A stretch of 64,000 bases of DNA from an uncultured Pelagibacteraceae bacterium (GTDB lineage Bacteria; Pseudomonadota; Alphaproteobacteria; Pelagibacterales; AG-422-B15), in assembly GCA_902578305.1 (NCBI GenBank), contig CACHCK010000001.1:183136-247135 (forward strand), given 5' to 3'. Shown piece by piece: positions 1 through 64,000 of this stretch. The stretch's first letter is position 1. The number at the start of each line of letters is the position of its first letter. Position numbers and translations under genes: made by a program. The notes under the pieces are model-generated. The model was not told the origin of the DNA, did not search any database, and saw only the letters and a list, made by a program, of their open reading frames with translations.

Positions 1-1
1 C

Positions 2-127
2 GGAGGAAGCATCCCATTTGTTGGCAATATTGCCAGCAATATCGTATCTCTTGTGAGCCAGTTAGGAAATGCCGGAGTTGTTGGATTAATTGCTGTTGGT
101 GTTATTCTCTGGTTATTTAGAGATTAA
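2..127 (+). CDS. C-terminal end of a small hydrophobic membrane protein (5' end outside window); paralog of the next ORF
   Basis: Frame 2 reads GGSIPFVGNIASNIVSLVSQLGNAGVVGLIAVGVILWLFRD, then TAA at 125-127. It aligns residue for residue with the C-terminal half of the 179..406 product (SSPFLGKNITQNLVGLINQLGSEGVVGIISVAIIIYLWNR). Confidence 0.55.
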   Translation, partial: GGSIPFVGNIASNIVSLVSQLGNAGVVGLIAVGVILWLFRD

Positions 128-133
128 ACATAT

Positions 134-165
134 ATCACTTCCCATGTTTGCGCATGGGAGGTGAT
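134..165 (+). promoter_or_regulatory. 13-bp intercistronic hairpin whose 3' arm contains GGAGGTGAT (perfect SD core)
   Basis: ATCACTTCCCATG (134-146) pairs with CATGGGAGGTGAT (153-165) with one G-U; the loop is TTTGCG. It lies 7 nt after the upstream stop and 13 nt before the ATG at 179. No T-run follows it. Confidence 0.6.
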
Positions 166-178
166 AAAAAATTAGAAA

Positions 179-406
179 ATGATCTCAAGAATTAAGCAAA
201 TACTAAGAGAAATCATTGATTTTGGCTTATTGTTGATAGCGATTGCTATAATTTTGGAAGTGCTCTTTGGACCATCATCACCTTTTTTGGGAAAGAATAT
301 TACTCAGAACTTGGTAGGTTTGATTAACCAACTAGGAAGTGAGGGTGTTGTGGGCATAATTTCTGTAGCAATCATTATATATCTTTGGAATAGACTTCAA
401 AAATAA
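179..406 (+). CDS. Small two-TM membrane protein, function unknown
   Basis: 75-aa ORF with two hydrophobic spans (FGLLLIAIAIILEVLF and GVVGIISVAIIIYLW). It is a paralog of the preceding partial ORF. Confidence 0.65.
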   Translation: MISRIKQILREIIDFGLLLIAIAIILEVLFGPSSPFLGKNITQNLVGLINQLGSEGVVGIISVAIIIYLWNRLQK

Positions 407-490
407 TAAGTAAAACTAACATTTTTCTTGCTCATTTAGTAATTTTAATAGACCCTATTCCTCTGTTTATTTCAATTTGGAGGAAATTTA

Positions 491-1324
491 GTGAAAAATT
501 TTAAAATATTAATAATTGGGTTCGTAATAAGCGCAATATCTTCAATGGCATTTGCTGACGGCCATTGGTCAAAAATTAGAATTGGTACGGAAGGCGCATA
601 CGAACCATGGAACTTTACGGATGCATCAGGAAATCTTGTTGGTGCTGAGCTAGATCTTGCAAGAGATCTTTGTAAGAGAATGAACGCAGAATGTGAGTTC
701 GTTCAACAGGACTGGGATGGAATCATTCCAGCATTAGTAAACGGTAAATATGATGTAATCATGGCAGGTATGTCAGTGACTGAAGAAAGAAAAAAAACGA
801 TTAGTTTTTCTAAAGCTTATATGACAGAACCAGCTAGATTTTTCACACTTAACAGTTCACCGTTAAGTACTTTTACCTCAGCAAAAAACTTAAATCTTGA
901 TGATGAAAGCAGTGCTACTTCTGGTACAATAAGTGCGTTAAATAATGCAATGAAAGGTATGAATATTGGAGTAACTGTTGCGACAATCCACGAGGATTTT
1001 GCAAATAAATACTTAGATTCAAACTTAAAGGTTTATCCGACACAAGACGAAATGAACCTTGATCTTGCTGCTGGTAGAATAGATGCGATGTTATGTGATG
1101 TCGGAACAGCAGAAGCGTTTATGGAAACTTCGGGTGGTTCTAATGTAGTAACTTTTGGTCCAAATGTGTTTGGAGGACTTTTAGGTGAAGGTGTTGGCGC
1201 AGGTATCAGACAAGGAGACGCTGATCTTAAAGCAATGTTTGATAAAGCAATAGCTGATGCGGCTGCTGATGGAACAATTTCTAAAATATCAATGCAATGG
1301 TTTGGTAAAGACCTAGCACCGTAA
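491..1324 (+). CDS. Polar amino-acid ABC transporter periplasmic substrate-binding protein (His/Lys/Arg/Orn/octopine family)
   Basis: GTG start 6 nt after GGAGGA (479-484). It has a signal peptide, and its core IRIGTEGAYEPWNF...DLARDLCKRM...DWDGIIPALVNGKYDVIMAGMSVTEERKK is typical of family-3 SBPs. Confidence 0.9.
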   Translation: MKNFKILIIGFVISAISSMAFADGHWSKIRIGTEGAYEPWNFTDASGNLVGAELDLARDLCKRMNAECEFVQQDWDGIIPALVNGKYDVIMAGMSVTEERKKTISFSKAYMTEPARFFTLNSSPLSTFTSAKNLNLDDESSATSGTISALNNAMKGMNIGVTVATIHEDFANKYLDSNLKVYPTQDEMNLDLAAGRIDAMLCDVGTAEAFMETSGGSNVVTFGPNVFGGLLGEGVGAGIRQGDADLKAMFDKAIADAAADGTISKISMQWFGKDLAP

Positions 1325-1342
1325 TTTTGAAATTAATAACGT

Positions 1343-1379
1343 AAAAAAACGGCTGACTAATACTCAGCCGTTTTTTTTT
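1343..1379 (+). terminator. Rho-independent terminator (A-run/stem/T-run, potentially bidirectional)
   Basis: CGGCTGA (1350-1356) pairs with TCAGCCG (1364-1370). A 7-A run precedes the stem and 9 T (1371-1379) follow it. Confidence 0.8.
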
Positions 1380-1391
1380 ATATAAATAAAT

Positions 1392-2105
1392 ATGTTTGAA
1401 GTATTTTCCTTTGGTTCATCTGGATGGGGAGATGAGATGCTTATGGGCGCACTGATGACAGTTCTTGTAAGTGCGTCATCTTTACTTTTAGGTATTCTGA
1501 TAGGAATTATTTTTGCTGCATGTAAACTATCAAATATTTTTATTCTAAAAATAGTAGCAAATACATACACAACAATAATAAGAGGCATACCTGAGCTTTT
1601 AGTCATATATCTTCTTTTTTTTGGTGGCAGTGGCGCAGTTATGTATATTGCTAAAATTTTTGGTTATGATGGTTATATTGAACTGAATGCATTTACAATT
1701 GGCACAATTGCTGTTGGTGCAATTTCAGGGGCTTATTCTACAGAAGTCATTCGAGGTGCGGTTAACTCCGTTCATAAAGGGCAGTTTGAGGCAGGTAAAA
1801 CACTTGGATTAAATGGATATGGTCTCTATGGAAAAGTAATATTCCCACAAGTTGCAAGAATTGCACTGCCAGGTATTGGTAATGTGTGGCAAATTACACT
1901 TAAAGATACCGCGCTCATTAGTGTTACAGGGTTAGTTGAAATTATGCGACAGTCGCGTATTGCTGCGGGCTCGACACATGAACCATTTATATTTTATACG
2001 GCTGCAATTATTCTGTATTTGGTAATTACCAGGCTTTCTAACATTTTATTTGATAGGGCTGAAAATACTTACTCTAAAGGTTTTGTATCTAAGGGGGCGC
2101 TATGA
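1392..2105 (+). CDS. Amino-acid ABC transporter permease (HisQ/OccQ-like)
   Basis: Multi-TM protein with the EAA-type loop AGKTLGLNGYGLYGKVIFPQVARIALPGIGN. Confidence 0.9.
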   Translation: MFEVFSFGSSGWGDEMLMGALMTVLVSASSLLLGILIGIIFAACKLSNIFILKIVANTYTTIIRGIPELLVIYLLFFGGSGAVMYIAKIFGYDGYIELNAFTIGTIAVGAISGAYSTEVIRGAVNSVHKGQFEAGKTLGLNGYGLYGKVIFPQVARIALPGIGNVWQITLKDTALISVTGLVEIMRQSRIAAGSTHEPFIFYTAAIILYLVITRLSNILFDRAENTYSKGFVSKGAL

Positions 2106-2785
2106 GATTTGAATTAATGTATGAGTCATTTTTCAAAATAATTGAGGGTATTCCTCTTACATTACAAGTGGTTTCTATTTCAACAGTACTCGGACTAGCA
2201 TTAGCAATAATCGTTGCATTGATGAGAATTTCTGGCAAAAAATCAATGTCAATTCCAGCATATTATTTTGTCTATTTAATTAGGGGGACACCTCTGTTAC
2301 TGCAGTTGTATTTTGTTTATTATGGTCTTGGTCAATTTTCATTTATTCGAGAAAGTATATTATGGCCAATTTTAAAAGAGCCATATTGGTGCGGTATCAT
2401 TACACTGACTATCAGCACTGGTGCTTATTCCTCTGAAATAATTCGAGGGGGTATCCTTTCTGTGTCTAAAAATTTTATAGAAGCATCAGGAGCATTAGGA
2501 CTGAATAAAATTAAGACATTTCTGCTAATTACACTTCCAATTACCGTACGACAAGCATTACCAGCTTATGGTAATGAGTTGATATTAATGGTTAAAGCCA
2601 GTTCGTTGATTTCAATTATCACGCTCATGGAAATTACTGGAATAGCTCGAACTATAATCTCAAAAACCTATGCACCTGTTGAAATATTTTTAGTAGCGGG
2701 ATCAATATATTTAATTATCAACTTCATTATCGTTTTAGCTGTTGGGTTAGCGGAGAGAAAATTAGGAACAGTGAAAGCTAATTAA
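2102..2785 (+). CDS. Amino-acid ABC transporter permease (HisM/OccM-like)
   Basis: 4-nt overlap with the previous permease. EAA loop ASGALGLNKIKTFLLITLPITVRQALPAYGNE. Confidence 0.9.
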   Translation: MRFELMYESFFKIIEGIPLTLQVVSISTVLGLALAIIVALMRISGKKSMSIPAYYFVYLIRGTPLLLQLYFVYYGLGQFSFIRESILWPILKEPYWCGIITLTISTGAYSSEIIRGGILSVSKNFIEASGALGLNKIKTFLLITLPITVRQALPAYGNELILMVKASSLISIITLMEITGIARTIISKTYAPVEIFLVAGSIYLIINFIIVLAVGLAERKLGTVKAN

Positions 2786-3251
2786 TTACTTTTTGGAAGG
2801 CATATTCAGTTGTATTGCTTATGTCATTTAACTTTCTTGTTTTTGACATTTTTTTATAATTTAATTTTTTATACATTTTGTGAGCTTCCTTGAATCTAGT
2901 ATCAGTCCATAGCACTATCTTTCTTTTTTTATATTTCTTTGCAATACTCTCAATCCTTAACATTAGTTTTTTTGCCAGGCCCTTCATTCGATAATTTTTA
3001 TCTATATATAGCTTATGTATTTCTAAGTTATTTTTTTTATATGGTAGATAACCCATGCATCCGATAATTTTATTTTTATCAACATATACCCAGAACTTTC
3101 CTTTTTTATTTTTAAAGTAAGAATAAACATCTCTTAACTCTGGAGAGTCGTTGTCTACATCAAGGTAGCAATTTTTATAATCCTTAAAACACCTTTTGAT
3201 TAAGTTGATTATTTGATTTCCGTCTTTATTTCTTGCTAGTCTTAGTTGCAT
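2778..3251 (-). CDS. GNAT family N-acetyltransferase
   Basis: 157 aa. The acetyl-CoA motif region is HKLYIDKNYRMKGLAKKLMLRIESIAKK. Confidence 0.8.
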   Translation of the reverse strand: MQLRLARNKDGNQIINLIKRCFKDYKNCYLDVDNDSPELRDVYSYFKNKKGKFWVYVDKNKIIGCMGYLPYKKNNLEIHKLYIDKNYRMKGLAKKLMLRIESIAKKYKKRKIVLWTDTRFKEAHKMYKKLNYKKMSKTRKLNDISNTTEYAFQKVIN

Positions 3252-3272
3252 AATGTTAGATTATAAGACTCT

Positions 3273-4085
3273 ATGAGCTATTTTCATAATAAAAGAATTT
3301 GGGTTACGGGCGCTTCATCTGGCATTGGCCGATCAGTTGCAATTAAGCTATCAAAATTAGGTGCAGAAGTAATATTAACTGCGCGAAATAGAGATAAATT
3401 AGAGGAAGTAAAAAAAGAATGTGGAAATGCAAAGGCGCATATTTTTGATCACGATCTCTCAAAGTTGGAGTCCATTGATGATTTAGTCAATAGAGTTACC
3501 CGTGAGGTGGGTTCAATAGATATACTCTTTAATAATGCTGGAGTATCTGCATATTCTGCGGCAAATGAAACAGATTTTAATGTTTATACACAAGTTATGA
3601 ATCTAAATTTTCTCTCTGTTGTTAAATTAACTAAGTGTTTGCTTCCACAAATGATATTAAATAAAAAAGGTCAGATAGTAACGAATACCAGTTTGTCTGG
3701 AAAATTTGGATCAAAAAAAAGAACTGTTTACGCTTCATCAAAACATGCATTGCACGGTTTTATGGACTCACTTCGAGCTGAAGTTCATGAACATAATATT
3801 AAAGTTAATACAGTCGCTCCAGGATTTGTTAACACTGAGATAGGTATGAAAGCCTTAACTGGAGATGGCACTCCTTATGGCGCTAATGATAGAGGTCATG
3901 AAAGTCAAGGCATGGATTTGGATAAAGCCTCAGAAATGATTATTAAATCAATAGAGGCAAATAAAAGAGAAGCTTATATTGTTCCTAGAATAAGCTTTCC
4001 AAAAATAGCATTATATATATCAAGATATTTCCCTGGTTTAGGAGCTATTATTGCTCGTAATTATAATGAAGAGGATAACGGCTGA
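3273..4085 (+). CDS. Short-chain dehydrogenase/reductase (SDR)
   Basis: TGASSGIGRS cofactor motif, NNAG, and the catalytic YASSKHAL (YxxxK). Confidence 0.9.
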   Translation: MSYFHNKRIWVTGASSGIGRSVAIKLSKLGAEVILTARNRDKLEEVKKECGNAKAHIFDHDLSKLESIDDLVNRVTREVGSIDILFNNAGVSAYSAANETDFNVYTQVMNLNFLSVVKLTKCLLPQMILNKKGQIVTNTSLSGKFGSKKRTVYASSKHALHGFMDSLRAEVHEHNIKVNTVAPGFVNTEIGMKALTGDGTPYGANDRGHESQGMDLDKASEMIIKSIEANKREAYIVPRISFPKIALYISRYFPGLGAIIARNYNEEDNG

Positions 4086-4673
4086 TTATTGATTTTTTAA
4101 ATATTCAACAAGAAATTTCATACTGTCAATGCCCCAATACATTTCATCATCGATGTAAAATGTTGGTACTCCAAACGCTCCTTTATTAATAGCAAATTCA
4201 GTATTTTCTCTTAATTTATTTTTAATTTCATCACTTGAAATTCCTTCAGCAAAACTATTTGCATCCATTCCAGACTCAGTAGCGACTTGGGTCAGAAGTT
4301 CCTGATCATTAAGATTCATTGCTTTTGTCCAAATAGACTCAAACATAACTTGCATGTAATTTTCTAAAATATCATTTTTTTGGGCTAAGACCGCCCCTCG
4401 CATGTGAGGCACTGTTAATATAGGAAAATAGGGATTCATCTTAAATGGAATACTGAGTGTTTTTGTCCAACGAGTAATATCTTTAAACATATATTCCCCC
4501 TTTTTTTGGACAGTTGCAGGCGGTTGATTTCCTGTAGCCTTAAATATTCCTCCCAACAGAACAGGCATAATTTCAATTTCTGCTCCTTCGTCTTTAATTA
4601 CTTTAAGATTATTGTACGCTAGGTAGGAGTAAGGACTTCCAAAATCAAAGCAAAATGTTACGTTTTTAGACAT
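4086..4673 (-). CDS. DsbA-like thioredoxin-fold protein, 2-hydroxychromene-2-carboxylate isomerase family
   Basis: The N-terminus MSKNVTFCFDFGSPYSYLAY and the C-terminal GAFGVPTFYIDDEMYWGIDSM are typical of the family. The ORF track starts 8 codons earlier (4697); the family-like start at 4673 is preferred. Confidence 0.8.
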   Translation of the reverse strand: MSKNVTFCFDFGSPYSYLAYNNLKVIKDEGAEIEIMPVLLGGIFKATGNQPPATVQKKGEYMFKDITRWTKTLSIPFKMNPYFPILTVPHMRGAVLAQKNDILENYMQVMFESIWTKAMNLNDQELLTQVATESGMDANSFAEGISSDEIKNKLRENTEFAINKGAFGVPTFYIDDEMYWGIDSMKFLVEYLKNQ

Positions 4674-4714
4674 ATATAATGCTATAAATATAAACAATTA
4701 GATCAAATAGTAAA

Positions 4715-5851
4715 ATGAAGATTGTAGTAATAACCGGTGAAGAGTCTGGCGATAAATTAGCCGCATCAGCCATAAAAGAACTGAAAAAAATTTCAAATGA
4801 GCCTCTTAAAATTTTCGGTATTGGTGGAAGAGCCCTTGAAAAAGAGGGTATTCAAAAATTTTTTGATATATCAGAAATTAACGTGATGGGATTAATTGAA
4901 GTTATTCCTAAGATATTTAAAATAAATCGCATAATAAAATCAGTGGTTAATCAAATTATTAAACTTGATCCTGATATTATTTTCACAGTTGATAGTCCGG
5001 ATTTTACATTGAGAATTGCTGAACGGATAAAAAAACGAAACAATAAATTAAAAATTCTTCATTATGTGGCTCCTAGCGTTTGGGCATGGAGGCCTGGACG
5101 TGTCCATACAGTAAAAAAATCAGTAGATCACTTGCTAACAATTCTACCCTTTGAGAAGAAAATATTTGAGAAATATGAAGTGCCGACAACTTTTGTAGGT
5201 CATCCGATAACAGAGATAAATATTGAAAACTTTAAAAAAAATCAAATTACTGAGGGAGACAGAGAAGTTATCTTAATTTTACCGGGAAGTAGAAAAAAGG
5301 AAGTTGTATCTCTTTTACCAATTTACTTAGAAGTAATAAGGGCCATGAAGTTAGATGACAAGTATGAGCTTGTAATGCCACTTACAAAAGAAATGACTTT
5401 TTATGTAGAAGATATCTTAAGTCAATTCGGTTTACAAAATACAATAAAAATAATTCTAGATGAGCATATTAAATACTCTTATTACTATCATGCAAAACTT
5501 GGTATTGTGACCTCAGGGACTGCAGCTTTAGAAGTTTCATATTTTAATACACCATATGTGACAGCATATAAATTCAATCCTGTAACCTATTTTATACTGC
5601 AATTTCTTATTAAAACTAGAATGGGTAATTTGATTAATATTATACAAGGGAAATTTATCATTCCTGAACTGCTACAAAGTAAAAGTAATAAAGATAATAT
5701 TATGTATTATTTAAATAAATTTTTAGATGATAATGATTACCTTCAAGAAGTTTTATCAAATGCAAGTGAAGCTACTGCGAAACTCAAATCTCAAAGCACG
5801 CCAAGTATAATGGCAGCAGAAAAAATTATTCAGATAGTTAATGAAAAATAA
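4715..5851 (+). CDS. lpxB: Lipid-A-disaccharide synthase
   Basis: MKIVVITGEESGDKLAA..., VAPSVWAWRPGR and ILPFEKKIFEKYEVPTTFVGHP are classic LpxB motifs. Confidence 0.9.
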   Translation: MKIVVITGEESGDKLAASAIKELKKISNEPLKIFGIGGRALEKEGIQKFFDISEINVMGLIEVIPKIFKINRIIKSVVNQIIKLDPDIIFTVDSPDFTLRIAERIKKRNNKLKILHYVAPSVWAWRPGRVHTVKKSVDHLLTILPFEKKIFEKYEVPTTFVGHPITEINIENFKKNQITEGDREVILILPGSRKKEVVSLLPIYLEVIRAMKLDDKYELVMPLTKEMTFYVEDILSQFGLQNTIKIILDEHIKYSYYYHAKLGIVTSGTAALEVSYFNTPYVTAYKFNPVTYFILQFLIKTRMGNLINIIQGKFIIPELLQSKSNKDNIMYYLNKFLDDNDYLQEVLSNASEATAKLKSQSTPSIMAAEKIIQIVNEK

Positions 5852-6371
5852 ATCTAATTATACTGAAATTGAGTCAAAAGCTTTATGGTACTTACAAAGA
5901 TACGCATCAAGTTCAGAAAACTTAAGAAATTATTTAAGACGTAAAGTTAAAGATAGCCACCTAAGTATTAACTCGGAGGAAATTATCAATGAAATAATTT
6001 TTTCTTTAGAAAGGCAACAAATTCTTAATGATCAGCTATTTTCTGATGGTAAAATTAGGAATTATCTAAATAAGGGTTGGTCACTAAAAAAAATTGAATT
6101 CAAACTTAAGGAACTAAACGTAAAGGATAATATAATTATTGATGCAATACAGAACATTAGAGATTCAGTTAAAAATATTGATCTTATAGCCGCTTGCAGG
6201 CTAGCGAAAAAGAAATCTATAGGACCTTATAGAAAAAATGAACTTACAGAAAAAATAAAAATGAGAGAACTTGGAGTTTTGTCAAGAGCAGGTTTTTCAT
6301 ATAACATCGTAAAGAAGATATTATTTGAAATGAGCAAGGAGGAGCTGGAAGATATTTATGATCAAAGATAA
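5841..6371 (+). CDS. recX: RecX-like regulatory protein
   Basis: 176 aa with a repeated helical pattern; ALWYLQRYASSSENLRNYLRRKV resembles the RecX N-terminus. 11-nt overlap with lpxB. Confidence 0.65.
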   Translation: MKNKSNYTEIESKALWYLQRYASSSENLRNYLRRKVKDSHLSINSEEIINEIIFSLERQQILNDQLFSDGKIRNYLNKGWSLKKIEFKLKELNVKDNIIIDAIQNIRDSVKNIDLIAACRLAKKKSIGPYRKNELTEKIKMRELGVLSRAGFSYNIVKKILFEMSKEELEDIYDQR

Positions 6372-7113
6372 AACAATTATTGTTACAGGTGCTGCAAGAG
6401 GCTTGGGACAGAAATATGCCCTTGAATTTGCGAAAGCAGAAGCGAATATCATTTTTGCAGATATATCTGATTGTTCTGAGACAGAGAAAAAGGTGAGCGA
6501 AGTTACAGATAAATTTTTAAGTCTAAATCTCGATGTGACAGATATAAACTCATGCAACACTATGATGGCCAAGGCTGTTGATAAATTTTCTAAAATAGAT
6601 GTATTGGTAAATAACGCTGCATTATATGGAGCATTAAAAAGCTCACGGTTTGAAGATATTGATCCAGATCAATGGGACAAAGCGATGAATGTAAATGTCA
6701 AAGGACTTTGGAATTGCTGCAGGGCAATATCTCCAATAATGAGAGAAAACAAAAGTGGCTCGATAATAAATATCGCTTCTCTAGCAGCTAAATTCGGCAT
6801 GCCTTACGCCGCAGATTACGCTACATCAAAAGCTGCCGTGATTGGATTAACTCGGGTTATGGCTAGAGAAATGGGAAAAGATAACATTCGTGTGAATGCA
6901 GTAGCGCCATCTATGGTAAGAACCGAGTCGGCAAAGGAATTTTTAGGAGAAAAAGCAGAACGTGGTTTTGAGGTTATTTCTAAAGGGCAGATATTACAAA
7001 AGACACTTGAAGTTGATGATATATATGGAACTGTTCTTTATCTTGCAAGTGATCAAAGTAAATTTGTTACAGGACAAACCCTGATGGTAGATGGAGGCAG
7101 TGTGCTTCTGTAA
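6358..7113 (+). CDS. SDR family oxidoreductase (FabG-like)
   Basis: TGAARGLGQ, NNAA, and YATSKAAVIGLTR (YxxxK). Confidence 0.9.
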   Translation: MIKDKTIIVTGAARGLGQKYALEFAKAEANIIFADISDCSETEKKVSEVTDKFLSLNLDVTDINSCNTMMAKAVDKFSKIDVLVNNAALYGALKSSRFEDIDPDQWDKAMNVNVKGLWNCCRAISPIMRENKSGSIINIASLAAKFGMPYAADYATSKAAVIGLTRVMAREMGKDNIRVNAVAPSMVRTESAKEFLGEKAERGFEVISKGQILQKTLEVDDIYGTVLYLASDQSKFVTGQTLMVDGGSVLL

Positions 7114-7116
7114 AGA

Positions 7117-7248
7117 ATGAAAAAGAAAAAAAGTAAATTAAAAAGTAATCCTATTGCAAGACAGTTAAGGACAGATAAGTTTAGACCAAAAAAGGTCGCA
7201 AATAAAAAAAAACTTCATGAAAAAAAAAGAATAAAAATTAAATTATGA
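7117..7248 (+). CDS. Unlisted 43-codon highly basic ORF; possible ArfA-like ribosome-associated peptide
   Basis: ATG 7117 to TGA 7246-7248 encodes MKKKKSKLKSNPIARQLRTDKFRPKKVANKKKLHEKKRIKIKL. The stop overlaps the ATG of the next gene (ATGA at 7245-7248). It is below the length cutoff of the ORF track. Confidence 0.4.
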   Translation: MKKKKSKLKSNPIARQLRTDKFRPKKVANKKKLHEKKRIKIKL

Positions 7249-7907
7249 CAACCGTTTCAGAGGCCGTAAACAATCGCCAATCAGTCAGAGCTTTTACAAA
7301 AAAGCAGGTATCGAATGAAATACTAGAAAGCCTAATTTATAAGTCTTCTAGATCCCCATCGGGAGGCAACTTACAGCCATGGAGAATATTTATAATAAAT
7401 GGGAACTCGATGAAACGTTTTCTTGAATTTCAGGATAAATGGAAGGGCACAGACACACCTGAGTACCCAATTTATCCTGCAAAACTTAAAGAGCCTTATA
7501 GAACTTCACGGTTTGAAGTTGGTGAACAGTTATACGGTTCCATTGGAATTGAAAGATCAGATTCGCAAGCAAGGGTAGATCAAATGCTTAAAAATTTCAC
7601 TTTTTTTGATGCGCCAGCAGCATTATTTTGTTTTGTAGACCGCCAGATGAACCAACCTCAGTGGTCAGATTTAGGAATGTTCCTACAGACATTTATGCTA
7701 CTTGCTCAAGAAGAAGGAATTGATACTTGTGCACAGGAATCTTGGTCACTTAGGCAGAAAATGGTATCTGAATTTGTTGAAGCTGACTCTGATCTCATGT
7801 TATTCTGTGGCATGGCAATTGGATACAGAGATGCCTCCTCGCCATTAAATAATTATAAAACTAATAGAAGATCACCAGCAGATTGGTGTACATTTATAAA
7901 AAAATGA
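7245..7907 (+). CDS. Nitroreductase family protein
   Basis: The N-terminus AVNNRQSVRAFTKKQV, SRSPSGGNLQPWRIFII and the C-terminal GMAIGY are typical of the NfsA/NfsB fold family. Confidence 0.85.
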   Translation: MTTVSEAVNNRQSVRAFTKKQVSNEILESLIYKSSRSPSGGNLQPWRIFIINGNSMKRFLEFQDKWKGTDTPEYPIYPAKLKEPYRTSRFEVGEQLYGSIGIERSDSQARVDQMLKNFTFFDAPAALFCFVDRQMNQPQWSDLGMFLQTFMLLAQEEGIDTCAQESWSLRQKMVSEFVEADSDLMLFCGMAIGYRDASSPLNNYKTNRRSPADWCTFIKK

Positions 7908-8764
7908 CAGAAAAAAAATTTTTTACTCATAAAAATAAAAAAATTGCATATGTCGATGTTGGCACAGGTGATCCAATAATCTTCTTTCACGGAAACCCAA
8001 GCTCATCCTATTTGTATAGAAATATTATTAAAAACTTAAATAGTGGTTACAGATGTATTGCGGCAGATATGATTGGTATGGGTGACTCTGATAAGTTAGA
8101 TAATCCTGGTCATATGACTTATACATTTGATACTCATTTTGAATACTTATCTGAATTAATAAAAAGTCTAAATTTAAATGAAAAAATTACCCTTGTAGGA
8201 CAAGACTGGGGAGGGCCATTAAGCATTAAATGGGCGAGAGAGAATTCAGATAAAGTAAGAGGCATATGTTATTTTGAAACAGTTATTGCGCCGATTAAAT
8301 CTGAAGAAATGCAAGAACCGCTTAAAAGTTTATTTATGATGCTAAGGTCCGAAAAAGGTGACAAAAAGGTTTTAGAAGAAAATTTCTTTGTTGAAAAAAT
8401 GTTGGGAACAGACCCGATTACTCCTCTAAGTGAAGAAACTATGGCTGTTTATAGAAAACCATTTCTTAATCCTGGGGAGGATAGAAGACCAACTTTGGAC
8501 TGGCCGCGACAAATTCCAATTGATAAAGAACCGAAGCACGTCCATGAAGAAGTTAAAAAAAATCTATCTTTCATGATGGAGACAGAAATACCAAAACTTT
8601 TAATCATTGCAGAGCCAGGCCGTTTAATGCCAAAGCCTCTAATTGAATTTTGCAGAAAATTTAAAAATCAATCCGAAGCGACTGTAAAAGGCAACCATTT
8701 TGTTCAAGAAGACTCACCTAACGAAATAAGTGAAAATATAGATAATTGGTTGAAGTCTATTTAA
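7904..8764 (+). CDS. Haloalkane dehalogenase-type alpha/beta hydrolase (HLD-II-like)
   Basis: HGNPSSSYLYRNII (Asn halide-stabilising motif), nucleophile elbow GQDWGG, and C-terminal GNHFVQEDSP (catalytic His). Start moved to 7904 (MTEKKFF...), which overlaps the upstream stop as ATGA. Confidence 0.8.
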   Translation: MTEKKFFTHKNKKIAYVDVGTGDPIIFFHGNPSSSYLYRNIIKNLNSGYRCIAADMIGMGDSDKLDNPGHMTYTFDTHFEYLSELIKSLNLNEKITLVGQDWGGPLSIKWARENSDKVRGICYFETVIAPIKSEEMQEPLKSLFMMLRSEKGDKKVLEENFFVEKMLGTDPITPLSEETMAVYRKPFLNPGEDRRPTLDWPRQIPIDKEPKHVHEEVKKNLSFMMETEIPKLLIIAEPGRLMPKPLIEFCRKFKNQSEATVKGNHFVQEDSPNEISENIDNWLKSI

Positions 8765-8765
8765 A

Positions 8766-9995
8766 TTAACCCTCCTCAGCGTCTGGATACAATTCCATAG
8801 AAACAGGCGAAGCTCTACTGCTTACAAGCACAGTGCTTCCTTGATCCTCTAATGGAACAGCAGTTCTGATCGTCATTCTGTATATCCCAAACAAACCTAG
8901 GCTGGTGTGAATTAGGAATAAATATATCCAAAAACCTGAAGCTCCAATTATATCGATCGCCAGCCCTCCTAAGATAGGTCCAATTGTAAGGCCTATGCCT
9001 CCTGCCAGTTGAAGCCCTGAGCTTGCTGCAACCATTTCTCTTTTTGACAAAAAGTCATTTGTATGTGCAATCGATAGCGCATAAAGAGGCACAGTCAGAC
9101 CTCCAAATATGAAAGTAATTGCTACGAGAACAGAAAAAGTATTACCAAAAATTAAAGCAAAAATAGAGAAGACACCTGCTAAAAAAGCAACAATTACGAT
9201 AATTGTTCTTCTATCATATGTATCTGACAAATAGCCGATAAGATACTGATTTAGTGCTCCTCCAATAATAAATGTAAACATAAAAATTGATACTTGCTCA
9301 ATTGATAGTCCACTTTTTAAACCATATATGGTTCCGATACCCCAAAGAGTTCCATGAGCCAAACCCGTCATCATAGCGGCAACTACTCCAAGAGGCGATG
9401 CTTCATAAAGCTGTCTGACATTTAAAAACTCAGTAACACTAAAATCTGGCTGTTTACTCACAACAATTAATATTGGTACGAGAGATATGGAAATTAGAAT
9501 TGAAACGAGCATAAACAAAGATGCGGTTTCTGGATTTGCTAAATTAAGAAATAACTGACCTACCGCACTTCCAGCCATACTAACCATCATATAAATAGAT
9601 AAAGCTTTACCTCTATTATTATTTTCCGAAAGGTCATTGATCCAGCTTTCTGCAACGGTGTACATGCCTACAAAACACATTCCAGATATAAAACGCATCA
9701 AAAACCATCCAAAGAAACTTACATGAATTGAATGCAAGAGAATTGAGATAGAGGCAATTGATGCAAGAGCTGCAAACATTCTTACATGTCCAACACTTTT
9801 TATGCGACGGGGTATCAAAAGGGCTCCAGATAAGAATCCAGCATAATATCCAGTAAGTATAATACCCGCTGATGCAGCGGAGTACCCTTCGATTGATGCT
9901 CTGACTCCAATCAAACTACCTTGAAGCCCATTCGCAAGCATTATCATTGCAACACCAAAAAATAGAGCCCACGTTCCCTTAAGCAAACTATACAT
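8766..9995 (-). CDS. MFS transporter
   Basis: 409 aa with about 12 hydrophobic spans and a loop 2-3 motif region GALLIPRRIKSVGHVR. Confidence 0.85.
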   Translation of the reverse strand: MYSLLKGTWALFFGVAMIMLANGLQGSLIGVRASIEGYSAASAGIILTGYYAGFLSGALLIPRRIKSVGHVRMFAALASIASISILLHSIHVSFFGWFLMRFISGMCFVGMYTVAESWINDLSENNNRGKALSIYMMVSMAGSAVGQLFLNLANPETASLFMLVSILISISLVPILIVVSKQPDFSVTEFLNVRQLYEASPLGVVAAMMTGLAHGTLWGIGTIYGLKSGLSIEQVSIFMFTFIIGGALNQYLIGYLSDTYDRRTIIVIVAFLAGVFSIFALIFGNTFSVLVAITFIFGGLTVPLYALSIAHTNDFLSKREMVAASSGLQLAGGIGLTIGPILGGLAIDIIGASGFWIYLFLIHTSLGLFGIYRMTIRTAVPLEDQGSTVLVSSRASPVSMELYPDAEEG

Positions 9996-10017
9996 ATTTA
10001 AAATTTATGAAGTTATT

Positions 10018-10515
10018 TCAAAGCCATCTTCTGACGGACTTCTTGTAGTCTAAGTAAACATTTCCGAATTCTTTTTCAAGATATTTTTCCTCTGGAATTA
10101 TTACTCCATAAGTCAACAGTGGTATTGATATAGCCGCACTAATTACATACCACCATGAATTGAATGCTAGTCCGCAACTTAATAGAATTATTACCATTGC
10201 TAAGTAAATTGGATTTCTTGAATATTTAAATGTTCCACCTACAAACAATTGATTTTGAACTGATTTTGGGTGAGGGTTTTCTTCATTGTCAGAAAATATT
10301 TTTAAGGTGTAAATAGCCATTAAAAAAGAGGAAACAGCAATAATTAATCCGATGATTAAAACTATCATACTTCCTTTAAAGAGAGGCAAATGTATAAAAA
10401 AACTGTCAAGGAGGCTTGATGCTATCAACCCAATCATTAGGGCATATGGAGGGAAAAACGTTGTCCTAGCGCCTTGGGCTCTGACAGGTTTTATAGGATC
10501 TTTATTGTTTGTCAT
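10018..10515 (-). CDS. Membrane methyltransferase of the isoprenylcysteine carboxyl methyltransferase (ICMT/PEMT) family
   Basis: The C-terminal signature is YSRNPIYLAMVI...EEKYLEKEFGNVYLDYKKSVRRWL. Confidence 0.75.
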   Translation of the reverse strand: MTNNKDPIKPVRAQGARTTFFPPYALMIGLIASSLLDSFFIHLPLFKGSMIVLIIGLIIAVSSFLMAIYTLKIFSDNEENPHPKSVQNQLFVGGTFKYSRNPIYLAMVIILLSCGLAFNSWWYVISAAISIPLLTYGVIIPEEKYLEKEFGNVYLDYKKSVRRWL

Positions 10516-10589
10516 ATTTATGTTTAATTAATTGAATTATTTAATTTTTTAAGTTAAACCCACCCTAAATTATTTGACAAGTATAAATT

Positions 10590-11054
10590 ATGTTTAAGAA
10601 AAGACAATCAGTGCAACAAGTAGAAGAGAGCAATGAACTAGCCCCTAAATTCGATGATAATGGTTTGATAGTTGTTACAACAGTTGACTATAGAACTAAT
10701 GAAATTTTAATGACAGGTTTTATGAATGAAGAGGCACTTGAAAAAACTATTACAACAAAAGAAGCTTTCTACTTTAGCAGAAGTCGAAATGCATTATGGC
10801 ATAAAGGAGCTAAAAGTGGATATACTCAAAAAGTAAAGGAAATCCTAATTGATGATGATCAAGATGCCCTTTGTTTGAAGGTTGATATAGGAAAAAATGG
10901 CGCTAGTTGTCATGTCGGTTATAAGTCTTGTTTTTACCGCGAAATTGACTTAGAAGATACTGCAAATAAGTCTGGATTAAGGTTCACCACAGAAGAAAAA
11001 GTTTTCGATCCTGATGAAGTTTACGGAGATGAACCAAATCCAACTAAACTATAA
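10590..11054 (+). CDS. hisI: Phosphoribosyl-AMP cyclohydrolase (monofunctional HisI)
   Basis: GFMNEEALEKT...YFSRSRNALWHKGAKSGYTQKV..DDDQDALCLKV...CHVGYKSCFYR. Confidence 0.9.
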   Translation: MFKKRQSVQQVEESNELAPKFDDNGLIVVTTVDYRTNEILMTGFMNEEALEKTITTKEAFYFSRSRNALWHKGAKSGYTQKVKEILIDDDQDALCLKVDIGKNGASCHVGYKSCFYREIDLEDTANKSGLRFTTEEKVFDPDEVYGDEPNPTKL

Positions 11055-11065
11055 AGGAAAATAAA

Positions 11066-11251
11066 ATGGCTGTCCCAAAGAGTAAGATATCGAATTCTAA
11101 AAGAGGTATGAGAAGATCTCATTTACGTCTAAAGGGAAAAAATTTTATTGAAGATAAAGAGTCTGGTGAAATGAGACTTTCTCATCATGTTGATATGACG
11201 ACCGGCACTTACAATGGAAAGAAAATTTTTACACCAAAAGCAGAAAAATAA
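11066..11251 (+). CDS. rpmF: 50S ribosomal protein L32
   Basis: The N-terminus MAVPKSKISNSKRGMRRSH is the bL32 signature. Confidence 0.95.
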   Translation: MAVPKSKISNSKRGMRRSHLRLKGKNFIEDKESGEMRLSHHVDMTTGTYNGKKIFTPKAEK

Positions 11252-11252
11252 T

Positions 11253-12236
11253 TTAACCCCAACAAAGATCTTCCTTAACTAGCATCATACCGTTTTCATA
11301 AATTAGTCCATTTTTTCTATCATTAGCTATAAAGCAAGGTCCATCGAGATCTAAAAAATCTGCGTATTCATATAGCAATAATAACGGCAACATTGATAAG
11401 GAACTGGAGACCATGCATCCAAGCATGATATTTAAATCTAACTTTTTTGCTTCTTTGACTATTTTTACTGCTTCTGAAAGGCCGCCAGTTTTGTCGAGTT
11501 TAATATTTATCGTATTATATTTATGAGCCATTTTTGCCAAATCAGAACTGTCATGAAATGACTCATCTGCACATATAGAAATAGGAAAATTTAATCCTTT
11601 TAACTCATTGTCATTTTCAGATATCAGTGGTTGTTCTATTAAATCAATCTTTGTTTTTACAAATAAATCAGCGTTTGATTTTAAGTCATCTATATTGAAT
11701 GCCTCGTTAGCATCAACGATTATTACTTTATTTGGAGAAAGCTCTCTTGTTTTTGTTAAGATTTTATGAAGATTGTTTTTATTAACTTTTAATTTTAATG
11801 TTGGAAATTCTTGATGATTACTGACATCCTCTATCATTTTTTCTGGCTCATCTAATACTACAGTATAGCTACCAGGTAATGTAGTTGGCTTTGTTACTCC
11901 CATTAATTTCCAAATCGAGGTATTTTTCATTTTGCATTTGAGATCCCACATCGCACAGTCTATTGCATTTCTTGCTGCCCCATTTTTTAAGAAATTATCA
12001 AGATTAGTTAAGTTGATATTACCTTTTTCAATATCTGGTTTTAAATTGTTAATTTCCGAAGTTACGCTATCAATAGTTTCATCATACCTTTTATAAGGAA
12101 CACACTCGCCATAACCATAAAAATTATTTGTTTCTATCTTTACTTCAATTGTTTCAGCTGTAGTTTTAGAGCCTCTAGAAATATTAAATGATTTATTTAA
12201 ATCCCAAGATATATGCTTTATCTGAATATTTGACAT
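11253..12236 (-). CDS. Enolase-superfamily racemase/epimerase (dipeptide epimerase or N-acetyl-D-Glu racemase DgcA-like)
   Basis: Capping domain plus barrel, with LKLKV, IIVDANEAF, IEQP and ICADES metal and acid/base positions. Start moved to MSNIQIKH (12236) to remove a 35-nt overlap. Confidence 0.8.
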   Translation of the reverse strand: MSNIQIKHISWDLNKSFNISRGSKTTAETIEVKIETNNFYGYGECVPYKRYDETIDSVTSEINNLKPDIEKGNINLTNLDNFLKNGAARNAIDCAMWDLKCKMKNTSIWKLMGVTKPTTLPGSYTVVLDEPEKMIEDVSNHQEFPTLKLKVNKNNLHKILTKTRELSPNKVIIVDANEAFNIDDLKSNADLFVKTKIDLIEQPLISENDNELKGLNFPISICADESFHDSSDLAKMAHKYNTINIKLDKTGGLSEAVKIVKEAKKLDLNIMLGCMVSSSLSMLPLLLLYEYADFLDLDGPCFIANDRKNGLIYENGMMLVKEDLCWG

Positions 12237-12243
12237 TAATGTT

Positions 12244-13239
12244 TCAAATTTTTTCAATAATCCGAATGAATGGGTCAAGGCTGTCTTGTAAAGGGTCTAA
12301 ACATGGTAAACCATATTCTTTGGATAATCTGTCCTTATGATCACTTGCCTCAGACTGACAATTAGATGTATTAAGTGCAATGCCAATACATTGTATTTGC
12401 TTATTAGTAAGCTTACCATTTTGTATTGTCTGATCGATAACCTCTCTGATGCTCGGTAAAGGTGTATCCACGCCCCTCATATTAGTTCGTGTTGGTTCAT
12501 GACATACAACAAATGCATCCGGTTGGCTTCCATGAAGCAATCCTAGTGAAACTCCTGCGAATGAAGGGTGAAACAGAGATCCCTGACCTTCAATAATATC
12601 CCAGTGATTATCATCATTGTCAGGCGATAACCATTCGACTGCTCCTGAGATAAAATCAGAAACAATAGCATCAATTGCAATGCCACTTTCTGCAATTAAG
12701 ATTCCAGTTTGACCAGTTGCTTTGAAAGATGCATCTATTTGATTACTCTGCATCGCTCTTTCAATTGCGAGTGCTGTATATTTCTTTCCCACAGAACAAT
12801 CTGTTCCAACAGTAAGAAGTCTTTTGCCTGATCGTTTTATGCCTTTTCCTGTCTGAAATTGTTTATTACTAAACCGTAAATCATGAAGTTGAACATTATT
12901 TCTTTCAGCCGCTTCTGCAATTTCATTAAACGAGGATAGTTTTGTATGCATTCCACTGGCTACATTCATTCCAGATGATATTGCATTAATTATAATAGAT
13001 TTCCATTCTTCAGGCATAACGCCCCCGGCATTCACCACGCCAATAACGAATGTCTTGGCGCCATTCTTAACGGCTTCTTCTATGCTCATTTCCTGTAAAC
13101 CTAAGCTAGATTTGGCATTTGGAAGGCTCATTTGACCGATACACCAATCTGGACGCCAGTAATTAACTCCTGCAGCAGTCTTTATTGCCAAATCATCTTT
13201 TGCGTCTCCAAGAAATAATAAATACGGTTTTGATATCAT
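12244..13239 (-). CDS. DUF1611-family protein (DgcN-like partner of the epimerase)
   Basis: 331 aa. It has a P-loop-like region LLTVGTDCSVGKKYTALA, sits upstream of the enolase-superfamily gene and is tightly coupled to it. Confidence 0.7.
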   Translation of the reverse strand: MISKPYLLFLGDAKDDLAIKTAAGVNYWRPDWCIGQMSLPNAKSSLGLQEMSIEEAVKNGAKTFVIGVVNAGGVMPEEWKSIIINAISSGMNVASGMHTKLSSFNEIAEAAERNNVQLHDLRFSNKQFQTGKGIKRSGKRLLTVGTDCSVGKKYTALAIERAMQSNQIDASFKATGQTGILIAESGIAIDAIVSDFISGAVEWLSPDNDDNHWDIIEGQGSLFHPSFAGVSLGLLHGSQPDAFVVCHEPTRTNMRGVDTPLPSIREVIDQTIQNGKLTNKQIQCIGIALNTSNCQSEASDHKDRLSKEYGLPCLDPLQDSLDPFIRIIEKI

Positions 13240-13339
13240 GTTAATAAGTTAATGTTTAAGTGGGGATAAGTGTGCTTAATTCGTGTGGATAACTTTTTTG
13301 CATAAATAATCCCTTGTTTCAAAAAAATACCTTCCTAAA

Positions 13340-13434
13340 ATGACCGTTCGCAATGAGACGTTCATGCGTTTCGGGGTTCGACCGGCCCCAGAAAAAGCGC
13401 TAAAGTGAGAAAATTCTTGCTTTGGCGCTTTTTT
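13340..13434 (+). promoter_or_regulatory. Candidate structured 5' leader / attenuator (or small RNA) upstream of the ferredoxin gene
   Basis: This is a locally GC-rich block in an AT-rich 250-nt spacer. It has hairpins at 13349-13368 and 13373-13389, followed by a terminator. A 22-codon ORF (13340-13408, MTVRNETFMRFGVRPAPEKALK) ends inside the terminator. Confidence 0.4.
13394..13434 (+). terminator. Intrinsic terminator between divergent genes, 55 nt upstream of the ferredoxin ATG
   Basis: GCGCTAAAG (13397-13405) pairs with CTTTGGCGC (13420-13428) with one G-U. An A-run flanks it upstream and TTTTTT (13429-13434) follows. Confidence 0.7.
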
Positions 13435-13489
13435 GATGTATTTGATCCCCTTAAGCAATGCATTTTTAAATATTCTTAAAAAAATCTCA

Positions 13490-13810
13490 ATGGCAAAGAT
13501 CAAATATATCGAATTTAGCGGCGCGGAGCACGAAATTGATGTTAGTAGTGGGCTGACTGTCATGGAGGGTGCGATTAAGAATAAAATACCTGGCATTGAT
13601 GCAGATTGTGGCGGTGCATGTGCATGTGCTACTTGTCATGTATATGTAGCAAAAGAATGGATAGAAAAACTGCCTCCAAAAGAGGACTCTGAGGAAGATA
13701 TGCTGGATTTTGCTTTCGACGTAAAAGATAACAGCAGATTAAGCTGTCAAATTACTGTTTCTGATGAGCTAGACGGTTTAGTTGTTAATATGCCTGAGAA
13801 GCAGTTTTAA
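13490..13810 (+). CDS. 2Fe-2S ferredoxin, adrenodoxin/putidaredoxin type
   Basis: [11 protein letters not shown]..., cluster ligands [13 protein letters not shown] plus a later C in SRLSCQI. Start moved from 13433 because the extension would read through the terminator. Confidence 0.9.
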
Positions 13811-14355
13811 GACCCCTCAAGTTTACAGTCTAAACTATTTTGTATCTCATTTAATTTATCAAATTTAGAACCATTTCCTATAAATTGTCTCATTAACATA
13901 AGACCTTTATTAGACGGGGAAACAACAATAAACCCATCATTTACTTTTGTTGGCATAGAATTTGGTCCAAACAAATAAATTTTAAGCTTACCAAAGTTGT
14001 GCGCATTTTCATTTATTGTAGAAAAGTTGTCAGTATTTTCTGAAAAGAATGATATCGACCAGTAAGACTCAGGTACTTCAGTTTCTATAACCAATGGAAA
14101 GTAAGTAACGTCATAAGCACATCCACCATAAAGTATGTCAGCGCTTGGTCTTATAACTTCAGTAAATTCTGAGTCAGGTAAATCGCGAGCAAAGGAATTA
14201 TTAATCATATTTTGCTCTTCCCAATTTCTACCGATAAACTTCATCATTAAACTAGGTGTGTAGTAAATTATCACTAGATGAAGTGAAAACCCAATGATCA
14301 CAAGTACAAATAATTTTTTAACTAAATTACTCATCACCACACTCCAATTTTTCAA
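13807..14355 (-). CDS. DUF1254-like membrane-anchored protein
   Basis: N-terminal TM, then [17 protein letters not shown]...[10 protein letters not shown], which resembles the short DUF1254 proteins that pair with DUF1214. An alternative start at 14334 is possible. Confidence 0.6.
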
Positions 14356-14926
14356 TAACTGGCAAATCCACCCTCTTCAATTTTGAGAAATATTCTTCAC
14401 CTGGTAAATAAATTCTTAATGCGACGGAAAAACTCTCATCACTAGGTGTTCTCATCCAATTTTTATCAGCTACTTTTGAAATAAAATTATTGTCATTAGT
14501 TAAAAAAATATCGAACCCGCCATCGATATTGAAATCAATTGTTTCACTATTTAAAGCATATATTTTTTCATTATTTTCAACTAAATAACCGTCCTCATTG
14601 TAGACGGTGATACTCCACCATCTAGATTCAATATCATTTCCGAATAAATGATAATTGCAGTTGCCTTGTAATTCTAGTTCTTCAATGTCATTAAATGCAT
14701 GGAAATATGCAGCTTCAGGCTTTGCCAAAGCAAATGTTCCTCTCATTGCGACAGCGGCCCTTGTGTAAATATCTCTATTTTTATCGCCTGGAGATGGCAA
14801 AATTTGCCAATTGTCGTTCTTAATAAATGCAAATTCTTCGTAAAGCTTGGCGGAGGCATAAGTAAAGGCTACAGCAATCAATATTACTGCAATTAAATAT
14901 AATAGGTATCTGCGCAATAAAATCAT
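14327..14926 (-). CDS. DUF1214-like membrane-anchored protein
   Basis: N-terminal TM, then DIYTRAAVAMRGTFALAKPEAAYF...GNCNYHLFG...RWWSITVYNEDGYL, which matches the DUF1214 pattern as I remember it. Confidence 0.65.
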   Translation of the reverse strand: MILLRRYLLYLIAVILIAVAFTYASAKLYEEFAFIKNDNWQILPSPGDKNRDIYTRAAVAMRGTFALAKPEAAYFHAFNDIEELELQGNCNYHLFGNDIESRWWSITVYNEDGYLVENNEKIYALNSETIDFNIDGGFDIFLTNDNNFISKVADKNWMRTPSDESFSVALRIYLPGEEYFSKLKRVDLPVIEKLECGDE

Positions 14927-14978
14927 TGTATAATCAATAAGTAATATTATTTATTATCATATAACAAGGAATAAATAT

Positions 14979-16004
14979 ATGTCTGAAACTATCAAGACAG
15001 ATTGTCTAATAATTGGAGCAGGCCCTGTGGGTCTGTTTGCAGTATTTGAGTTGGGTATATTAGGACTTGATAGTCACGTTGTAGATAATCTTGACAAAAT
15101 TGGAGGACAATGTGCTGAGTTATATCCAGACAAACCAATTTACGATATACCCGCGCTTCCAGAGTGTACTGGATTATCATTAATTGAAAATTTACAAAAA
15201 CAAATCAAGCCATTTAATACGCCGTTTCACCTAAATGAAAGAATTGATGAGATAATAAATACTGGCGACTTATGGAAACTTAAAACTACGGGCAATAAAG
15301 TTTTTGAAACTCCTAATATATTTATAGCTGGTGGCGTTGGCTCATTCGAACCACGAAAACCACCAATTGAAAATGTATCTAAATATGAAAATAAAGGTAT
15401 TCAATATTCGATACCTGATAAAAACTTTTATAGAGATAAAAAGATTATAATTTTTGGTGGAGGTGATAGCGCGCTTGACTGGACTGTTGAGCTTTCAAAA
15501 ATTGCTTCTCATGTAACATTAGTTCATAGACGCGATGAGTTTAAAGCAGCTAATCATACGGTTAATTTAATGAAACAACTTGTTAAAGAAGGTCAAGTTG
15601 ACTTAATCACAAAAAATCAGATTAGTGATGTTAAGGGCAGTGATAAAGTTGAAAAAGCAATCATAAAAGATAATGACGGAAATGAAAAAATTATAGATTG
15701 TGACGAAATCTTAATTTTTTATGGACTTAAAATGGAGCTAGGACCCATTAATGATTGGGGCCTAAATTTGAATGAAAAACAAATTGAGGTAAATACGGAA
15801 AATTTTGAAACGAATTTATCAGGTGTATTTGCAATGGGAGACATTTCTTATTACCCAGGTAAACTAAAGTTAATTCTATCAGGCTTTCATGAAGCCGCCC
15901 TAGCAGCACAGAAAGCATTTATACGCGCTAGACCAGATGAAACGCTAACTTTTCGATACACAACTTCATCAAGCGATATTCAAAAAAAATTAGGTGTAAA
16001 ATAA
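14979..16004 (+). CDS. Ferredoxin-NADP+ reductase, thioredoxin-reductase-like type
   Basis: DCLIIGAGPVGLFA...GGQCAELYPDKPIYDIP and a second GGGDSALDW dinucleotide motif. No CxxC redox centre is present. Confidence 0.9.
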   Translation: MSETIKTDCLIIGAGPVGLFAVFELGILGLDSHVVDNLDKIGGQCAELYPDKPIYDIPALPECTGLSLIENLQKQIKPFNTPFHLNERIDEIINTGDLWKLKTTGNKVFETPNIFIAGGVGSFEPRKPPIENVSKYENKGIQYSIPDKNFYRDKKIIIFGGGDSALDWTVELSKIASHVTLVHRRDEFKAANHTVNLMKQLVKEGQVDLITKNQISDVKGSDKVEKAIIKDNDGNEKIIDCDEILIFYGLKMELGPINDWGLNLNEKQIEVNTENFETNLSGVFAMGDISYYPGKLKLILSGFHEAALAAQKAFIRARPDETLTFRYTTSSSDIQKKLGVK

Positions 16005-16631
16005 TTGCTGCAAAAACTATACGATAAATATATTTGTCCGCATCTCATTAATTATGCGATGCAAATGAAACCATTCAGAAAACAAAGAGAAAAAGTAATA
16101 CCCTTTGCGTCTGGTAGAATATTAGAAATAGGTATTGGTTCAGGATTAAATTTTAATTATTACAATAAAGCAAATGTATCTGAGGTGTTTGCTGTTGAGC
16201 CAGATAGCGTATTGTTGAAAAAAGCAAAACAAAATGCAGAATTAAACAATATAGATTTGAATATCCAACAACTTAAGGCTGAGGAGTTGCCTTTCGATAA
16301 TAACTCATTTGATACAGTGATTAGCACTTACACAATGTGTTCCATTCCTGGTTTAGGCAGTGCTATGTCTGAAATAAACAGAGTTATGAAACCAAACGCT
16401 AAATTTCTATTCTCTGAACATGGCAAATCACCTGACTCAAATGTTTTGAAATGGCAAAAAAGAATGAACGGGATTCAAAAAAGGATAGCGGGTGGTTGTC
16501 ATCTTGATGTAGATATTCCAAATGAAATAACGAAAGCTAATTTTAAAATAGATAAAATAGACAGCATGTATGTTCCTGGACCAAAATTTTTAAGCTATCA
16601 TTACTGGGGCGCCGCTAGTCCGCTAAAATAA
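16005..16631 (+). CDS. Class I SAM-dependent methyltransferase (Methyltransf_11-like)
   Basis: ILEIGIGSGLN motif I. The TTG start directly abuts the upstream stop. Confidence 0.8.
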   Translation: MLQKLYDKYICPHLINYAMQMKPFRKQREKVIPFASGRILEIGIGSGLNFNYYNKANVSEVFAVEPDSVLLKKAKQNAELNNIDLNIQQLKAEELPFDNNSFDTVISTYTMCSIPGLGSAMSEINRVMKPNAKFLFSEHGKSPDSNVLKWQKRMNGIQKRIAGGCHLDVDIPNEITKANFKIDKIDSMYVPGPKFLSYHYWGAASPLK

Positions 16632-16634
16632 CTT

Positions 16635-17264
16635 ATGTTGATGCGACAAACTTTGGATTATGTTTTTTCAAATGCTGAAAGAAATAATCCGAAATCTATT
16701 CTGCAAACAATAGATAATTTTGTGTTAGAGAGCGGCCAGTTCTTAATGAATGTCGGTCCAGAAAAAGGAGAAATTTTAAAAAATCATCTTTTAAAGTCAG
16801 AACCAAATAATGTAATAGAGTTAGGAACTTTTATTGGATATTCAGCAGTATTAATCTCATCAACTATTGGAGAAAAAAGTCAATTAACTTCGATTGACTC
16901 AGACATTCACTCTATAGAAATAGCGAAAGAATTAATATACTTTGCTGGACTAGATAATAAAGTAAACTTGATGCACGGAAGTGCTGAGGAAATAATACCA
17001 AAATTAAACTTCAATGCTGATTTTGTATTTATTGATCATGCGAAGAAAAAGTATCTTTCGGATTTAAAGCTTTTGGAGTCAAAAGGCATAATTGTCAAAA
17101 ATTCTGTAGTATTTGCTGATAATGTTGGGATTTTTAAAGATGAAATGGCTGAATATTTCGACCATGTGAGAGAATCTGGGGAATATCTGTCTCAAAATTT
17201 TAGCTCGAAATTAGAGTATAGAAATAATATATATGATGCAGTGGAAATATCGATTAAGAATTAA
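16635..17264 (+). CDS. Catechol O-methyltransferase (COMT)-like SAM-dependent O-methyltransferase
   Basis: It appears collinear with my recollection of animal COMT: ILQTIDNF...MNVGPEKGEIL...VIELGTFIGYSAV...VFIDHAKKKYLSDL...ADNV...LEYRNNIYDAVEIS. Confidence 0.8.
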   Translation: MLMRQTLDYVFSNAERNNPKSILQTIDNFVLESGQFLMNVGPEKGEILKNHLLKSEPNNVIELGTFIGYSAVLISSTIGEKSQLTSIDSDIHSIEIAKELIYFAGLDNKVNLMHGSAEEIIPKLNFNADFVFIDHAKKKYLSDLKLLESKGIIVKNSVVFADNVGIFKDEMAEYFDHVRESGEYLSQNFSSKLEYRNNIYDAVEISIKN

Positions 17265-17269
17265 TATCA

Positions 17270-18721
17270 ATGGAAAATAGCAATCATTTTAATGTAATTG
17301 TAATTGGCGCTGGAATCTCGGGTATAGGAGCTGGATATTACTTAAAAAAAAATTGTCCTAATAAATCCTTTTGTATTATTGAAGGGAGAGAGAATATAGG
17401 CGGTACATGGGACTTATTTAAATATCCAGGAATAAGATCAGACTCTGATATGTTTACACTCGGGTATGCATTTAAGCCATGGAAAGAGCAAAAAACAATT
17501 GCAAACGGACCTTCCATCTTAAGTTATTTAGAAGAAACAGTTGAAGAAAATAATTTACGCGAAAAAATAAAATTTAGTCACAAAGTCTTAAGCGCAAACT
17601 GGAATTCAGCAGAGCGAAATTGGGAAGTAAGAGCTGCTCATCATGAGCAAGAAATATTATTAACAGCAAATTTTCTATTCATGGGGACAGGATACTATAA
17701 TTATGATGAAGGATACACACCTGAATTTGACGACCTAGACAAGTACGAAGGTAAATTAATACATCCTCAAAAGTGGCCTGAAGATTTTGACTACACAGAT
17801 AAGAAAATGGTTGTTATCGGTAGTGGCGCAACAGCAGCAACTATAGTTCCCGAACTATCAAAAAAAGCTAAACACGTAACGATGTTACAACGCTCACCAA
17901 CATATTATTTTCCAAGTCCAGATGAAGATAGATTTGCAAATTTTTTAAAAAAAGTTTTACCACAAAAAATGTCTTACACGCTTGTTAGGTTACGAAATGT
18001 ATTCTTTCAGCAGCTTCTCTACAGAATTTGTAGATCATATCCAAAATATGTAAAACGAAAGCTCATAGATGGAGTTAAAGAATTATTGCCTAATCACGAT
18101 ATTTCAAAACATTTTACTCCGCGATATTATCCATGGGAACAGAGAATGTGTCTTATTCCAAATGGCGATTTGTTTGAGTCCATAAGAGACAATAGAGCGT
18201 CAGTCGTTACAGATCATATCGATAAGTTTACTAGCAAGGGAATAAAGCTTAAATCAGGGCAAAATATTGAAGCTGATGTTGTCGTAACTGCTACAGGCTT
18301 AAACTTACAATCTTTTGGTGGTGTCCAAGTTCATATCGACGGCAAATTGGTCGAGCCTTCTGAAACAATGACTTATAAAAGTATGATGTTCAGCGGTATT
18401 CCAAATTTCGTAAATTCTTTTGGTTATATTAATGCATCTTGGACCTTGAAAGCAGATTTAACCTGTGAATATGCTTGTAGATTAATTAATTATCTTGATC
18501 AGAATAACTACAGTCATTGTGTACCAAGGGTTCCAGTGGATGTGAAAGCTGAAAAAGATTGGCTCGCGACTGAGTTTTCCTCAGGATATATACATCGAGC
18601 TATTCATTTATTCCCCCAACAAGGCAGCAGGTCACCATGGATTAATACACAAAATTATTTTAAAGATTTCTTTGGTATTAAATTTGGCCGACTAAACGAC
18701 GATTCTATTCATTTTTCTTAA
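17270..18721 (+). CDS. Flavin-containing / Baeyer-Villiger-type monooxygenase
   Basis: VIGAGISGIGAG (FAD), GGTWDLFKYPGIRSDS, a fingerprint-like YEGKLIHPQKWPE, and a second GSGATA (NADPH) motif. Confidence 0.85.
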   Translation: MENSNHFNVIVIGAGISGIGAGYYLKKNCPNKSFCIIEGRENIGGTWDLFKYPGIRSDSDMFTLGYAFKPWKEQKTIANGPSILSYLEETVEENNLREKIKFSHKVLSANWNSAERNWEVRAAHHEQEILLTANFLFMGTGYYNYDEGYTPEFDDLDKYEGKLIHPQKWPEDFDYTDKKMVVIGSGATAATIVPELSKKAKHVTMLQRSPTYYFPSPDEDRFANFLKKVLPQKMSYTLVRLRNVFFQQLLYRICRSYPKYVKRKLIDGVKELLPNHDISKHFTPRYYPWEQRMCLIPNGDLFESIRDNRASVVTDHIDKFTSKGIKLKSGQNIEADVVVTATGLNLQSFGGVQVHIDGKLVEPSETMTYKSMMFSGIPNFVNSFGYINASWTLKADLTCEYACRLINYLDQNNYSHCVPRVPVDVKAEKDWLATEFSSGYIHRAIHLFPQQGSRSPWINTQNYFKDFFGIKFGRLNDDSIHFS

Positions 18722-20361
18722 GCGTCGGCGGCTTTAGCCATTTCTCTCAGTTCGTATTTTAATATCTTACCTGTTGAAGTTTTTGGCAGTTCAGTAAAAA
18801 CGACTTTTTTAGGACACTTAAAACCAGCAAGAGTTTCTTTACAAAACGAAATAATATCGCCTTCACTCACGCTATCATTTTGATCTTTTAATTCGATAAA
18901 AGCACATGGTGTTTCACCCCATTTTTCATCTGGTTTTGCAACCACTGCAGCAAATAATACAGATGGATGTTTATAAAGTGTATTTTCTATTTCAACTGAT
19001 GAGACATTTTCACCACCAGAGATAATTATATCTTTACTTCTATCTTTTATTTGAATGTAACCATTAGGGTGCATTACAGCCAGATCACCTGAGTGAAACC
19101 AGCCTCCTGCCATAGCTTTATCTGTTTCTTCCTTATTTTTTAAATATCCCTTCATTACACAGTTGCCGCGTATCATGATCTCACCTATTTCTTCACCGTC
19201 ATTCTTGACGTACTCCATAGTCTCAGGGTTCATAATTGCTAGACCATCCATCATCGGAAACTTTACGCCCTGCCTTGATCTAAGCTTTGATTGTTCTTCA
19301 ACTGATAGCTCATTCCATTCATCCTGCCATGCGCATAATGAAATATGTCCGTATGTTTCAGTCAGTCCATAAACATGAGTAACGTCAAAACCCATTTTTT
19401 GAACCGCTTCTAATGTGGCTGCGGGTGGAGGAGCTCCTGCTGTGACTACATATACTTGTTGAGAGTATTCTCTTTTTTCCTCAGCTGTTGCTTGTGCTAG
19501 AAAATTTAGAACAATTGGTGCGCCACCAAAATGAGTTACTTTATGATCTGCAATAGCATCAAACATATTTTTAGCTGAAACATATCTAAGGCATACACTC
19601 GTGCCTGCTAGGGCTGTAAGTGTGTAGGGATTACCCCAACCATTACAATGAAACATTGGAACAACCCACATATAAGTAGGATGCATTGGCATACTAAAAG
19701 CAGTAACAGATCCAAGTGCCATCAAGTACGAGCCTCTGTGATGATAAACAACCCCTTTTGGTAATCCAGTGGTGCCTGACGTATAATTGAGCGCTAATGA
19801 TTGCCATTCATCATCTGGCAAACTCCATTCGAGATCACTGTCACCTGTTAAAAGAAAATCCTCATAATTAATTTCTCCAAGATTTTCTCCAGCTCCCTCA
19901 GGATGATTTGCTAGCTCATCATCAATATCTATTACAAGAATTTTATTTTTTATCTTATCGAGTACTTGTTTTATCGTCGGTGAAAGCTCATTGTCAGTAA
20001 TCAATGCTTTTGCTTCACCGTGCTCAAGAATATAGCTAATTGTATCTACATCTAATCTGATGTTTATCGTATTTAATACAGCGCCAATCATCGGAACACC
20101 AAAATGTGTCTCATATATTTCAGGAGTATTAAAACAAAGAACCGCAACAGTATCTCCCTTTCCTATACCTCTTTTAGAAAGTGCGCTCGCAAGTTGTTTG
20201 CTTCTTTTATATGTTTCAGACCATGTAAATTGTTTTTTGCCATGTATAATCGAAGTTCTATTTGGATAAACTTCCGCTGCTCGTATGAGAAAACTTAAAG
20301 GAGACAACGGTGTAAAATTTGCATCGTTTTTGTCTAAATTGGTATCATACATGTGAGCCAT
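18718..20361 (-). CDS. AMP-forming short/medium-chain acyl-CoA synthetase
   Basis: YTSGTTGLPKGV, YGLTETYG, GWFHSGDLA and KTSTGKILK motifs. It overlaps the convergent monooxygenase by 4 nt. Confidence 0.9.
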   Translation of the reverse strand: MAHMYDTNLDKNDANFTPLSPLSFLIRAAEVYPNRTSIIHGKKQFTWSETYKRSKQLASALSKRGIGKGDTVAVLCFNTPEIYETHFGVPMIGAVLNTINIRLDVDTISYILEHGEAKALITDNELSPTIKQVLDKIKNKILVIDIDDELANHPEGAGENLGEINYEDFLLTGDSDLEWSLPDDEWQSLALNYTSGTTGLPKGVVYHHRGSYLMALGSVTAFSMPMHPTYMWVVPMFHCNGWGNPYTLTALAGTSVCLRYVSAKNMFDAIADHKVTHFGGAPIVLNFLAQATAEEKREYSQQVYVVTAGAPPPAATLEAVQKMGFDVTHVYGLTETYGHISLCAWQDEWNELSVEEQSKLRSRQGVKFPMMDGLAIMNPETMEYVKNDGEEIGEIMIRGNCVMKGYLKNKEETDKAMAGGWFHSGDLAVMHPNGYIQIKDRSKDIIISGGENVSSVEIENTLYKHPSVLFAAVVAKPDEKWGETPCAFIELKDQNDSVSEGDIISFCKETLAGFKCPKKVVFTELPKTSTGKILKYELREMAKAADA

Positions 20362-22028
20362 TAAAACAATCCCTCTATGTCGCCATTTTTATTTAAGTGT
20401 ATAGCATTTGCAGCTGGAACTCTAGGCAGACCTGGCATAGTCATAATCTTATCGCATACAACTACAAGAAATTCTGCACCCGCTGCTAGTCTAACTTCTC
20501 TGATAGGAACTACATGGTCTTTTGGAGCGCCTCTTAGATTTGGATCAGTTGAGAAGCTGTATTGAGTTTTAGCTACACATATTGGGTAATGGCCATATTT
20601 TTCCTCCAAGTCGTCAAACTGCATTCTTATTTTTTGGTCAGCAATAATATCGCTCGCTCCATATATTTCTTGTGCAATTTTTTTCATCTTATCCCACAAT
20701 TTCATTTCGTCCGGATACAGGTGCTTTATCTTTGGAGCATTTTGCTCAGTAATTTCTACTATGTGCTTTGCTAGGTCCTCTGTGCCTACACCACCATTGC
20801 TCCAATGTGTGCAATTAAATGACTTTACATTTAATGAATCACAGCAATCACTGATTGCTGACAACTCTTTTTCACTGTCAGATATGAAATGATTAATTGC
20901 AACTGTAACAGGCGCCCCATATATTTGCATATTTGCAATGTGCTGCTTTAAATTTGATAAACCATTTTTTACAGCTTCAACATTTTCATTTTTTAATTCT
21001 TTTTTATCCATACCGCCATGCATTTTTAACGCTCGAACTGTTGCAACTATTACTATTGCTGAAGGATTTAATTTTCCTTTACGGCACTTTATGTCTAAAA
21101 ATTTTTCTGCTCCAAGATCTGCACCAAAGCCTGCTTCTGTTACAACATAATCACTTAATTTAAGAGCAGTTTGAGTAGCAACTAAAGAATTGCATCCATG
21201 GGCAATATTTGCAAAAGGACCCCCATGAATGATAGCAGGATTTTTCTCCAGTGTTTGAACAAGATTAGGTAAGAAAGCATCTTTTAGCAAAGTAGTCATC
21301 GCGCCGTCTGCATTTAAGTCTCGCGCCGTAATTTCTTTCTTCTCCCTTGTATAACCAACAATGATATTCCCAAGTCTATTTTGTAAATCGTCTAAACTTG
21401 TAGATAAACAAAAAATTGCCATCACTTCAGATGCAACAGTAATATCGAATTTATCCTCACGTGGGTATCCGTTGGCTATACCGCCTAAATTAACATTAAT
21501 ATTTCTTAAAGCACGATCATTTAAATCTACAACACGTCCCCAAACTACTCTTCTTGTATCAATTCCTAAATCGTTTCCCCAATAAATATGGTTATCAATC
21601 ATCGATGCAAGTAGGTTATGTGCTGATGTGATCGCATGGAAATCACCTGTGAAATGTAAATTAATTTTATCCATTGGTACTACTTGGGCGTAACCGCCTC
21701 CTGCAGCACCCCCTTTGACACCAAAGCAAGGCCCTAAACTAGGTTCTCTCAAGCATACCAATGACTGTTTTCCAATTTTATTTAAGCCATCACTGAGACC
21801 GACTGATGTAGTAGTCTTTCCTTCGCCTGCTGGGGTAGGTGAAATGGCCGTCACTAAAATGAGTTTTCCGTTCTTGTTATTACTTTCTATATGTTGAGTA
21901 TCAATTTTAGCAATGTGGTGCCCAAATTTTTGGAGATTTTGATCTTTTAAGTCTAATTTTGAAGCAATTTCTTCAATAGGAGCCATGCTATTTTCTCTAG
22001 CAATTTCAATATCTGAGAGTACAGCCAT
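20361..22028 (-). CDS. fhs: Formate-tetrahydrofolate ligase
   Basis: LSDIEIA..., [14 protein letters not shown] and [14 protein letters not shown]. Start moved to [10 protein letters not shown] (22028); the 10 extra codons in the ORF track are not family-like. The stop overlaps the next start as TAATG. Confidence 0.95.
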
Positions 22029-22145
22029 AAATAAAACTAATATTAAAAACCTAGACAACTTAAGAACTTTACAGATAGGAGTCTACAAAAATGTATTGCT
22101 ATAGAACAAATTTTTACTTAAATTTTGTTTTAGGAGACTCAAATA

Positions 22146-22195
22146 GCGCTGCAAAATTAAGCCAAGCAGTGCAATTGAAAATTCGCGTGGCTTAA
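22146..22195 (+). promoter_or_regulatory. Candidate H-type pseudoknot RNA in the leader of the metF-like operon
   Basis: Stem 1 is GCGCTGC (22146-22152) with GCAGTGC (22166-22172). The stem-1 loop segment TTAAGCCA (22157-22164) is perfectly complementary to TGGCTTAA (22188-22195), which lies 24 nt before the ATG. Confidence 0.4.
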
Positions 22196-22218
22196 GCGGT
22201 ACACTCATTTACAGCATT

Positions 22219-22959
22219 ATGGGAAATGTAAATTTTTCATTGGAAGTTACTACAAGAACAAATCTGTCTGATTTGCCTAAACTTAATGACATTTATATTA
22301 CATTTTTGCCTGGCACAAGTTATCTTGACGTTATTGAGCAAACCAAGGCGTTAGCTAGTGCAGGTTATAATCCCATTCCTCACTTTCCAGCTCGTTCAAT
22401 TACTGATTCAGATATGTTAAAATCATATATAGAGCAAGTTAAAGAGGCTGGAGTTAAACAAGTTTTAATAATTGGTGGCGATCGAGATATTTTAGGAAAA
22501 TATCATTGTTCACTACAACTTATAGAAACTGGATTGTTTGATGGAATGAAAATAGGTATTGCTGGTCATCCTGAGGGATCTCCAAATATGAGCGATGCAG
22601 CTATTGAAGAAGCAATGAAATCAAAGGCCCCATTTGCTGACTATATTGTAACACAGTGGACACAAGATACAGACGCATTATCGTCTTTTATTTCTGGAGC
22701 ACCACTTCCTGTTCATGTAGGTGTTGCGGGCCCGGCTTCTATGAAGACACTAGTAAAATTCGCTGGATTTGTTGGATTAAAGAATACGCTTAATTTCGCA
22801 AAAAAAAATGCATCTAAAATTTTTGATTTATTGACTGTTCAGACACCTGATGATGTAATTCAAGAATTAAAAGAGAACGTTGAACATTTTCACATTTATG
22901 CGTTTGGTGGAATAAAAAAAGCAAACGAATGGTTAGAAAAGGAGAACTACTATGTCTAA
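22219..22959 (+). CDS. Methylenetetrahydrofolate reductase (MetF)-like protein, short form
   Basis: Collinear with MetF landmarks: FSLEV..R (SFEFFPPR), PHFPAR (PHLTC), LIIGGD (ALRGD), IAGHPEGSP (AAYPEVHPE), VTQWTQD (ITQFFFD) and HFHIYAFGG (FHFYTLN). Confidence 0.75.
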   Translation: MGNVNFSLEVTTRTNLSDLPKLNDIYITFLPGTSYLDVIEQTKALASAGYNPIPHFPARSITDSDMLKSYIEQVKEAGVKQVLIIGGDRDILGKYHCSLQLIETGLFDGMKIGIAGHPEGSPNMSDAAIEEAMKSKAPFADYIVTQWTQDTDALSSFISGAPLPVHVGVAGPASMKTLVKFAGFVGLKNTLNFAKKNASKIFDLLTVQTPDDVIQELKENVEHFHIYAFGGIKKANEWLEKENYYV

Positions 22960-24295
22960 AAAAATAGAACATAACACTACTGTTGATCAAAGCGACAGAC
23001 ATGTTCCTTACAATTTACGCCAAAGTGGACCAACAAAAGTTGAAATGTTGATTTCAACTCGAGTGAGAAAGTCACCATATTGGCATAAGTCGATGGAGGC
23101 AGGATGCTGGAGAGCAACAGTTTATAACCGCATTTATCATCCCAGAGGTTATGTAAAGCCTGAAGATGGTGGAGCAATGGTTGAATATGAAGCAATTAAA
23201 AATCATGTGACTATGTGGAATGTTGCAGTTGAGAGACAAATACGTGTAATTGGTCCAGATGCTGAAAAATTTACAGACTATGTAATTACAAGGGATGCCA
23301 CAAAGATATCACCATTACGAGCTAGGTATGTAATATTATGTAACTATAAAGGTGGAGTCTTAAATGATCCTATTCTCTTAAGAATCTCGAAAGATGAGTT
23401 TTGGTTTAGTTTGTCAGACTCAGATATTGGACTTTATTTGCAAGGCGTAAACGCTGATAAAAGATTTGATGTGGAAATTGACGAAATTGATGCGTGCCCT
23501 GTTCAAATTCAAGGACCAAAAGCCATTGCCTTGATGAAAGACCTAGTGGGTGATCAAGTTGATCTTGATAATATTCCTTTCTATGGTTTAGCAGAAGTTA
23601 AAGTTGGTGGAAGAAGTTGTGTGATTTCTCAAACTGGTTTCTCTGGCGAGTCCGGTTATGAAATTTATTTACGAAATGCGACGCTCTATGCCGACGATAT
23701 GTGGGATGCTGTTTTAGAAGCAGGCAAGAAACATAATCTAATGGTTATAGCACCTGCTCACCACAGAAGAATACAAGCAGGTATTTTATCCTGGGGTCAG
23801 GACTTAGATCATGAGCACAATCCTTTTCAATGTAATCTTGGTTATCAGGTTTCTTTATCTGGAAAAGGTGAGTGGGCGAAAAAAGGTGATTATATCGGTA
23901 AGCAAGCGCTTGAAAAGATGAAGGCTGACTTGAAAGATGGTCATAAGCCATACAAGTTACAATTGGTGGGATTTGAGATTGGTGGCAAACCAATTGATGA
24001 GTATGCACCTGATTTTTGGCTTGTGTCTCCTGGTGACGGTGGAGACCCATGTGGCTTTATTACTTCACCTTGGTATCATCCTGAAAAAGGAAAAAATATA
24101 GCTATGGGTTATATACCTTTTGATGGAACTCTTAATCCAAATGGTTTTCCAAAATGGGAATTAGGTAAAAAATTTAAAGTTCATTTACCTGATATTTATG
24201 CTGATGAACCAGGAGTGCCAGTAGACGCCGTAACAGTTGATGTTCCGTTTACTGAGTCTTTCAACGCTAATACAAGAGAAGTTGTAAAGGGCTAG
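22952..24295 (+). CDS. GcvT-family THF-dependent aminomethyl/methyl transferase (demethylase, substrate unknown)
   Basis: RKSPYWHKS...TVYNRIYHP...VTMWNVAVERQIRVIGPDAEKF...GGVLNDPILLR...ISQTGFSGESGYEIY. 8-nt overlap with the metF-like gene. Confidence 0.85.
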   Translation: MSKKIEHNTTVDQSDRHVPYNLRQSGPTKVEMLISTRVRKSPYWHKSMEAGCWRATVYNRIYHPRGYVKPEDGGAMVEYEAIKNHVTMWNVAVERQIRVIGPDAEKFTDYVITRDATKISPLRARYVILCNYKGGVLNDPILLRISKDEFWFSLSDSDIGLYLQGVNADKRFDVEIDEIDACPVQIQGPKAIALMKDLVGDQVDLDNIPFYGLAEVKVGGRSCVISQTGFSGESGYEIYLRNATLYADDMWDAVLEAGKKHNLMVIAPAHHRRIQAGILSWGQDLDHEHNPFQCNLGYQVSLSGKGEWAKKGDYIGKQALEKMKADLKDGHKPYKLQLVGFEIGGKPIDEYAPDFWLVSPGDGGDPCGFITSPWYHPEKGKNIAMGYIPFDGTLNPNGFPKWELGKKFKVHLPDIYADEPGVPVDAVTVDVPFTESFNANTREVVKG

Positions 24296-24306
24296 TTTAT
24301 ATTAAT

Positions 24307-24334
24307 TGCTCAGCACAAATCAGCTTGCTGAGCA
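24307..24334. terminator. Hairpin between convergent genes (possible bidirectional terminator)
   Basis: TGCTCAGCA (24307-24315) pairs perfectly with TGCTGAGCA (24326-24334). Flanks are AT-rich, with no clean T-run. Confidence 0.5.
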
Positions 24335-24350
24335 TTAATAATAATACAAT

Positions 24351-24845
24351 TTAGGATTTGTGTTGTACGTAAAGTTGGTGATAGCAAACTTTACCATTTT
24401 TTTCTATGAAGTCTTGGTGGTATTCTTCAGCAGGCCAAAATTTAGCATTCTCTCTTAATTCTGTAACTACTTCGTTTTGATGTTCGCCTGAGTTATTAAT
24501 TTCATCAATTTTGCTTTCCGATATTCTTCTTTCTTCATCAGAATTACAAAAAATAACTGATTTGTATTGTTCACCAATGTCTGGACCTTGACGATTCATC
24601 TGAGTTGGATCATGAATAAAGAAAAACTTGTCTAACAATTCCTCAAACTTTACTTCACTATTATCATACTCAATCTCAACAACTTCAATGTGTCCTGACT
24701 TACCTGTACAGACTTCTTCGTATGTAGGGTTTTCTGTATGCCCGCCGGCATACCCTGAAATTACTTTTTTAACGCCAGACATTTCTTCAAAAAGAACTTC
24801 TACTCCCCAAAAACAACCTGCGCCTAGTATTAACTTTGAAATCAT
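24351..24845 (-). CDS. msrA: Peptide methionine (S)-sulfoxide reductase
   Basis: LGAGCFWGVE active-site motif, GYAGG, and HDPTQMNRQGPDIGEQYKS. Confidence 0.95.
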   Translation of the reverse strand: MISKLILGAGCFWGVEVLFEEMSGVKKVISGYAGGHTENPTYEEVCTGKSGHIEVVEIEYDNSEVKFEELLDKFFFIHDPTQMNRQGPDIGEQYKSVIFCNSDEERRISESKIDEINNSGEHQNEVVTELRENAKFWPAEEYHQDFIEKNGKVCYHQLYVQHKS

Positions 24846-24920
24846 ACCTTAACATAAGGTTTTTTTTATATATGTTAAAGATCAAATTAAATTATATTCC
24901 ATCTAATATTAATACTGATA

Positions 24921-26066
24921 ATGAATAATCAAGATATAAGCATTGGTAAACTCTCAAGGTTAAAGATCTGGATAACTGATAATCATCTGTCTGATGATCA
25001 ATGGTCAAATACAAAAAAATTTATCATCATAAAAATAACTACTGAAGATGGAATTGAAGGTTGGGGAGAAGCATTCTCTATTAATCTTAGAGAAAAGGGT
25101 ATTGCGATTATTATAAAAGAGCTATTTAGAGAAATTTCGAATATTCCAAATCTATCAATAAAGTCTTTTTATAATAAAATTTCATTGTTAAGTGATGGTC
25201 ACAGAGGTTTAGATTTCAGCTCTGCTTCAAGTGCCATTGAAATTGCATTATGGGACATATCAGGGAAGTTAAAAAATCTTCCTTTAAATTCTTTACTAAC
25301 AAAAAGTCCCAAACCAAATGTTCCCATTTATGCTACGTGTTGGAGCGATTTAAAAAAAGACACAAATGACTATTTGAGACAAATAGAAAAATTTTATGGA
25401 AAGAAATATGGGGGGATCAAGATATATCCAATGCTAGATAACGTATCAATTTCAATTCAGTTTGTTGAAAAAGTTAGAGAAATAGTAGGAGATGAATTAC
25501 CGCTAATGCTTGATTTAGCTGTACCTAAAGATTTAGATAAGACAAAATCTTTTTTAAAAGAAGTATCGTCATTTAATCCTTACTGGATAGAAGAGCCTGT
25601 TGATGGTGAGAATATAAAATTACTTACTGAGATCAAAAATGCTTTTAATATGAAAATTGTAACAGGTGAAAAGCAATCAGGCTTGGTCCATTTCAGAGAA
25701 TTAATACACAGAAATGCAGTAGATATATTTAATCCTGATATTTCAGGTATGGGCGGACTCATTGATATTATCACGATATCAAATGAAGCATCAAATAATG
25801 GCATCTCTATTTCTCCACATTGCTGGAATTCAATGTCCGTTTCAGCATCTGCGATGCTTCATGTTTGCTCAAGTATTTCTAATTCAGAAAAGGCTGAAAT
25901 ATTTCCAGATTATATAAACTTTTCAAAGAAATTTTGTGAGTTACCTTTTGATATTGTAGATAATAAAGCACATATAAATAAATCAGCTGGACTTGGTATA
26001 GTTATTCATGAAGATATTTTATCTCGGTTGAGTATTTATTCATTGGATGAAAAGAGTAATGACTGA
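24921..26066 (+). CDS. Enolase-superfamily enzyme (mandelate racemase/muconate-lactonizing family)
   Basis: GWGEAF in the capping domain; barrel positions KIYP, MLDLAV, IEEPV, TGEK and FNPDIS. Confidence 0.85.
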   Translation: MNNQDISIGKLSRLKIWITDNHLSDDQWSNTKKFIIIKITTEDGIEGWGEAFSINLREKGIAIIIKELFREISNIPNLSIKSFYNKISLLSDGHRGLDFSSASSAIEIALWDISGKLKNLPLNSLLTKSPKPNVPIYATCWSDLKKDTNDYLRQIEKFYGKKYGGIKIYPMLDNVSISIQFVEKVREIVGDELPLMLDLAVPKDLDKTKSFLKEVSSFNPYWIEEPVDGENIKLLTEIKNAFNMKIVTGEKQSGLVHFRELIHRNAVDIFNPDISGMGGLIDIITISNEASNNGISISPHCWNSMSVSASAMLHVCSSISNSEKAEIFPDYINFSKKFCELPFDIVDNKAHINKSAGLGIVIHEDILSRLSIYSLDEKSND

Positions 26067-27570
26067 ATCAAACTATCTATTTGATGAAATATTCAAATCT
26101 AACGAAACGAGTCCAAATATTTTTTTGATCAATGAAACTAAAGAGATAAGTTACTTAGAATTCAATGAAATTGTAAATCAAATTTCTAATTACTTAATAG
26201 ATATAAATTTATTACCAGGTGACCGCGTGGCCATACAGGCAGAAAAGAATGTAATTCAACTTGCTACATATGTAGCAACCGTTAAAGCTGGTGGTGTTTA
26301 TCTGCCACTCAATACTGGCTATACCCTAAGTGAATTAGAATATTTCTTCAATGACGCCAAACCTAAGGTGATAATTGTCGATGACAAAATTCAAAATGAA
26401 GTAAAAAACTTAGTGAGCTATTCTTCGGTTTCAATTTTATCATTAAATTTAGATGAAACTGGTTCATTGATTGAGCAGATAAAAAAATATCCAAAAAAAT
26501 TTCAATCTATTAAAAGAAACGAAAATGACTTAGCTGCCATTTTATATACATCCGGTACTACTGGAAAATCAAAAGGAGCGATGCTATCGCATAGAAATTT
26601 GGTTTCAAATTCTGAAGTTTTAAGAAAATTTTGGAAATTTACAGAAAATGATGTTCTTTTACATATGCTACCTATTTACCATACGCACGGTCTTTTTGTT
26701 GCATGTAATCTTCTTGCAATTGTTGGAGGATCAATGATTTTCTTGGAAAAATTTGATACTGAAAAAGCCTTGCTTTGGATGAAAAGAGCCACATCCATGA
26801 TGGGCGTGCCAACTTTTTATACAAGATTGTTGGCAAATGAAAAATTAAATAATAAGTCAGCAAAACACATCAGACTATTTATTTCTGGTTCAGCACCTTT
26901 ACTATCAGAAACTCACATTGAATTTGAAGAAAGAACTGGTAAAAAAATTCTTGAGAGATATGGCATGACAGAAACAAATATGAATATTTCAAATCCATAT
27001 GACGGATTACGAAAAGCAGGTACAGTGGGCATACCTCTTCCAGGCATTGAAATAAGAATAGTCAATGAAGAAGGCAAGGAAGTTGAAGAGGGTCAAATAG
27101 GGACTATTGAACTTAAGGGCGAAAATATTTTCAAGGGGTACTGGGGAATGGAAGAAAAGACCAAAGAATCATTTAAAGATGATGGTTTCTTCATAACAGG
27201 TGATCTCGCAAAGAAAGATGAAAATGGCTACTTTACTATTGTTGGTAGAGATAAAGATATGATTATAAGCGGTGGACTAAATGTTTATCCTAAGGAAATA
27301 GAAGACGTGATAAACGAGTTGCCAAATATCACAGAGTCAGCAGTTTTTGGTGTTCAACATGATGATTTTGGCGAAGCAGTTGTTGCGGCAGTAGTGACAA
27401 CAGATGATAAAAATGACGGTAGTCAAATATTGGATTATACAAAAAATAAAATTGCTAAATATAAACAGCCAAAAAAAATAATATTTATGTCGAATTTACC
27501 TAGAAATTCTATGGGCAAAGTTCAAAAAAATAAATTGAGAGAAAATTATAAAAGTTTATTTAAGAGTTAA
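26047..27570 (+). CDS. AMP-dependent acyl-CoA ligase (MatB/malonyl-CoA synthetase-like)
   Basis: YTSGTTGKSKGAMLSHRNL, YGMTET, FFITGDLA and MGKVQKNKL. It overlaps the enolase-family gene (start 26047 or 26059). Confidence 0.9.
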   Translation: MKRVMTESNYLFDEIFKSNETSPNIFLINETKEISYLEFNEIVNQISNYLIDINLLPGDRVAIQAEKNVIQLATYVATVKAGGVYLPLNTGYTLSELEYFFNDAKPKVIIVDDKIQNEVKNLVSYSSVSILSLNLDETGSLIEQIKKYPKKFQSIKRNENDLAAILYTSGTTGKSKGAMLSHRNLVSNSEVLRKFWKFTENDVLLHMLPIYHTHGLFVACNLLAIVGGSMIFLEKFDTEKALLWMKRATSMMGVPTFYTRLLANEKLNNKSAKHIRLFISGSAPLLSETHIEFEERTGKKILERYGMTETNMNISNPYDGLRKAGTVGIPLPGIEIRIVNEEGKEVEEGQIGTIELKGENIFKGYWGMEEKTKESFKDDGFFITGDLAKKDENGYFTIVGRDKDMIISGGLNVYPKEIEDVINELPNITESAVFGVQHDDFGEAVVAAVVTTDDKNDGSQILDYTKNKIAKYKQPKKIIFMSNLPRNSMGKVQKNKLRENYKSLFKS

Positions 27571-28552
27571 CTTCTATCCAGTTATTGATTTCCTCAACAA
27601 AGAAATCGTCTTGTGGGGAGTTTAGAATTCCAATAATATCATGATAATTAAAGCCTCCTAAATTAGTATCGTTATTAATTATTTTCTTAGGTCCTTTCCA
27701 TTTTTCAAATATTTTTTTAACTCCCTCAGCGTTTACTACTTTATCTTTTTCTTCATAAAATACTAAAAGTGGAATCTTAGTCTCTTGAAATTCAAGTTTC
27801 CTTCCAGAAAATGCCGCCACCCAAAGCTGTCTTGGGAGTTCCCTGTGAAATTCATTGACCCAAAAAGGATCCCATTCTTCATTTGGCAAGTTAAACATTC
27901 TAGGAAAATTAAACTTGTATTGGCTTTTAAAAAATAACCCAGTCGCCGCTAAGAAATAAGGAGGAGATAGCTTAGGAGTCCATGGTGCCACAAGCACCAA
28001 ATGATCAATTTTTTCACTTAATTTCTGATCTTTTGCAGCCATTAATGCAAATGAACCTCCAGCTGAAAAACCCATTAATATCACTTTGTTTCCGATTTTA
28101 TTGCCTACTGCAACAGCTTCGGCTGCATCTTCGAGAAAATTTTTGGCCTCCAGAGATTTTGTAGATTCAAAACCAGAGCCATGGCCAGCTAGTCTTGATA
28201 TAAATAAATTAGCCTTTAATTTTTTGGCAATCTTTACCAAAACTTCTTCTTGTTGACGCCCCGTCGCAAAACTTCCATGAAGATAAACAATTGAATATTC
28301 AGTTTTAATTTTCGCATCATCATGCCATATGATTTTTTTCTTTGCTCGGGGATCAGTATTCTCAAAAAGCAGTTCTTTTTCAGCAATATAGCTTTCAACA
28401 TCTTTATCAATGACAATATCAGGAAAAGTTATTTTTATTGTATTAAATAAATAGGGCAGAGTAATTCCTACAATAAAGATGACTGGTACTATTAAAACAA
28501 TAGCAACTATAAGCAATGCTCGATATAATTTAAACCTGGTAGCCCTAGACAT
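27560..28552 (-). CDS. Membrane-anchored alpha/beta hydrolase (esterase/lipase-like)
   Basis: N-terminal TM, an HG oxyanion region (VYLHGSF) and a GFSAGG nucleophile elbow. Confidence 0.75.
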   Translation of the reverse strand: MSRATRFKLYRALLIVAIVLIVPVIFIVGITLPYLFNTIKITFPDIVIDKDVESYIAEKELLFENTDPRAKKKIIWHDDAKIKTEYSIVYLHGSFATGRQQEEVLVKIAKKLKANLFISRLAGHGSGFESTKSLEAKNFLEDAAEAVAVGNKIGNKVILMGFSAGGSFALMAAKDQKLSEKIDHLVLVAPWTPKLSPPYFLAATGLFFKSQYKFNFPRMFNLPNEEWDPFWVNEFHRELPRQLWVAAFSGRKLEFQETKIPLLVFYEEKDKVVNAEGVKKIFEKWKGPKKIINNDTNLGGFNYHDIIGILNSPQDDFFVEEINNWIEVNS

Positions 28553-28928
28553 TTACACTTGTATATGAGCAAATTTTGTTACCATCTGGGTCTCTGATGT
28601 ATGCATAATAAACATTACTGTCGCTTGGTCTAAAACCTGGATCCCCTTCATTTTGTGCTCCAAGTCCTAAAGCAGTTTTGTGAAACTTATCAACTTGTTC
28701 TTTTGACTCGGTCAAAAAGGATATCTGTGTACCATTTCCAAATGTAACAGGCTTTCCATTTGCCGGTTTGGTTATATAGAACTCAACATCTTGTTTCCCC
28801 TCTCTAGCATAACCTACACACACCTCATCCTCATAAATTGAAACTATTCCCATTACTGCGAGGACAACATCGTAGAATGCTTTAGATTCTTTTAAATTAC
28901 TTGACCCAACCATTACGTATCCTCTCAT
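28545..28928 (-). CDS. VOC/glyoxalase-family protein
   Basis: 127 aa. The N-terminal beta-alpha-beta pattern (SKAFYDVVL) and the C-terminal YIRDPDGNKI are typical of the family. Confidence 0.75.
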   Translation of the reverse strand: MRGYVMVGSSNLKESKAFYDVVLAVMGIVSIYEDEVCVGYAREGKQDVEFYITKPANGKPVTFGNGTQISFLTESKEQVDKFHKTALGLGAQNEGDPGFRPSDSNVYYAYIRDPDGNKICSYTSVNV

Positions 28929-28940
28929 TATCTATCCTTT

Positions 28941-30104
28941 CTATGAATATTGCTTTGATGTTACTTCCTCAAGCATCAGAATCATTTTGGCTTTATAGTC
29001 TTCATCAGTTGCTGAGTCGGTTTCTAAAACAGAAAAAAAACTTGCAACAACATTTGTTTCTAAGTTAATCATTAAAAATTGCCCACCGTATCCAGAATGC
29101 CCAATCCAATTATTAGATTTCATAGTTTGATTTGCATAATAAACATATTTTTCATCTTTTAAGTGCATATATTTTGGACCTTTTTCAGAAACTGTATCAT
29201 CAATAAATTTACGAGAGCCAGCTAATCTATTTCTGATCCCAAGACCTTTTCTTGAGAAATGCAGTCCCATGCGTAGCAAATCTCTTGCAACAAGACAACC
29301 ACCACCGGACAGCCATGGCATCCCACCTCTATCTGTTGCCATATACAAACCATCTTCAAGACCCATTGCTTCTACTGACGAGAGAAGCCACTCTCGCAGC
29401 TCTCTTCCACTTAATTTTTCAATTAGTAGAGCAATCACATCGCTGTTTGCTGACTTATAGAATGCTTTATCAGAATTGTTTATTACAGAATTAGTTCCAT
29501 CTGTTTGAATACTGTTCAAGAAATCTTCTTGAAACTTTTCATCTTTATCTTTATCTGGTATTCGCCAGCCACCAACAGTTTCATGCATAAATGATGTTGA
29601 ATACGGATCAGTATAATCTTCGGTAAAAGCATTAATAATGTTCATATTTAATACGTTTTGAACCGTCGCTTTTGAATATCCTTCTCCAATATTGGGCAAA
29701 TAATAGCCAATAGGTTTTTCCAATTGCAATTCACCTTTCTCAACTAATTCACCGACAAATAGATTTAAAAACATCTTTGAAATTGACATTATTGTATGTG
29801 GTGTTTCAGAAGAGAAATCTTTTGCATATTTCTCAAAAAATATTTCTTGCCCTCTTCCAACTATTAAAGAACAAAAAGATTTATGGCTCGTCATTTCCCT
29901 TACTGAGTTTATTTTATCTATTTCATCTTTACTGTTCTCATTAAGCAAAAGAACGTAATCTGATCTTAACAAAAGACCATATCTGTTTATTTTATGAAGA
30001 TTCCGATAGCCAGTTCTTCTATATTCAGGAAGGTTCCATTTAGCTTTATTGTCGCGTAATGTTACAAGAGTTGGGTTTGGGGTATCGACTAACTTATTAA
30101 CCAT
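28941..30104 (-). CDS. Serine hydrolase of the beta-lactamase/transpeptidase-like family
   Basis: SxxK motif SISK within HTIMSISKMF, and a late HSGYGGQ (KTG-like position). Confidence 0.8.
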   Translation of the reverse strand: MVNKLVDTPNPTLVTLRDNKAKWNLPEYRRTGYRNLHKINRYGLLLRSDYVLLLNENSKDEIDKINSVREMTSHKSFCSLIVGRGQEIFFEKYAKDFSSETPHTIMSISKMFLNLFVGELVEKGELQLEKPIGYYLPNIGEGYSKATVQNVLNMNIINAFTEDYTDPYSTSFMHETVGGWRIPDKDKDEKFQEDFLNSIQTDGTNSVINNSDKAFYKSANSDVIALLIEKLSGRELREWLLSSVEAMGLEDGLYMATDRGGMPWLSGGGCLVARDLLRMGLHFSRKGLGIRNRLAGSRKFIDDTVSEKGPKYMHLKDEKYVYYANQTMKSNNWIGHSGYGGQFLMINLETNVVASFFSVLETDSATDEDYKAKMILMLEEVTSKQYS

Positions 30105-31521
30105 TAATTATATTAGGTTTGATTTTTGAATGATTAAAGATTTCTTCATAATATTTTCCAATTTGTATCACTTTTTCATCTGATTTATTTTTTCCAATTA
30201 ATTGCATACCCATTGGCAGTCCCTCAGCATTAAAGCCAACTGGTAATGAGATGGTAGGCAATTGAAACATGCTTGCAAATACCGTAACTTCCATCCAGCG
30301 ATGGTATGTGTCCATCTGGGTTTTTGAAATACTTTTTGGAAAATCTATTTCTTTGTTAAATGGAAATAATTGTGCTGATGGTAAAGCAATAAAATCATAT
30401 TTTTCAAATATACTATCGACATACTTTTTATAATTATTATACCAATCAATGGAATTAGAAACTTGATCGTCTGAAACTTTACTTCCTTCTTCGTATTCCC
30501 ATTTAGCTGGAAAGCTTAGTTCATTAAAATCCTTAATTTGCATTGCAGAAATATCATTAAATGTGATCTTTGACCTGAGAGTGCACCATGTATCCCATAG
30601 TTTATCTGGATCAATATTAACTTTGCATTGTTCTAAAAATATCTTTTTGTCTGTTTCCACGAGCTTGTTTAAAGAAGCTTCGCATAATTCTATAATTCCT
30701 TCTTCAAAAGAATAGTGTTCAACAAAGTTACTAATCCAACCAATCTTTATTTCACTAGATAAATTTTTAGTTATTGACTGAAATGAACCCTCAAAGTTAA
30801 ACGAGTAGGGATCTTCTATATCTTTTCCAACGACGGCATCTAAAAAAATACTTAAGTCATCAGGTGTTCTGGCAATTCCACCTGGAGTCGTCAATACAGG
30901 AAATTTACTGGTTTCTCTTTTATCAGATATCAGTCCAGGAGATGGTCTAAAGCCATATAGATTTGTGAAAGCTGCAGGGTTTCTGCAAGAGCCCATCATG
31001 TCCGTACCATCAGAAAATGGTATAAGGCAGCTGGCTACAGCTGCTGACGCTCCTCCGCTTGAGCCGCCAGGTGATAGATTATAGTTATAAGGATTTGAAA
31101 CTGGATCAAATAATTTATTCTTTGTATGAGATCCAATTGCTAGTTCTGCCATATTTGATTTTCCAATAATTGTGGCTCCTTGATGCTTTATTTTTTTTAC
31201 AATTAACGAGTCATTTTGTGGAAAATTATTTCGATATTCAAGTATTCCATAAGTAGTTGGCAGTCCAGTTACGTCGAATAATTCTTTTGAAACAAATGGA
31301 AGTCCAAATAAAATTTGTTTTCTTGTAACATCAACTTTTTGTTCATCCTTTGCCTTTGCTTTATCAATAATCCAATCTTTGTCTCTAAGTGACACAATGG
31401 CGTTAAGCTTAGGATTAAGCTTTTCAATATTGGATAAGTATTCTTGAAAAAGTTCTTCAACTTTTATTTCTTTTTTAGAAATTAAATCAATTTGATCCCG
31501 AACAGATAAATGAGTAATCAT
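30097..31521 (-). CDS. Amidase (amidase-signature family)
   Basis: GGSSGGASAAVA signature with flanking GKSNMAE and GTDMMGSCRNPAAF. Confidence 0.9.
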   Translation of the reverse strand: MITHLSVRDQIDLISKKEIKVEELFQEYLSNIEKLNPKLNAIVSLRDKDWIIDKAKAKDEQKVDVTRKQILFGLPFVSKELFDVTGLPTTYGILEYRNNFPQNDSLIVKKIKHQGATIIGKSNMAELAIGSHTKNKLFDPVSNPYNYNLSPGGSSGGASAAVASCLIPFSDGTDMMGSCRNPAAFTNLYGFRPSPGLISDKRETSKFPVLTTPGGIARTPDDLSIFLDAVVGKDIEDPYSFNFEGSFQSITKNLSSEIKIGWISNFVEHYSFEEGIIELCEASLNKLVETDKKIFLEQCKVNIDPDKLWDTWCTLRSKITFNDISAMQIKDFNELSFPAKWEYEEGSKVSDDQVSNSIDWYNNYKKYVDSIFEKYDFIALPSAQLFPFNKEIDFPKSISKTQMDTYHRWMEVTVFASMFQLPTISLPVGFNAEGLPMGMQLIGKNKSDEKVIQIGKYYEEIFNHSKIKPNIING

Positions 31522-31533
31522 CTACGAGGTTTT

Positions 31534-32724
31534 TTATCTAGCTCCAAAAATACTGACCTTGACGAGCTCTCTAACATCATCCAATGTGGCTGAACGAGGG
31601 TTAGTGCCAAAGGCTGTATCAATCATTGACTTTTCAGATATTCTCTCAATACAATCTTCTGGAACACCAATTTCATTTAAACCCTTGGGTATCTTAATTC
31701 GATCTAGTATTTTTTCCATGCTTTCGATGAAATGATTTGCAGTATGATCTTTATATTGCATTGCCTGAGCCATTCTCATCACTTTCTCTTCCATATCTGG
31801 TAGGTTGTATCTTAGAACTGCTGGCAAAATAATAGCATTAGTTAGTCCGTGATGCGTATTAAATTCTGCCCCAACCATATGCGCAATAGCGTGAACAAGA
31901 CCCAGCCCTTTTATAAAAGAAACTCCCCCCAAACACGAAGCAACAAGCATAGCCCCTCTTGCTTCAAGATTATTTGGTTCTTCTACGGCTGTAATGAGTG
32001 ATTTAGAAATTAAGTTTAGACTTTCGAGTGCGGCACCGTCACATAAGGGGTGAAAACCTGGAACACAATAACCCTCAATTGAGTGGATCATTGCATCTGC
32101 ACCTGTCCATGCTGTAAGATTTGAGGGTAATCCCAATGTTAGTTCAGGATCGAGCAATGCCAATGAAGGCTTCAATTCAGGATGCATTATACAAAGTTTA
32201 ATTCCTTGTTTGGTATCTGTTACCATTGCTGTACTTTCTGTTTCAGCGCCTGTTCCAGCTGTTGTAGGAATTGTAATAAGTTTAGGAAATTTATTATCTG
32301 GTCCAATGACTTGAGGTGTCTTTTCCCACTCAAAGTCAAATAACTCAATTTCATTATTAGCGGTTAGACAAATTGACTTGCCACCATCCATGGCACTTCC
32401 GCCGCCAATAGCAATTATTGCATCGTGATTGTTATCATTGAAAAGTTTTTTTCCTGATGCAATTTCATCATCTCTTGGGTTGGGTGAAATTTTTGAGTAA
32501 ATACCTGAATTAATTTTCGATTTTTTTAAAATTTCGACCAAGTTATCAATGAAGGGAAGATCAACACTGCCACTATCAGTGACAATAAGTGGATTGGTTA
32601 TCTCATTCTCAGAACAATAATTTCCAATTTCGGAAAATCTACCTGGACCATATGCTATCGGTACAGGGAAACCCCAATCTTGAGGGGCAAGAATTTCTTC
32701 TTTATTCAAATTGAAAAGCGTCAT
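31534..32724 (-). CDS. Iron-containing (type III) alcohol dehydrogenase, GbsB-like candidate
   Basis: GGGSAMDGGK, and metal-ligand histidines in HSIEGY and HAIAHMVGAEFNTHHG. Confidence 0.9.
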   Translation of the reverse strand: MTLFNLNKEEILAPQDWGFPVPIAYGPGRFSEIGNYCSENEITNPLIVTDSGSVDLPFIDNLVEILKKSKINSGIYSKISPNPRDDEIASGKKLFNDNNHDAIIAIGGGSAMDGGKSICLTANNEIELFDFEWEKTPQVIGPDNKFPKLITIPTTAGTGAETESTAMVTDTKQGIKLCIMHPELKPSLALLDPELTLGLPSNLTAWTGADAMIHSIEGYCVPGFHPLCDGAALESLNLISKSLITAVEEPNNLEARGAMLVASCLGGVSFIKGLGLVHAIAHMVGAEFNTHHGLTNAIILPAVLRYNLPDMEEKVMRMAQAMQYKDHTANHFIESMEKILDRIKIPKGLNEIGVPEDCIERISEKSMIDTAFGTNPRSATLDDVRELVKVSIFGAR

Positions 32725-32744
32725 GGTTTATTTATTCAAATTAA

Positions 32745-33785
32745 TTAAGATGTCATTGATTTTAAGACTATTGACCGATCAATTTCACCAATTAGTTCTC
32801 CTGAAACTGCATCGATTACAGGATATTTTTTGTCAGTGTCAGCTATCTGATTAATTAAAGTATCGATTTTAACGTCACTTTTAATACACTCATTGCCCTG
32901 GGCAAACAGAGTCTTTGTATCCTCACAGCATTCTTTTCTTGCACATTTACCCGCACTTAAAACTTTGTATTTGGGAACGTCTTCAGTGAAGTCTTTTACA
33001 TATTGATCTACGGGATTTGCAACAATTTCCTCTGGTGTACCAACTTGTGATATTTCTCCATCTTTCATAATCGCAATATGATCACCCATTTTAATAGCTT
33101 CAGAAAAATCATGTGTAATGAATACCATTGTTTTTTGAACCATTTTTTGAATGCTAATTAACTCGTCTTGCATTTCCCTTCTTATCAATGGATCCAGTGC
33201 TGAGAAAGGTTCGTCAAAAATTAGAATCTCTGGATCTACTGCTAGAGCTCTAGCTAGTCCAACTCTTTGTTGCATTCCACCTGACAATTCACGAGGGTAA
33301 TGTTGATCCCAACCTTCTAATCCTACAAGTTTAAGTGTTTCCATTGACTTATCTAATCGATCTTTTTTCTTTACTCCCCTTATTTCAAGTCCATAGCCAA
33401 TATTTTCTATCACTCTTCGATGAGGGAAAAGACCAAAGTGCTGAAATACCATACTCATTCTATTACGCCTCAGATCTGTTAAATCCCTATTGCTCATCAA
33501 TGTTACATCTTGATTGTCAATTTTTACCTCACCTGCTGTTGGCTCAATCAGTCTTGATAAACATCTTACTAATGTAGATTTACCACTACCTGATAAACCC
33601 ATTACAACGAACGTTTCACCTTTTTGAACTGAGAAACTTACATCTTTAACTGCAACCACATGTCCAGTTTTTTCTTGCACTTCACTTCTTGAAAGATTTT
33701 TGTCTAAATTTGTAAGAACATTTTTTTCATTTGGCCCAAATACCTTCCATATATTTGTGCATACTATTTTGTCATTTTTTTCCAT
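32745..33785 (-). CDS. proV: Glycine betaine/proline-type ABC transporter ATP-binding protein
   Basis: Walker A GLSGSGKST, signature LSGGMQQRV, Walker B ILIFDEP, and a C-terminal CBS-like tail. Confidence 0.9.
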   Translation of the reverse strand: MEKNDKIVCTNIWKVFGPNEKNVLTNLDKNLSRSEVQEKTGHVVAVKDVSFSVQKGETFVVMGLSGSGKSTLVRCLSRLIEPTAGEVKIDNQDVTLMSNRDLTDLRRNRMSMVFQHFGLFPHRRVIENIGYGLEIRGVKKKDRLDKSMETLKLVGLEGWDQHYPRELSGGMQQRVGLARALAVDPEILIFDEPFSALDPLIRREMQDELISIQKMVQKTMVFITHDFSEAIKMGDHIAIMKDGEISQVGTPEEIVANPVDQYVKDFTEDVPKYKVLSAGKCARKECCEDTKTLFAQGNECIKSDVKIDTLINQIADTDKKYPVIDAVSGELIGEIDRSIVLKSMTS

Positions 33786-33871
33786 TATTTTTGAGTGCTT
33801 TATCTGCTGAATGTTATACTATGTTGAAGATTTTTGAATAATTTATTTAACCTTGAGGAATACTATTTTAC

Positions 33872-35992
33872 ATGGCATTAACCCAGGATACATCGCTTTT
33901 ATCTTCTAAAAGTAGTACTCAGAGTCTAATCATACCTGGGCTAATTTTTGCTGCAATTCTAGCTTCAATCTGGCTTGCATTCCAAGGTGAAGATGTTTCA
34001 GAATTTCCTGTCTTTATAACAGATGCTTTTACTTTTACAGCTTGGGTCAATGCTGGTGAAGATTTTCTAAAAGATAATATTAAAGTTTATACAAGGATGG
34101 TTGCTGGTTATGTAAAAGACCTTTATTGGATGCTCGAAGATTTTTTACTAGATTCATCTTGGGTATTTATAGCGGCGCTATTGCTTATTCCATCACTTGC
34201 ATTTGGTGGAATTAAATTAGGTTTTCTTGTTCTTTTTGGCACCATGTATTGGGGAATGGTTGGGCTTTGGGATTCTGCTATGGAAACTCTTGCTCTTATG
34301 GGTTTATCAGTATTCTTATCTGTAGCCGTTGGAGTGATACTTGGTATTTTCTGTGCATTAAGTGATCGTTTTGAGAGAAATATGAAACCAGCTCTCGATA
34401 TAATGCAAGTGATGCCTGCGTTTGTTTATCTTATCCCCGCAATGTTTTTCTTTGGAATCGGAGGTGCACCTGCAATTCTTGCAACAATGATTTATTCAAT
34501 GCCTCCTATTATTCGTCTCACAAACTTAGGTATACGTCAGGTCCCCAATGAAACAGTAGAAACAGCAACAGCTTTTGGTTCTAGTAAAAGTCAAATTTTA
34601 TTTAAAGTACAAATTCCATTAGCTCTGCCAAGCATCATGATGGGCGTTAACCAAACAATAATGATGGCATTGGCATTGGTTGTTTTAGCAACGTTTATCG
34701 GGGCTCAAGGTCTAGGTTCAGACATTTGGGTATCGATAAAAAAACTAGAAGTCGGAGCTGCTTTGGAAGGAGGTATTTGCGTTCTTTTAATGGCAATCAT
34801 GTTCGATAGATTTGGTAAAGCCGCTAGTCGGGAGACAGTGACTTTGCCATCCGATAGTCAAAAATTTTATCTTTTACCGCAAACATGGGATATTTATCCC
34901 ATTGCTAGACAGGTTGAAAAACCTCTACAGTTAATTCATTTTGCATTTGCATTTGTATTCTCAAGCGTCATTCGAATATTTTCTTTCATTTTAAATTCAG
35001 TAATTTCTTTATTTAATAAGGATTATGGCTCAGCTATTGCACAATTTATAAATGCTCATTATTTCTTTTTCTCTGGATTATTAATATTAATTGGCATTAT
35101 TTATTATGATGCAAACGTTGCTGCAATAGGAACATTTCCTGATGCATGGAATCTGTCAATAAGAGAAGAAATTTCTGCTGGTGTAAAATCATTGGTTGTA
35201 AATGATACGTTTATTTCAATAACCAAAACAATCAGATCAACTGTTGTTATTTACCTTCTAAGACCATTTGATTTTTATCTAACATATTTACCTTACTGGT
35301 TTACAATTGGGGCATTGGTTCTAATCAGCTGGAAATCTGTTGGAATTAGATTTGCGATTATTACTGCCATCCTTCTAGCATTCATCGGCGCTTGCAATAT
35401 TTGGACTGAAGCAATGATTACTCTTTCATCAGTTCTTATATCAGTTCTTTTATGTTTTGTAATTGGTGTGCCAATAGGTATCTTAGCATCTTACAGTAAG
35501 AGATTTCAAAATATCAACGAGGTAATATTAGATGCAATGCAAACATTGCCATATTTTTGTTACCTTGTTCCAGTTTTAATGTTTTTTGGTGGTGGGGCAT
35601 TTTCTGCATTACTTGCAACAATTATATACTCCATACCTCCAATAATACGTTTAACTGTATTGGGCCTGTCTCAAGTTTCTTCCACATATTCAGAAGTATC
35701 AAAGTCATTTGGAGGCACTACAATTCAGACTCTCAATAAGATAAAATTTCCTCTAGCAGTTCCTAGTTTGGTTATGGGTTTCAATCAAACAGTCATGATG
35801 GCTTTTGCGATGCAAATTGTTACACCTCTCATTGGTGGTAAAGGGCTAGGTCTTGAGGTATTTAATGGCTTAGCTCGATCAGATACTGGTAGAGCTCTTG
35901 CTGCTGGCATAGGAATTTGTTTATTAGCCATGATAATTGACCGTATCAGTCTTGCATGGACAAAAAAGCAAAGAGATGCCCTAGGTTTATAG
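33872..35992 (+). CDS. proW: Fused double-permease of a betaine-type ABC transporter (two ProW-like halves)
   Basis: Two EAA-loop copies are present: TATAFGSSKSQILFKVQIPLALPSIMMGVNQTIMMAL and VSKSFGGTTIQTLNKIKFPLAVPSLVMGFNQTVMMAF. Confidence 0.9.
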   Translation: MALTQDTSLLSSKSSTQSLIIPGLIFAAILASIWLAFQGEDVSEFPVFITDAFTFTAWVNAGEDFLKDNIKVYTRMVAGYVKDLYWMLEDFLLDSSWVFIAALLLIPSLAFGGIKLGFLVLFGTMYWGMVGLWDSAMETLALMGLSVFLSVAVGVILGIFCALSDRFERNMKPALDIMQVMPAFVYLIPAMFFFGIGGAPAILATMIYSMPPIIRLTNLGIRQVPNETVETATAFGSSKSQILFKVQIPLALPSIMMGVNQTIMMALALVVLATFIGAQGLGSDIWVSIKKLEVGAALEGGICVLLMAIMFDRFGKAASRETVTLPSDSQKFYLLPQTWDIYPIARQVEKPLQLIHFAFAFVFSSVIRIFSFILNSVISLFNKDYGSAIAQFINAHYFFFSGLLILIGIIYYDANVAAIGTFPDAWNLSIREEISAGVKSLVVNDTFISITKTIRSTVVIYLLRPFDFYLTYLPYWFTIGALVLISWKSVGIRFAIITAILLAFIGACNIWTEAMITLSSVLISVLLCFVIGVPIGILASYSKRFQNINEVILDAMQTLPYFCYLVPVLMFFGGGAFSALLATIIYSIPPIIRLTVLGLSQVSSTYSEVSKSFGGTTIQTLNKIKFPLAVPSLVMGFNQTVMMAFAMQIVTPLIGGKGLGLEVFNGLARSDTGRALAAGIGICLLAMIIDRISLAWTKKQRDALGL

Positions 35993-36113
35993 ATCTAATT
36001 TATATACATATTTCCTGATACTTTTCTTCAAAAAATGTTGATAAAGCGGTTTACTTATTCATCTTTTTTGGTCTAAAATTATTTATTAATTAATTAATAA
36101 AAAGGGGAAATTA

Positions 36114-37118
36114 ATGAAAAATTCATTATTTGCAAAAACTTTTGCTGCCCTGATTTTGTCTTCTTTTTTAGTTCTTTCGGCAGGTACTGCCAACGCTAAG
36201 CGTTTAACAGCTGCTGTTGCTGACTGGACTGGTGGAGAATTAACATGTCAGGTTGCAGTTGCTATCCTTGAAGAAGAGCTAGGCTACAGAGTTGATAGAA
36301 TAGAATTCGCTTCAGGAACAGGTCTATGGGAAGCTATTGCCGCTGGCGATATTGACTTCGCATGTGAAAGTTGGCCAAGTTATGCTGAGGCTGACGATGT
36401 AATGATCAACATGAATCTTGTTTATGACGGAGAAGTTGTAAAAGAGTATTCTGGTGATGGATCTGTTGATGCGTACACAAGTGGTATCATTGGAATGTCA
36501 GATTACTATGTTCCAAAATACTTTGTTGACGCTAACCCAGATTTTAAAGACTGGTCAGATTTAAATAAATTCAAAGATCAATTTGCGACACCTGAAACAG
36601 GTTCAAAAGGTAGATTGATTGGATGTCCAGTTGCTGGTTGGAACTGTCATGACCAAAAAAGATTAGATCTTTTAGGAATTGATTTTGAAGCATCAGAACT
36701 AGGTACTGAGGTTGCAGCTCTAGCGGAAGCTCAAGGAGCTTATGATAGAGGTGAAGCATTCCTTCTGTATCTTTGGGAACCACACTTTTTCTTCGGTAAG
36801 AATGAAATGGTTGGTGTAAAACTACCAGCATACAAATACTGTGATAGTTTTACTGAAGCTAATAACTGGCAAGATTGTGGAACTGCAGCATGGCCTGCTA
36901 CAGGTTGGGATAAAGACTACACGATGAATTATATGAATCCTGAAGTTATGTCTAGACCTGAGAACGCTGAAGCAGTTGCATTCTTCAAAAAAATGGCTTT
37001 CTCTAACACGGATCAAGCAAAAATGCTTGTAAGAGTTGGTGACGACGGATTATCTGTCGAAGAAGCTGTTGCTGAATGGAAAAACAGTACAGACGAATGG
37101 AAAGCTTGGCTTCCGTAA
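36114..37118 (+). CDS. proX: Periplasmic glycine betaine/quaternary amine-binding protein (ProX/OpuAC family)
   Basis: Signal peptide; Trp-rich ligand-box candidates (ADWTGGE, CESWPSY, LYLWEPHF). Confidence 0.85.
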   Translation: MKNSLFAKTFAALILSSFLVLSAGTANAKRLTAAVADWTGGELTCQVAVAILEEELGYRVDRIEFASGTGLWEAIAAGDIDFACESWPSYAEADDVMINMNLVYDGEVVKEYSGDGSVDAYTSGIIGMSDYYVPKYFVDANPDFKDWSDLNKFKDQFATPETGSKGRLIGCPVAGWNCHDQKRLDLLGIDFEASELGTEVAALAEAQGAYDRGEAFLLYLWEPHFFFGKNEMVGVKLPAYKYCDSFTEANNWQDCGTAAWPATGWDKDYTMNYMNPEVMSRPENAEAVAFFKKMAFSNTDQAKMLVRVGDDGLSVEEAVAEWKNSTDEWKAWLP

Positions 37119-37143
37119 GTCTAAATAGCTAAATCAGAAAATT

Positions 37144-37178
37144 AAGGCCTTGTTACTTTTGTGCAAGGCCTTTTTTTT
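37144..37178 (+). terminator. Rho-independent terminator after proX
   Basis: AAGGCCTTG (37144-37152) pairs with CAAGGCCTT (37164-37172), and the T-run continues through 37178. Confidence 0.85.
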
Positions 37179-37189
37179 AGTTAATTTTT

Positions 37190-38101
37190 ATGATCACCTC
37201 ATCAAGACATCCTTACTATTATACAATTAGCTTTGCATTATTAATCGCTGCGGGTATGTGGGGTTTATTCTGGATCCCTCAAAGAGCGTTAGAGGCTGGT
37301 GGTTTAACAGGCGGATGGGCAACGATTTCTCAAATGGTTATACCTTTTGCAATGCTGCTTCCAATATCACTTTGGAGGCTCTATAAAGGTCAGTCTTTTG
37401 GCCTAGAGTATCCTCTAATTGGACTTTTGTTTGGAGGAGGTATTGCTTGCTACGCTAATAGTTTTTTACTGACAGATGTAGTTAGAGCTTTAATACTCTT
37501 TTATATAACCCCAGTTTGGACAACTATTTTTGAAATAGTATTTCTTAGACAAATTCCACGTTTTTATAGATACATAACATTAGCTCTTGCACTATCTGGT
37601 GTTTGGATAGTTTTTGGTCAAGAAGGCGTGATACCCTTACCACAAAATTCTGGTGATTGGATTGCTTTATTAGGCGGAATTCTTATTGCCGCATCAGCAG
37701 TTAGAATGGAAATAAAAAAGCCAGAGGGAATATATCCTATATTATTTTCATTCTTTTTTTATGGAGGCTTATTTACATTATTACAATCATATTTCTTGAG
37801 CGACTACCTAGGTGATGCTCCATCAATAGAGTCATGGGTTGCAATGATGCCGTGGCTAATCTTAATTGCAATTTTATTTCATATACCGACAAATATAGTG
37901 ATCTTAGGTGCACCAAGTAGAATTGGTGCAGGCATATTTTCTATAATTATACTTTTTGAAATAGTTGTAGGAACTTTCAGTGCCGCGGTATTAACAGATG
38001 AGCTTATTGGATGGCGAGAAATATTAGGCAGCTCTTTCATTATATTTGCTGGATTAACAGAAATAATATTTGCATCAAAGACTGAAGAAGATACGGGCTA
38101 A
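37190..38101 (+). CDS. DMT superfamily (EamA-like) transporter
   Basis: 303 aa, about 10 TM spans, with two-repeat architecture. Confidence 0.8.
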   Translation: MITSSRHPYYYTISFALLIAAGMWGLFWIPQRALEAGGLTGGWATISQMVIPFAMLLPISLWRLYKGQSFGLEYPLIGLLFGGGIACYANSFLLTDVVRALILFYITPVWTTIFEIVFLRQIPRFYRYITLALALSGVWIVFGQEGVIPLPQNSGDWIALLGGILIAASAVRMEIKKPEGIYPILFSFFFYGGLFTLLQSYFLSDYLGDAPSIESWVAMMPWLILIAILFHIPTNIVILGAPSRIGAGIFSIIILFEIVVGTFSAAVLTDELIGWREILGSSFIIFAGLTEIIFASKTEEDTG

Positions 38102-39028
38102 CTATAATTGATTGAGTACTTTAATGTGTTCAACTGTAGTACCGCAACATCCACCTATAATTTGCGCTCCAGCATCCTTCCACTTTTTTGCTTCAATTAA
38201 ATAATCATCAGGAGAAATTACATTGCTCATGTCGTAGTGTGGAAAATTAAATACCGCTACTTCTGGATACGCCATAACAGGAAGGTCATATACTTCTTTA
38301 AGTTCTTTAATACTTTGTTCTATTACATTAATTTCACAATGCATTATTCCTACAGCATCCAATTTATGATGTTTGACATTACTAATCATTTTTTTAAAAC
38401 TATAGTCATAGTCTGTAGTAAGGGCTATTAACCCGTCTTTATTTCTAGATGAGAATCCAGCCCACACAGGCAATCCAGCCTTACTTGCTGAGTCAAAAAT
38501 TATTTCAATTCGATCTGGTCGATACATTAACTCTAGTAGAATAAAATCACACCCATTATCGGCTAGAAAAAAAGCGAGCTCATCAAAAGACTTTTGAAAA
38601 TATTCGGGTGTGAGTTTTTTTTTAAATTTCTCTCTTTCCTCTTGTGTTTCAAAAGCATCCTCATACGGTATTTGATGAGACAAGGACCCAGCTATAAGTA
38701 CATCATCTCTACCACATTCTTCCCTTGCTTCCAGAGCTGCATTTATTGCACTTAGATTTATTTCTTTGAATTGATTATCTACCCCCGCGGTTTCTAAGAT
38801 CATTCGATTTGTTGCATAAGTATTTGTAGTTATAATACTTGAGCCAGCCTCAATATAATCTTTATGTATTTGCTTTAATGTATCACTCTCTAAGGAAGCT
38901 GTGCCACACCAAGAATTATCCATTTTAATACCACGGTTTTCAAGCTCCGAACCAGTGGCCCCATCAAGAAGAATATTTTCTCCGGCATGAATACGTTTCA
39001 TTAAATTTTCATATCTTTTGCTCATCAT
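38102..39028 (-). CDS. Homocysteine S-methyltransferase family (betaine- or SMM-homocysteine methyltransferase candidate)
   Basis: LLDGATGSELE N-terminus, NTY, and zinc-ligand motifs including IIGGCCGTTVEHI. Confidence 0.85.
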   Translation of the reverse strand: MMSKRYENLMKRIHAGENILLDGATGSELENRGIKMDNSWCGTASLESDTLKQIHKDYIEAGSSIITTNTYATNRMILETAGVDNQFKEINLSAINAALEAREECGRDDVLIAGSLSHQIPYEDAFETQEEREKFKKKLTPEYFQKSFDELAFFLADNGCDFILLELMYRPDRIEIIFDSASKAGLPVWAGFSSRNKDGLIALTTDYDYSFKKMISNVKHHKLDAVGIMHCEINVIEQSIKELKEVYDLPVMAYPEVAVFNFPHYDMSNVISPDDYLIEAKKWKDAGAQIIGGCCGTTVEHIKVLNQL

Positions 39029-39133
39029 TATTTTTTAGCATTTATAGTTTTAATTAGTAAGTAGAAACTTAGGAAAAGGATTTACTTTTTATGACTTTAT
39101 GGTCTATAAGGTCTGATCATTAAGGAGAACAGA

Positions 39134-40270
39134 ATGTCAAAAGGTATTATATACACCCCAAGGATTAGAAAATCACCTTTCTTTGAAGAGACACTAAAAT
39201 ACGGCGCTACCAATTTTACAACTTATAACCGTATGACGATGCCTGTTGGCTATACGACTCCTGAGGAGGAATACCAATCATTAATAAACGATGTAACATT
39301 ATGGGATGTGGCAGCAGAGAGACAAATTGAAATTATTGGAGAAGACGCCGCTAAATTTGTTCAGTATATGACGCCAAGAAATCTATCAACTTTTAAAGAT
39401 GGGTTTTGTCGTTACGCATTTATGACAGATGAAAATGGTGGAATCATAAATGATCCATTAATTTTAAAGTTTAATGAAAATAAGTATTGGCTGAGTATTG
39501 CAGATTCTGATGCGATACTATGGTGTAAAGGCGTTGCTTTATCTGGTAAGTTTAATGTTAAAATTTCGGAGCCTGAAGCTTGTCCGCTTTCATTGCAAGG
39601 TCCGCGCGCAAAAGAACTCATGAGAAAAGCTACAAATGATGATCCAGTTATTATGGGATTAAAATATTATCAATTTATCGAAACTAACTTATTTGGATTA
39701 GATATCATCATTGCACGCAGCGGTTGGAGTAATCAGTTTGGATACGAAATTTATATAACAAGAGAAGTAGATGGTCCGGCATTATGGAATGCATTAATGG
39801 AAGCAGGAAAAGAGTTTAAAATTGTACCAAGTTGTCCTAATCAAATAGATAGAATTGAAGCCGGTATGATTTCCCACCAAGGAGATACCTCATTAGCTGA
39901 GAACCCTTTAGAACTAAACTTGCCAAAATTTTATGATCTTGATCAAGAAGCGGACTTTGTAGGAAAAGATGCTCTCTTAAAAATAAGAGAAGAGGGCATT
40001 AAAAAACAATTCACTGGTTTTAAAATTTCAGGAAAGAAAATTGGTTATAATATGGCAAGAATACCATTGTTTGACAATAACTCTGAAAAAAAAGGATTTG
40101 TAACCAGCTGTATTTATAGCCCAAACTTTGGATGCAATATTGCCTTAGGGTTCATTGATATTAATTTAATTAATTCAGAAGAAGTTTATCAGATTGATCA
40201 TGATGGAGAAAAACGAGAAGTTGAAGTTGTCCCTTTACCATTTAGTTCTAGACTCGAAAAAATGGAATAA
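39134..40270 (+). CDS. GcvT-family THF-dependent demethylase, DmdA (DMSP demethylase)-like
   Basis: PRIRKSPFFE...FTTYNRM..., VTLWDVAAERQIEIIGEDA, GGIINDPLILK and YWLSIADSD resemble the DmdA pattern as I recall it. Confidence 0.8.
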   Translation: MSKGIIYTPRIRKSPFFEETLKYGATNFTTYNRMTMPVGYTTPEEEYQSLINDVTLWDVAAERQIEIIGEDAAKFVQYMTPRNLSTFKDGFCRYAFMTDENGGIINDPLILKFNENKYWLSIADSDAILWCKGVALSGKFNVKISEPEACPLSLQGPRAKELMRKATNDDPVIMGLKYYQFIETNLFGLDIIIARSGWSNQFGYEIYITREVDGPALWNALMEAGKEFKIVPSCPNQIDRIEAGMISHQGDTSLAENPLELNLPKFYDLDQEADFVGKDALLKIREEGIKKQFTGFKISGKKIGYNMARIPLFDNNSEKKGFVTSCIYSPNFGCNIALGFIDINLINSEEVYQIDHDGEKREVEVVPLPFSSRLEKME

Positions 40271-40920
40271 TGATTTCAAGAAGTAGAGTTAATCAACTTT
40301 TATTCCTTTCAATAATTATATTAGCAGTCGTCGCTGGTTGGGCAGTTTCTGAATTATTTAGAGACAATACTTCAGAAGTATCAAACAACATTGATTTAAA
40401 ATTTACCGCAGTTGACCATTTTGGAGTTGATGTAAGCGAAAGAACTTACAGAGGATATAGTAAAGTATTCTTTTTTGGCTTTACTCATTGTCCAGATATT
40501 TGTCCAATAAGTGCGAATCTTATGAGCAATGCCATTGATCAATTAAATAGAGAAAATCATTCAATAGAAAATATAAAATTTTTCTTTGTAACAGTTGATC
40601 CTGCTAGGGATAACCCTGATCGGTTAAAAGAATTTCTCAGCAACTTTAGCAATAATTTAATTGGTTTAACGGGGACACATGAAAATCTTATGCCAATATG
40701 GAAAGATTTTTTTGTACATGTAGAGCCGGCTACAAATTCAGAACATCAAAATTATTTAGGTACGTCTGAACAATCTGATGAAATAAGTAATAAAGAAAAA
40801 AACTACATGGTTCAACATACTGCTTTCTATTATATTTTTGATGATAATGATGTATTAGTAAGCATACTTCCGTTTGGTTCTAGTATTGAACAAATGGTTG
40901 AAGATTTAAAAAATCTATAA
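40270..40920 (+). CDS. SCO1/SenC copper chaperone (thioredoxin fold)
   Basis: FGFTHCPDICP CxxxC motif, with a later His in MVQHTAFYYIFD. The start overlaps the upstream stop (TAATG). Confidence 0.85.
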   Translation: MISRSRVNQLLFLSIIILAVVAGWAVSELFRDNTSEVSNNIDLKFTAVDHFGVDVSERTYRGYSKVFFFGFTHCPDICPISANLMSNAIDQLNRENHSIENIKFFFVTVDPARDNPDRLKEFLSNFSNNLIGLTGTHENLMPIWKDFFVHVEPATNSEHQNYLGTSEQSDEISNKEKNYMVQHTAFYYIFDDNDVLVSILPFGSSIEQMVEDLKNL

Positions 40921-40922
40921 CA

Positions 40923-41168
40923 ATGTATAAAATATCAATATTTATTTTTTTTGTTTTATTTTCTTGTTCCGAAATAATTGAAACAAATAAATATAGAGCA
41001 TTGGCATCTGAACAAGCATCAAAAAAAAATTGTGATGCTAACGTTGAGCTTCTTTTAAAACATGAAAAGACTGAATTATGGGCATCTTATCATAACAAAG
41101 ATAAAAACTTATTATGCGTTTTAACTTGTGTTAACGATGTCTGTATGTTTTCGACAGAGAGAGATTAA
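40923..41168 (+). CDS. Small Cys-rich putative lipoprotein
   Basis: Lipobox-like FVLFSC at residues 10-15, and a C-terminal CVLTCVNDVC cluster. Confidence 0.5.
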   Translation: MYKISIFIFFVLFSCSEIIETNKYRALASEQASKKNCDANVELLLKHEKTELWASYHNKDKNLLCVLTCVNDVCMFSTERD

Positions 41169-41171
41169 GGG

Positions 41172-41627
41172 TTGTATAAAGCACTAATAATAGTTTTGTT
41201 TTTAGTTTCTACAATAATTGGAGCTGCTCACCAATTTCAAAAAGATCATATTAATATAAATCACCCACACATAAAGTTTGTAATTTCATCAGGCCCTGCA
41301 GCTGGATATATGAAAATAGTAAACATGGGTTTCGAGACAGATCGTTTAATTAAAGTTGTTACTGACTTTGCAGATGCTGAGTTACATTATTCAAGTATAG
41401 AGAGTGGAATGGTTGCAATGAGTAAAGTTGATTTTATTGAAATCCCTCCACAAAAAGCTAAATCGCTCAAACCCGGCACGCACCATATAATGTTTTCAAA
41501 TTTTAGTGTTGAATTAACTCATGGAATTAGTTTAGAAGGGTCTTTAGTATTTGAAAATGCCGGCGAGATCAAAGTGCTTTTTGAGGTTGAAACTCAAAAA
41601 AGTATAGATGACCATACGGAACATTAA
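41172..41627 (+). CDS. Periplasmic copper chaperone PCu(A)C (DUF461)
   Basis: TTG start; AAGYMKIVNMG, ELHYSS..GMVAMSKV and PGTHHIMFSN match the His/Met copper-site pattern. Confidence 0.8.
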   Translation: MYKALIIVLFLVSTIIGAAHQFQKDHININHPHIKFVISSGPAAGYMKIVNMGFETDRLIKVVTDFADAELHYSSIESGMVAMSKVDFIEIPPQKAKSLKPGTHHIMFSNFSVELTHGISLEGSLVFENAGEIKVLFEVETQKSIDDHTEH

Positions 41628-42508
41628 TGAAAACATTTAAAATTGAATATATCACCACACTTTTTTTTCTCACCTTGCTAATTGCTTTAGCTTGGTACTA
41701 TTTATTCCTCATGGCATCTAATCCAATGGACACAATGATGCAAAATAAAAACCCAATGACAATGTCAATGGAAACTGCATCAGAAAATGAAATGTCAATG
41801 AACTCGATGTCTGATGCGGAAATGACTATGGACTCAATGAATATGAATGAAAAAAACTCATCAATCAATTTTCTTATGATGCCAATGACAGGAATGTGGA
41901 CAATAAATGATTTTATCGTGATGTTCGTAATGTGGACCGTCATGATGTTTGCGATGATGCTTCCATCTACATTTATCTTTTTAAATATTTTTAGAATGAT
42001 GAGATCGAACATGCAGATATCATCGAATATTATTATTGAGATGATAGTGATTTCATTCACTTATATTTTAATTTGGATAATTTTTTCACTTATTGCATGT
42101 ACTCTTCAATATATTTTTCACAACAACGGGGTAGTCGATATGATGGGAACATTACAAAATAATATTCTTGCAGGATTATTTCTCGTTGGAGCAGGTGCAT
42201 TTCAATTTACAAGTTTGAAAGATACATGCCTTGAGAAATGCAGAAACCCCTTATCGTTTCTAATGGCTGGTCCTATTAAAGGATACGGAAATGTTGCCTA
42301 TGTGGGTCTAAAGCATGGTATATTTTGCTTAGGGTGCTGCTGGGTTCTTATGCTTCTGCTTTTTGTAAATGGAGTTATGAATTTACTATGGGTTGTCGCA
42401 ATAACAATAATTGTATTGGCTGAAAAAATGCTGCCTTACGAGAAACTTAGCTCTAGATTTCTGGGCATTCTTCTTGTAGGTTGGGGGGCCTATTTAATAT
42501 TTATTTAA
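41627..42508 (+). CDS. DUF2182-family predicted metal-binding membrane protein with Met-rich N-terminal loop
   Basis: Multi-TM core (VMWTVMMFAMMLPS...). Residues ~35-90 are MxM-type repeats. Confidence 0.7.
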   Translation: MKTFKIEYITTLFFLTLLIALAWYYLFLMASNPMDTMMQNKNPMTMSMETASENEMSMNSMSDAEMTMDSMNMNEKNSSINFLMMPMTGMWTINDFIVMFVMWTVMMFAMMLPSTFIFLNIFRMMRSNMQISSNIIIEMIVISFTYILIWIIFSLIACTLQYIFHNNGVVDMMGTLQNNILAGLFLVGAGAFQFTSLKDTCLEKCRNPLSFLMAGPIKGYGNVAYVGLKHGIFCLGCCWVLMLLLFVNGVMNLLWVVAITIIVLAEKMLPYEKLSSRFLGILLVGWGAYLIFI

Positions 42509-42512
42509 CTAT

Positions 42513-43193
42513 ATGACTGTAAATCCACTAAACTTACATTGGGAAATAAAAGGAAATTTTTTGCTGAATTGTAACTGCGATGTATTTTGCAATTGCCCGA
42601 TGTCCCTGGGAAGAGCGGTTCCAAATTCACCAAACGGTAAATGCTTTTCATGGTGGGGAATTAATATCGAAGAAGGATACGCAGAAGAAAAGTGGTCTGG
42701 ATTTAATCCTATCAAAAGAGAGTCTAAAGGAATTATGGATTTAAGTGGTTTAAATGTTGCTATTCTTTTAGAAGTTCCTGGCCCTTTAGGTTCAGGCGGT
42801 TGGACAGCAGGATTATATATTGATGAAAAAGCATCTGATGATGCAGCTGATGCGCTCGCAGTTATTTTTTCAGGTCAAGCAGGTGGACAAACAGGTTGGT
42901 TTAGACATATGATTGCAAACTTCCTTGGCGTAAAAAGATGTTCTATATCATATAAAGAAACCGACGATGGATGGTCGTTTACAATTCCAGAAATCTTAGA
43001 TGGTCGAATTGAACATGAGCCAGGAAAAGAGAGAGGCGAAGTAGTAAAAGTATCAAACTTAAAATATTGGGTTGCTCCAGAAATAATTGTTTGCAAAGGA
43101 TCAAAAAGAAGTAGGATTAGAGATCACGGCCGTAATTGGGATTTCACAGGTGGAAGTGCCGAATATTGTGCTGTTGATTGGGCCGGACCATAA
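42513..43193 (+). CDS. DUF1326-family protein
   Basis: WEIKGNFLLNCNCDVFCNCP Cys cluster, LSGLNVAILLEV and ALAVIFSGQAGG, as in DUF1326 proteins that usually neighbour DUF2182. Confidence 0.75.
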   Translation: MTVNPLNLHWEIKGNFLLNCNCDVFCNCPMSLGRAVPNSPNGKCFSWWGINIEEGYAEEKWSGFNPIKRESKGIMDLSGLNVAILLEVPGPLGSGGWTAGLYIDEKASDDAADALAVIFSGQAGGQTGWFRHMIANFLGVKRCSISYKETDDGWSFTIPEILDGRIEHEPGKERGEVVKVSNLKYWVAPEIIVCKGSKRSRIRDHGRNWDFTGGSAEYCAVDWAGP

Positions 43194-43198
43194 TTCAT

Positions 43199-45634
43199 AT
43201 GAAAAACAAAGCTAAAGTTGTCGTCATCGGTGGCGGTGTAGTTGGAGTTAGTACGCTTTACCACCTTGCAAAAAAAGGATGGTCTGATGTAGTTTTGTGC
43301 GAACGCAAAGAACTTACATCAGGTTCGACGTGGCACGCTGCGGGTTTGATGCCTTTATTCAACATGAGTTACTCTGTTGGTCAAATCCATAAATACTCAG
43401 TTAAATTTTATCAAGAACTTGAAAAAGAAACTGGTCAAGATGTTGGCTTTAGGCAAGTAAGTAATATTCGACTTGCTGAAAACCAGGATAGAATGGATGA
43501 ATATCGTCAATATGCAGGTGTTGCAGAAACAATAGGTGTTAAAGTCAATTTTTTAACTCCAGAGGAAGTTCAAAAAGTTTGGCCGCTTTGTTCAACTGAG
43601 GGCTTAGTGGGTGCTATACAGCACCCTGAGGATGGATACATACAACCCAATGATCTTACGCAAGCTCTAGCAAAAGGAGCAAGAGCGCTTGGAGCTGAAA
43701 TTTACAGACAAACAGCAGTCATAGGACTTGAACAGTTACCAGATGATAGTTGGATTGTTACAACTGATAAAGGTGAAATCAAATGTGATATTGTTGTTTC
43801 ATGCTCGGGAAATTTTGTCAGGCAAACCGGAGAAATGGTTGGATTAGATATCCCAGTGATACCTGTTGAGCATCAATATATCGTTACAGAAGCTCATCCT
43901 AAAATTCTAGAAAGACAAAAAGAAGGCCTTCCTGAAATGGGTGTACTTAGAGGATCTGACGGCGCATGGTATATGCGTGAGGAAGCTGGAGGATTAATTC
44001 TTGGACCATATGAAAATGGTGCACCATGTTGCTATGTCAATGGACCTAGCAAAGACTGTGAGTATGAATTATTCCAAGAAGACTTAGACAGACTTGGCCC
44101 CCATATAGAGCATGCCATTCACAGAGTTCCTATTTTTGGAGAAGCAGGAATTAAGAAAGTTTATAATGGTGCTATTTGTTATACTCCAGATGGAAGCCCA
44201 ATTATCGGTCCAGCATGGGATAGAAAAAATTTATATTTAAATGACGGTCATTCGTTTGGCGTTACAGCTGCTGGTGGTGCAGGCTGGCAGATCGCAGAAT
44301 GGATTGTTGATGGCGAACCGACCATTGATATGCTCGGGGTTGAACCCAGAAGGTTTGGCGATTACGCATCAAAATCATATTTAATCAAAAAAAATGAAGA
44401 GGCTTATGCTAACGTTTTCACAATCCATTATCCTGATGAAGAAAGGCCCGCAGGCCGGCCATTAAGACAAGCACCTTGTTATGATAGGCTGAAAAATTTA
44501 GGTGCAGTGTTTGGTCAAAAGTTTGGTTGGGAGCGCGCAAACTGGTTTGCTCCTGAAGGAGTTCCACAAGAAGACGATTGGTCATTCAGGCGATCAGCTT
44601 GGTTTGAGCACATTGGAAATGAATGTAAAAATGTAACAGAAAATGTAGGTCTTTTAGATATGACCGCATTTGCAAAATGTAGAATTAGCGGACCAGGAGC
44701 AGAAGAATTCCTAGATAATTTAGTTGCTAATAAATTACCAAAAAAGATAGGAAGGACAAATCTCTGTCATGCTTTGAATTCTAAAGGAGGAGTACACTCA
44801 GAATTTACAATAATGAGAGAGTCTCATGACAGTTTTTATTGTGTTTCTGCTGGAGCTTGGCAGCGGCTGGACCATGATTGGGTAAAAAAACATATGCCCG
44901 ATGACAGAAGTGTAAAATTTGAAAATATTACAAATCAAATTGGAGTATTAGTTGTCGCTGGTCCGAAGTCAAGAGAACTTCTTCAAAGAGTATCTGAGGA
45001 TGATTTCACAAATGAGGGTTTCCCATGGCTATCTGGTAAAAAAGTAAAAATTGGCGCTGCAGAAACACTTGCAATAAGAGTAAATTTCGTTGGCGAATTA
45101 GGATGGGAAATCCACTCACCAATTGAAGTACAAAATCATATATTCGATACATTAATGGATGCAGGAAAAGATCTGGGTTTAAAGCCTTTTGGCATAAGAG
45201 CAATGGACTCTTTGAGAATTGAGAAATCCTACAAACTAATTGGTACAGAATTATCAATTGAATACGCGGGATATGAGTCAGGAATAGACAGGTTCATTCA
45301 CCCAAACAAAGGTCAATTCATAGGTAGAGATGCATTAGTTCAGTGGAGAGAAAAAGGTTTTGAGAATTCCTTCGTAACTCTTGAAGTTCATGGTGTCAAA
45401 GATGCTGATGTACTTGGCAATAATCCAATATATGCTGATGGCAAAGTTATTGGTCGCGCTACAGGTGGAAATTTTGGCTTTCGAGTTAATAAGTCTCTCG
45501 CTTTAGCTATGGTCAATCCAGCTCATTCAGATGTAGGCACAAAGTTAAAGATCGATATTTTGGGAGATATGTTTGATGTAACGGTAATACCCGAAAGTCC
45601 TTACGATCCTGATAATCAGAAACTTAGATCTTAG
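43199..45634 (+). CDS. Dimethylglycine/sarcosine dehydrogenase (DAO domain fused to GcvT-like THF domain)
   Basis: VVVIGGGVVGVS, the covalent-FAD His context SGSTWHAAGL, and a C-terminal aminomethyltransferase fold. Start moved to MKNKAKV (43199). Confidence 0.9.
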   Translation: MKNKAKVVVIGGGVVGVSTLYHLAKKGWSDVVLCERKELTSGSTWHAAGLMPLFNMSYSVGQIHKYSVKFYQELEKETGQDVGFRQVSNIRLAENQDRMDEYRQYAGVAETIGVKVNFLTPEEVQKVWPLCSTEGLVGAIQHPEDGYIQPNDLTQALAKGARALGAEIYRQTAVIGLEQLPDDSWIVTTDKGEIKCDIVVSCSGNFVRQTGEMVGLDIPVIPVEHQYIVTEAHPKILERQKEGLPEMGVLRGSDGAWYMREEAGGLILGPYENGAPCCYVNGPSKDCEYELFQEDLDRLGPHIEHAIHRVPIFGEAGIKKVYNGAICYTPDGSPIIGPAWDRKNLYLNDGHSFGVTAAGGAGWQIAEWIVDGEPTIDMLGVEPRRFGDYASKSYLIKKNEEAYANVFTIHYPDEERPAGRPLRQAPCYDRLKNLGAVFGQKFGWERANWFAPEGVPQEDDWSFRRSAWFEHIGNECKNVTENVGLLDMTAFAKCRISGPGAEEFLDNLVANKLPKKIGRTNLCHALNSKGGVHSEFTIMRESHDSFYCVSAGAWQRLDHDWVKKHMPDDRSVKFENITNQIGVLVVAGPKSRELLQRVSEDDFTNEGFPWLSGKKVKIGAAETLAIRVNFVGELGWEIHSPIEVQNHIFDTLMDAGKDLGLKPFGIRAMDSLRIEKSYKLIGTELSIEYAGYESGIDRFIHPNKGQFIGRDALVQWREKGFENSFVTLEVHGVKDADVLGNNPIYADGKVIGRATGGNFGFRVNKSLALAMVNPAHSDVGTKLKIDILGDMFDVTVIPESPYDPDNQKLRS

Positions 45635-45646
45635 CTACTTGAAAAA

Positions 45647-46702
45647 GTGTCAGAAGCTTTAAAAGTTTACGAACAGCTCTGTAAAGATAAGCACATTGAA
45701 CATAATATAAAGCAAAAAGATCTAGTTATTGAATTAGATAAATTTTTGTCAGGTTCGAGCAGAAATTTTATAAAAAAACTATTTCGATATAATTTATATC
45801 AAAAGAAATGCTTTTATTTATACGGGGGAGTGGGCATTGGAAAGACTCTCATTATAGATTTATTCTATGATGACGTAAATCTAAAAGAAAAACAAAGAGT
45901 CCATTTTCATGAGTTTATGATTGATATACATGATCAATTACACCAACTCAGAAATGAAAAAAATTCAAGAGATTTTATAATTTCAAAACTTGTAAAAGGC
46001 ATTAAATCGAAATCAAGTCTCATATTTTTTGATGAATTCCAGGTTACAAATATAGCTGACGCAATGATTCTAGGGCATTTATTCGAGGAGTTTTTTAAAA
46101 ATAATATTTTAATTGTATTAACTTCTAATTCCAGCCCAGAAGACTTATACAAAGAAGGGCTGCAAAGAGAACTTTTTATTCCATTTATTAATTTAATTAA
46201 AAATAACTCTCTAATTCATCATCTATCAATAGACATTGACTATAGAACAAGATCATTAAAAGAAGAAAAGAACTTTTTTTTATCAAATTCACCGGTTAGC
46301 AAGCTTAAAATAAATGATATTTTTTCTATCCATTCAAATAAAACTTCAGTCGAGGATAAAGTAATAAGTGTGAAGAAGAGAAATTTTATTGTTAAGAATT
46401 TGTCTAATAGAATAGCTCGTTTTCAATTCAATGAAATTTGTGGCGATAATAGAGGCACTGAAGACTACCTCGAGTTAATTAAATTAATTGATAGATTAAT
46501 CATTGAAAATGTTCCAAATTTTGGAAATACAAATTCTAATCTTCAAGAAAGATTTATTAATTTAATTGATGTTCTCTATGATAATAAAATTAAATTATAT
46601 TTAAGCACAGAAAAAGAAATAAGCGATCTTGGCAGTGCATATCATTTGAAAGATAAATTTAATAGAACCATAAGTAGACTTCTAGAAATGAAATCACAAT
46701 AG
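45647..46702 (+). CDS. zapE: AFG1/ZapE family ATPase
   Basis: GTG start; Walker A YLYGGVGIGKT and Walker B LIFFDEFQV. Confidence 0.85.
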   Translation: MSEALKVYEQLCKDKHIEHNIKQKDLVIELDKFLSGSSRNFIKKLFRYNLYQKKCFYLYGGVGIGKTLIIDLFYDDVNLKEKQRVHFHEFMIDIHDQLHQLRNEKNSRDFIISKLVKGIKSKSSLIFFDEFQVTNIADAMILGHLFEEFFKNNILIVLTSNSSPEDLYKEGLQRELFIPFINLIKNNSLIHHLSIDIDYRTRSLKEEKNFFLSNSPVSKLKINDIFSIHSNKTSVEDKVISVKKRNFIVKNLSNRIARFQFNEICGDNRGTEDYLELIKLIDRLIIENVPNFGNTNSNLQERFINLIDVLYDNKIKLYLSTEKEISDLGSAYHLKDKFNRTISRLLEMKSQ

Positions 46703-46708
46703 TTACAA

Positions 46709-47944
46709 ATGAAAATAGCAGTAATAGGAGCGGGAATTGTTGGCATTTCTTCAGCCAATTGGCTTAAGAAGTACGGTCAAGATGTGACCTTGTATGACAT
46801 GAATGATCCTGGATCACAAGCAAGTTACGGCAATGCTGGAACTTATGCAAAATATGCAAATATACCAACTAATTCATCATCCTATTTTTATTTATTTCCA
46901 TATTTATTGCTAAACAAAAACAGTCCATTATTCATTAGCTTAAAACGATTAAACGAGACATTTCCATGGATTATTAAATACTTGAGCAATTGCAGAAATG
47001 AAAAAGTTAACCACACTGTTCAACATTTAACAACTTTACTGTCACATATGGATGATGGTTATGAAGATCTATTCAACGAAGCAAATGCAGAAGATTATAT
47101 ATCAAGAGAGTCTATCATGTATGGATGGTCTACAAAATTATTTTTTAATGCTGCAAAACAAGATTTTCCTAAAAGAGAAGAAACAGGTGTTAAAATAACA
47201 ACTCTGAGTCGAGATGATATTTCTGATCTTGAACCTAATATTAATAATATCTTTTATAAAGGAGCCTTATTTGAAGGTAGTTATTTTGCAAAAAGTCCGA
47301 TCAAGGTTAGCGAAGCATTAATGAAACTGTTTATTAGAAAAGGAGGAAAATTCAAAAAACAGAAAGTTATATCCATTAAAAAAACTGAAACTAATCAAAT
47401 AAATATTAAAACAAACTCAGAAGAGACCCTGCACGATAGAGTCGTGATTACATCTGGAGTATGGTCTAATGATCTGCTTAAACATATAGGCGACAAAGTG
47501 CCACTGGAAGCTGAAAGGGGTTACCATTTGATCAATCCAGAATTGAAGAATATTGTAAAAAGACCAATATCTTGGCAAGAACGAGGAACATATTTTACAC
47601 CTATGTCTGACGGTCTAAGAACGGGTGGAATTGTTGAATTTGGAGCGTTAAATGAAACAAAAAATGAAAGAGTCCTTAACTTTTTAAACCGGGCATTAAA
47701 GGAAGTTTTTCCCTCAGCAGACCTTCCTAAAAAAACATGGGTAGGGTTCAGGCCATCGGTGCCTGACTCTCTTCCAGTGATTGGACAATCTCCAAAAAAC
47801 CCTTATATTTATTATAATTTTGGTCATCAACATATTGGGTGGTCATTAGGTGGCATATCAGGAAAACTGGTTGCACAACAAATTTGCGCAAACAATACAG
47901 ATTTAGATTTGTCACCGTATTCTGTAAAGAGGTTTAAGTTATGA
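46709..47944 (+). CDS. FAD-dependent oxidoreductase (D-amino-acid dehydrogenase/DAO family)
   Basis: MKIAVIGAGIVGISSA dinucleotide fold and C-terminal GHQHIGWSLG. Confidence 0.85.
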   Translation: MKIAVIGAGIVGISSANWLKKYGQDVTLYDMNDPGSQASYGNAGTYAKYANIPTNSSSYFYLFPYLLLNKNSPLFISLKRLNETFPWIIKYLSNCRNEKVNHTVQHLTTLLSHMDDGYEDLFNEANAEDYISRESIMYGWSTKLFFNAAKQDFPKREETGVKITTLSRDDISDLEPNINNIFYKGALFEGSYFAKSPIKVSEALMKLFIRKGGKFKKQKVISIKKTETNQINIKTNSEETLHDRVVITSGVWSNDLLKHIGDKVPLEAERGYHLINPELKNIVKRPISWQERGTYFTPMSDGLRTGGIVEFGALNETKNERVLNFLNRALKEVFPSADLPKKTWVGFRPSVPDSLPVIGQSPKNPYIYYNFGHQHIGWSLGGISGKLVAQQICANNTDLDLSPYSVKRFKL

Positions 47945-49182
47945 AATACTCACTATACAATTTAGTTAAGAATTCATTTTCTTATCATGAGAATTGGGAA
48001 AAAGCATGGAGCAGTCCCGATCTTAAACCTGAATATGATGTAGTAATAGTTGGAGGCGGTGGTCATGGATTAGGAACTGCCTATTACCTAGCAAAAGAAT
48101 TTGGTGTTAAAAATATTGCTGTTCTTGAGAAGGGATGGATTGGTGGAGGTAATACTGGACGTAACACAACCATAATAAGATCTAATTACTTATGGGATGA
48201 AAGTGCAGCTCTTTATAATCATGCTGTTAATTTATGGGAAGGCCTATCTAGTGAGCTTAATTTTAATGTAATGTTTTCACAAAGAGGTTTATTTCACTTA
48301 GCGCATTCAGTTCATGACATGCAAGAAATCACAAGGAGAGGTTACTCTAATTATTTAAATGGTATTGACGCTGAAATTCTAAATCAGGATCAAGTTGCAA
48401 AAAAAATACCTCATATTAATGTTAATGGCAGGTATCCTGTTTTAGGAGCTTTACTTCAGAGGCGAGCGGGAACGGCGCGTCATGATGCTGTAGCATGGGG
48501 GTATGCAAGAGCGGCAGAAAATCTTGGTGTCGATATAATTCAAAACTGTGAGGTTAAAGGAATAGATATATCAAATGGCAAGGTTGTTGGATTACAAACA
48601 ACAAAAGGTTCTGTTAAAGTTGATAAAGTTGGTCTCGTACCTGCTGGACACTCCTCAGTATTAGCTAATATGGCAGGTTTTTCTCTTCCAATAAACTCTG
48701 TGCCCTTACAGGCTTTAGTAAGCGAGCCGGTTAAACCAATTCTGGATTGTGTCATCATGTCAAACTCCGTTCATGTTTATGTAAGTCAATCAGATAAAGG
48801 TGAACTAGTTGTTGGAGCAGGTTCTGATGCCTATAACTCATATTCTCAGCGAGGATCCTTTGATATGATTGAACATATGATGGCTCCTTTAGTTGAATTA
48901 TTTCCAATATTCTCAAGACTTAAAATGCTTCGCAGCTGGGGAGGCATTGTAGATGTAACTCCAGATAGAAGCCCAATAATAGGCAAGACCCCTGTAAAAG
49001 ACTTATTTATTAACTGCGGTTGGGGAACTGGGGGTTTCAAAGCAACTCCAGGGTCAGCTCATGTATTTGCTGAGACAGTTTTTAGAGGAGAGCCAAATGA
49101 TATTGCAGCTCCTTTTTCATTAGAAAGACATTTCTCAGGAGCCTTAGTTGATGAAGCTGCAGCGGCAGCAGTTGCTCATTAA
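47941..49182 (+). CDS. soxB: Sarcosine oxidase beta subunit
   Basis: VVIVGGGGHGLGTAYYLA, GGGNTGRNTTIIRSNY, and WGTGGFKATP. Confidence 0.95.
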   Translation: MKYSLYNLVKNSFSYHENWEKAWSSPDLKPEYDVVIVGGGGHGLGTAYYLAKEFGVKNIAVLEKGWIGGGNTGRNTTIIRSNYLWDESAALYNHAVNLWEGLSSELNFNVMFSQRGLFHLAHSVHDMQEITRRGYSNYLNGIDAEILNQDQVAKKIPHINVNGRYPVLGALLQRRAGTARHDAVAWGYARAAENLGVDIIQNCEVKGIDISNGKVVGLQTTKGSVKVDKVGLVPAGHSSVLANMAGFSLPINSVPLQALVSEPVKPILDCVIMSNSVHVYVSQSDKGELVVGAGSDAYNSYSQRGSFDMIEHMMAPLVELFPIFSRLKMLRSWGGIVDVTPDRSPIIGKTPVKDLFINCGWGTGGFKATPGSAHVFAETVFRGEPNDIAAPFSLERHFSGALVDEAAAAAVAH

Positions 49183-49193
49183 TAATTTTTTTT

Positions 49194-49478
49194 ATGTTTA
49201 TAATTAATTGTCCATATTGTGGGGAAAGAGATCAGACAGAATTCACATGTCACGGCGAAGCTCACATTGCAAGGCCAGATAACCCATCTGAAATAAGTGA
49301 TGAAGAATGGGGCAGGTATCTTTTTTTTAGAGAAAATCCAAAAGGAACCCATTTTGAAAGATGGACACACGATCATGGATGCAGACGATGGTTTAATGTA
49401 ATGAGAGACACTGTCACAGATCAAATAATAAAAACATATAAAATGGGTGAAGCAAAGCCGGAGATATCAAATGAGTAA
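49194..49478 (+). CDS. soxD: Sarcosine oxidase delta subunit
   Basis: CPYCGERDQTEF...HGCRRWFN zinc-site pattern. Confidence 0.95.
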   Translation: MFIINCPYCGERDQTEFTCHGEAHIARPDNPSEISDEEWGRYLFFRENPKGTHFERWTHDHGCRRWFNVMRDTVTDQIIKTYKMGEAKPEISNE

Positions 49479-52476
49479 TCAAAATAGGACAATTTACGGC
49501 GGTAAAGTGAATAGGGAAAAGCCAATTAACTTTATTTTTAACGGAAAGTCTTATATTGGGTATCAGGGTGATACGTTAGCTTCTGCGTTATTAGCTAACG
49601 ATGTTCATTTAATAGGTAGAAGTTTTAAGTATCATCGCGCAAGAGGAATATTAACTGCAGGTTCAGAGGAGCCAAATGCAATTGTTCAATTAGGACTTGG
49701 AGCACGAACAGAGCCAAATATTCGTGCAACAGAAGTAGAGCTTTATGAAGGTCTAGAAGCTTCTAGCCAAAATTGTTGGCCATCAGTTAATTTTGACATT
49801 GGAGCAATGAACAACTTTCTATCAAGAATATTCCCTGCAGGTTTTTATTACAAAACATTTAAATGGCCTCCAAGCATGTGGTTATTTTATGAGCATTTCA
49901 TAAGAAAAGCTGCTGGGTTAGGTCAGTCACCTACAGCAAAAAACCCAGATAGATATGAACAGAAATTTTATTACACTGATATCACTATTGTAGGTGGTGG
50001 CATCTCAGGTTTACTCGCAGCTTTGGGCGCAGGTCGATCGGGGTGTAAAGTTTTGCTTATAGATGAAAATCCCGAATTAGGAGGATATCTACTCGATTAT
50101 AATTTTAGTATCAATGAAAAAGACGGAAAAAAATGGCTGAAAAAAATCATAGATGAATTAAACGACTTAGCTAATGTTGTAATTCTCAAAAGAACCACCG
50201 CAATGGGGTATTATGATTACAACTATTTAACGGCTTTAGAAAAAGTTACTAATCACCATGCAGAATTTTCAAGTACTTTACCGAGAGAGAGATATTGGCG
50301 CATACGTTCAAAAAAAGTTATTTTGGCACAAGGAGCTTTTGAAAGACCACTTGTTTTTGCCGACAATGATAGACCTGGTATCATGATGGCATCTGCAGGT
50401 CAAAAGTATCTCTCTAGGTACGGAGTATTACCAGGTAAGTCAGTTGTACTTTTTACAAACAATGACCATGCTTATTTAACCGCTTTTGAGTTTGTTGAAA
50501 AGGGGGCTAAAGTAACAGTCGTAGATACAAGAGATCTTTTAAATGCAAGAATTAGTGAAAAATGTAAATCATTAAATATAACAGTTTTTAAATCATATTC
50601 AGTTATTAAGACCTATGGTGATAAGAAAGTAAATAGAATAGAAATACAGCAAGTTGATAAAAATACAAATAAACTAACAGGAGAAGTTGAAAATATTCTT
50701 ACTGATTGTGTATTAATGTCTGGTGGTTGGAATCCAGCAGTCCAACTGTTTAGCCAATCAAGAGGTAAACTAAAATATGATCTAAAGATAAATACTTTTG
50801 TTCCTGATAAAATCATCGAAAACCAAAAAATAATTGGTTCGAATAATGGTCAGTTTAATCTGCAAGAAAATCTTAATGAATCTTTTGAAGCAGGAATAGC
50901 AGCAGCTAATGAACTTAATTTCAATAGCGTTGAAAAAGTTAATTGGACTGGAAAAGAAGAGATAGAGTTCACACATTCTGATATTGAGCCATATATGTTA
51001 GGTAAGAAAAAAGTTACAAAAGGATCTAAACATTTCATTGATTTTCAAAACGATGTAACTGCTGCAGATATTTTTCTAGCGCAACGAGAAGGTTATATCA
51101 GTGTAGAACATACAAAAAGGTACACAACAACAGGGATGGGCACTGACCAAGGAAAAACATCCAATGTTAATGCATTGGCTTTGATGTCTCATATTCATAA
51201 TAAACCTGTCGACGAAATAGGACACACAACTTTTAGACCGCCTTATGCTCCTCAGACGATTGGAGCTATAGCCGGAAGAAGCGTTGACAAGCTTTTTGAA
51301 CCTGAACGAAAAACATCAATGCATGAATGGCATGTTGAAAATAAAGCTGTATTTGAGGATGTTGGGCAATGGAAAAGACCATATTATTTTCCTCAAAACA
51401 AAGAGGATATTCACCAAGCAGTTAAAAGAGAATGTTTAGCAGTAAGAAATAGCTTGGGCATATTAGATGCATCAACTCTTGGAAAGATTGATCTACAAGG
51501 GCCTGATGCCGCTAAATTCCTAAACATGATTTATACAAACGCTTGGTCAAAACTTGAAATTGGCTCATGCAGATACGGATTAATGTGCAATGAGCATGGC
51601 ATGATATTTGATGATGGGGTGACAAGTAGGTTGGGAGAAAATCATTATCACATGACAACGACAACTGGTGGCGCTGCGAGAGTAATGTCCTGGTTAGAAG
51701 AATTTCTACAAACAGAATGGCTTGATATGAAAGTGTTTTGCACCTCAGTTACTGAACAGTGGGCTGTGCTGTCTATATCGGGACCAAATTCAAGAGAATT
51801 TTTAAAAGATTTAACAAATATTGATTTATCAAAAGAAAATTTTCCATTCATGAAATTTAGAGAAGGGGAAGTTTGCGGAGTTAAAGCAAGAGTATTCAGA
51901 ATTAGCTTTACTGGAGAGTTAAGCTATGAAGTTAATGTTCCTGCGCGTTATGGACGTTATGTTTGGGAAAAATTTATGGAACATGGGAAAAAATACAATA
52001 TCACTCCATATGGTACAGAGACAATGCATGTATTACGAGCTGAGAAAGGATTTATAATCGTTGGACAAGATACAGATGGAAGTGTCACGCCAAGTGATAT
52101 GAATATGGATTGGATCGTTTCAAAGAAGAAAGAAGATTTTCTTGGAAAGAGATCCTTTACGAGACCTGATACCGCTAGACATGATAGAAAAAAATTTGTT
52201 GGACTCTTAGTTAATGACAAAAAAACAATTCTTCCAGAAGGATCACATATCGTTGAAAAGGCATTAAAACAACCACCGATGAAAATGTTAGGACATGTTA
52301 CATCTAGTTATTACAGTCCTACTTTAGGTTATCCAATCGCTCTAGCGATGTTAAAAGATGGCTTTAGTAAAATGGGTGAACAAGTAGTAGTACCACTTAT
52401 GAATGGCAAGATTATTGAAGCTACTGTGACAGATACAATATTCTACGACAAAGAAGGTAAGAGAAATAATGAGTAA
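49471..52476 (+). CDS. soxA: Sarcosine oxidase alpha subunit
   Basis: About 1000 aa with GDTLASALLANDV, IVGGGISGL and a C-terminal GcvT-like domain. Start moved to MSNQNRT (49471), an 8-nt overlap with soxD. Confidence 0.95.
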   Translation: MSNQNRTIYGGKVNREKPINFIFNGKSYIGYQGDTLASALLANDVHLIGRSFKYHRARGILTAGSEEPNAIVQLGLGARTEPNIRATEVELYEGLEASSQNCWPSVNFDIGAMNNFLSRIFPAGFYYKTFKWPPSMWLFYEHFIRKAAGLGQSPTAKNPDRYEQKFYYTDITIVGGGISGLLAALGAGRSGCKVLLIDENPELGGYLLDYNFSINEKDGKKWLKKIIDELNDLANVVILKRTTAMGYYDYNYLTALEKVTNHHAEFSSTLPRERYWRIRSKKVILAQGAFERPLVFADNDRPGIMMASAGQKYLSRYGVLPGKSVVLFTNNDHAYLTAFEFVEKGAKVTVVDTRDLLNARISEKCKSLNITVFKSYSVIKTYGDKKVNRIEIQQVDKNTNKLTGEVENILTDCVLMSGGWNPAVQLFSQSRGKLKYDLKINTFVPDKIIENQKIIGSNNGQFNLQENLNESFEAGIAAANELNFNSVEKVNWTGKEEIEFTHSDIEPYMLGKKKVTKGSKHFIDFQNDVTAADIFLAQREGYISVEHTKRYTTTGMGTDQGKTSNVNALALMSHIHNKPVDEIGHTTFRPPYAPQTIGAIAGRSVDKLFEPERKTSMHEWHVENKAVFEDVGQWKRPYYFPQNKEDIHQAVKRECLAVRNSLGILDASTLGKIDLQGPDAAKFLNMIYTNAWSKLEIGSCRYGLMCNEHGMIFDDGVTSRLGENHYHMTTTTGGAARVMSWLEEFLQTEWLDMKVFCTSVTEQWAVLSISGPNSREFLKDLTNIDLSKENFPFMKFREGEVCGVKARVFRISFTGELSYEVNVPARYGRYVWEKFMEHGKKYNITPYGTETMHVLRAEKGFIIVGQDTDGSVTPSDMNMDWIVSKKKEDFLGKRSFTRPDTARHDRKKFVGLLVNDKKTILPEGSHIVEKALKQPPMKMLGHVTSSYYSPTLGYPIALAMLKDGFSKMGEQVVVPLMNGKIIEATVTDTIFYDKEGKRNNE

Positions 52477-53053
52477 TCAACCGCAAATTTTTTCCCCTCT
52501 TACACAAAAAGAAAAAATCGCTTCGGATAATATTACATTGGAGCTAATTGAGTTTTTAGGAAAAATTAATTTGAGATTAAAGGAAAATGATTCTCAAGCA
52601 AGAGATGCAGTAGAAAAATACCTTACATATAGCCTTCCAAAAAGTGCTGGTGAAGTCACTGGAAATAATGAGACTAGAGTTTTGTGGTTAGGACCAAATG
52701 AATATTTGTTATTAAGTGAAGATGAAAAAAAAGACAATGTTATCAATGAATTAAGAGAAATACTCTCAGATTTATTTTGCGCAATTACCGATGTATCTGA
52801 TTATTATTTGACGATGAGGCTTAGTGGCCCAAAAAGTATTGAAGTCTTAACAAAAGCTTGCCCTCTTAATTTTGATCAATATCTCACAAAAGGGAATTCT
52901 TGCGCTCAATCATATATAAGTAAGGCAACAGTCCTCATTGACAGATTATCAGATGACCTAGTTTTTGATATATCAGTTAGATGGAGTTTCGCTGATTATT
53001 TATGGGATTGGTTAGCAGATTCAAGCAATGAATTTATTTTAAGCAAAAAGTAA
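52469..53053 (+). CDS. soxG: Sarcosine oxidase gamma subunit
   Basis: Position and size in the soxBDAG order; WLGPNEYLLLS motif. Confidence 0.85.
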   Translation: MSNQPQIFSPLTQKEKIASDNITLELIEFLGKINLRLKENDSQARDAVEKYLTYSLPKSAGEVTGNNETRVLWLGPNEYLLLSEDEKKDNVINELREILSDLFCAITDVSDYYLTMRLSGPKSIEVLTKACPLNFDQYLTKGNSCAQSYISKATVLIDRLSDDLVFDISVRWSFADYLWDWLADSSNEFILSKK

Positions 53054-53058
53054 TTATT

Positions 53059-53406
53059 GTGAAAGTATCATTATTACTTGCCTTATCTCGATCAGTTTTT
53101 AAAAAATGCCCGCAATGCGGAGAAGAAAAAATTTATAAGCAATATTTGAAACTGAAGCCTAATTGCAATAATTGTAATGAAAAGCTCTCAATTTACAGAA
53201 CGGATGATTTTGGTCCTTGGCTTACAATTATTATTGTTGGACACATCATTGTTCCCTTAGTTTTGTATATAGAACAAAACTATTCACCTCAGTTATGGTT
53301 GCAGGCAATTACATGGATACCAATTACAATACTGACCGTACTTTATATGCTTCCAATATCAAAAAGTATATGCCTGGCTATATTGTGGAGCTTAAGGGAT
53401 AAATAA
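53059..53406 (+). CDS. DUF983-family zinc-ribbon membrane protein
   Basis: GTG start; CPQCGE...CNNCNE ribbon followed by two TM spans. Confidence 0.75.
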   Translation: MKVSLLLALSRSVFKKCPQCGEEKIYKQYLKLKPNCNNCNEKLSIYRTDDFGPWLTIIIVGHIIVPLVLYIEQNYSPQLWLQAITWIPITILTVLYMLPISKSICLAILWSLRDK

Positions 53407-53408
53407 TT

Positions 53409-54431
53409 GTGAGATTAGTTTTATTGATCTTATTTTTATTTTATGCTGCATCAGCAAGTACCGAAAACCTGCCACAATCCCCCGCACATCATTTATCGGA
53501 TGGAACTTATGCAAACACTAATGGAGTACCATATGAAAGTAGTTTTAAAAAATTAATGCAATGGAGTTGGGAGAGAAGAAGTAAAGATTTATCGACATTT
53601 AAATTTGAAATGGAGAAACCAAATTACAAAGAAATATATAACAATGATAACATTGTTACTACATGGATTGGGCATGAAACTTTTTTATATCAAAACAAGG
53701 ATATAAATGTGCTTACAGATCCACATTTTACTGATCGAGCCTCACCATTAAGTTTTGCCGGACCAAAGAGATATATGCCGCCCGGTATGGAAATTGAAGA
53801 TTTACCAATCATTGATGTCGTAACAATTTCTCATAGTCATTATGACCACCTTGATTATAGAAGCGTGAAATTAATCGCGGAAAAATACGAAGATGTACTT
53901 TTTTTGGTCCCTTTGGGTCTCGAAGATTGGTTCATAAATAAAGGTATAAAAAATGTGAGAGAACTTGATTGGTGGGACTCAATTAAAGTAAGTGATACAG
54001 AAATTACTTTTGCTCCTGTACAGCATTGGTCGGCAAGGGGCTTATTTGATAGAAATGAAACTTTATGGGGAGCTTGGCATTTTAAAAACTATTATCATAG
54101 TTTTATTCATTTAGGTGATACAGGCTATTCTGATGATTTTAAAGAAATCAGAAAAAGATTAGGGTCAGTTGATTTAGCTGCTATTCCAATCGGTGCTTAC
54201 GAGCCAAGATGGATCATGGAAGTTTCACACATGAATCCTGAAGAGGCAGTTATGTCTTTCTTGGATTTAGAAGCTTCTAAAGCCATTGGCATGTCTTGGG
54301 GAACATTTATTTTGACCGATGAGCCTGTAAGAGAGCCACCTCAAAAGTTAATTGAAGTCGTCTCAAAATATAATATTTCTCAAGATAGATTTTTCACATT
54401 AAAGCATGGAGAAACCTACTTAGATAATTGA
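53409..54431 (+). CDS. MBL-fold metallo-hydrolase (NAPE-PLD-like)
   Basis: GTG start, signal peptide, and ISHSHYDHLD metal motif. Confidence 0.8.
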   Translation: MRLVLLILFLFYAASASTENLPQSPAHHLSDGTYANTNGVPYESSFKKLMQWSWERRSKDLSTFKFEMEKPNYKEIYNNDNIVTTWIGHETFLYQNKDINVLTDPHFTDRASPLSFAGPKRYMPPGMEIEDLPIIDVVTISHSHYDHLDYRSVKLIAEKYEDVLFLVPLGLEDWFINKGIKNVRELDWWDSIKVSDTEITFAPVQHWSARGLFDRNETLWGAWHFKNYYHSFIHLGDTGYSDDFKEIRKRLGSVDLAAIPIGAYEPRWIMEVSHMNPEEAVMSFLDLEASKAIGMSWGTFILTDEPVREPPQKLIEVVSKYNISQDRFFTLKHGETYLDN

Positions 54432-55306
54432 AGTTTAATTTTTGAAAGTAAGTAAAGAGACAAAAAAGAAATAAAAAAGCCTAATATTAATGAACTTAAA
54501 GCCGTTTCAAGCTCTATAGGTAAGTTCACTTTTTCAAAAGCTAAATTTAGAAATTCATTAAACAAAAGAAATAAAACTAATGCCAAAAAGCATGATGTGT
54601 AGTGAGCAAATACATTTGAAGTACGAACAAAATTAAATTGTTTGTAGTCAATATCTTTGCCGATAAAGAAACCAATCATTAGACCTCCTATTGCTATTGC
54701 TGCTTCATTTCCATGTGCAGTCGGCCATGTAAGATAAAATAAAAGAAAGATTACGACTAATGATAAATACCTTGTAAAGGTATTAAATTTAATATTTCCT
54801 CTTTCAATGTTTTTGTAGATGAGGTCTGCAATGTAAAGAGTAACTAATCCAACAACCAAGCCTCCTAAAATATCTCCAATGTCATGAACTCCCAAGTAAA
54901 CTCGGCTTAGAGGCACTCCAAAGAGAAAAATTATTGAGAGTGACTTCACAAATAAATTCTTTACATTTAAGGCTATATAAAGCCAAATCACGACCGCAAT
55001 TTGAGTGTGACCACTTGGAAACCCGAATGAAGTTTCAGTTTGAAGCCATGGATCAATATTAAGAGCAAAATCCGGCCTAGGATCTTGAAAAATATCTTTC
55101 AGAAATGAATTTATAATTGCGGAAAAGAAAACTATTACAAGAAGTTTGCCAAAAACTTTTCGGTCATAACACCAATAAATAAATGGGATAAACATGAATA
55201 AAAAATCTCGATATCCCAACCATGTAAAAAATTCAAATATAGGAGTTAAATAGGGTGTTCGAATATTGACTACCCAACTAATGTCATTAAGTAAACTATA
55301 AATCAT
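54416..55306 (-). CDS. PAP2-family membrane phosphatase
   Basis: KDIFQDPRP, PSGH and SRVYLGVHDIGD (the three PAP2 motifs). Confidence 0.8.
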   Translation of the reverse strand: MIYSLLNDISWVVNIRTPYLTPIFEFFTWLGYRDFLFMFIPFIYWCYDRKVFGKLLVIVFFSAIINSFLKDIFQDPRPDFALNIDPWLQTETSFGFPSGHTQIAVVIWLYIALNVKNLFVKSLSIIFLFGVPLSRVYLGVHDIGDILGGLVVGLVTLYIADLIYKNIERGNIKFNTFTRYLSLVVIFLLFYLTWPTAHGNEAAIAIGGLMIGFFIGKDIDYKQFNFVRTSNVFAHYTSCFLALVLFLLFNEFLNLAFEKVNLPIELETALSSLILGFFISFLSLYLLSKIKLQLSK

Positions 55307-55370
55307 GAATATCTGTTGTATTTGTGGTTTTATTAATTATATATCAAAAAATCATTAATTAGATATTTAA

Positions 55371-56321
55371 ATGAAAGCAATAGGATACAACTCTTACGGA
55401 GATATTGATAATCTTGAAATTTTAGAGGTTGCTGAGCCAAGACCTAAAAGATCAGAAGTAATTGTAAAGATCGAGGCCGTATCGCTTAATCCAGTTGATA
55501 TCAAAAAAATGCAAGGTGGGTTTAAGCCCATAACCAATCTGAATAAATTTCCTATATTCACTGCATGTGATTTCAGTGGTGAAATTACTGAAATTGGAAG
55601 AGATGTAGGAGCTTTTAAAGTTGGTGATAAAGTATTTGGCATGACAGATATATTATTTAATGGAAGTGCTGCAGAAAAAATTAAAATTTCTCAAAAGTTA
55701 ATTTCACTCGTACCAAAAAATATCAAGTTACACGAAGCGGCCGCTATTCCTCAAGTAGCAAATACATCGTTGCTAGCATTGAGAAATATTGCTTCAATTC
55801 GAAAGGGACACAAGATCTTAATTAATGGCGCATCCGGAGGAGTGGGTTCTTTTGCAATTCAAATGGCTAAAATATATGAAACAGAAATAACTGCGGTAAC
55901 AAGTGATAGAAATTACGAATGGATCAAAAATGATTTTAATATAGATGACGTTGTTGATTATACAAAAGAAGATATTTTATCTTCATCAAAAAAATATGAT
56001 ATCGTTTTTGATGCAAATGGAAATCTATCTTTTCCTAAGGCATCAAAAATCTTATCGGCTAACGGAATATATGTAACTACAAAAAATAATATCTACAATA
56101 ATATAGATGTAGCAAAACAGTTATTTCAAAGAAAAAAATCAAGAGTCGTATTATCTGGTAGAACATCAACTGCAAATTTAGATTTATTTAGAATGTGGAT
56201 TGAAGACGGAAAGATTAAGCCCATTATCGAAAAAATATTTTCTTTTGATCAATACCTTGATGCTTACAATCATCTCAAAAGTGGTCGCGCAAAAGGCAAA
56301 ATACTTTTAACCTTTAATTAA
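55371..56321 (+). CDS. NADPH:quinone oxidoreductase / MDR-family zinc-type dehydrogenase
   Basis: INGASGGVGSFAIQMAK cofactor motif and C-terminal GRAKGKILL. Confidence 0.85.
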   Translation: MKAIGYNSYGDIDNLEILEVAEPRPKRSEVIVKIEAVSLNPVDIKKMQGGFKPITNLNKFPIFTACDFSGEITEIGRDVGAFKVGDKVFGMTDILFNGSAAEKIKISQKLISLVPKNIKLHEAAAIPQVANTSLLALRNIASIRKGHKILINGASGGVGSFAIQMAKIYETEITAVTSDRNYEWIKNDFNIDDVVDYTKEDILSSSKKYDIVFDANGNLSFPKASKILSANGIYVTTKNNIYNNIDVAKQLFQRKKSRVVLSGRTSTANLDLFRMWIEDGKIKPIIEKIFSFDQYLDAYNHLKSGRAKGKILLTFN

Positions 56322-56324
56322 AAT

Positions 56325-57161
56325 ATGTCTGACATTGAGGTAAAAAATATCATTAATCCTATTCCCGCAACAGACGGTGCTGGAGTAAAATTAAAAAGAA
56401 GTATAGGTGTGGAGCCAAACTATTTTGATCCTTTTTTAATGTTGGATGAATTTGGTTCTGAAGACAGTAAGGACTATATAGCTGGTTTTCCATCACATCC
56501 TCATAGAGGAATAGAGACGGTGACATATATGCTGGCTGGAGAATTTGAGCATAAAGATAGTACTGGTGGAGAAGGAAGAATGACAGCAGGCGATGTACAG
56601 TGGATGAAAACTGGCAGTGGAATTATTCACTCCGAAATGCCTGCTATGAAGGAGGGCAAGCTTCATGGTTTTCAGTTATGGATTAATATGCCTGCTAGCT
56701 TAAAAATGAGTAAGCCTGAATATCATTATATTGATGCCAATGAGATGAGTATACATCATGATAAAGATAAAAAAATCAAAGTAATTGCTGGAAAATTTGG
56801 GAACGCTGAAGGGCCAATCAAAAAGCATAATGTTGAGCCAATATTCTTTGATGTTGAACTTAAACAAAATAAACAGTTTAGTTTTTCAATACCTAAATCG
56901 CATAACAGTTTTGTTTACTTGGTTGATGGCAGAATAAAAATCGGTAACCTATCTCATGATAATATTGAGGGATCTAAACTAGTATTGTTGACGAATGGTA
57001 ATAATTTGAAAGTATCCGCTGAAACCAATGCTAAATTTTTATTAATCGCAGGTGAACCAATTGGTGAAAGTATTGCTCGTGGCGGACCATTTGTAATGAA
57101 TACCAAAAGTGAGATCATACAAGCGATTAATGACTATAATAACGGAACATTTGTAAGATAA
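56325..57161 (+). CDS. Pirin family protein
   Basis: GFPSHPHRGIETVTYML.GEFEHKDS cupin metal site. Confidence 0.9.
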   Translation: MSDIEVKNIINPIPATDGAGVKLKRSIGVEPNYFDPFLMLDEFGSEDSKDYIAGFPSHPHRGIETVTYMLAGEFEHKDSTGGEGRMTAGDVQWMKTGSGIIHSEMPAMKEGKLHGFQLWINMPASLKMSKPEYHYIDANEMSIHHDKDKKIKVIAGKFGNAEGPIKKHNVEPIFFDVELKQNKQFSFSIPKSHNSFVYLVDGRIKIGNLSHDNIEGSKLVLLTNGNNLKVSAETNAKFLLIAGEPIGESIARGGPFVMNTKSEIIQAINDYNNGTFVR

Positions 57162-57169
57162 GGAAAAAT

Positions 57170-57631
57170 ATGAGCATTTATGACATTGAAGTAAAAGACA
57201 TTGATATGAACTCGATCAAAATGGAAGAATTTAAGGGAAAAACTTTATTAATTGTAAACGTAGCAAGTGCATGTGGATTTACACCGCAATATACTGGCTT
57301 ACAAAATCTCTATGATAGATATAAAGACAAAGGGTTAGAAATTTTAGCATTTCCCTGTAATCAATTTGGTGCCCAAGAAAAAGGGACGAATGAGGAAATA
57401 AAAGATTTTTGTGACACAAAGTATAATGTATCCTTTCGCCTGTTTGATAAGATTGATGTAAATGGAGAGAATGCATCACCTCTTTTTGTTAAGCTTACTG
57501 AAGAAGCTGGCAGAGAGATACAGTGGAATTTTACAAAGTTTTTAATCAATAAAGAAGGTGAATTTGTTAGAGGTTTTGGTACACAAAAAAAACCTGAAGA
57601 GATTGAAGAGCATATAAAAGCTATTATTTAA
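57170..57631 (+). CDS. Glutathione peroxidase (Cys type)
   Basis: LIVNVASACGFT, FPCNQFGAQE and WNFTKFL. Confidence 0.95.
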   Translation: MSIYDIEVKDIDMNSIKMEEFKGKTLLIVNVASACGFTPQYTGLQNLYDRYKDKGLEILAFPCNQFGAQEKGTNEEIKDFCDTKYNVSFRLFDKIDVNGENASPLFVKLTEEAGREIQWNFTKFLINKEGEFVRGFGTQKKPEEIEEHIKAII

Positions 57632-57632
57632 G

Positions 57633-58208
57633 ATGTCAGACAGATTAAAAGAAATTTTTGTTGAACCACAAACTTGCTATAAATTTACTAAAAAGGAAGT
57701 TGCAAACGACACGCTCAATGAACTTTATAATCTTGTTAAGTGGGGCCCAACCTCGTTTAACTCTAGTCCAATGAGATTAAAGTTTCTTAAAAGTAGTTCC
57801 TCAAAGGAAAAGCTATCAAAATTAGTGAGTGATGATAATATTAGCAAAGTTATCAACGCACCTGTATGTACAATTATTGGAATGGATATAGAATTTTGGC
57901 GTGATCTTCCCAGAAACTATTTACGTGAGGATGCTAAGCAATATTTTGAAAATGATACAACCAAGTCTGAGGTTACAGCTTTTAGAAACTCATCAATTCA
58001 GGGAGGTTACTTTATAAAAGCAGCTAATTCCCTTGGTTTATCAGTTGGACCAATGTCAGGCTTCTCAAATGATCTGGTTGATAAAGAATTTTTTTATGGC
58101 ACAACAATTAAAAGCAATTTTTTATGTAATTTGGGATACGCTGCTGAAGGTGGTTTTTATGAGAGAGCTCCGAGGTATGACTTTTCTGATATTGCTGAAA
58201 TAATTTAA
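57633..58208 (+). CDS. Nitroreductase-fold protein (RutE/malonic semialdehyde reductase-like)
   Basis: 191 aa; WGPTSFNSSPMR motif. Confidence 0.75.
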   Translation: MSDRLKEIFVEPQTCYKFTKKEVANDTLNELYNLVKWGPTSFNSSPMRLKFLKSSSSKEKLSKLVSDDNISKVINAPVCTIIGMDIEFWRDLPRNYLREDAKQYFENDTTKSEVTAFRNSSIQGGYFIKAANSLGLSVGPMSGFSNDLVDKEFFYGTTIKSNFLCNLGYAAEGGFYERAPRYDFSDIAEII

Positions 58209-59176
58209 GCGGCAATCAAATTTAGATAAGTATCTTCTAACTTATTGATATCTCTCGCTCTTATTAGTTCATTCACTTCTTGTTTAAATTTTTTAGATCC
58301 TGGAACTCCAAAACAAAGTGAAAGTAATGGACTGAGCAATTCATAGGTAGATACAGTTTCAATATTCAATTTAATATAATCAAAATACTTTTTCACGACA
58401 TCGGACTTGTTAACTTGAATATTACTTTGACCATAAAAAATATGATCCACGTCTTTAATAAAAAAAGGGTTTGCCTGTATTGCTCTACCTACCATCACTC
58501 CATCTAAATATTTCAATTGTTCAATACAGTCATCAATATTTGTCAAACCTCCATTCATGATAAATTTAATATCAGGAAATTCTTTTTTGATATTGTAAAC
58601 AAATTCATATTTAAGTTCAGGCAATGTGCGATTTTTTTTTGGATCAAGACCCTTTAGAAAAGCTTTACGGGCATGAATAAAAATAACTTTCACATCACTC
58701 TCAAGAACTGTAGAAATGAAATTTTTAAAAAAATCATAAGAGTCAAATTCATCAACACCAATTCTACATTTTAATGAAACATCCATTGAAGTCTCTTCTC
58801 TCATTCCACTTAAGCAATCTCTAACCAGTTCAGCTTCTTTCATCAAACACGCCCCCATTTTCCCTTGAGAAACTTTTTTAGAGGGGCAGCCAACATTTAA
58901 ATTGATACCCTGATAATCAAACTTATTTGCTAAACTTGTTGAATATTTTAATAAGCCTATATCAGAACCACCAACCTGTAGAATGACAGGTTTTTCGATA
59001 TTTTCTTTTCTAAGAAGTTTTTTGTAATCGCCTCTGTGTAAAGCTTGACTGGCTATCATTTCAGTAAATAAAACAGCTTCTTTTGAGATAAGACGGTACA
59101 TGTACCTTGCGCTTGGAGTTGTTACCCCCATCATTGGTGCTACAGAAAAGCGATAGTCAACGTTCAAATTATTCAT
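58205..59176 (-). CDS. dusA: tRNA-dihydrouridine synthase A
   Basis: RFSVAPMMGVTT, LNVGCP, and the catalytic Cys context. Confidence 0.9.
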   Translation of the reverse strand: MNNLNVDYRFSVAPMMGVTTPSARYMYRLISKEAVLFTEMIASQALHRGDYKKLLRKENIEKPVILQVGGSDIGLLKYSTSLANKFDYQGINLNVGCPSKKVSQGKMGACLMKEAELVRDCLSGMREETSMDVSLKCRIGVDEFDSYDFFKNFISTVLESDVKVIFIHARKAFLKGLDPKKNRTLPELKYEFVYNIKKEFPDIKFIMNGGLTNIDDCIEQLKYLDGVMVGRAIQANPFFIKDVDHIFYGQSNIQVNKSDVVKKYFDYIKLNIETVSTYELLSPLLSLCFGVPGSKKFKQEVNELIRARDINKLEDTYLNLIAA

Positions 59177-60038
59177 AATTTAGTTTTTGCCTAACAGTTA
59201 TAAGTACTCCGCTACTCACAATACAAAGAATTCCAAAGCACACTATTATGTTTGGAATATCTCTAAAAAATAAGACGCTTATTAGCATATTACTGACGAT
59301 TTCAAAATAGTGAAATGGAGCCAAAATGCTTGCTTCAGCATTTTGATAAGCTTTTATAAATATAAAATGCACCAGAATCACAACTAAACCAATTGAGCCC
59401 ATCAAAATAATCTGACTAAAATTAGGATCACTGTCCCAATAAAAAGGAAGAAAGATAGTCATTATTAGTGCCCCAGGAATAGCGGTATAACACAGGCTTA
59501 CCCATGGATCAGAAGTAAAGTTTACGCGGCGCGTGTAAACAAGATACATTGCATAAAAGAATCCTGAAAATAAGGCAAATAAAGAAAAATAATTAAACTC
59601 ACTAAATCCTGGCTGTATTACTAACAGAGTTCCAAAAAAACCAAAAAATGTACAAAAGATCTTTAGTGAATTTAATTTTTCTCCCAAAATAAATGAAGAC
59701 ATGAATACCACCACAATGGGAGCAATGAGCATTATGCTTAATGCATTAGCAAGAGGGATTTGTGAAATTGATGCATAAAAGAATGCCGTCGCAAGAAATA
59801 TAAAAGTACCTCTGATTAATTGATGTTTCGTTGATTGATTAACAAATTCTTTTTTTCCTTTTAAAAAATAAACAAGTGGCACTAAGAAAATAAAATGGCT
59901 GAAAAAACGTCCCCAAATTATTTCAAGTATACCAATGTCCTCGCTTAAGTACTTAGCAAGCGCATCATATAAAGGAGCTATTAATAATCCAAGGCATAAC
60001 AAAGATATGCCTAAAATAACGTTCTGCTCTTTAAGCAT
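59169..60038 (-). CDS. DMT superfamily (EamA-like) transporter
   Basis: 289 aa, 10 TM, two-repeat architecture. Confidence 0.8.
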   Translation of the reverse strand: MLKEQNVILGISLLCLGLLIAPLYDALAKYLSEDIGILEIIWGRFFSHFIFLVPLVYFLKGKKEFVNQSTKHQLIRGTFIFLATAFFYASISQIPLANALSIMLIAPIVVVFMSSFILGEKLNSLKIFCTFFGFFGTLLVIQPGFSEFNYFSLFALFSGFFYAMYLVYTRRVNFTSDPWVSLCYTAIPGALIMTIFLPFYWDSDPNFSQIILMGSIGLVVILVHFIFIKAYQNAEASILAPFHYFEIVSNMLISVLFFRDIPNIIVCFGILCIVSSGVLITVRQKLNYE

Positions 60039-60041
60039 GGT

Positions 60042-61220
60042 TTATTTATTTAGTTCACGCATGGCCTGATCAATTCCCTCAATTGTGAGAGGAAACATTC
60101 GATCAGAAAAGATCTGCTTTATAATGGAAGTCGATGCAATTCTATCCCAATATCGTTCAGGTATCGGATTAAGCCAAATCGCATTTTCGTATACGTTTAA
60201 CATTCTAGTTAGCCAAGTTTCACCAGACTCTTCGTTCCAGAACTCTACACTTCCGCCAGGGTAGGTTATTTCATACGGGCTCATTTCAGCGTCTCCAACA
60301 AATATTACTTTATAATCAGATGGGTATGTGTGCAGAACGTCCCATGTTTTGATATTGTCATTGTATCTACGATTATTATCTTTCCAAACCGCATCATACA
60401 AGCAATTGTGGTAGTAGAAATATTCCATATGTTTAAATTCTGTTCTTGCTGCAGAAAATAGCTCCTCACAGATTTTAACATGCGCATCCATTGATCCACC
60501 AACATCAAAAAAAAGTAATACTTTGATTTTATTTCTTCGTTCAGGCATCATTTTAACGTCAATGTAACCTTTATGAGCAGTAGATTTAATTGTATTATCT
60601 AAATCTAACTCAGTTTCAGCTCCTTCTCGCGCAAACTTTCTCAACCTTCTAAGAGCAATCTTTATATTTCTAGTACCAAGTTCTACGTCGCCATCTAAGT
60701 TGCTAAATTCTCTTTTATCCCAAACTTTTACTGCCTTTTTATTTTTTCCTTCTTTCTGACCAATTCTTATTCCTTCAGGGTTATAGCCGTATGCTCCAAA
60801 TGGAGATGTTCCACCTGTTCCAATCCATTTGCTTCCACCTTGGTGCCTCTTTTTTTGCTCTTCCAACCTCTGTTTAAGCGTTTCCATTAACTTGTCCCAA
60901 CCACCCAAGGACTCAATCATCTTTTTTTCTTCATCAGTTAAATATTTTTGCCCCATCAATTTTAACCATTCTTCTGGTATTTCTTTTGTTGTTTCACCTT
61001 CAGGGTTCTCTAACCCCTTAAATGAATGGCCAAAAACTCGATCAAATTTATCTAAATATCTCTCATCTTTGACTAATGCTGAGCGGCTTAGATAATAAAA
61101 GTCGTTAACATTGAATGAGTCAACAACACGCTTATTCATCGCTTCCATCAACATTAAGTATTCTTTTAATGATACGGGTAAGCTCGCTTGTTTGAGGTCA
61201 AAAAAGAAATTAATAAACAT
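60042..61220 (-). CDS. vWA-domain protein, CoxE-like partner of the MoxR ATPase
   Basis: N-terminal FFFDLKQASLPVSLKEYL, and a C-terminal vWA with DVGGSM (MIDAS DxSxS-like). Confidence 0.75.
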   Translation of the reverse strand: MFINFFFDLKQASLPVSLKEYLMLMEAMNKRVVDSFNVNDFYYLSRSALVKDERYLDKFDRVFGHSFKGLENPEGETTKEIPEEWLKLMGQKYLTDEEKKMIESLGGWDKLMETLKQRLEEQKKRHQGGSKWIGTGGTSPFGAYGYNPEGIRIGQKEGKNKKAVKVWDKREFSNLDGDVELGTRNIKIALRRLRKFAREGAETELDLDNTIKSTAHKGYIDVKMMPERRNKIKVLLFFDVGGSMDAHVKICEELFSAARTEFKHMEYFYYHNCLYDAVWKDNNRRYNDNIKTWDVLHTYPSDYKVIFVGDAEMSPYEITYPGGSVEFWNEESGETWLTRMLNVYENAIWLNPIPERYWDRIASTSIIKQIFSDRMFPLTIEGIDQAMRELNK

Positions 61221-61248
61221 ATAATATTATTTTATAGAGATTCTTACT

Positions 61249-62103
61249 CTACTCAACACTCTCATTTTCTCTACGAGATATGAAAGCTAAACGCTCAAAT
61301 AAATGAACATCTTGTTCATTCTTTAGCAAAGCCCCATGAAGAGGTGGTATTAGCTTTTTCGGATCCTTTTCTCTGAGGATTTTAGCATCTACATCATCCG
61401 TCATGAGCAACTTTAGCCAATCAATTAGTTCAGATGTAGATGGCTTCTTTTTAATTCCTGGAACTTCTCTAATATCGTAAAATATTTTAAATGCTTCTTG
61501 AATTAGATCTTTTTTTATATCTGGATAATGCACTTCAACGATCTCTTCCATCGTATTTGGATCAGGAAACTTAATATAATGAAAAAAGCACCTTCTAAGA
61601 AACGCGTCTGGTAATTCCTTTTCATTGTTTGATGTTATAATTACTATTGGCCTATTTTGCGCCTTAATTGTCTCACCAGTTTCGTAAACAAAAAATTCCA
61701 TTTTATCTAGTTCTAGTAGCAGATCGTTTGGAAATTCGATATCAGCCTTGTCAATTTCATCTATTAGTAGGACTGGCCTTTTATCGCTCTCAAAAGCATT
61801 CCATAACTTACCTTTGCTAATATAATTTTTGATATCCTTAACTTTTTCATCTCCAAGCTGCGAATCTCGCAATCTTGTAACAGCATCATATTCGTAGAGA
61901 CCCTGTTGAGCTTTAGTTGTGGACTTAATATGCCAAGTGATTATTTCAGCATCTAGAGATTTTGCTACCTCATGAGCTAGCATTGTTTTACCTGTGCCTG
62001 GCTCACCTTTAACTATTATCGGTCTTTCAAGAGTAATAGCGGCATTAACTGCTACTTTAAGATCCTCTGTTGCAATATAGGAGCTGGTTCCTTCAAACTT
62101 CAT
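61249..62103 (-). CDS. MoxR/CoxD-like AAA+ ATPase
   Basis: Walker A GEPGTGKT and Walker B LLIDEIDK; 284 aa. Confidence 0.85.
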   Translation of the reverse strand: MKFEGTSSYIATEDLKVAVNAAITLERPIIVKGEPGTGKTMLAHEVAKSLDAEIITWHIKSTTKAQQGLYEYDAVTRLRDSQLGDEKVKDIKNYISKGKLWNAFESDKRPVLLIDEIDKADIEFPNDLLLELDKMEFFVYETGETIKAQNRPIVIITSNNEKELPDAFLRRCFFHYIKFPDPNTMEEIVEVHYPDIKKDLIQEAFKIFYDIREVPGIKKKPSTSELIDWLKLLMTDDVDAKILREKDPKKLIPPLHGALLKNEQDVHLFERLAFISRRENESVE

Positions 62104-62244
62104 ATAATTAAGATTAATTTTAGAGAAACATATTATATTTCAGTGATTTATCAATCATAAAAATTGTAATGATCCGTTGACTTAAATAATAAAAACCACT
62201 AAAAGCACCCAACTGTTTTTAATCTTAATTCTCAAGGAGTAAAT

Positions 62245-62655
62245 ATGGTCAAACTTCCAAAAACCTACAAGCCAACAAAATCTGAAAAATTCATGAATGC
62301 AAAGCAAAAAGAATATTTTAGAACCAAGCTTAAAAATTGGAAGGATGAGATTTACAGAGAAAGTAGAGAAACAGTCGAAAATCTACAAGACTCAATTGCT
62401 CCAGCTGACATGTCTGATAGAGCTACCCAAGAGTCAGAGAAATCACTTGAGTTAAAGTCTCGAGATAGGCAACGTAAATTAATCGCCAAGATAGATGCTG
62501 CGCTTGCTAGGATAGAAAATGGAAGCTATGGCTATTGCGAAGTTACTGGAGAACCCATAAACATCGAAAGATTGGACGCTAGGCCAGTAACTACTCTTAG
62601 TATTGAAGCTCAAGAAATGCACGAGAGAGACGAAAAGCTTCATTCTGACGATTAA
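62245..62655 (+). CDS. dksA: RNA polymerase-binding transcription factor DksA (cysteine-poor variant)
   Basis: AAGGAG precedes the ATG. The coiled-coil tip has the DxxDxA-like PADMSDRATQE, and the C-terminal region is YGYCEVTGEPINIERLDARP. Confidence 0.9.
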   Translation: MVKLPKTYKPTKSEKFMNAKQKEYFRTKLKNWKDEIYRESRETVENLQDSIAPADMSDRATQESEKSLELKSRDRQRKLIAKIDAALARIENGSYGYCEVTGEPINIERLDARPVTTLSIEAQEMHERDEKLHSDD

Positions 62656-62766
62656 ATAGTTATTAACAGCGAAAATCAGCCAATTTTAGATATATATTTA
62701 AGTTAATCTAATTGAGTTATATCATTAGATATAGAATCACCTGTTGATAAAAACTATAAAATTTAA

Positions 62767-62781
62767 GAACATTAATTGAAC
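62767..62781. promoter_or_regulatory. Candidate alphaproteobacterial LexA (SOS) box GAAC-N7-GAAC
   Basis: GAACATTAATTGAAC is an exact direct repeat, 107 nt upstream of the recA ATG. Confidence 0.5.
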
Positions 62782-62833
62782 AAATTATATTTTATCGTTA
62801 TTTAACAATAGTTTATAAGGTATTGTAAAATGA

Positions 62834-62857
62834 GAACAAAATGTGTACAAATGGAAC
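62834..62857. promoter_or_regulatory. Second, imperfect SOS-box-like element
   Basis: GAACAAAATGTGTACAAATGGAAC has the form GAAC-N7-GTAC-N5-GAAC, 31 nt upstream of the recA ATG. Confidence 0.3.
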
Positions 62858-62887
62858 ATATATTAAAACTTAGTTTGGAGAAAGCAC

Positions 62888-63967
62888 ATGACAAAAGCAA
62901 ATTTAAAAGTGGTAGACGATAAAAAGATGGATAACTCAGAAAAAGCAAAAGCTTTAGACGTAGCAATGTCACAAATTGAGCAAACTTACGGAAAAGGCTC
63001 AATTATGAAACTTGGCCAAAGGACCGTTATGGATGTTGAGGCTATTTCAACTGGGTCGTTATCTTTAGATGTAGCTTTAGGCATAGGTGGACTGCCAAAA
63101 GGTAGAATAGTAGAAATTTATGGACCAGAGTCATCGGGTAAAACAACTCTTGCATTACATGTTATTGCCGAAGCGCAGAAAAAAGGTGAGAATTGCGCAT
63201 TTATTGATGCTGAGCATGCATTGGATCCTGCTTATGCAAAAAAACTCGGCGTAAACATTGATGAACTTATCATTTCGCAGCCAGATACAGGTGAGCAAGC
63301 TCTTGAAATAACTGACTCACTTGTTAGATCGAAAGCAATATCAGTTCTAGTTGTCGACTCAGTTGCAGCATTAACCCCTAAAGCAGAAATTGAGGGTGAA
63401 ATGGGAGATGCGCACATGGGTCTTCAAGCAAGATTAATGAGTCAAGCATTAAGAAAACTTACAGGCTCAGTTTCTAAATCTAATTGTATGGTAATATTCA
63501 TCAACCAAATTCGAATGAAAATTGGTGTGATGTTTGGTAGTCCTGAAACAACAGCTGGTGGTAATGCCTTGAAGTTTTACTCATCGTGCAGATTAGATAT
63601 AAGAAGGATAGGAGCAATAAAAGATAAAGACGAAATTATTGGAAACCAAACAAGAGTAAAGGTTGTAAAAAATAAAGTTGCCCCGCCGTTCCGCGTAGTG
63701 GAGTTTGACATTATGTACGGTGAAGGAATCTCAAAATTGGGTGAGCTCATTGATTTGGGTGTAAAAGTCGGCACCATTGAAAAGTCAGGTGCATGGTTTT
63801 CTTATAAAGGAAATAAGATTGGCCAAGGACGAGAAAACTCCAAGATCTTTTTAAAGGATAATCCTGCAGTAGCTAATGAAATTGAGTCAATAATTAGAGG
63901 ACAATCTGAGGAAATACCTGAGCAAATTGGAGAAAATGAAGAAGTTGAAGATACTCCAGAAGAATAA
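62888..63967 (+). CDS. recA: Recombinase A
   Basis: GGAGA precedes the ATG. Walker [10 protein letters not shown], then [10 protein letters not shown] and the L1/L2 regions. Confidence 0.98.
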
Positions 63968-64000
63968 GAAATTCATATAAATTGATCATAGCAAAAAGGC

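Follow-up and report, generated by a model that had tools for sequence, protein, structure and literature searches.

Identification of a conserved structured leader RNA

The 64,000-nucleotide stretch of DNA analysed here (the window) contains a divergent spacer between fhs and a metF-like gene, in which a short hairpin carries in its loop a segment complementary to a stretch nearer to the start codon. The question raised by this locus was whether these complementarities belong to a folded RNA in the leader of the metF-like operon and, if so, what such an RNA might sense or bind. The genes on the two sides of the spacer are the following:

18718-20361, minus strand: acyl-CoA synthetase gene, after fhs (Pfam and NCBIfam)
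20361-22028, minus strand: fhs, formate-THF ligase (Pfam and NCBIfam), in the divergent operon 18718-22028
22219-22959, plus strand: metF-like gene, 246 aa (Pfam and NCBIfam; Pfam MTHFR 7e-7)
22952-24295, plus strand: gene of a DmdA-like GcvT-family aminomethyltransferase, 447 aa, overlapping the metF-like gene (Pfam and NCBIfam)

Domain and structure matches agreed with the first-pass annotation that the downstream genes are one-carbon genes. The closest solved structure to the MetF-like protein is 7XG9 (2e-34), the methyl-THF-oxidising MTHFR of Sphingobium SYK-6, which works with THF-dependent demethylases (PMC11868366). The 447-aa aminomethyltransferase is closest to 3TFH, the DmdA of P. 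ubique (1e-45), and scores below the DmdA equivalog cut-off. From these assignments the genes look like one module, in which a methyl group would be passed to THF, methyl-THF would be oxidised, and formate and ATP would be recovered. SAR11 reportedly has neither MetH nor MetE (PMC12478193); recycling of its folate would then require that methyl-THF be oxidised.

The ATG of the 246-codon metF-like ORF is at 22219. The divergent spacer is 190 nt long (22029-22218) and not 160 nt as first annotated, because the conserved start of fhs is the minus-strand ATG at 22028, as indicated by an alignment of the N-termini across lineages, and not the upstream TTG at 22058 (minus strand) to which the ORF lister extends this gene. 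Within the spacer, reading out the sequence located both complementarities where they had been described. GCGCTGC (22146-22152) faces GCAGTGC (22166-22172) over 7 pairs, one of them G.U, and arm 1, TTAAGCCA (22157-22164), which lies within the 13-nt loop, has a perfect complement in arm 2, TGGCTTAA (22188-22195). In RNA form, the arms read UUAAGCCA (arm 1) and UGGCUUAA (arm 2).

The exact arm pair with a gap of 10-40 nt occurs once in the window and in 0 of 100 shuffles. The chance expectation of the general pattern, defined as a stem of at least 7 pairs with a loop having an 8-nt perfect complement within 45 nt downstream, was estimated from dinucleotide shuffles of the AT-rich spacer. This pattern was found in 267 of 20,000 shuffles (1.3%), and any 8-nt inverted repeat within the spacer in 21% of them. 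At a chance level of 1.3%, the sequence of the window alone is suggestive only, and it is the comparative data that make the pattern significant.

Conservation and distribution of the motif

The comparison included 49 distinct leaders from about 80 Pelagibacteraceae loci, with proteins 74-100% identical and synonymous sites saturated. The loci came from three sources. A genome scan with the MetF-like protein gave 42 Pelagibacteraceae loci, more distant orthologs (74-77% identity) added 12 more, and metagenome DNA was scanned with 6 of the 8 positions of each arm left free. With this latitude, the metagenome scan returned 30 true copies, all with identical arms and with the same gene downstream, 8 evident chance matches in GC-rich coding DNA, and no variant arms. 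A looser pattern run against viral contigs gave only two matches, both by chance and inside genes. In the protein-based sampling, which is unbiased, the motif was present in every ortholog of 74-100% identity. The aligned leaders are organised as follows:

22144-22152 (5' strand), 22153-22165 (13-nt loop AAAA-UUAAGCCA-A) and 22166-22174 (3' strand), plus strand: P1 hairpin, from covariation
22150-22168, plus strand: invariant block 1, UGCAAAAUUAAGCCAAGCA, 19 nt, comprising the top of P1 and the whole loop with arm 1; identical in 49 of 49 leaders
22175-22183, plus strand: A-rich linker (loop 3 of the putative pseudoknot), variable in sequence and nearly fixed in length
22184-22198, plus strand: invariant block 2, CGCGUGGCUUAAGCG, 15 nt, including arm 2 at 22188-22195; identical in 49 of 49 leaders
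22199-22218, plus strand: A/U-rich spacer of 16-23 nt, unconserved in the alignments

For comparison, only 5% of the third codon positions of the adjacent metF-like gene are invariant, and its longest invariant run is 11 nt (16 representative lineages). In every lineage arm 2 follows arm 1 at an offset of 30-32 nt, despite the free sequence of the linker. Judged from these alignments, the region 22132-22201 encodes a conserved structured element of roughly 67 nt in the 5' leader of the metF-like/aminomethyltransferase mRNA.

A covariance model built from the motif (R1) gave 92.7 bits at 22132-22201, whereas nothing else in the 64-kb window exceeded 12 bits. Among the 96 loci searched, each motif-bearing locus has exactly one copy, at the same position, all other matches being reverse-strand echoes of it. 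The motif always lies upstream of a methyl-THF-oxidising MetF-like gene with a DmdA-like demethylase gene, and divergent from fhs. The layout with the acyl-CoA synthetase and fhs on one side and the MetF-like protein and aminomethyltransferase on the other was found at every protein-retrieved motif-bearing locus with gene calls.

The P1 hairpin

The 7-bp stem that was first noticed is the upper part of a P1 helix of nine pairs, in which A22145 and A22173 are mismatched in the window. The comparative alignment gave clear support to this stem, as compensatory changes were observed in 6 of the 9 pairs and 89% of the cells are paired in the 49 leaders. The number of cells changed on both sides was 38-61, compared to 14-32 in shuffles, and 0 of 500 shuffles reached the observed value; P1 is in this respect a genuine helix, as stem 1 of an H-type pseudoknot would have to be. 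When the 3' partners of P1 were shifted along the sequence (slid controls), the covariation collapsed to far lower values. P1 can thus be regarded as established.

The upper stem occurs as GCGCUGC/GCAGUGC or ACGUUGC/GCAACGU, the lower part changing freely and staying paired. Further strand pairs among the leaders are GAGUAUUGC/GCAAUACUU and GGUGUUGC/GCAACAUU, and the variant GAACCUUGC/GCAAUGGUUC has a bulged U. Six positions of P1 accommodate G·U or U·G pairs. Read on the opposite strand, or from an antisense RNA, each would become an A·C mismatch, and the helix therefore belongs to the plus-strand RNA.

The second helix

The complementarity between the loop and the 3' segment is kept without exception, all 8 pairs being present in 49 of 49 orthologous leaders. 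A loss of either complementarity without compensation was looked for in these leaders and was not found: P1 is compensated and the arms are intact. Neither side of the arm 1:arm 2 pairs ever varies in the 49 leaders, and the covariation signal is hence zero; as both 8-nt arms lie inside invariant blocks, the pairing is perfectly kept, yet there is no variation by which covariation could appear. The two frozen blocks are the only ones of the leader, and 8 nt of one are complementary to 8 nt of the other. Within 3 kb, neither arm 1 nor arm 2 has a further partner that is conserved; this includes a TTAAGCCA inside fhs.

In the folded form, loop L1 would have 4 nt across the 8-bp helix, L2 1 nt, and L3 about 12-14 nt across the 9-bp helix. 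By the general geometry of pseudoknots, loops of such lengths can span helices of 8 and 9 bp, and are sterically compatible with an H-type fold. These loop lengths, the complementarity of the two frozen blocks, the near-constant arm offset and the lack of another conserved partner support the second helix indirectly. The CGC and GCG flanking arm 2 might form a 3-bp stem P2 (RNAalifold), extendable by U22183.G22199. The next pair outside P2 is a standard one in 23 of the 49 leaders and U·U in 25, and at this next pair one double change is seen between sister lineages (A-U in L082 versus U.G in L087). Since this stem is predicted around arm 2, the element may be an intramolecular kissing-loop complex and not a plain H-type knot. 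The alignments suggest one of two folds, an H-type pseudoknot or an intramolecular kissing-loop complex, the latter if the CGC/GCG stem forms too. The AAAA, A, CGCG and GCG beside the arms are frozen as well, which argues for more than pairing, for instance a ligand pocket or a protein contact surface.

The first-pass annotation had proposed either a pseudoknot or two mutually exclusive hairpins acting as a switch. The pairing common to both proposals is kept in all leaders, but the second was wrong as worded, because P1 and the arm helix have no nucleotides in common. Nested alternatives of another kind can be drawn: arm 1:arm 2 extended by UGC:GCG, which competes with P1, or P1 with a small CGC/GCG hairpin that encloses arm 2. 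An additional helix P0, in which GACU of AGGAGACU would pair with the NGUC that precedes CGCG, was rejected, as it can form in some lineages only and is mismatched in the window's own lineage.

Transcript context and start-codon region

The sequences around the element that may define the transcript and its translation start are the following:

22096-22101 and 22119-22124, plus strand: putative leader promoter, from conservation only, with -35-like TTGCTA, a 17-nt spacer and -10-like TAAATT
22132-22138, plus strand: AGGAGAC, nearly invariant in the 49 leaders, about 7 nt after the -10-like box
22219-22240, plus strand: predicted start-codon hairpin AUGGGAAAU-GUAA-AUUUUUCAU, -4.9 kcal/mol in the window

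The -35-like TTG (TTGYNN) and the -10-like TA[AG]ATTT are conserved with fixed spacing in 16 divergent lineages, and the putative promoter is below the threshold of a consensus promoter scanner. AGGAGAC is probably at or near the 5' end of the mRNA, as suggested by its position; it may be a Shine-Dalgarno (SD)-like standby site, a weak P0 partner or a DNA word. From the conserved promoter-like boxes and AGGAGAC, the mRNA probably starts at about 22132, which gives a predicted leader of 87 nt with the element about 15-25 nt from the predicted 5' end.

Other words are conserved in the spacer DNA. CTAGAC (22051-56) and GTCTAC (22081-86) form an inverted pair, AAAAATGTATTG runs into the -35-like box, and CTTAAG is found at 22059-64 and again within the palindrome GCTTAAGC (22190-97). 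These words may serve fhs and the metF-like operon as promoter or regulator sites.

No SD sequence was found before the start codon in the aligned leaders, the A/U-rich spacer having no GGAG-like word, and no terminator or attenuator was found in the leader. The start-codon hairpin is predicted in each of the 17 distinct CDS starts, with energies between -4.5 and -4.9 kcal/mol. Substitutions in its stem are solely A to G opposite U, and its loop and the synonymous sites downstream are variable. Since about 9% of synonymous recodings fold equally well, the evidence for this hairpin is weak; it is a possible expression platform according to these predictions. Blocking the arms in silico shifted the accessibility of the initiation region little and inconsistently, and no conserved alternative pairing was found between the aptamer-like fold and the initiation region. 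The synonymous sites +13 to +23 of the metF-like gene are invariant, in a gene in which third positions are otherwise saturated.

Pairing of the 3' part of the leader with the coding sequence from +22 to +60 was considered as a conserved feature and rejected, as it is strong in three lineages only; it is at background level in the window's lineage, and the mean z-score was -0.86 against other CDS windows. At the three loci concerned (L021, L063 and L086), codons 9-20 of the metF-like gene (+25 to +59) show strong complementarity to block 2 and the linker, at -18 to -19 kcal/mol, and the codons used there are GC-rich ones that are rare in the genome (ACG CGG, AGC CUG). The mini-ORFs UUG/CUG-CAA-AAU-UAA and GUG-GCU-UAA were likewise discarded as leader peptides, since inspection revealed no conserved start or suitable SD spacing.

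Comparison with known RNA families

The first-pass annotation had pointed to SAM-sensing pseudoknots and folate-sensing RNAs as possible relatives. The element was compared to Rfam 15 by scanning the whole window at the gathering threshold, the region 22000-22300 (301 nt, cmscan) at E<=10 and four variant loci at E<=5. It does not belong to SAM-II, SAM-V, SAM/SAH, THF-I or THF-II/folE, none of which matched in any Rfam scan, permissive thresholds included. Similarly, the ZTP covariance model gave no match in the window scan, at E<=10 in 22000-22300 or in the four variant loci. The scans of the window region and of the variant loci returned noise only, namely a CRISPR repeat and snoRNA models.

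The element resembles SAM-II (RF00521) and SAM-V (RF01826), which are small H-type pseudoknots in alphaproteobacterial 5' leaders (PMC6061858, PMC2704228), SAM-V occurring in Pelagibacter itself (PMC2704228). In both families a hairpin loop pairs with a 3' segment near the start codon and control is translational (PMC6061858, PMC2704228). Their hallmark is a U-rich loop-1 strand, the U.A-U major-groove triples of which with the second helix form the SAM pocket (PMC6061858), whereas loop 1 is an invariant AAAA here and not a U-rich triplex strand. In both families a Shine-Dalgarno sequence adjoins the knot (PMC6061858), in SAM-V directly 3' of the pseudoknot and occluded by helix P2a, whereas here an A/U-rich gap of 16-23 nt without SD separates GCG from AUG. 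The genes also differ from those of SAM-II, SAM-V and SAM/SAH, being involved in methyl-THF oxidation and demethylation and not in methionine or SAM synthesis.

As with THF-I (RF01831) and the THF-II/folE motif, the genes downstream are folate/one-carbon genes, and this context makes a reduced folate plausible as the ligand. THF-I folds into a three-way junction that includes a pseudoknot, and THF-II into a single irregular hairpin. The architecture of the present element differs from both, no model matched, and those RNAs control folate transport or biosynthesis and not methyl-THF catabolism. The ZTP riboswitch (pfl motif, RF01750) is a pseudoknotted sensor of one-carbon stress that often controls fhs, folD and purH. 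A point in common is that fhs lies on the divergent side of the spacer here. The element itself, however, is directed towards the metF-like operon, and the conserved sequences are unrelated. Guanidine-II (mini-ykkC), one of the loop-loop (kissing) RNA switches, consists of two hairpins with complementary loops, an arrangement that a bound ligand can stabilise. The present element would share the two hairpins with complementary loops only if the CGC/GCG stem forms, and it differs in its 8-bp loop-loop helix formed by non-identical loops in one RNA, in the absence of ACGR tetraloops and in the lack of a model match.

Orphan leader motifs of Pelagibacter (Meyer et al. 2009, PMC2704228) and the ordL 5' UTR (Smith et al. 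2016, PMC5069961) have been described as cis-regulatory or riboswitch candidates. The element is, like these, a conserved GC-enriched leader in an AT-rich, regulator-poor genome, but they are at other loci, their structures are described differently, and none precedes a metF-like or fhs gene. The searchable Pelagibacter RNA surveys and SAR11 one-carbon papers contain no motif from this locus, and none of Meyer 2009, Weinberg 2017, Stav 2019, Sun 2011 and Smith 2016 describes one there. The element would work most like the small pseudoknot riboswitches and belongs to none of them. On the evidence of sequence conservation and of these comparisons, it is a real, strongly conserved and narrowly distributed structured leader RNA that is in no catalogued RNA family.

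Possible functions of the element

The best reading of these data, to which we give an even chance, is that of a new orphan riboswitch-like cis-regulatory RNA of roughly 67 nt, folded as an H-type pseudoknot or kissing loop. That the leader RNA senses a metabolite at all has a chance that is at best even and perhaps slightly lower. The most specific form of the proposal remains tentative and falls short of an even chance: an undescribed, SAR11-restricted riboswitch aptamer that would sense 5-methyl-THF/THF, or a methylated marine osmolyte or its demethylation product, and would gate the MetF and demethylase module.

In such a mechanism, P1 would present the invariant 13-nt loop and the fold would be the putative aptamer. 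A metabolite tied to methyl-group/folate one-carbon flux would bind and stabilise the loop-to-3' helix, the candidate ligands being the methylated compound on which the demethylase acts, or a reduced folate (5-methyl-THF, THF). Once stabilised, the fold would alter the access of the 30S subunit to the SD-less initiation region 16-23 nt downstream, where the AUG lies in a weak conserved hairpin, and translation of the operon might thereby be tuned to the methyl-group supply, either ON or OFF. The most sensible first candidates as ligands are a reduced folate, or the substrate or product of the demethylase.

The covariation of P1, the frozen complementary blocks, their near-constant spacing, the long leader and the coherent methyl-THF gene module all point to a riboswitch, and Pelagibacter relies on riboswitches such as SAM-V and glycine (PMC2704228). 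On the other side, the pseudoknot helix shows no variation, and its invariance could reflect another constraint. There is no SD or terminator to sequester, and the state of the arms hardly alters the predicted accessibility of the initiation region. Nested alternative folds are predicted with similar energy. With the motif limited to a single operon of a single family, the gene-context logic for a ligand is thin.

If the riboswitch reading is true, an RNA sensor in front of a methyl-THF-oxidising MetF and a DmdA-like demethylase would be a testable node in marine one-carbon/organosulfur cycling, gating this module in the ocean's most abundant heterotroph. SAR11 oxidises the methyl groups of DMSP, glycine betaine, TMAO and related compounds globally, with very few protein regulators. 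The ligand could reveal the substrate of the uncharacterised demethylase, or the element could be the first methyl-THF-sensing RNA. Even if it is not a riboswitch, a small RNA of about 67 nt with 34 frozen nt would suit biochemistry and structure determination.

Four other functions were considered and are given here in falling order of likelihood. The first of them, which we regard as unlikely, is that the fold is real and is bound through its invariant loops by a protein; a regulator that represses or activates translation, an RNA chaperone and the ribosome itself would be examples. The invariant single-stranded AAAA, CGCG and GCG and the invariant helix would suit protein recognition and ligand binding equally, a single locus was found per genome region searched, and an SD-like AGGAGAC is present at the predicted 5' end. 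However, the conserved neighbourhood encodes no RNA-binding protein, SAR11 has few regulators and a documented reliance on riboswitches (PMC2704228), and the size and architecture of the element resemble those of small pseudoknot aptamers.

It is improbable that the element is constitutive and does not switch, acting as a 5' stabiliser against RNases or as a standby or translation-enhancing pseudoknot for an SD-less mRNA. Its position close to the predicted 5' end (about 15-25 nt) would fit such a role, as would the lack of an obvious conserved alternative expression-platform pairing. If the element were purely structural, compensated changes should nevertheless be tolerated in its loops and second helix, as they are in P1, and instead 34 nt are frozen.

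Still more improbable is a leader with no pseudoknot that toggles between P1 with the small CGC/GCG hairpin and the long arm 1:arm 2 hairpin extended by UGC:GCG, driven by transcription kinetics, temperature or a ligand. Predicted nested MFE folds do alternate between the two states among lineages, with similar energies of -13 to -17 kcal/mol, and UGC can pair with GCA or GCG, all three being invariant. But the nucleotides of P1 and of the arm helix are disjoint and the loop lengths let both helices coexist, and the long arm 1:arm 2 hairpin is the MFE fold in only a minority of lineages. Such a toggle would in any case be compatible with a riboswitch and can be seen as a variant of the preferred model.

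Finally, it is very improbable that the arms are DNA half-sites, TTAAGCCA ... TGGCTTAA, for a transcription factor at divergent promoters: the inverted repeat is perfectly conserved at nearly fixed spacing, its centres are about 31 bp or roughly three helical turns apart, GCTTAAGC is itself palindromic, and CTAGAC, GTCTAC, AGGAGAC and CTTAAG are conserved too, but arm 1 sits exactly in the loop of a covarying, G.U-using hairpin that is meaningful in plus-strand RNA only, the conserved sequences flanking the two arms are not symmetric (AAAA.. versus CGCG..), the positions are downstream of the inferred transcription start, and the arm offset varies (30-32 nt).

Paralogous loci and neighbouring genes

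Paralogous pairs of MetF-like and aminomethyltransferase genes are found in two other contexts, and no motif was found at either. At loci L053-L056 (about 530-5092), a 57%-identical MetF-like gene and a 456-aa aminomethyltransferase gene are genes 3 and 4 of an operon that starts with a class-III aminotransferase gene and an alanine-dehydrogenase/PNT-like gene, with no motif upstream. At L099 (635-1366) and L042 (2965-5080), the pair is divergent from a Rieske/ring-hydroxylating oxygenase gene and has no RNA motif. In these paralog-type copies a leader of about 12 nt follows a TTGACA-N17-GATAAT promoter that is close to consensus; compared to it, the motif-bearing leader is unusually long for a gene of this family. 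The MetF-like gene of L099 looks recombinant, the first 60 or so residues of its product being paralog-like and the rest about 88% identical to the protein of the window.

The ORFs of the database proteins P0010, P0012 and P0013 (261-288 aa) run through the leader RNA, because they were called from upstream starts. In the window, the neighbouring genes at 17270-18721, 24351-24845 and 24921-27570 comprise those of a flavin-monooxygenase-like protein (below the Tmm cut-off), msrA, an enolase-superfamily (MR/MLE) enzyme and a second AMP-binding ligase. Beyond the aminomethyltransferase, the genes differ by lineage, with GcvT-like and SCO1 genes in L043 and msrA and GcvT-like genes in L048.

What the first reader, a model, noticed from the sequence alone, without database searches (positions are those of the whole stretch)
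27560..33785. The betaine-type transporter ATPase heads a six-gene hydrolase/dehydrogenase operon
On the minus strand, six genes follow one another with gaps or overlaps of 20 nt or less. In order they are proV, a type III Fe-alcohol dehydrogenase, an amidase-signature enzyme, a beta-lactamase-fold serine hydrolase, a VOC protein and a membrane-anchored alpha/beta hydrolase. The permease and binding protein are transcribed divergently. Type III Fe-ADH is the family of Bacillus GbsB choline dehydrogenase. Together with an amidase and two ester/amide hydrolases, this suggests the imported substrate is not free glycine betaine. It may be an esterified or amidated quaternary amine (choline esters, acyl-carnitine-like or betaine-amide compounds) that is trimmed and oxidised toward betaine. 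Betaine would then enter the demethylation genes further along the window.
Basis: inference. Interest (0 to 1): 0.55.

Follow-up and report, generated by a model that had tools for sequence, protein, structure and literature searches.

The report
SAR11 onium-solute importer with hydrolase genes
In an abundant ocean bacterium (SAR11), a betaine-type uptake system of unknown substrate is inherited together with a small set of amide/ester-cutting and alcohol-oxidising enzymes; this points to an unidentified methylated nutrient, but the compound and the single-operon layout are not established.

Summary
Six minus-strand genes (proV-type ATPase, Fe-ADH, amidase-signature enzyme, NylB-like beta-lactamase-fold hydrolase, VOC protein, membrane-anchored alpha/beta hydrolase) have junctions of 20, 12, -8, 12 and -8 nt. 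They lie divergent from a fused double permease and an OpuAC binding protein.

The genome is a 1.24-Mb SAR11 MAG. "proV heads the operon" is a derived state. In most relatives an opposite-strand EamA gene separates proV from the ADH, so the enzyme block is its own unit there. Tight spacing is also the norm in this window (32 of 43 same-strand junctions are 20 nt or less).

Transporter and enzymes nevertheless travel together. Of 36 Pelagibacter species with any of the binding protein, amidase or hydrolase, 31 have all three; about 111 have none.

The binding protein keeps TmoX's four-tryptophan cage but not its TMAO-binding glutamate, and it is not DmpX. The genome has a separate DmpX-type system beside BetA and carnitine genes. 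The ADH does not reach the GbsB model.

Best reading: a SAR11-restricted module for import and breakdown of an unidentified trimethylammonium or sulfonium solute. The ester/amide-of-choline idea is possible but untested. I found no description of this module.

The parts
32745..33785 (-). proV-type ABC ATPase (346 aa)
   Evidence: Passes TIGR01186 proV subfamily (355.4 bits > 326.6); Walker A GLSGSGKS and LSGG signature. 75-92% identical in SAR11 relatives.
31534..32724 (-). Type III iron-containing alcohol dehydrogenase (396 aa), substrate unknown
   Evidence: PF00465 plus PF25137. Best NCBIfam hits are all far below cut-off: 4-hydroxybutyrate DH 289, ErcA 282, FucO 274, GbsB 242. Best PDB hit is an NAD-dependent methanol DH, 244 bits.
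30097..31521 (-). Amidase-signature enzyme (474 aa), cytoplasmic
   Evidence: PF01425 275 bits. PRK07486 amidase subfamily 441 bits, just under the 465 cut-off. GGSSGG at residue 152. PDB neighbours are generic: GatA, urethanases, aryl acylamidase.
28941..30104 (-). Beta-lactamase-fold serine hydrolase, NylB-like (387 aa), cytoplasmic
   Evidence: PF00144. Nearest solved relative is 6-aminohexanoate-dimer hydrolase NylB, 84 bits, E 6e-23. S107xxK110 and H336-S-G motifs. Narrow family: 58 cluster representatives at E<=1e-30 among 1.84 billion.
28545..28928 (-). VOC/glyoxalase-fold protein (127 aa)
   Evidence: PF00903 34.8 bits. Only uncharacterised PDB relatives. Found in every SAR11 locus that reaches that far.
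27560..28552 (-). Alpha/beta hydrolase with an N-terminal membrane anchor (330 aa); catalytic domain probably periplasmic
   Evidence: Abhydrolase_1/6 and Hydrolase_4. G-F-S161-A-G elbow; hydrophobic helix at 12-30. Four basic residues precede the helix and acidic residues follow it, which suggests N-in/C-out (inference). In the cluster only in genus g1; duplicated in G017 and G020.
33786..33871 (.). 86-nt divergent intergenic region between proV and the permease gene
   Evidence: Read from the sequence. Only weak promoter-like matches, no more than in shuffled sequence. No Rfam family.
33872..35992 (+). Fused double ProW-type permease (706 aa)
   Evidence: Two BPD_transp_1 stretches; TIGR03416 417 bits in two stretches. 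Fused form kept in all SAR11 relatives and in one GC-rich alphaproteobacterium.
36114..37118 (+). Periplasmic OpuAC-family binding protein with a TmoX-like tryptophan cage, ligand unknown
   Evidence: PF04069 130 bits. Best PDB hit is TmoX 4XZ6, 64 bits. W38, W87, W176 and W221 align with the cage Trp55/102/177/222. The TMAO-binding Glu131 aligns with Ser or Gly (residues as listed in PMC8918994). Only 24% identical to SAR11 TmoX. RNA-library contigs over this gene have far higher depth than those over its neighbours.
37190..38101 (+). EamA/DMT family membrane transporter
   Evidence: PF00892. An EamA gene accompanies the module in all lineages examined.
38102..39028 (-). Homocysteine S-methyltransferase family protein (BHMT-like)
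   Evidence: PF02574 170 bits; below cut-off for the BHMT and MmuM models. One to two paralogues lie inside the module in Pelagibacter.
24921..27570 (+). Overlapping enolase-superfamily gene and malonyl-CoA-synthase-type ligase, convergent on the cluster; link uncertain
   Evidence: MR_MLE domains. Ligase passes PRK07514 malonyl-CoA synthase (725 bits > 558). Adjacent to the cluster in family f1 only.

Best explanation
The region is a SAR11-restricted accessory module that pairs a high-affinity ABC importer with a set of cytoplasmic enzymes.

The importer consists of a periplasmic OpuAC-type binding protein, a fused double permease and a proV-type ATPase. The enzymes are an Fe-dependent alcohol dehydrogenase, an amidase-signature hydrolase, a NylB-like beta-lactamase-fold hydrolase and a VOC-fold protein. 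In this genus there is also a membrane-anchored alpha/beta hydrolase that probably faces the periplasm.

The binding protein has the four-tryptophan cage that holds a trimethylammonium or dimethylsulfonium head group. It lacks the glutamate that makes TmoX specific for TMAO. It therefore most likely captures an onium solute other than TMAO, DMSP or plain glycine betaine.

Inferred, not shown: after import, the amidase and the NylB-like hydrolase cut an amide or ester bond. The ADH oxidises a hydroxyl group, helped by a BADH-like aldehyde dehydrogenase that lies in the block in sister genera and elsewhere in this genome. The methyl groups then pass to the neighbouring homocysteine methyltransferase, DMG dehydrogenase and sarcosine oxidase genes.

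In this lineage the ancestral antisense EamA gene between proV and the ADH was lost. This fused the ATPase gene and the enzyme operon into one co-directional six-gene run with no room for a promoter in the 20-nt spacer.
For: Gene calls, families and catalytic motifs.

Co-inheritance in 201 Pelagibacterales genomes:
- Hydrolase ortholog in 25/26 genomes of the window's family and 33/147 Pelagibacter species, none in six other genera.
- Binding protein in 23/26 and 34/147.
- Amidase in 22/26 and 35/147.
- In Pelagibacter, 31 of the 36 carriers have all three.

Neighbourhood: it is kept despite strand flips and insertions in five lineages.

Binding protein:
- Cage residues are conserved and the TMAO glutamate is missing (PMC8918994).
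- The genome's other OpuAC protein is the DmpX type, 233 bits to 7YLE (PMC10030565).

Other support:
- A BADH-like ALDH lies between ADH and amidase in genera g5 and g6, and next to VOC in Pelagibacter.
- EamA is lost in the window's subclade.
- Contigs from RNA libraries bridge proV/ADH, ADH/amidase, VOC/hydrolase and abh/VOC.
Against: - No ligand or enzyme activity is known for any component.
- In most relatives the enzymes are a separate transcription unit, divergent from an EamA gene.
- The nearest non-SAR11 copy of the transporter lies beside a GcvT-like gene, without any of the enzymes (proV 69%, binding protein 36% identical).
- Non-SAR11 homologues of the hydrolase lie in unrelated contexts.
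- SAR11 genomes are highly syntenic and related species are not independent, so the co-occurrence overstates the linkage.
- Tight spacing is the rule in this window.
- RNA-library contigs may contain DNA carry-over and do not prove a single transcript.
- Neighbouring genes differ by lineage (GBBH-like dioxygenase, BisC/TorA-like reductase, GcvT-like), so the substrate could differ or be multiple.
Confidence: 0.5

Rival explanations
1. The first reader's specific version (a special case of the best explanation). The imported compound is a choline or carnitine ester or a betaine amide. The hydrolases trim it, the Fe-ADH acts like GbsB to oxidise choline, and the glycine betaine produced feeds BHMT, DMGDH and Sox.
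For: - A cage-type binding protein.
- Fe-ADH, plus a BADH-like ALDH in sister lineages (TIGR01804 421-435 bits).
- BHMT-like, DMGDH-like and SoxBDAG genes in the window.
- In some Pelagibacter genomes the module abuts choline/carnitine/gamma-butyrobetaine genes. Those genes were described as an Arctic SAR11 betaine island (PMC12421898).
Against: - The ADH reaches 242 of the 550 bits needed for GbsB and scores higher on three other models.
- The ALDH is also below the BADH cut-off.
- The genome already encodes BetA above its cut-off (745 > 732), plus carnitine dehydrogenase-like and BKACE-like genes, beside its other transporter.
- The binding protein scores 27 bits on the ChoX model.
- No evidence bears on ester or amide substrates.
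Confidence: 0.15
2. The enzyme block is functionally independent of the transporter. It could, for example, salvage small omega-hydroxy or omega-amino acid amides, esters or oligomers, or 3-hydroxypropionate-type carbon skeletons. It merely lies next to the transporter in a compact, syntenic genome.
For: - It is a separate unit behind an antisense EamA gene in most relatives.
- The ADH's top model is 4-hydroxybutyrate dehydrogenase.
- The hydrolase's nearest solved relative acts on omega-aminohexanoate dimers.
- A malonyl-CoA-synthase-type ligase is convergent on the block in this family.
- Transporter and hydrolase homologues occur separately outside SAR11.
- Short gaps are the norm.
Against: - Transporter, amidase and hydrolase are gained and lost together in Pelagibacter (31 of 36 carriers have all three).
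- They stay within about 10-14 kb of each other through several rearrangements.
- In the window's lineage there is no room for a separate promoter in the 20-nt spacer.
Confidence: 0.22
3. The module serves sulfonium or oxidised-methionine salvage. Candidate compounds are S-methylmethionine, a sulfoxonium compound or methionine sulfoxide. This would supply reduced sulfur and methionine to a bacterium that lacks MetE and MetH.
For: - One to three homocysteine S-methyltransferase paralogues lie in or beside the module.
- MsrA is adjacent in both families.
- A cytoplasmic BisC/TorA-family S/N-oxide reductase (982 bits) sits inside the transporter operon in the RS40-type lineage.
- An aromatic cage also suits sulfonium groups, as in DmpX (PMC10030565).
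- SAR11 depends on external methionine, DMSP or betaine for methionine (PMC12478193).
Against: - It gives no role to the amidase, the NylB-like hydrolase or the ADH.
- The methyltransferases are below every equivalog cut-off.
- MsrA is a housekeeping gene.
- The reductase is lineage-specific.
Confidence: 0.08

Closest known systems
TmoXWV, the TMAO-specific ABC importer of Ruegeria pomeroyi and Pelagibacter HTCC1062 (PDB 4XZ6; PMC8918994)
   Same: An OpuAC-fold periplasmic binder. It is the best solved relative (64 bits). All four cage tryptophans are conserved. It is a betaine-family ATPase/permease system of marine Alphaproteobacteria.
   Different: Only about 24% identical to SAR11 TmoX, whereas bona fide TmoX proteins share about 51%. 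The Glu that binds the TMAO oxygen is replaced by Ser or Gly. The protein carries a Trp- and Cys-rich insertion. Genomes such as RS40 carry TmoX, DmpX and this protein side by side. It is found in about a quarter of the Pelagibacter species sampled.
Bacillus subtilis choline-to-betaine route (OpuB/OpuC uptake with GbsB type III ADH and GbsA BADH)
   Same: A type III Fe-ADH next to a betaine-family ABC transporter. A BADH-like ALDH lies beside the ADH in sister genera.
   Different: The ADH and ALDH fail the GbsB and BADH equivalog cut-offs (242/550 and about 430/669). The genome has BetA. The module additionally holds an amidase, a NylB-like hydrolase and a VOC protein, which have no counterpart in the Bacillus system.
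Nylon-oligomer hydrolases NylA (amidase signature) and NylB (beta-lactamase fold) of Paenarthrobacter KI72
   Same: The same pairing of an amidase-signature enzyme with a NylB-type serine hydrolase. NylB is the hydrolase's nearest solved relative. That the pair acts on omega-amino-acid amides is from my own knowledge.
   Different: The similarity is low (84 bits over residues 79-288). NylA is not among the amidase's 18 best PDB hits. The context here is an onium-solute transporter, not nylon by-products.
Arctic SAR11 'glycine betaine' genomic island (PMC12421898) and the DmpXWV DMSP importer (PMC10030565)
   Same: The same ecological theme: SAR11 accessory islands joining a betaine-type ABC system to enzymes for methylated osmolytes. 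This genome has such an island 175 kb away: betA, DmpX-type XWV, DddP, GBBH-like, carnitine DH-like, BKACE-like and ALDH genes. In G206 that island directly abuts this module.
   Different: That island's published gene list has no amidase or beta-lactamase-fold hydrolase. Its binding protein is the DmpX type. [quoted passage not shown]

Membership tests
Betaine/proline/choline (ProU/OpuA-type) ABC importer | ATPase of the proV subfamily | tested here: met
   TIGR01186 355.4 bits > 326.6 cut-off; Walker A and LSGG motifs.
Betaine/proline/choline (ProU/OpuA-type) ABC importer | ProW-type permease and OpuAC-fold binding protein | tested here: met
   TIGR03416 417.5 bits > 363, summed over the two fused halves. 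PF04069 129.7 bits > 21.2.
E. coli ProX / S. meliloti ChoX equivalogs (glycine betaine or choline binders) | Score above the curated equivalog cut-off | tested here: not met
   NF008334 ProX 39.9 bits < 215; TIGR03414 ChoX 27.5 bits < 379.
TmoX (TMAO-binding protein) | Four-tryptophan aromatic box (Trp55/102/177/222 of 4XZ6) | tested here: met
   W38, W87, W176 and W221 align with them. W38, W87 and W221 are invariant in alignment A1; W176 is offset by one column in MAFFT.
TmoX (TMAO-binding protein) | Glu131 (Glu114 in HTCC1062), which hydrogen-bonds the TMAO oxygen and is essential for binding (PMC8918994) | tested here: not met
   The column holds Ser (phmmer) or Gly (MAFFT) in all five orthologues. 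The local alignment contains gaps, so the exact equivalent residue is uncertain, but no acidic residue is nearby.
DmpX (DMSP-binding protein) | Close sequence similarity to RnDmpX (7YLE) | tested here: not met
   23.6 bits for the window protein, against 232.8 bits for the genome's other OpuAC protein.
GbsB-type choline dehydrogenase | Score above the NF053866 equivalog cut-off | tested here: not met
   241.7 bits < 550; ranked fifth among Fe-ADH models. Activity is not testable here.
Amidase signature family | PF01425 domain with the Gly/Ser-rich signature | tested here: met
   275.5 bits; GGSSGG at 152-157, followed by a GTD..GS.R.PA stretch.
NylB-like / class-C beta-lactamase-related serine hydrolases | SxxK nucleophile motif and box III (K/H-S/T-G) | tested here: met
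   S107-I-S-K110 and H336-S-G; PF00144 57.9 bits > 27; NylB 84 bits. Substrate not testable.
Single operon headed by proV | Co-directional genes with no internal promoter or terminator, transcribed as one RNA, and an order conserved in relatives | tested here: inconclusive
   Gaps are 20 nt or less. The terminator scan found no more sites in the region than in shuffled sequence (3 found against 6.6 expected); one weak minus-strand site lies inside the ADH gene. RNA-library contigs bridge four of the five junctions, but DNA carry-over is not excluded. The proV-ADH adjacency is absent from G024, genera g5 and g6, and Pelagibacter, where an antisense EamA gene intervenes.

The most novel reading that the evidence does not exclude
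The module is the uptake-and-breakdown route for a class of marine onium metabolites not yet recognised as SAR11 substrates. These would be trimethylammonium or sulfonium compounds carrying an amide or ester bond, for example deacylated betaine-lipid head groups or acyl-carnitine/acyl-choline-type conjugates. In this genus the membrane-anchored esterase would pre-process them in the periplasm. Uptake would be through a binding protein that appears to be very highly transcribed in the ocean.
Probability: 0.15. Interest if true: 0.75.

Novelty: new variant of a known kind. Interest (0 to 1): 0.5.

Why it matters
SAR11 is the most abundant heterotroph in the surface ocean, and its binding proteins largely define which dissolved compounds it removes.

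The binding proteins of strain HTCC1062 have been profiled experimentally (PMC11485210). This third OpuAC-type protein is distinct from TmoX and DmpX. It is absent from most Pelagibacter species sampled but nearly universal in a second SAR11 family, and I found no assigned ligand for it. Contigs from metatranscriptome libraries cover it at far higher depth than its neighbours.

Identifying its ligand, and the reactions of the co-inherited amidase, NylB-like hydrolase and ADH, would add a compound class to the SAR11 carbon, nitrogen and methyl budget. A cultured carrier exists (Pelagibacter sp. RS40), so the question is testable.

If the enzymes prove unrelated to the transporter, the finding reduces to ordinary gene packing in a streamlined genome.

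Tried and rejected
1. Context of beta-lactamase-fold homologues outside SAR11.
- Only 2 of 300 other alphaproteobacterial genomes had one. Their neighbourhoods share nothing with the module.
- Three distant cluster representatives lie on contigs of 2-2.6 kb and were uninformative.

2. Context of the nearest non-SAR11 binding protein (G230). It gave a transporter plus a GcvT-like gene, with no enzymes.

3. Promoter and terminator scan. Matches were no more frequent than in shuffled sequence, so it says nothing either way.

4. Rfam scan of 22000-40000. No family found.

5. PDB searches for the VOC protein and the alpha/beta hydrolase. Only uncharacterised or marginal hits.

6. Literature. Searches for SAR11 with amidase and Fe-ADH, for RS40, and for SAR11_0797 found no description of this module.

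7. Depth in RNA-library contigs cannot rank genes. Parts of the cluster with low cover are not evidence of silence.

8. One earlier-findings look-up failed and one returned nothing.

9. Rejected: that the window's transporter is the cell's main glycine betaine/DMSP system. That role is assigned to a PotD-family protein in HTCC1062 (PMC11485210), and the binding protein fails the ProX model here.

10. Not run: structure prediction, because it returns no coordinates for pocket analysis; and complex prediction, because no binding claim is made.

Full report
**What is there.** The window comes from a 1.24-Mb, 34-contig, about 95% complete genome of the order Pelagibacterales (SAR11). Close homologues are labelled Candidatus Pelagibacter or Pelagibacteraceae.

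The six minus-strand ORFs are exactly as described. Their junctions are +20, +12, -8, +12 and -8 nt. In order:
- **ATPase.** An ABC ATPase that passes the proV subfamily model.
- **ADH.** A type III Fe-alcohol dehydrogenase.
- **Amidase.** An amidase-signature enzyme (GGSSGG present; 441 bits on the PRK07486 amidase model against a 465 cut-off).
- **Hydrolase.** A beta-lactamase-fold serine hydrolase with SxxK and HSG motifs.
- **VOC.** A 127-aa VOC protein.
- **Alpha/beta hydrolase.** It has a GFSAG elbow and a single N-terminal hydrophobic helix. Four basic residues precede the helix, so the catalytic domain probably faces the periplasm (orientation is inference).

None of the other enzymes has a signal peptide or a membrane segment. 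Divergently, 86 nt away, lie a 706-aa fused double permease and an OpuAC-family binding protein with a signal peptide. These are followed by an EamA transporter and, on the opposite strand, a homocysteine-S-methyltransferase-family gene. DmdA-like, DMG-dehydrogenase-like and SoxBDAG genes follow.

**Is the tight spacing meaningful?** Not by itself. In this window 32 of 43 same-strand junctions are 20 nt or less (median 3 nt) and about 95% of the sequence is coding. The promoter and terminator scans found no more sites than in shuffled sequence, and no Rfam family is present.

**Operon structure in relatives.** Within the genus, four genomes including the window's have the same six-gene run. 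In two of them (G017, G020) the alpha/beta hydrolase is duplicated, so the run has seven genes. The most divergent member of the genus (G024) differs, as do a widespread metagenomic lineage, two sister genera and all Pelagibacter carriers. In all of these an opposite-strand EamA gene lies between proV and the ADH. Its start is about 40-120 nt from the ADH start.

By parsimony that layout is ancestral. The enzyme genes were a separate unit, divergent from EamA. Loss of EamA in the window's subclade left a 20-25-nt spacer with no room for a promoter. So "proV heads a six-gene operon" is a local, derived fusion.

Contigs assembled from four metatranscriptome libraries (two studies) bridge these junctions:
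- proV/ADH (32366-33083)
- ADH/amidase (31208-32536 and 30993-32349)
- VOC/hydrolase (28903-29599)
- abh/VOC (28137-28784)

This is compatible with co-transcription but does not prove it, because such libraries can contain DNA.

**Are transporter and enzymes linked?** Yes, at the level of inheritance. I searched 201 Pelagibacterales genomes at least 80% complete.

| Gene | Window's family | Pelagibacter species | Six other genera |
|---|---|---|---|
| Hydrolase orthologue | 25/26 | 33/147 | 0 |
| Binding-protein orthologue | 23/26 | 34/147 | 0 |
| Amidase orthologue | 22/26 | 35/147 | 0 |

In Pelagibacter 36 species carry at least one of the three and 31 carry all three. The exceptions are in 90-97% complete assemblies, and one amidase (G142) is broken by stops.

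The genes stay within about 7-14 kb of one another although order and strand differ:
- **Pelagibacter type.** ProX and permease | proV | EamA(-) | ADH, amidase, EamA, methyltransferase | hydrolase(-), MsrA(-), methyltransferase(-), VOC(-), ALDH(-).
- **Sister genera.** A BADH-like ALDH lies between ADH and amidase.
- **Constant set.** Transporter, ADH, amidase, NylB-like hydrolase, VOC, EamA and at least one methyltransferase.
- **Variable parts.** The alpha/beta hydrolase is in the cluster only in this genus. The convergent enolase-superfamily and malonyl-CoA-synthase-type pair is there only in this family.

Related species are not independent samples, so this is good but not conclusive evidence of a functional unit.

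Outside SAR11 the link dissolves. The hydrolase family is small (58 representatives at E<=1e-30), and its rare alphaproteobacterial homologues sit in unrelated contexts. The nearest foreign copy of the transporter lies next to a GcvT-like gene only.

**What does the transporter carry?** The binding protein fails the E. coli ProX and ChoX models. Its best solved relative is TmoX of Ruegeria pomeroyi (4XZ6, 64 bits).
- **Cage.** The four cage tryptophans (Trp55/102/177/222) align with W38, W87, W176 and W221. Phe220 becomes Tyr.
- **TMAO glutamate.** Glu131 binds the TMAO oxygen, and TMAO binding is lost when its HTCC1062 counterpart (Glu114) is mutated. It aligns with Ser or Gly in all orthologues (residue roles from PMC8918994).
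- **Identity.** The protein is only 24% identical to genuine SAR11 TmoX.
- **Paralogues.** Genomes such as Pelagibacter sp. RS40 carry TmoX, a DmpX-type protein and this protein together.
- **This genome.** The only other OpuAC protein is the DmpX type (233 bits to the DMSP-bound structure 7YLE; PMC10030565). It lies 175 kb away, next to betA, DddP, GBBH-like, carnitine-dehydrogenase-like, BKACE-like, ALDH and acetoacetate-CoA ligase genes. That island resembles the one described in Arctic SAR11 (PMC12421898).

I infer an onium head group on a ligand that is neither TMAO nor, probably, DMSP or plain betaine. In HTCC1062 the broad betaine/DMSP transporter is a PotD-family protein (PMC11485210).

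**What do the enzymes do?** This is not determined.
- **ADH.** It scores 289 bits on 4-hydroxybutyrate DH, 282 on ErcA, 274 on lactaldehyde reductase and 242 on GbsB, all far below the cut-offs. The GbsB argument is therefore family-level only, and BetA is already present.
- **Hydrolase.** Its nearest solved relative is the 6-aminohexanoate-dimer hydrolase NylB.
- **Amidase.** It is generic.

Together with the BADH-like ALDH of sister lineages, the set fits hydrolysis of an amide or ester followed by alcohol-to-acid oxidation. No compound is implicated.

Lineage-specific neighbours hint at several possibilities: a GBBH-like dioxygenase; a cytoplasmic BisC/TorA-family S/N-oxide reductase with a GcvT-like gene inside the transporter operon of RS40; and MsrA with extra methyltransferases. 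These point to gamma-butyrobetaine- or carnitine-like compounds, N- or S-oxides, or sulfonium/methionine salvage. I hold these as rivals.

**Verdict.** The most likely reading (about 0.5) is a SAR11-restricted import-plus-catabolism module for an unidentified onium solute, fused here into one transcription unit by loss of an antisense gene. The specific choline/carnitine ester or amide idea is a minority special case (about 0.15). Functional independence of the enzyme block remains a serious rival (about 0.2).

I found no description of this module in the searchable literature. Its proteins are annotated only generically, for example as 'glycine betaine ABC transporter substrate-binding protein' and 'serine hydrolase'. 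It is a new variant of a known kind, of moderate interest, and directly testable in a cultured strain.

Noticed in passing
outside the window: G000 contig C1:5500-24000 (loci L023, L041): A second methylated-osmolyte island in the same genome. It holds betA (passes cut-off), DmpX-type proXWV, a DMGDH-like gene, a methyltransferase, DddP DMSP lyase (787 bits > 600), GBBH-like dioxygenase, carnitine-dehydrogenase-like, BKACE-like and BADH-like ALDH genes, acetoacetate-CoA ligase and a TmpA-like dioxygenase. It resembles the published Arctic SAR11 island, but in a different SAR11 family.
   Followed up: partly
window 24921-27570: An enolase-superfamily gene (weakly acid-sugar-dehydratase-like) overlaps a ligase by 20 nt. 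The ligase passes the malonyl-CoA synthase model (725 bits > 558). The pair converges on the cluster with an 11-nt overlap and is kept next to it only in this SAR11 family.
   Followed up: partly
L030:5528-9044 (Pelagibacter sp. RS40) and L024: In the RS40-type lineage two genes lie between the permease and the binding-protein gene of the same transporter. One is a cytoplasmic BisC/TorA-family S/N-oxide reductase (982 bits, cut-off 1018). The other is a GcvT-like gene whose best model is the C-terminal half of TMAO demethylase. A GC-rich alphaproteobacterium (L060) pairs the transporter with the same GcvT-like gene.
   Followed up: partly
window 36114-37118: Contigs from four metatranscriptome libraries give summed depths of about 1400-9500 over the binding-protein gene, against 3-70 over the permease, ATPase and enzyme genes. 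The runs were selected with a query that did not include this gene. Contig depth is a poor measure, so this is only a hint of very high expression.
   Followed up: no
whole genome G000: Only two OpuAC-family genes were found and neither is a TmoX orthologue. The canonical SAR11 TMAO binding protein was therefore not found in this 95%-complete genome.
   Followed up: partly
L015:6521-8455 and L016:10530-12461: The membrane-anchored alpha/beta hydrolase is tandemly duplicated in two same-genus genomes. The copies are 44% and 52% identical to the window's protein.
   Followed up: no
G142:C40:10919-12025; G129 and G189 hydrolase genes: The amidase orthologue in one Pelagibacter genome carries five in-frame stops. 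Two hydrolase orthologues carry one TAA each. This may be decay of the module or assembly error.
   Followed up: no
L060:3500-4714: The proV-type ATPase of a 61%-GC alphaproteobacterium is 69% identical to the window's. Its binding protein is only 36% identical and its fused permease about 39-43%. The ATPase is unusually conserved, or has been exchanged.
   Followed up: no
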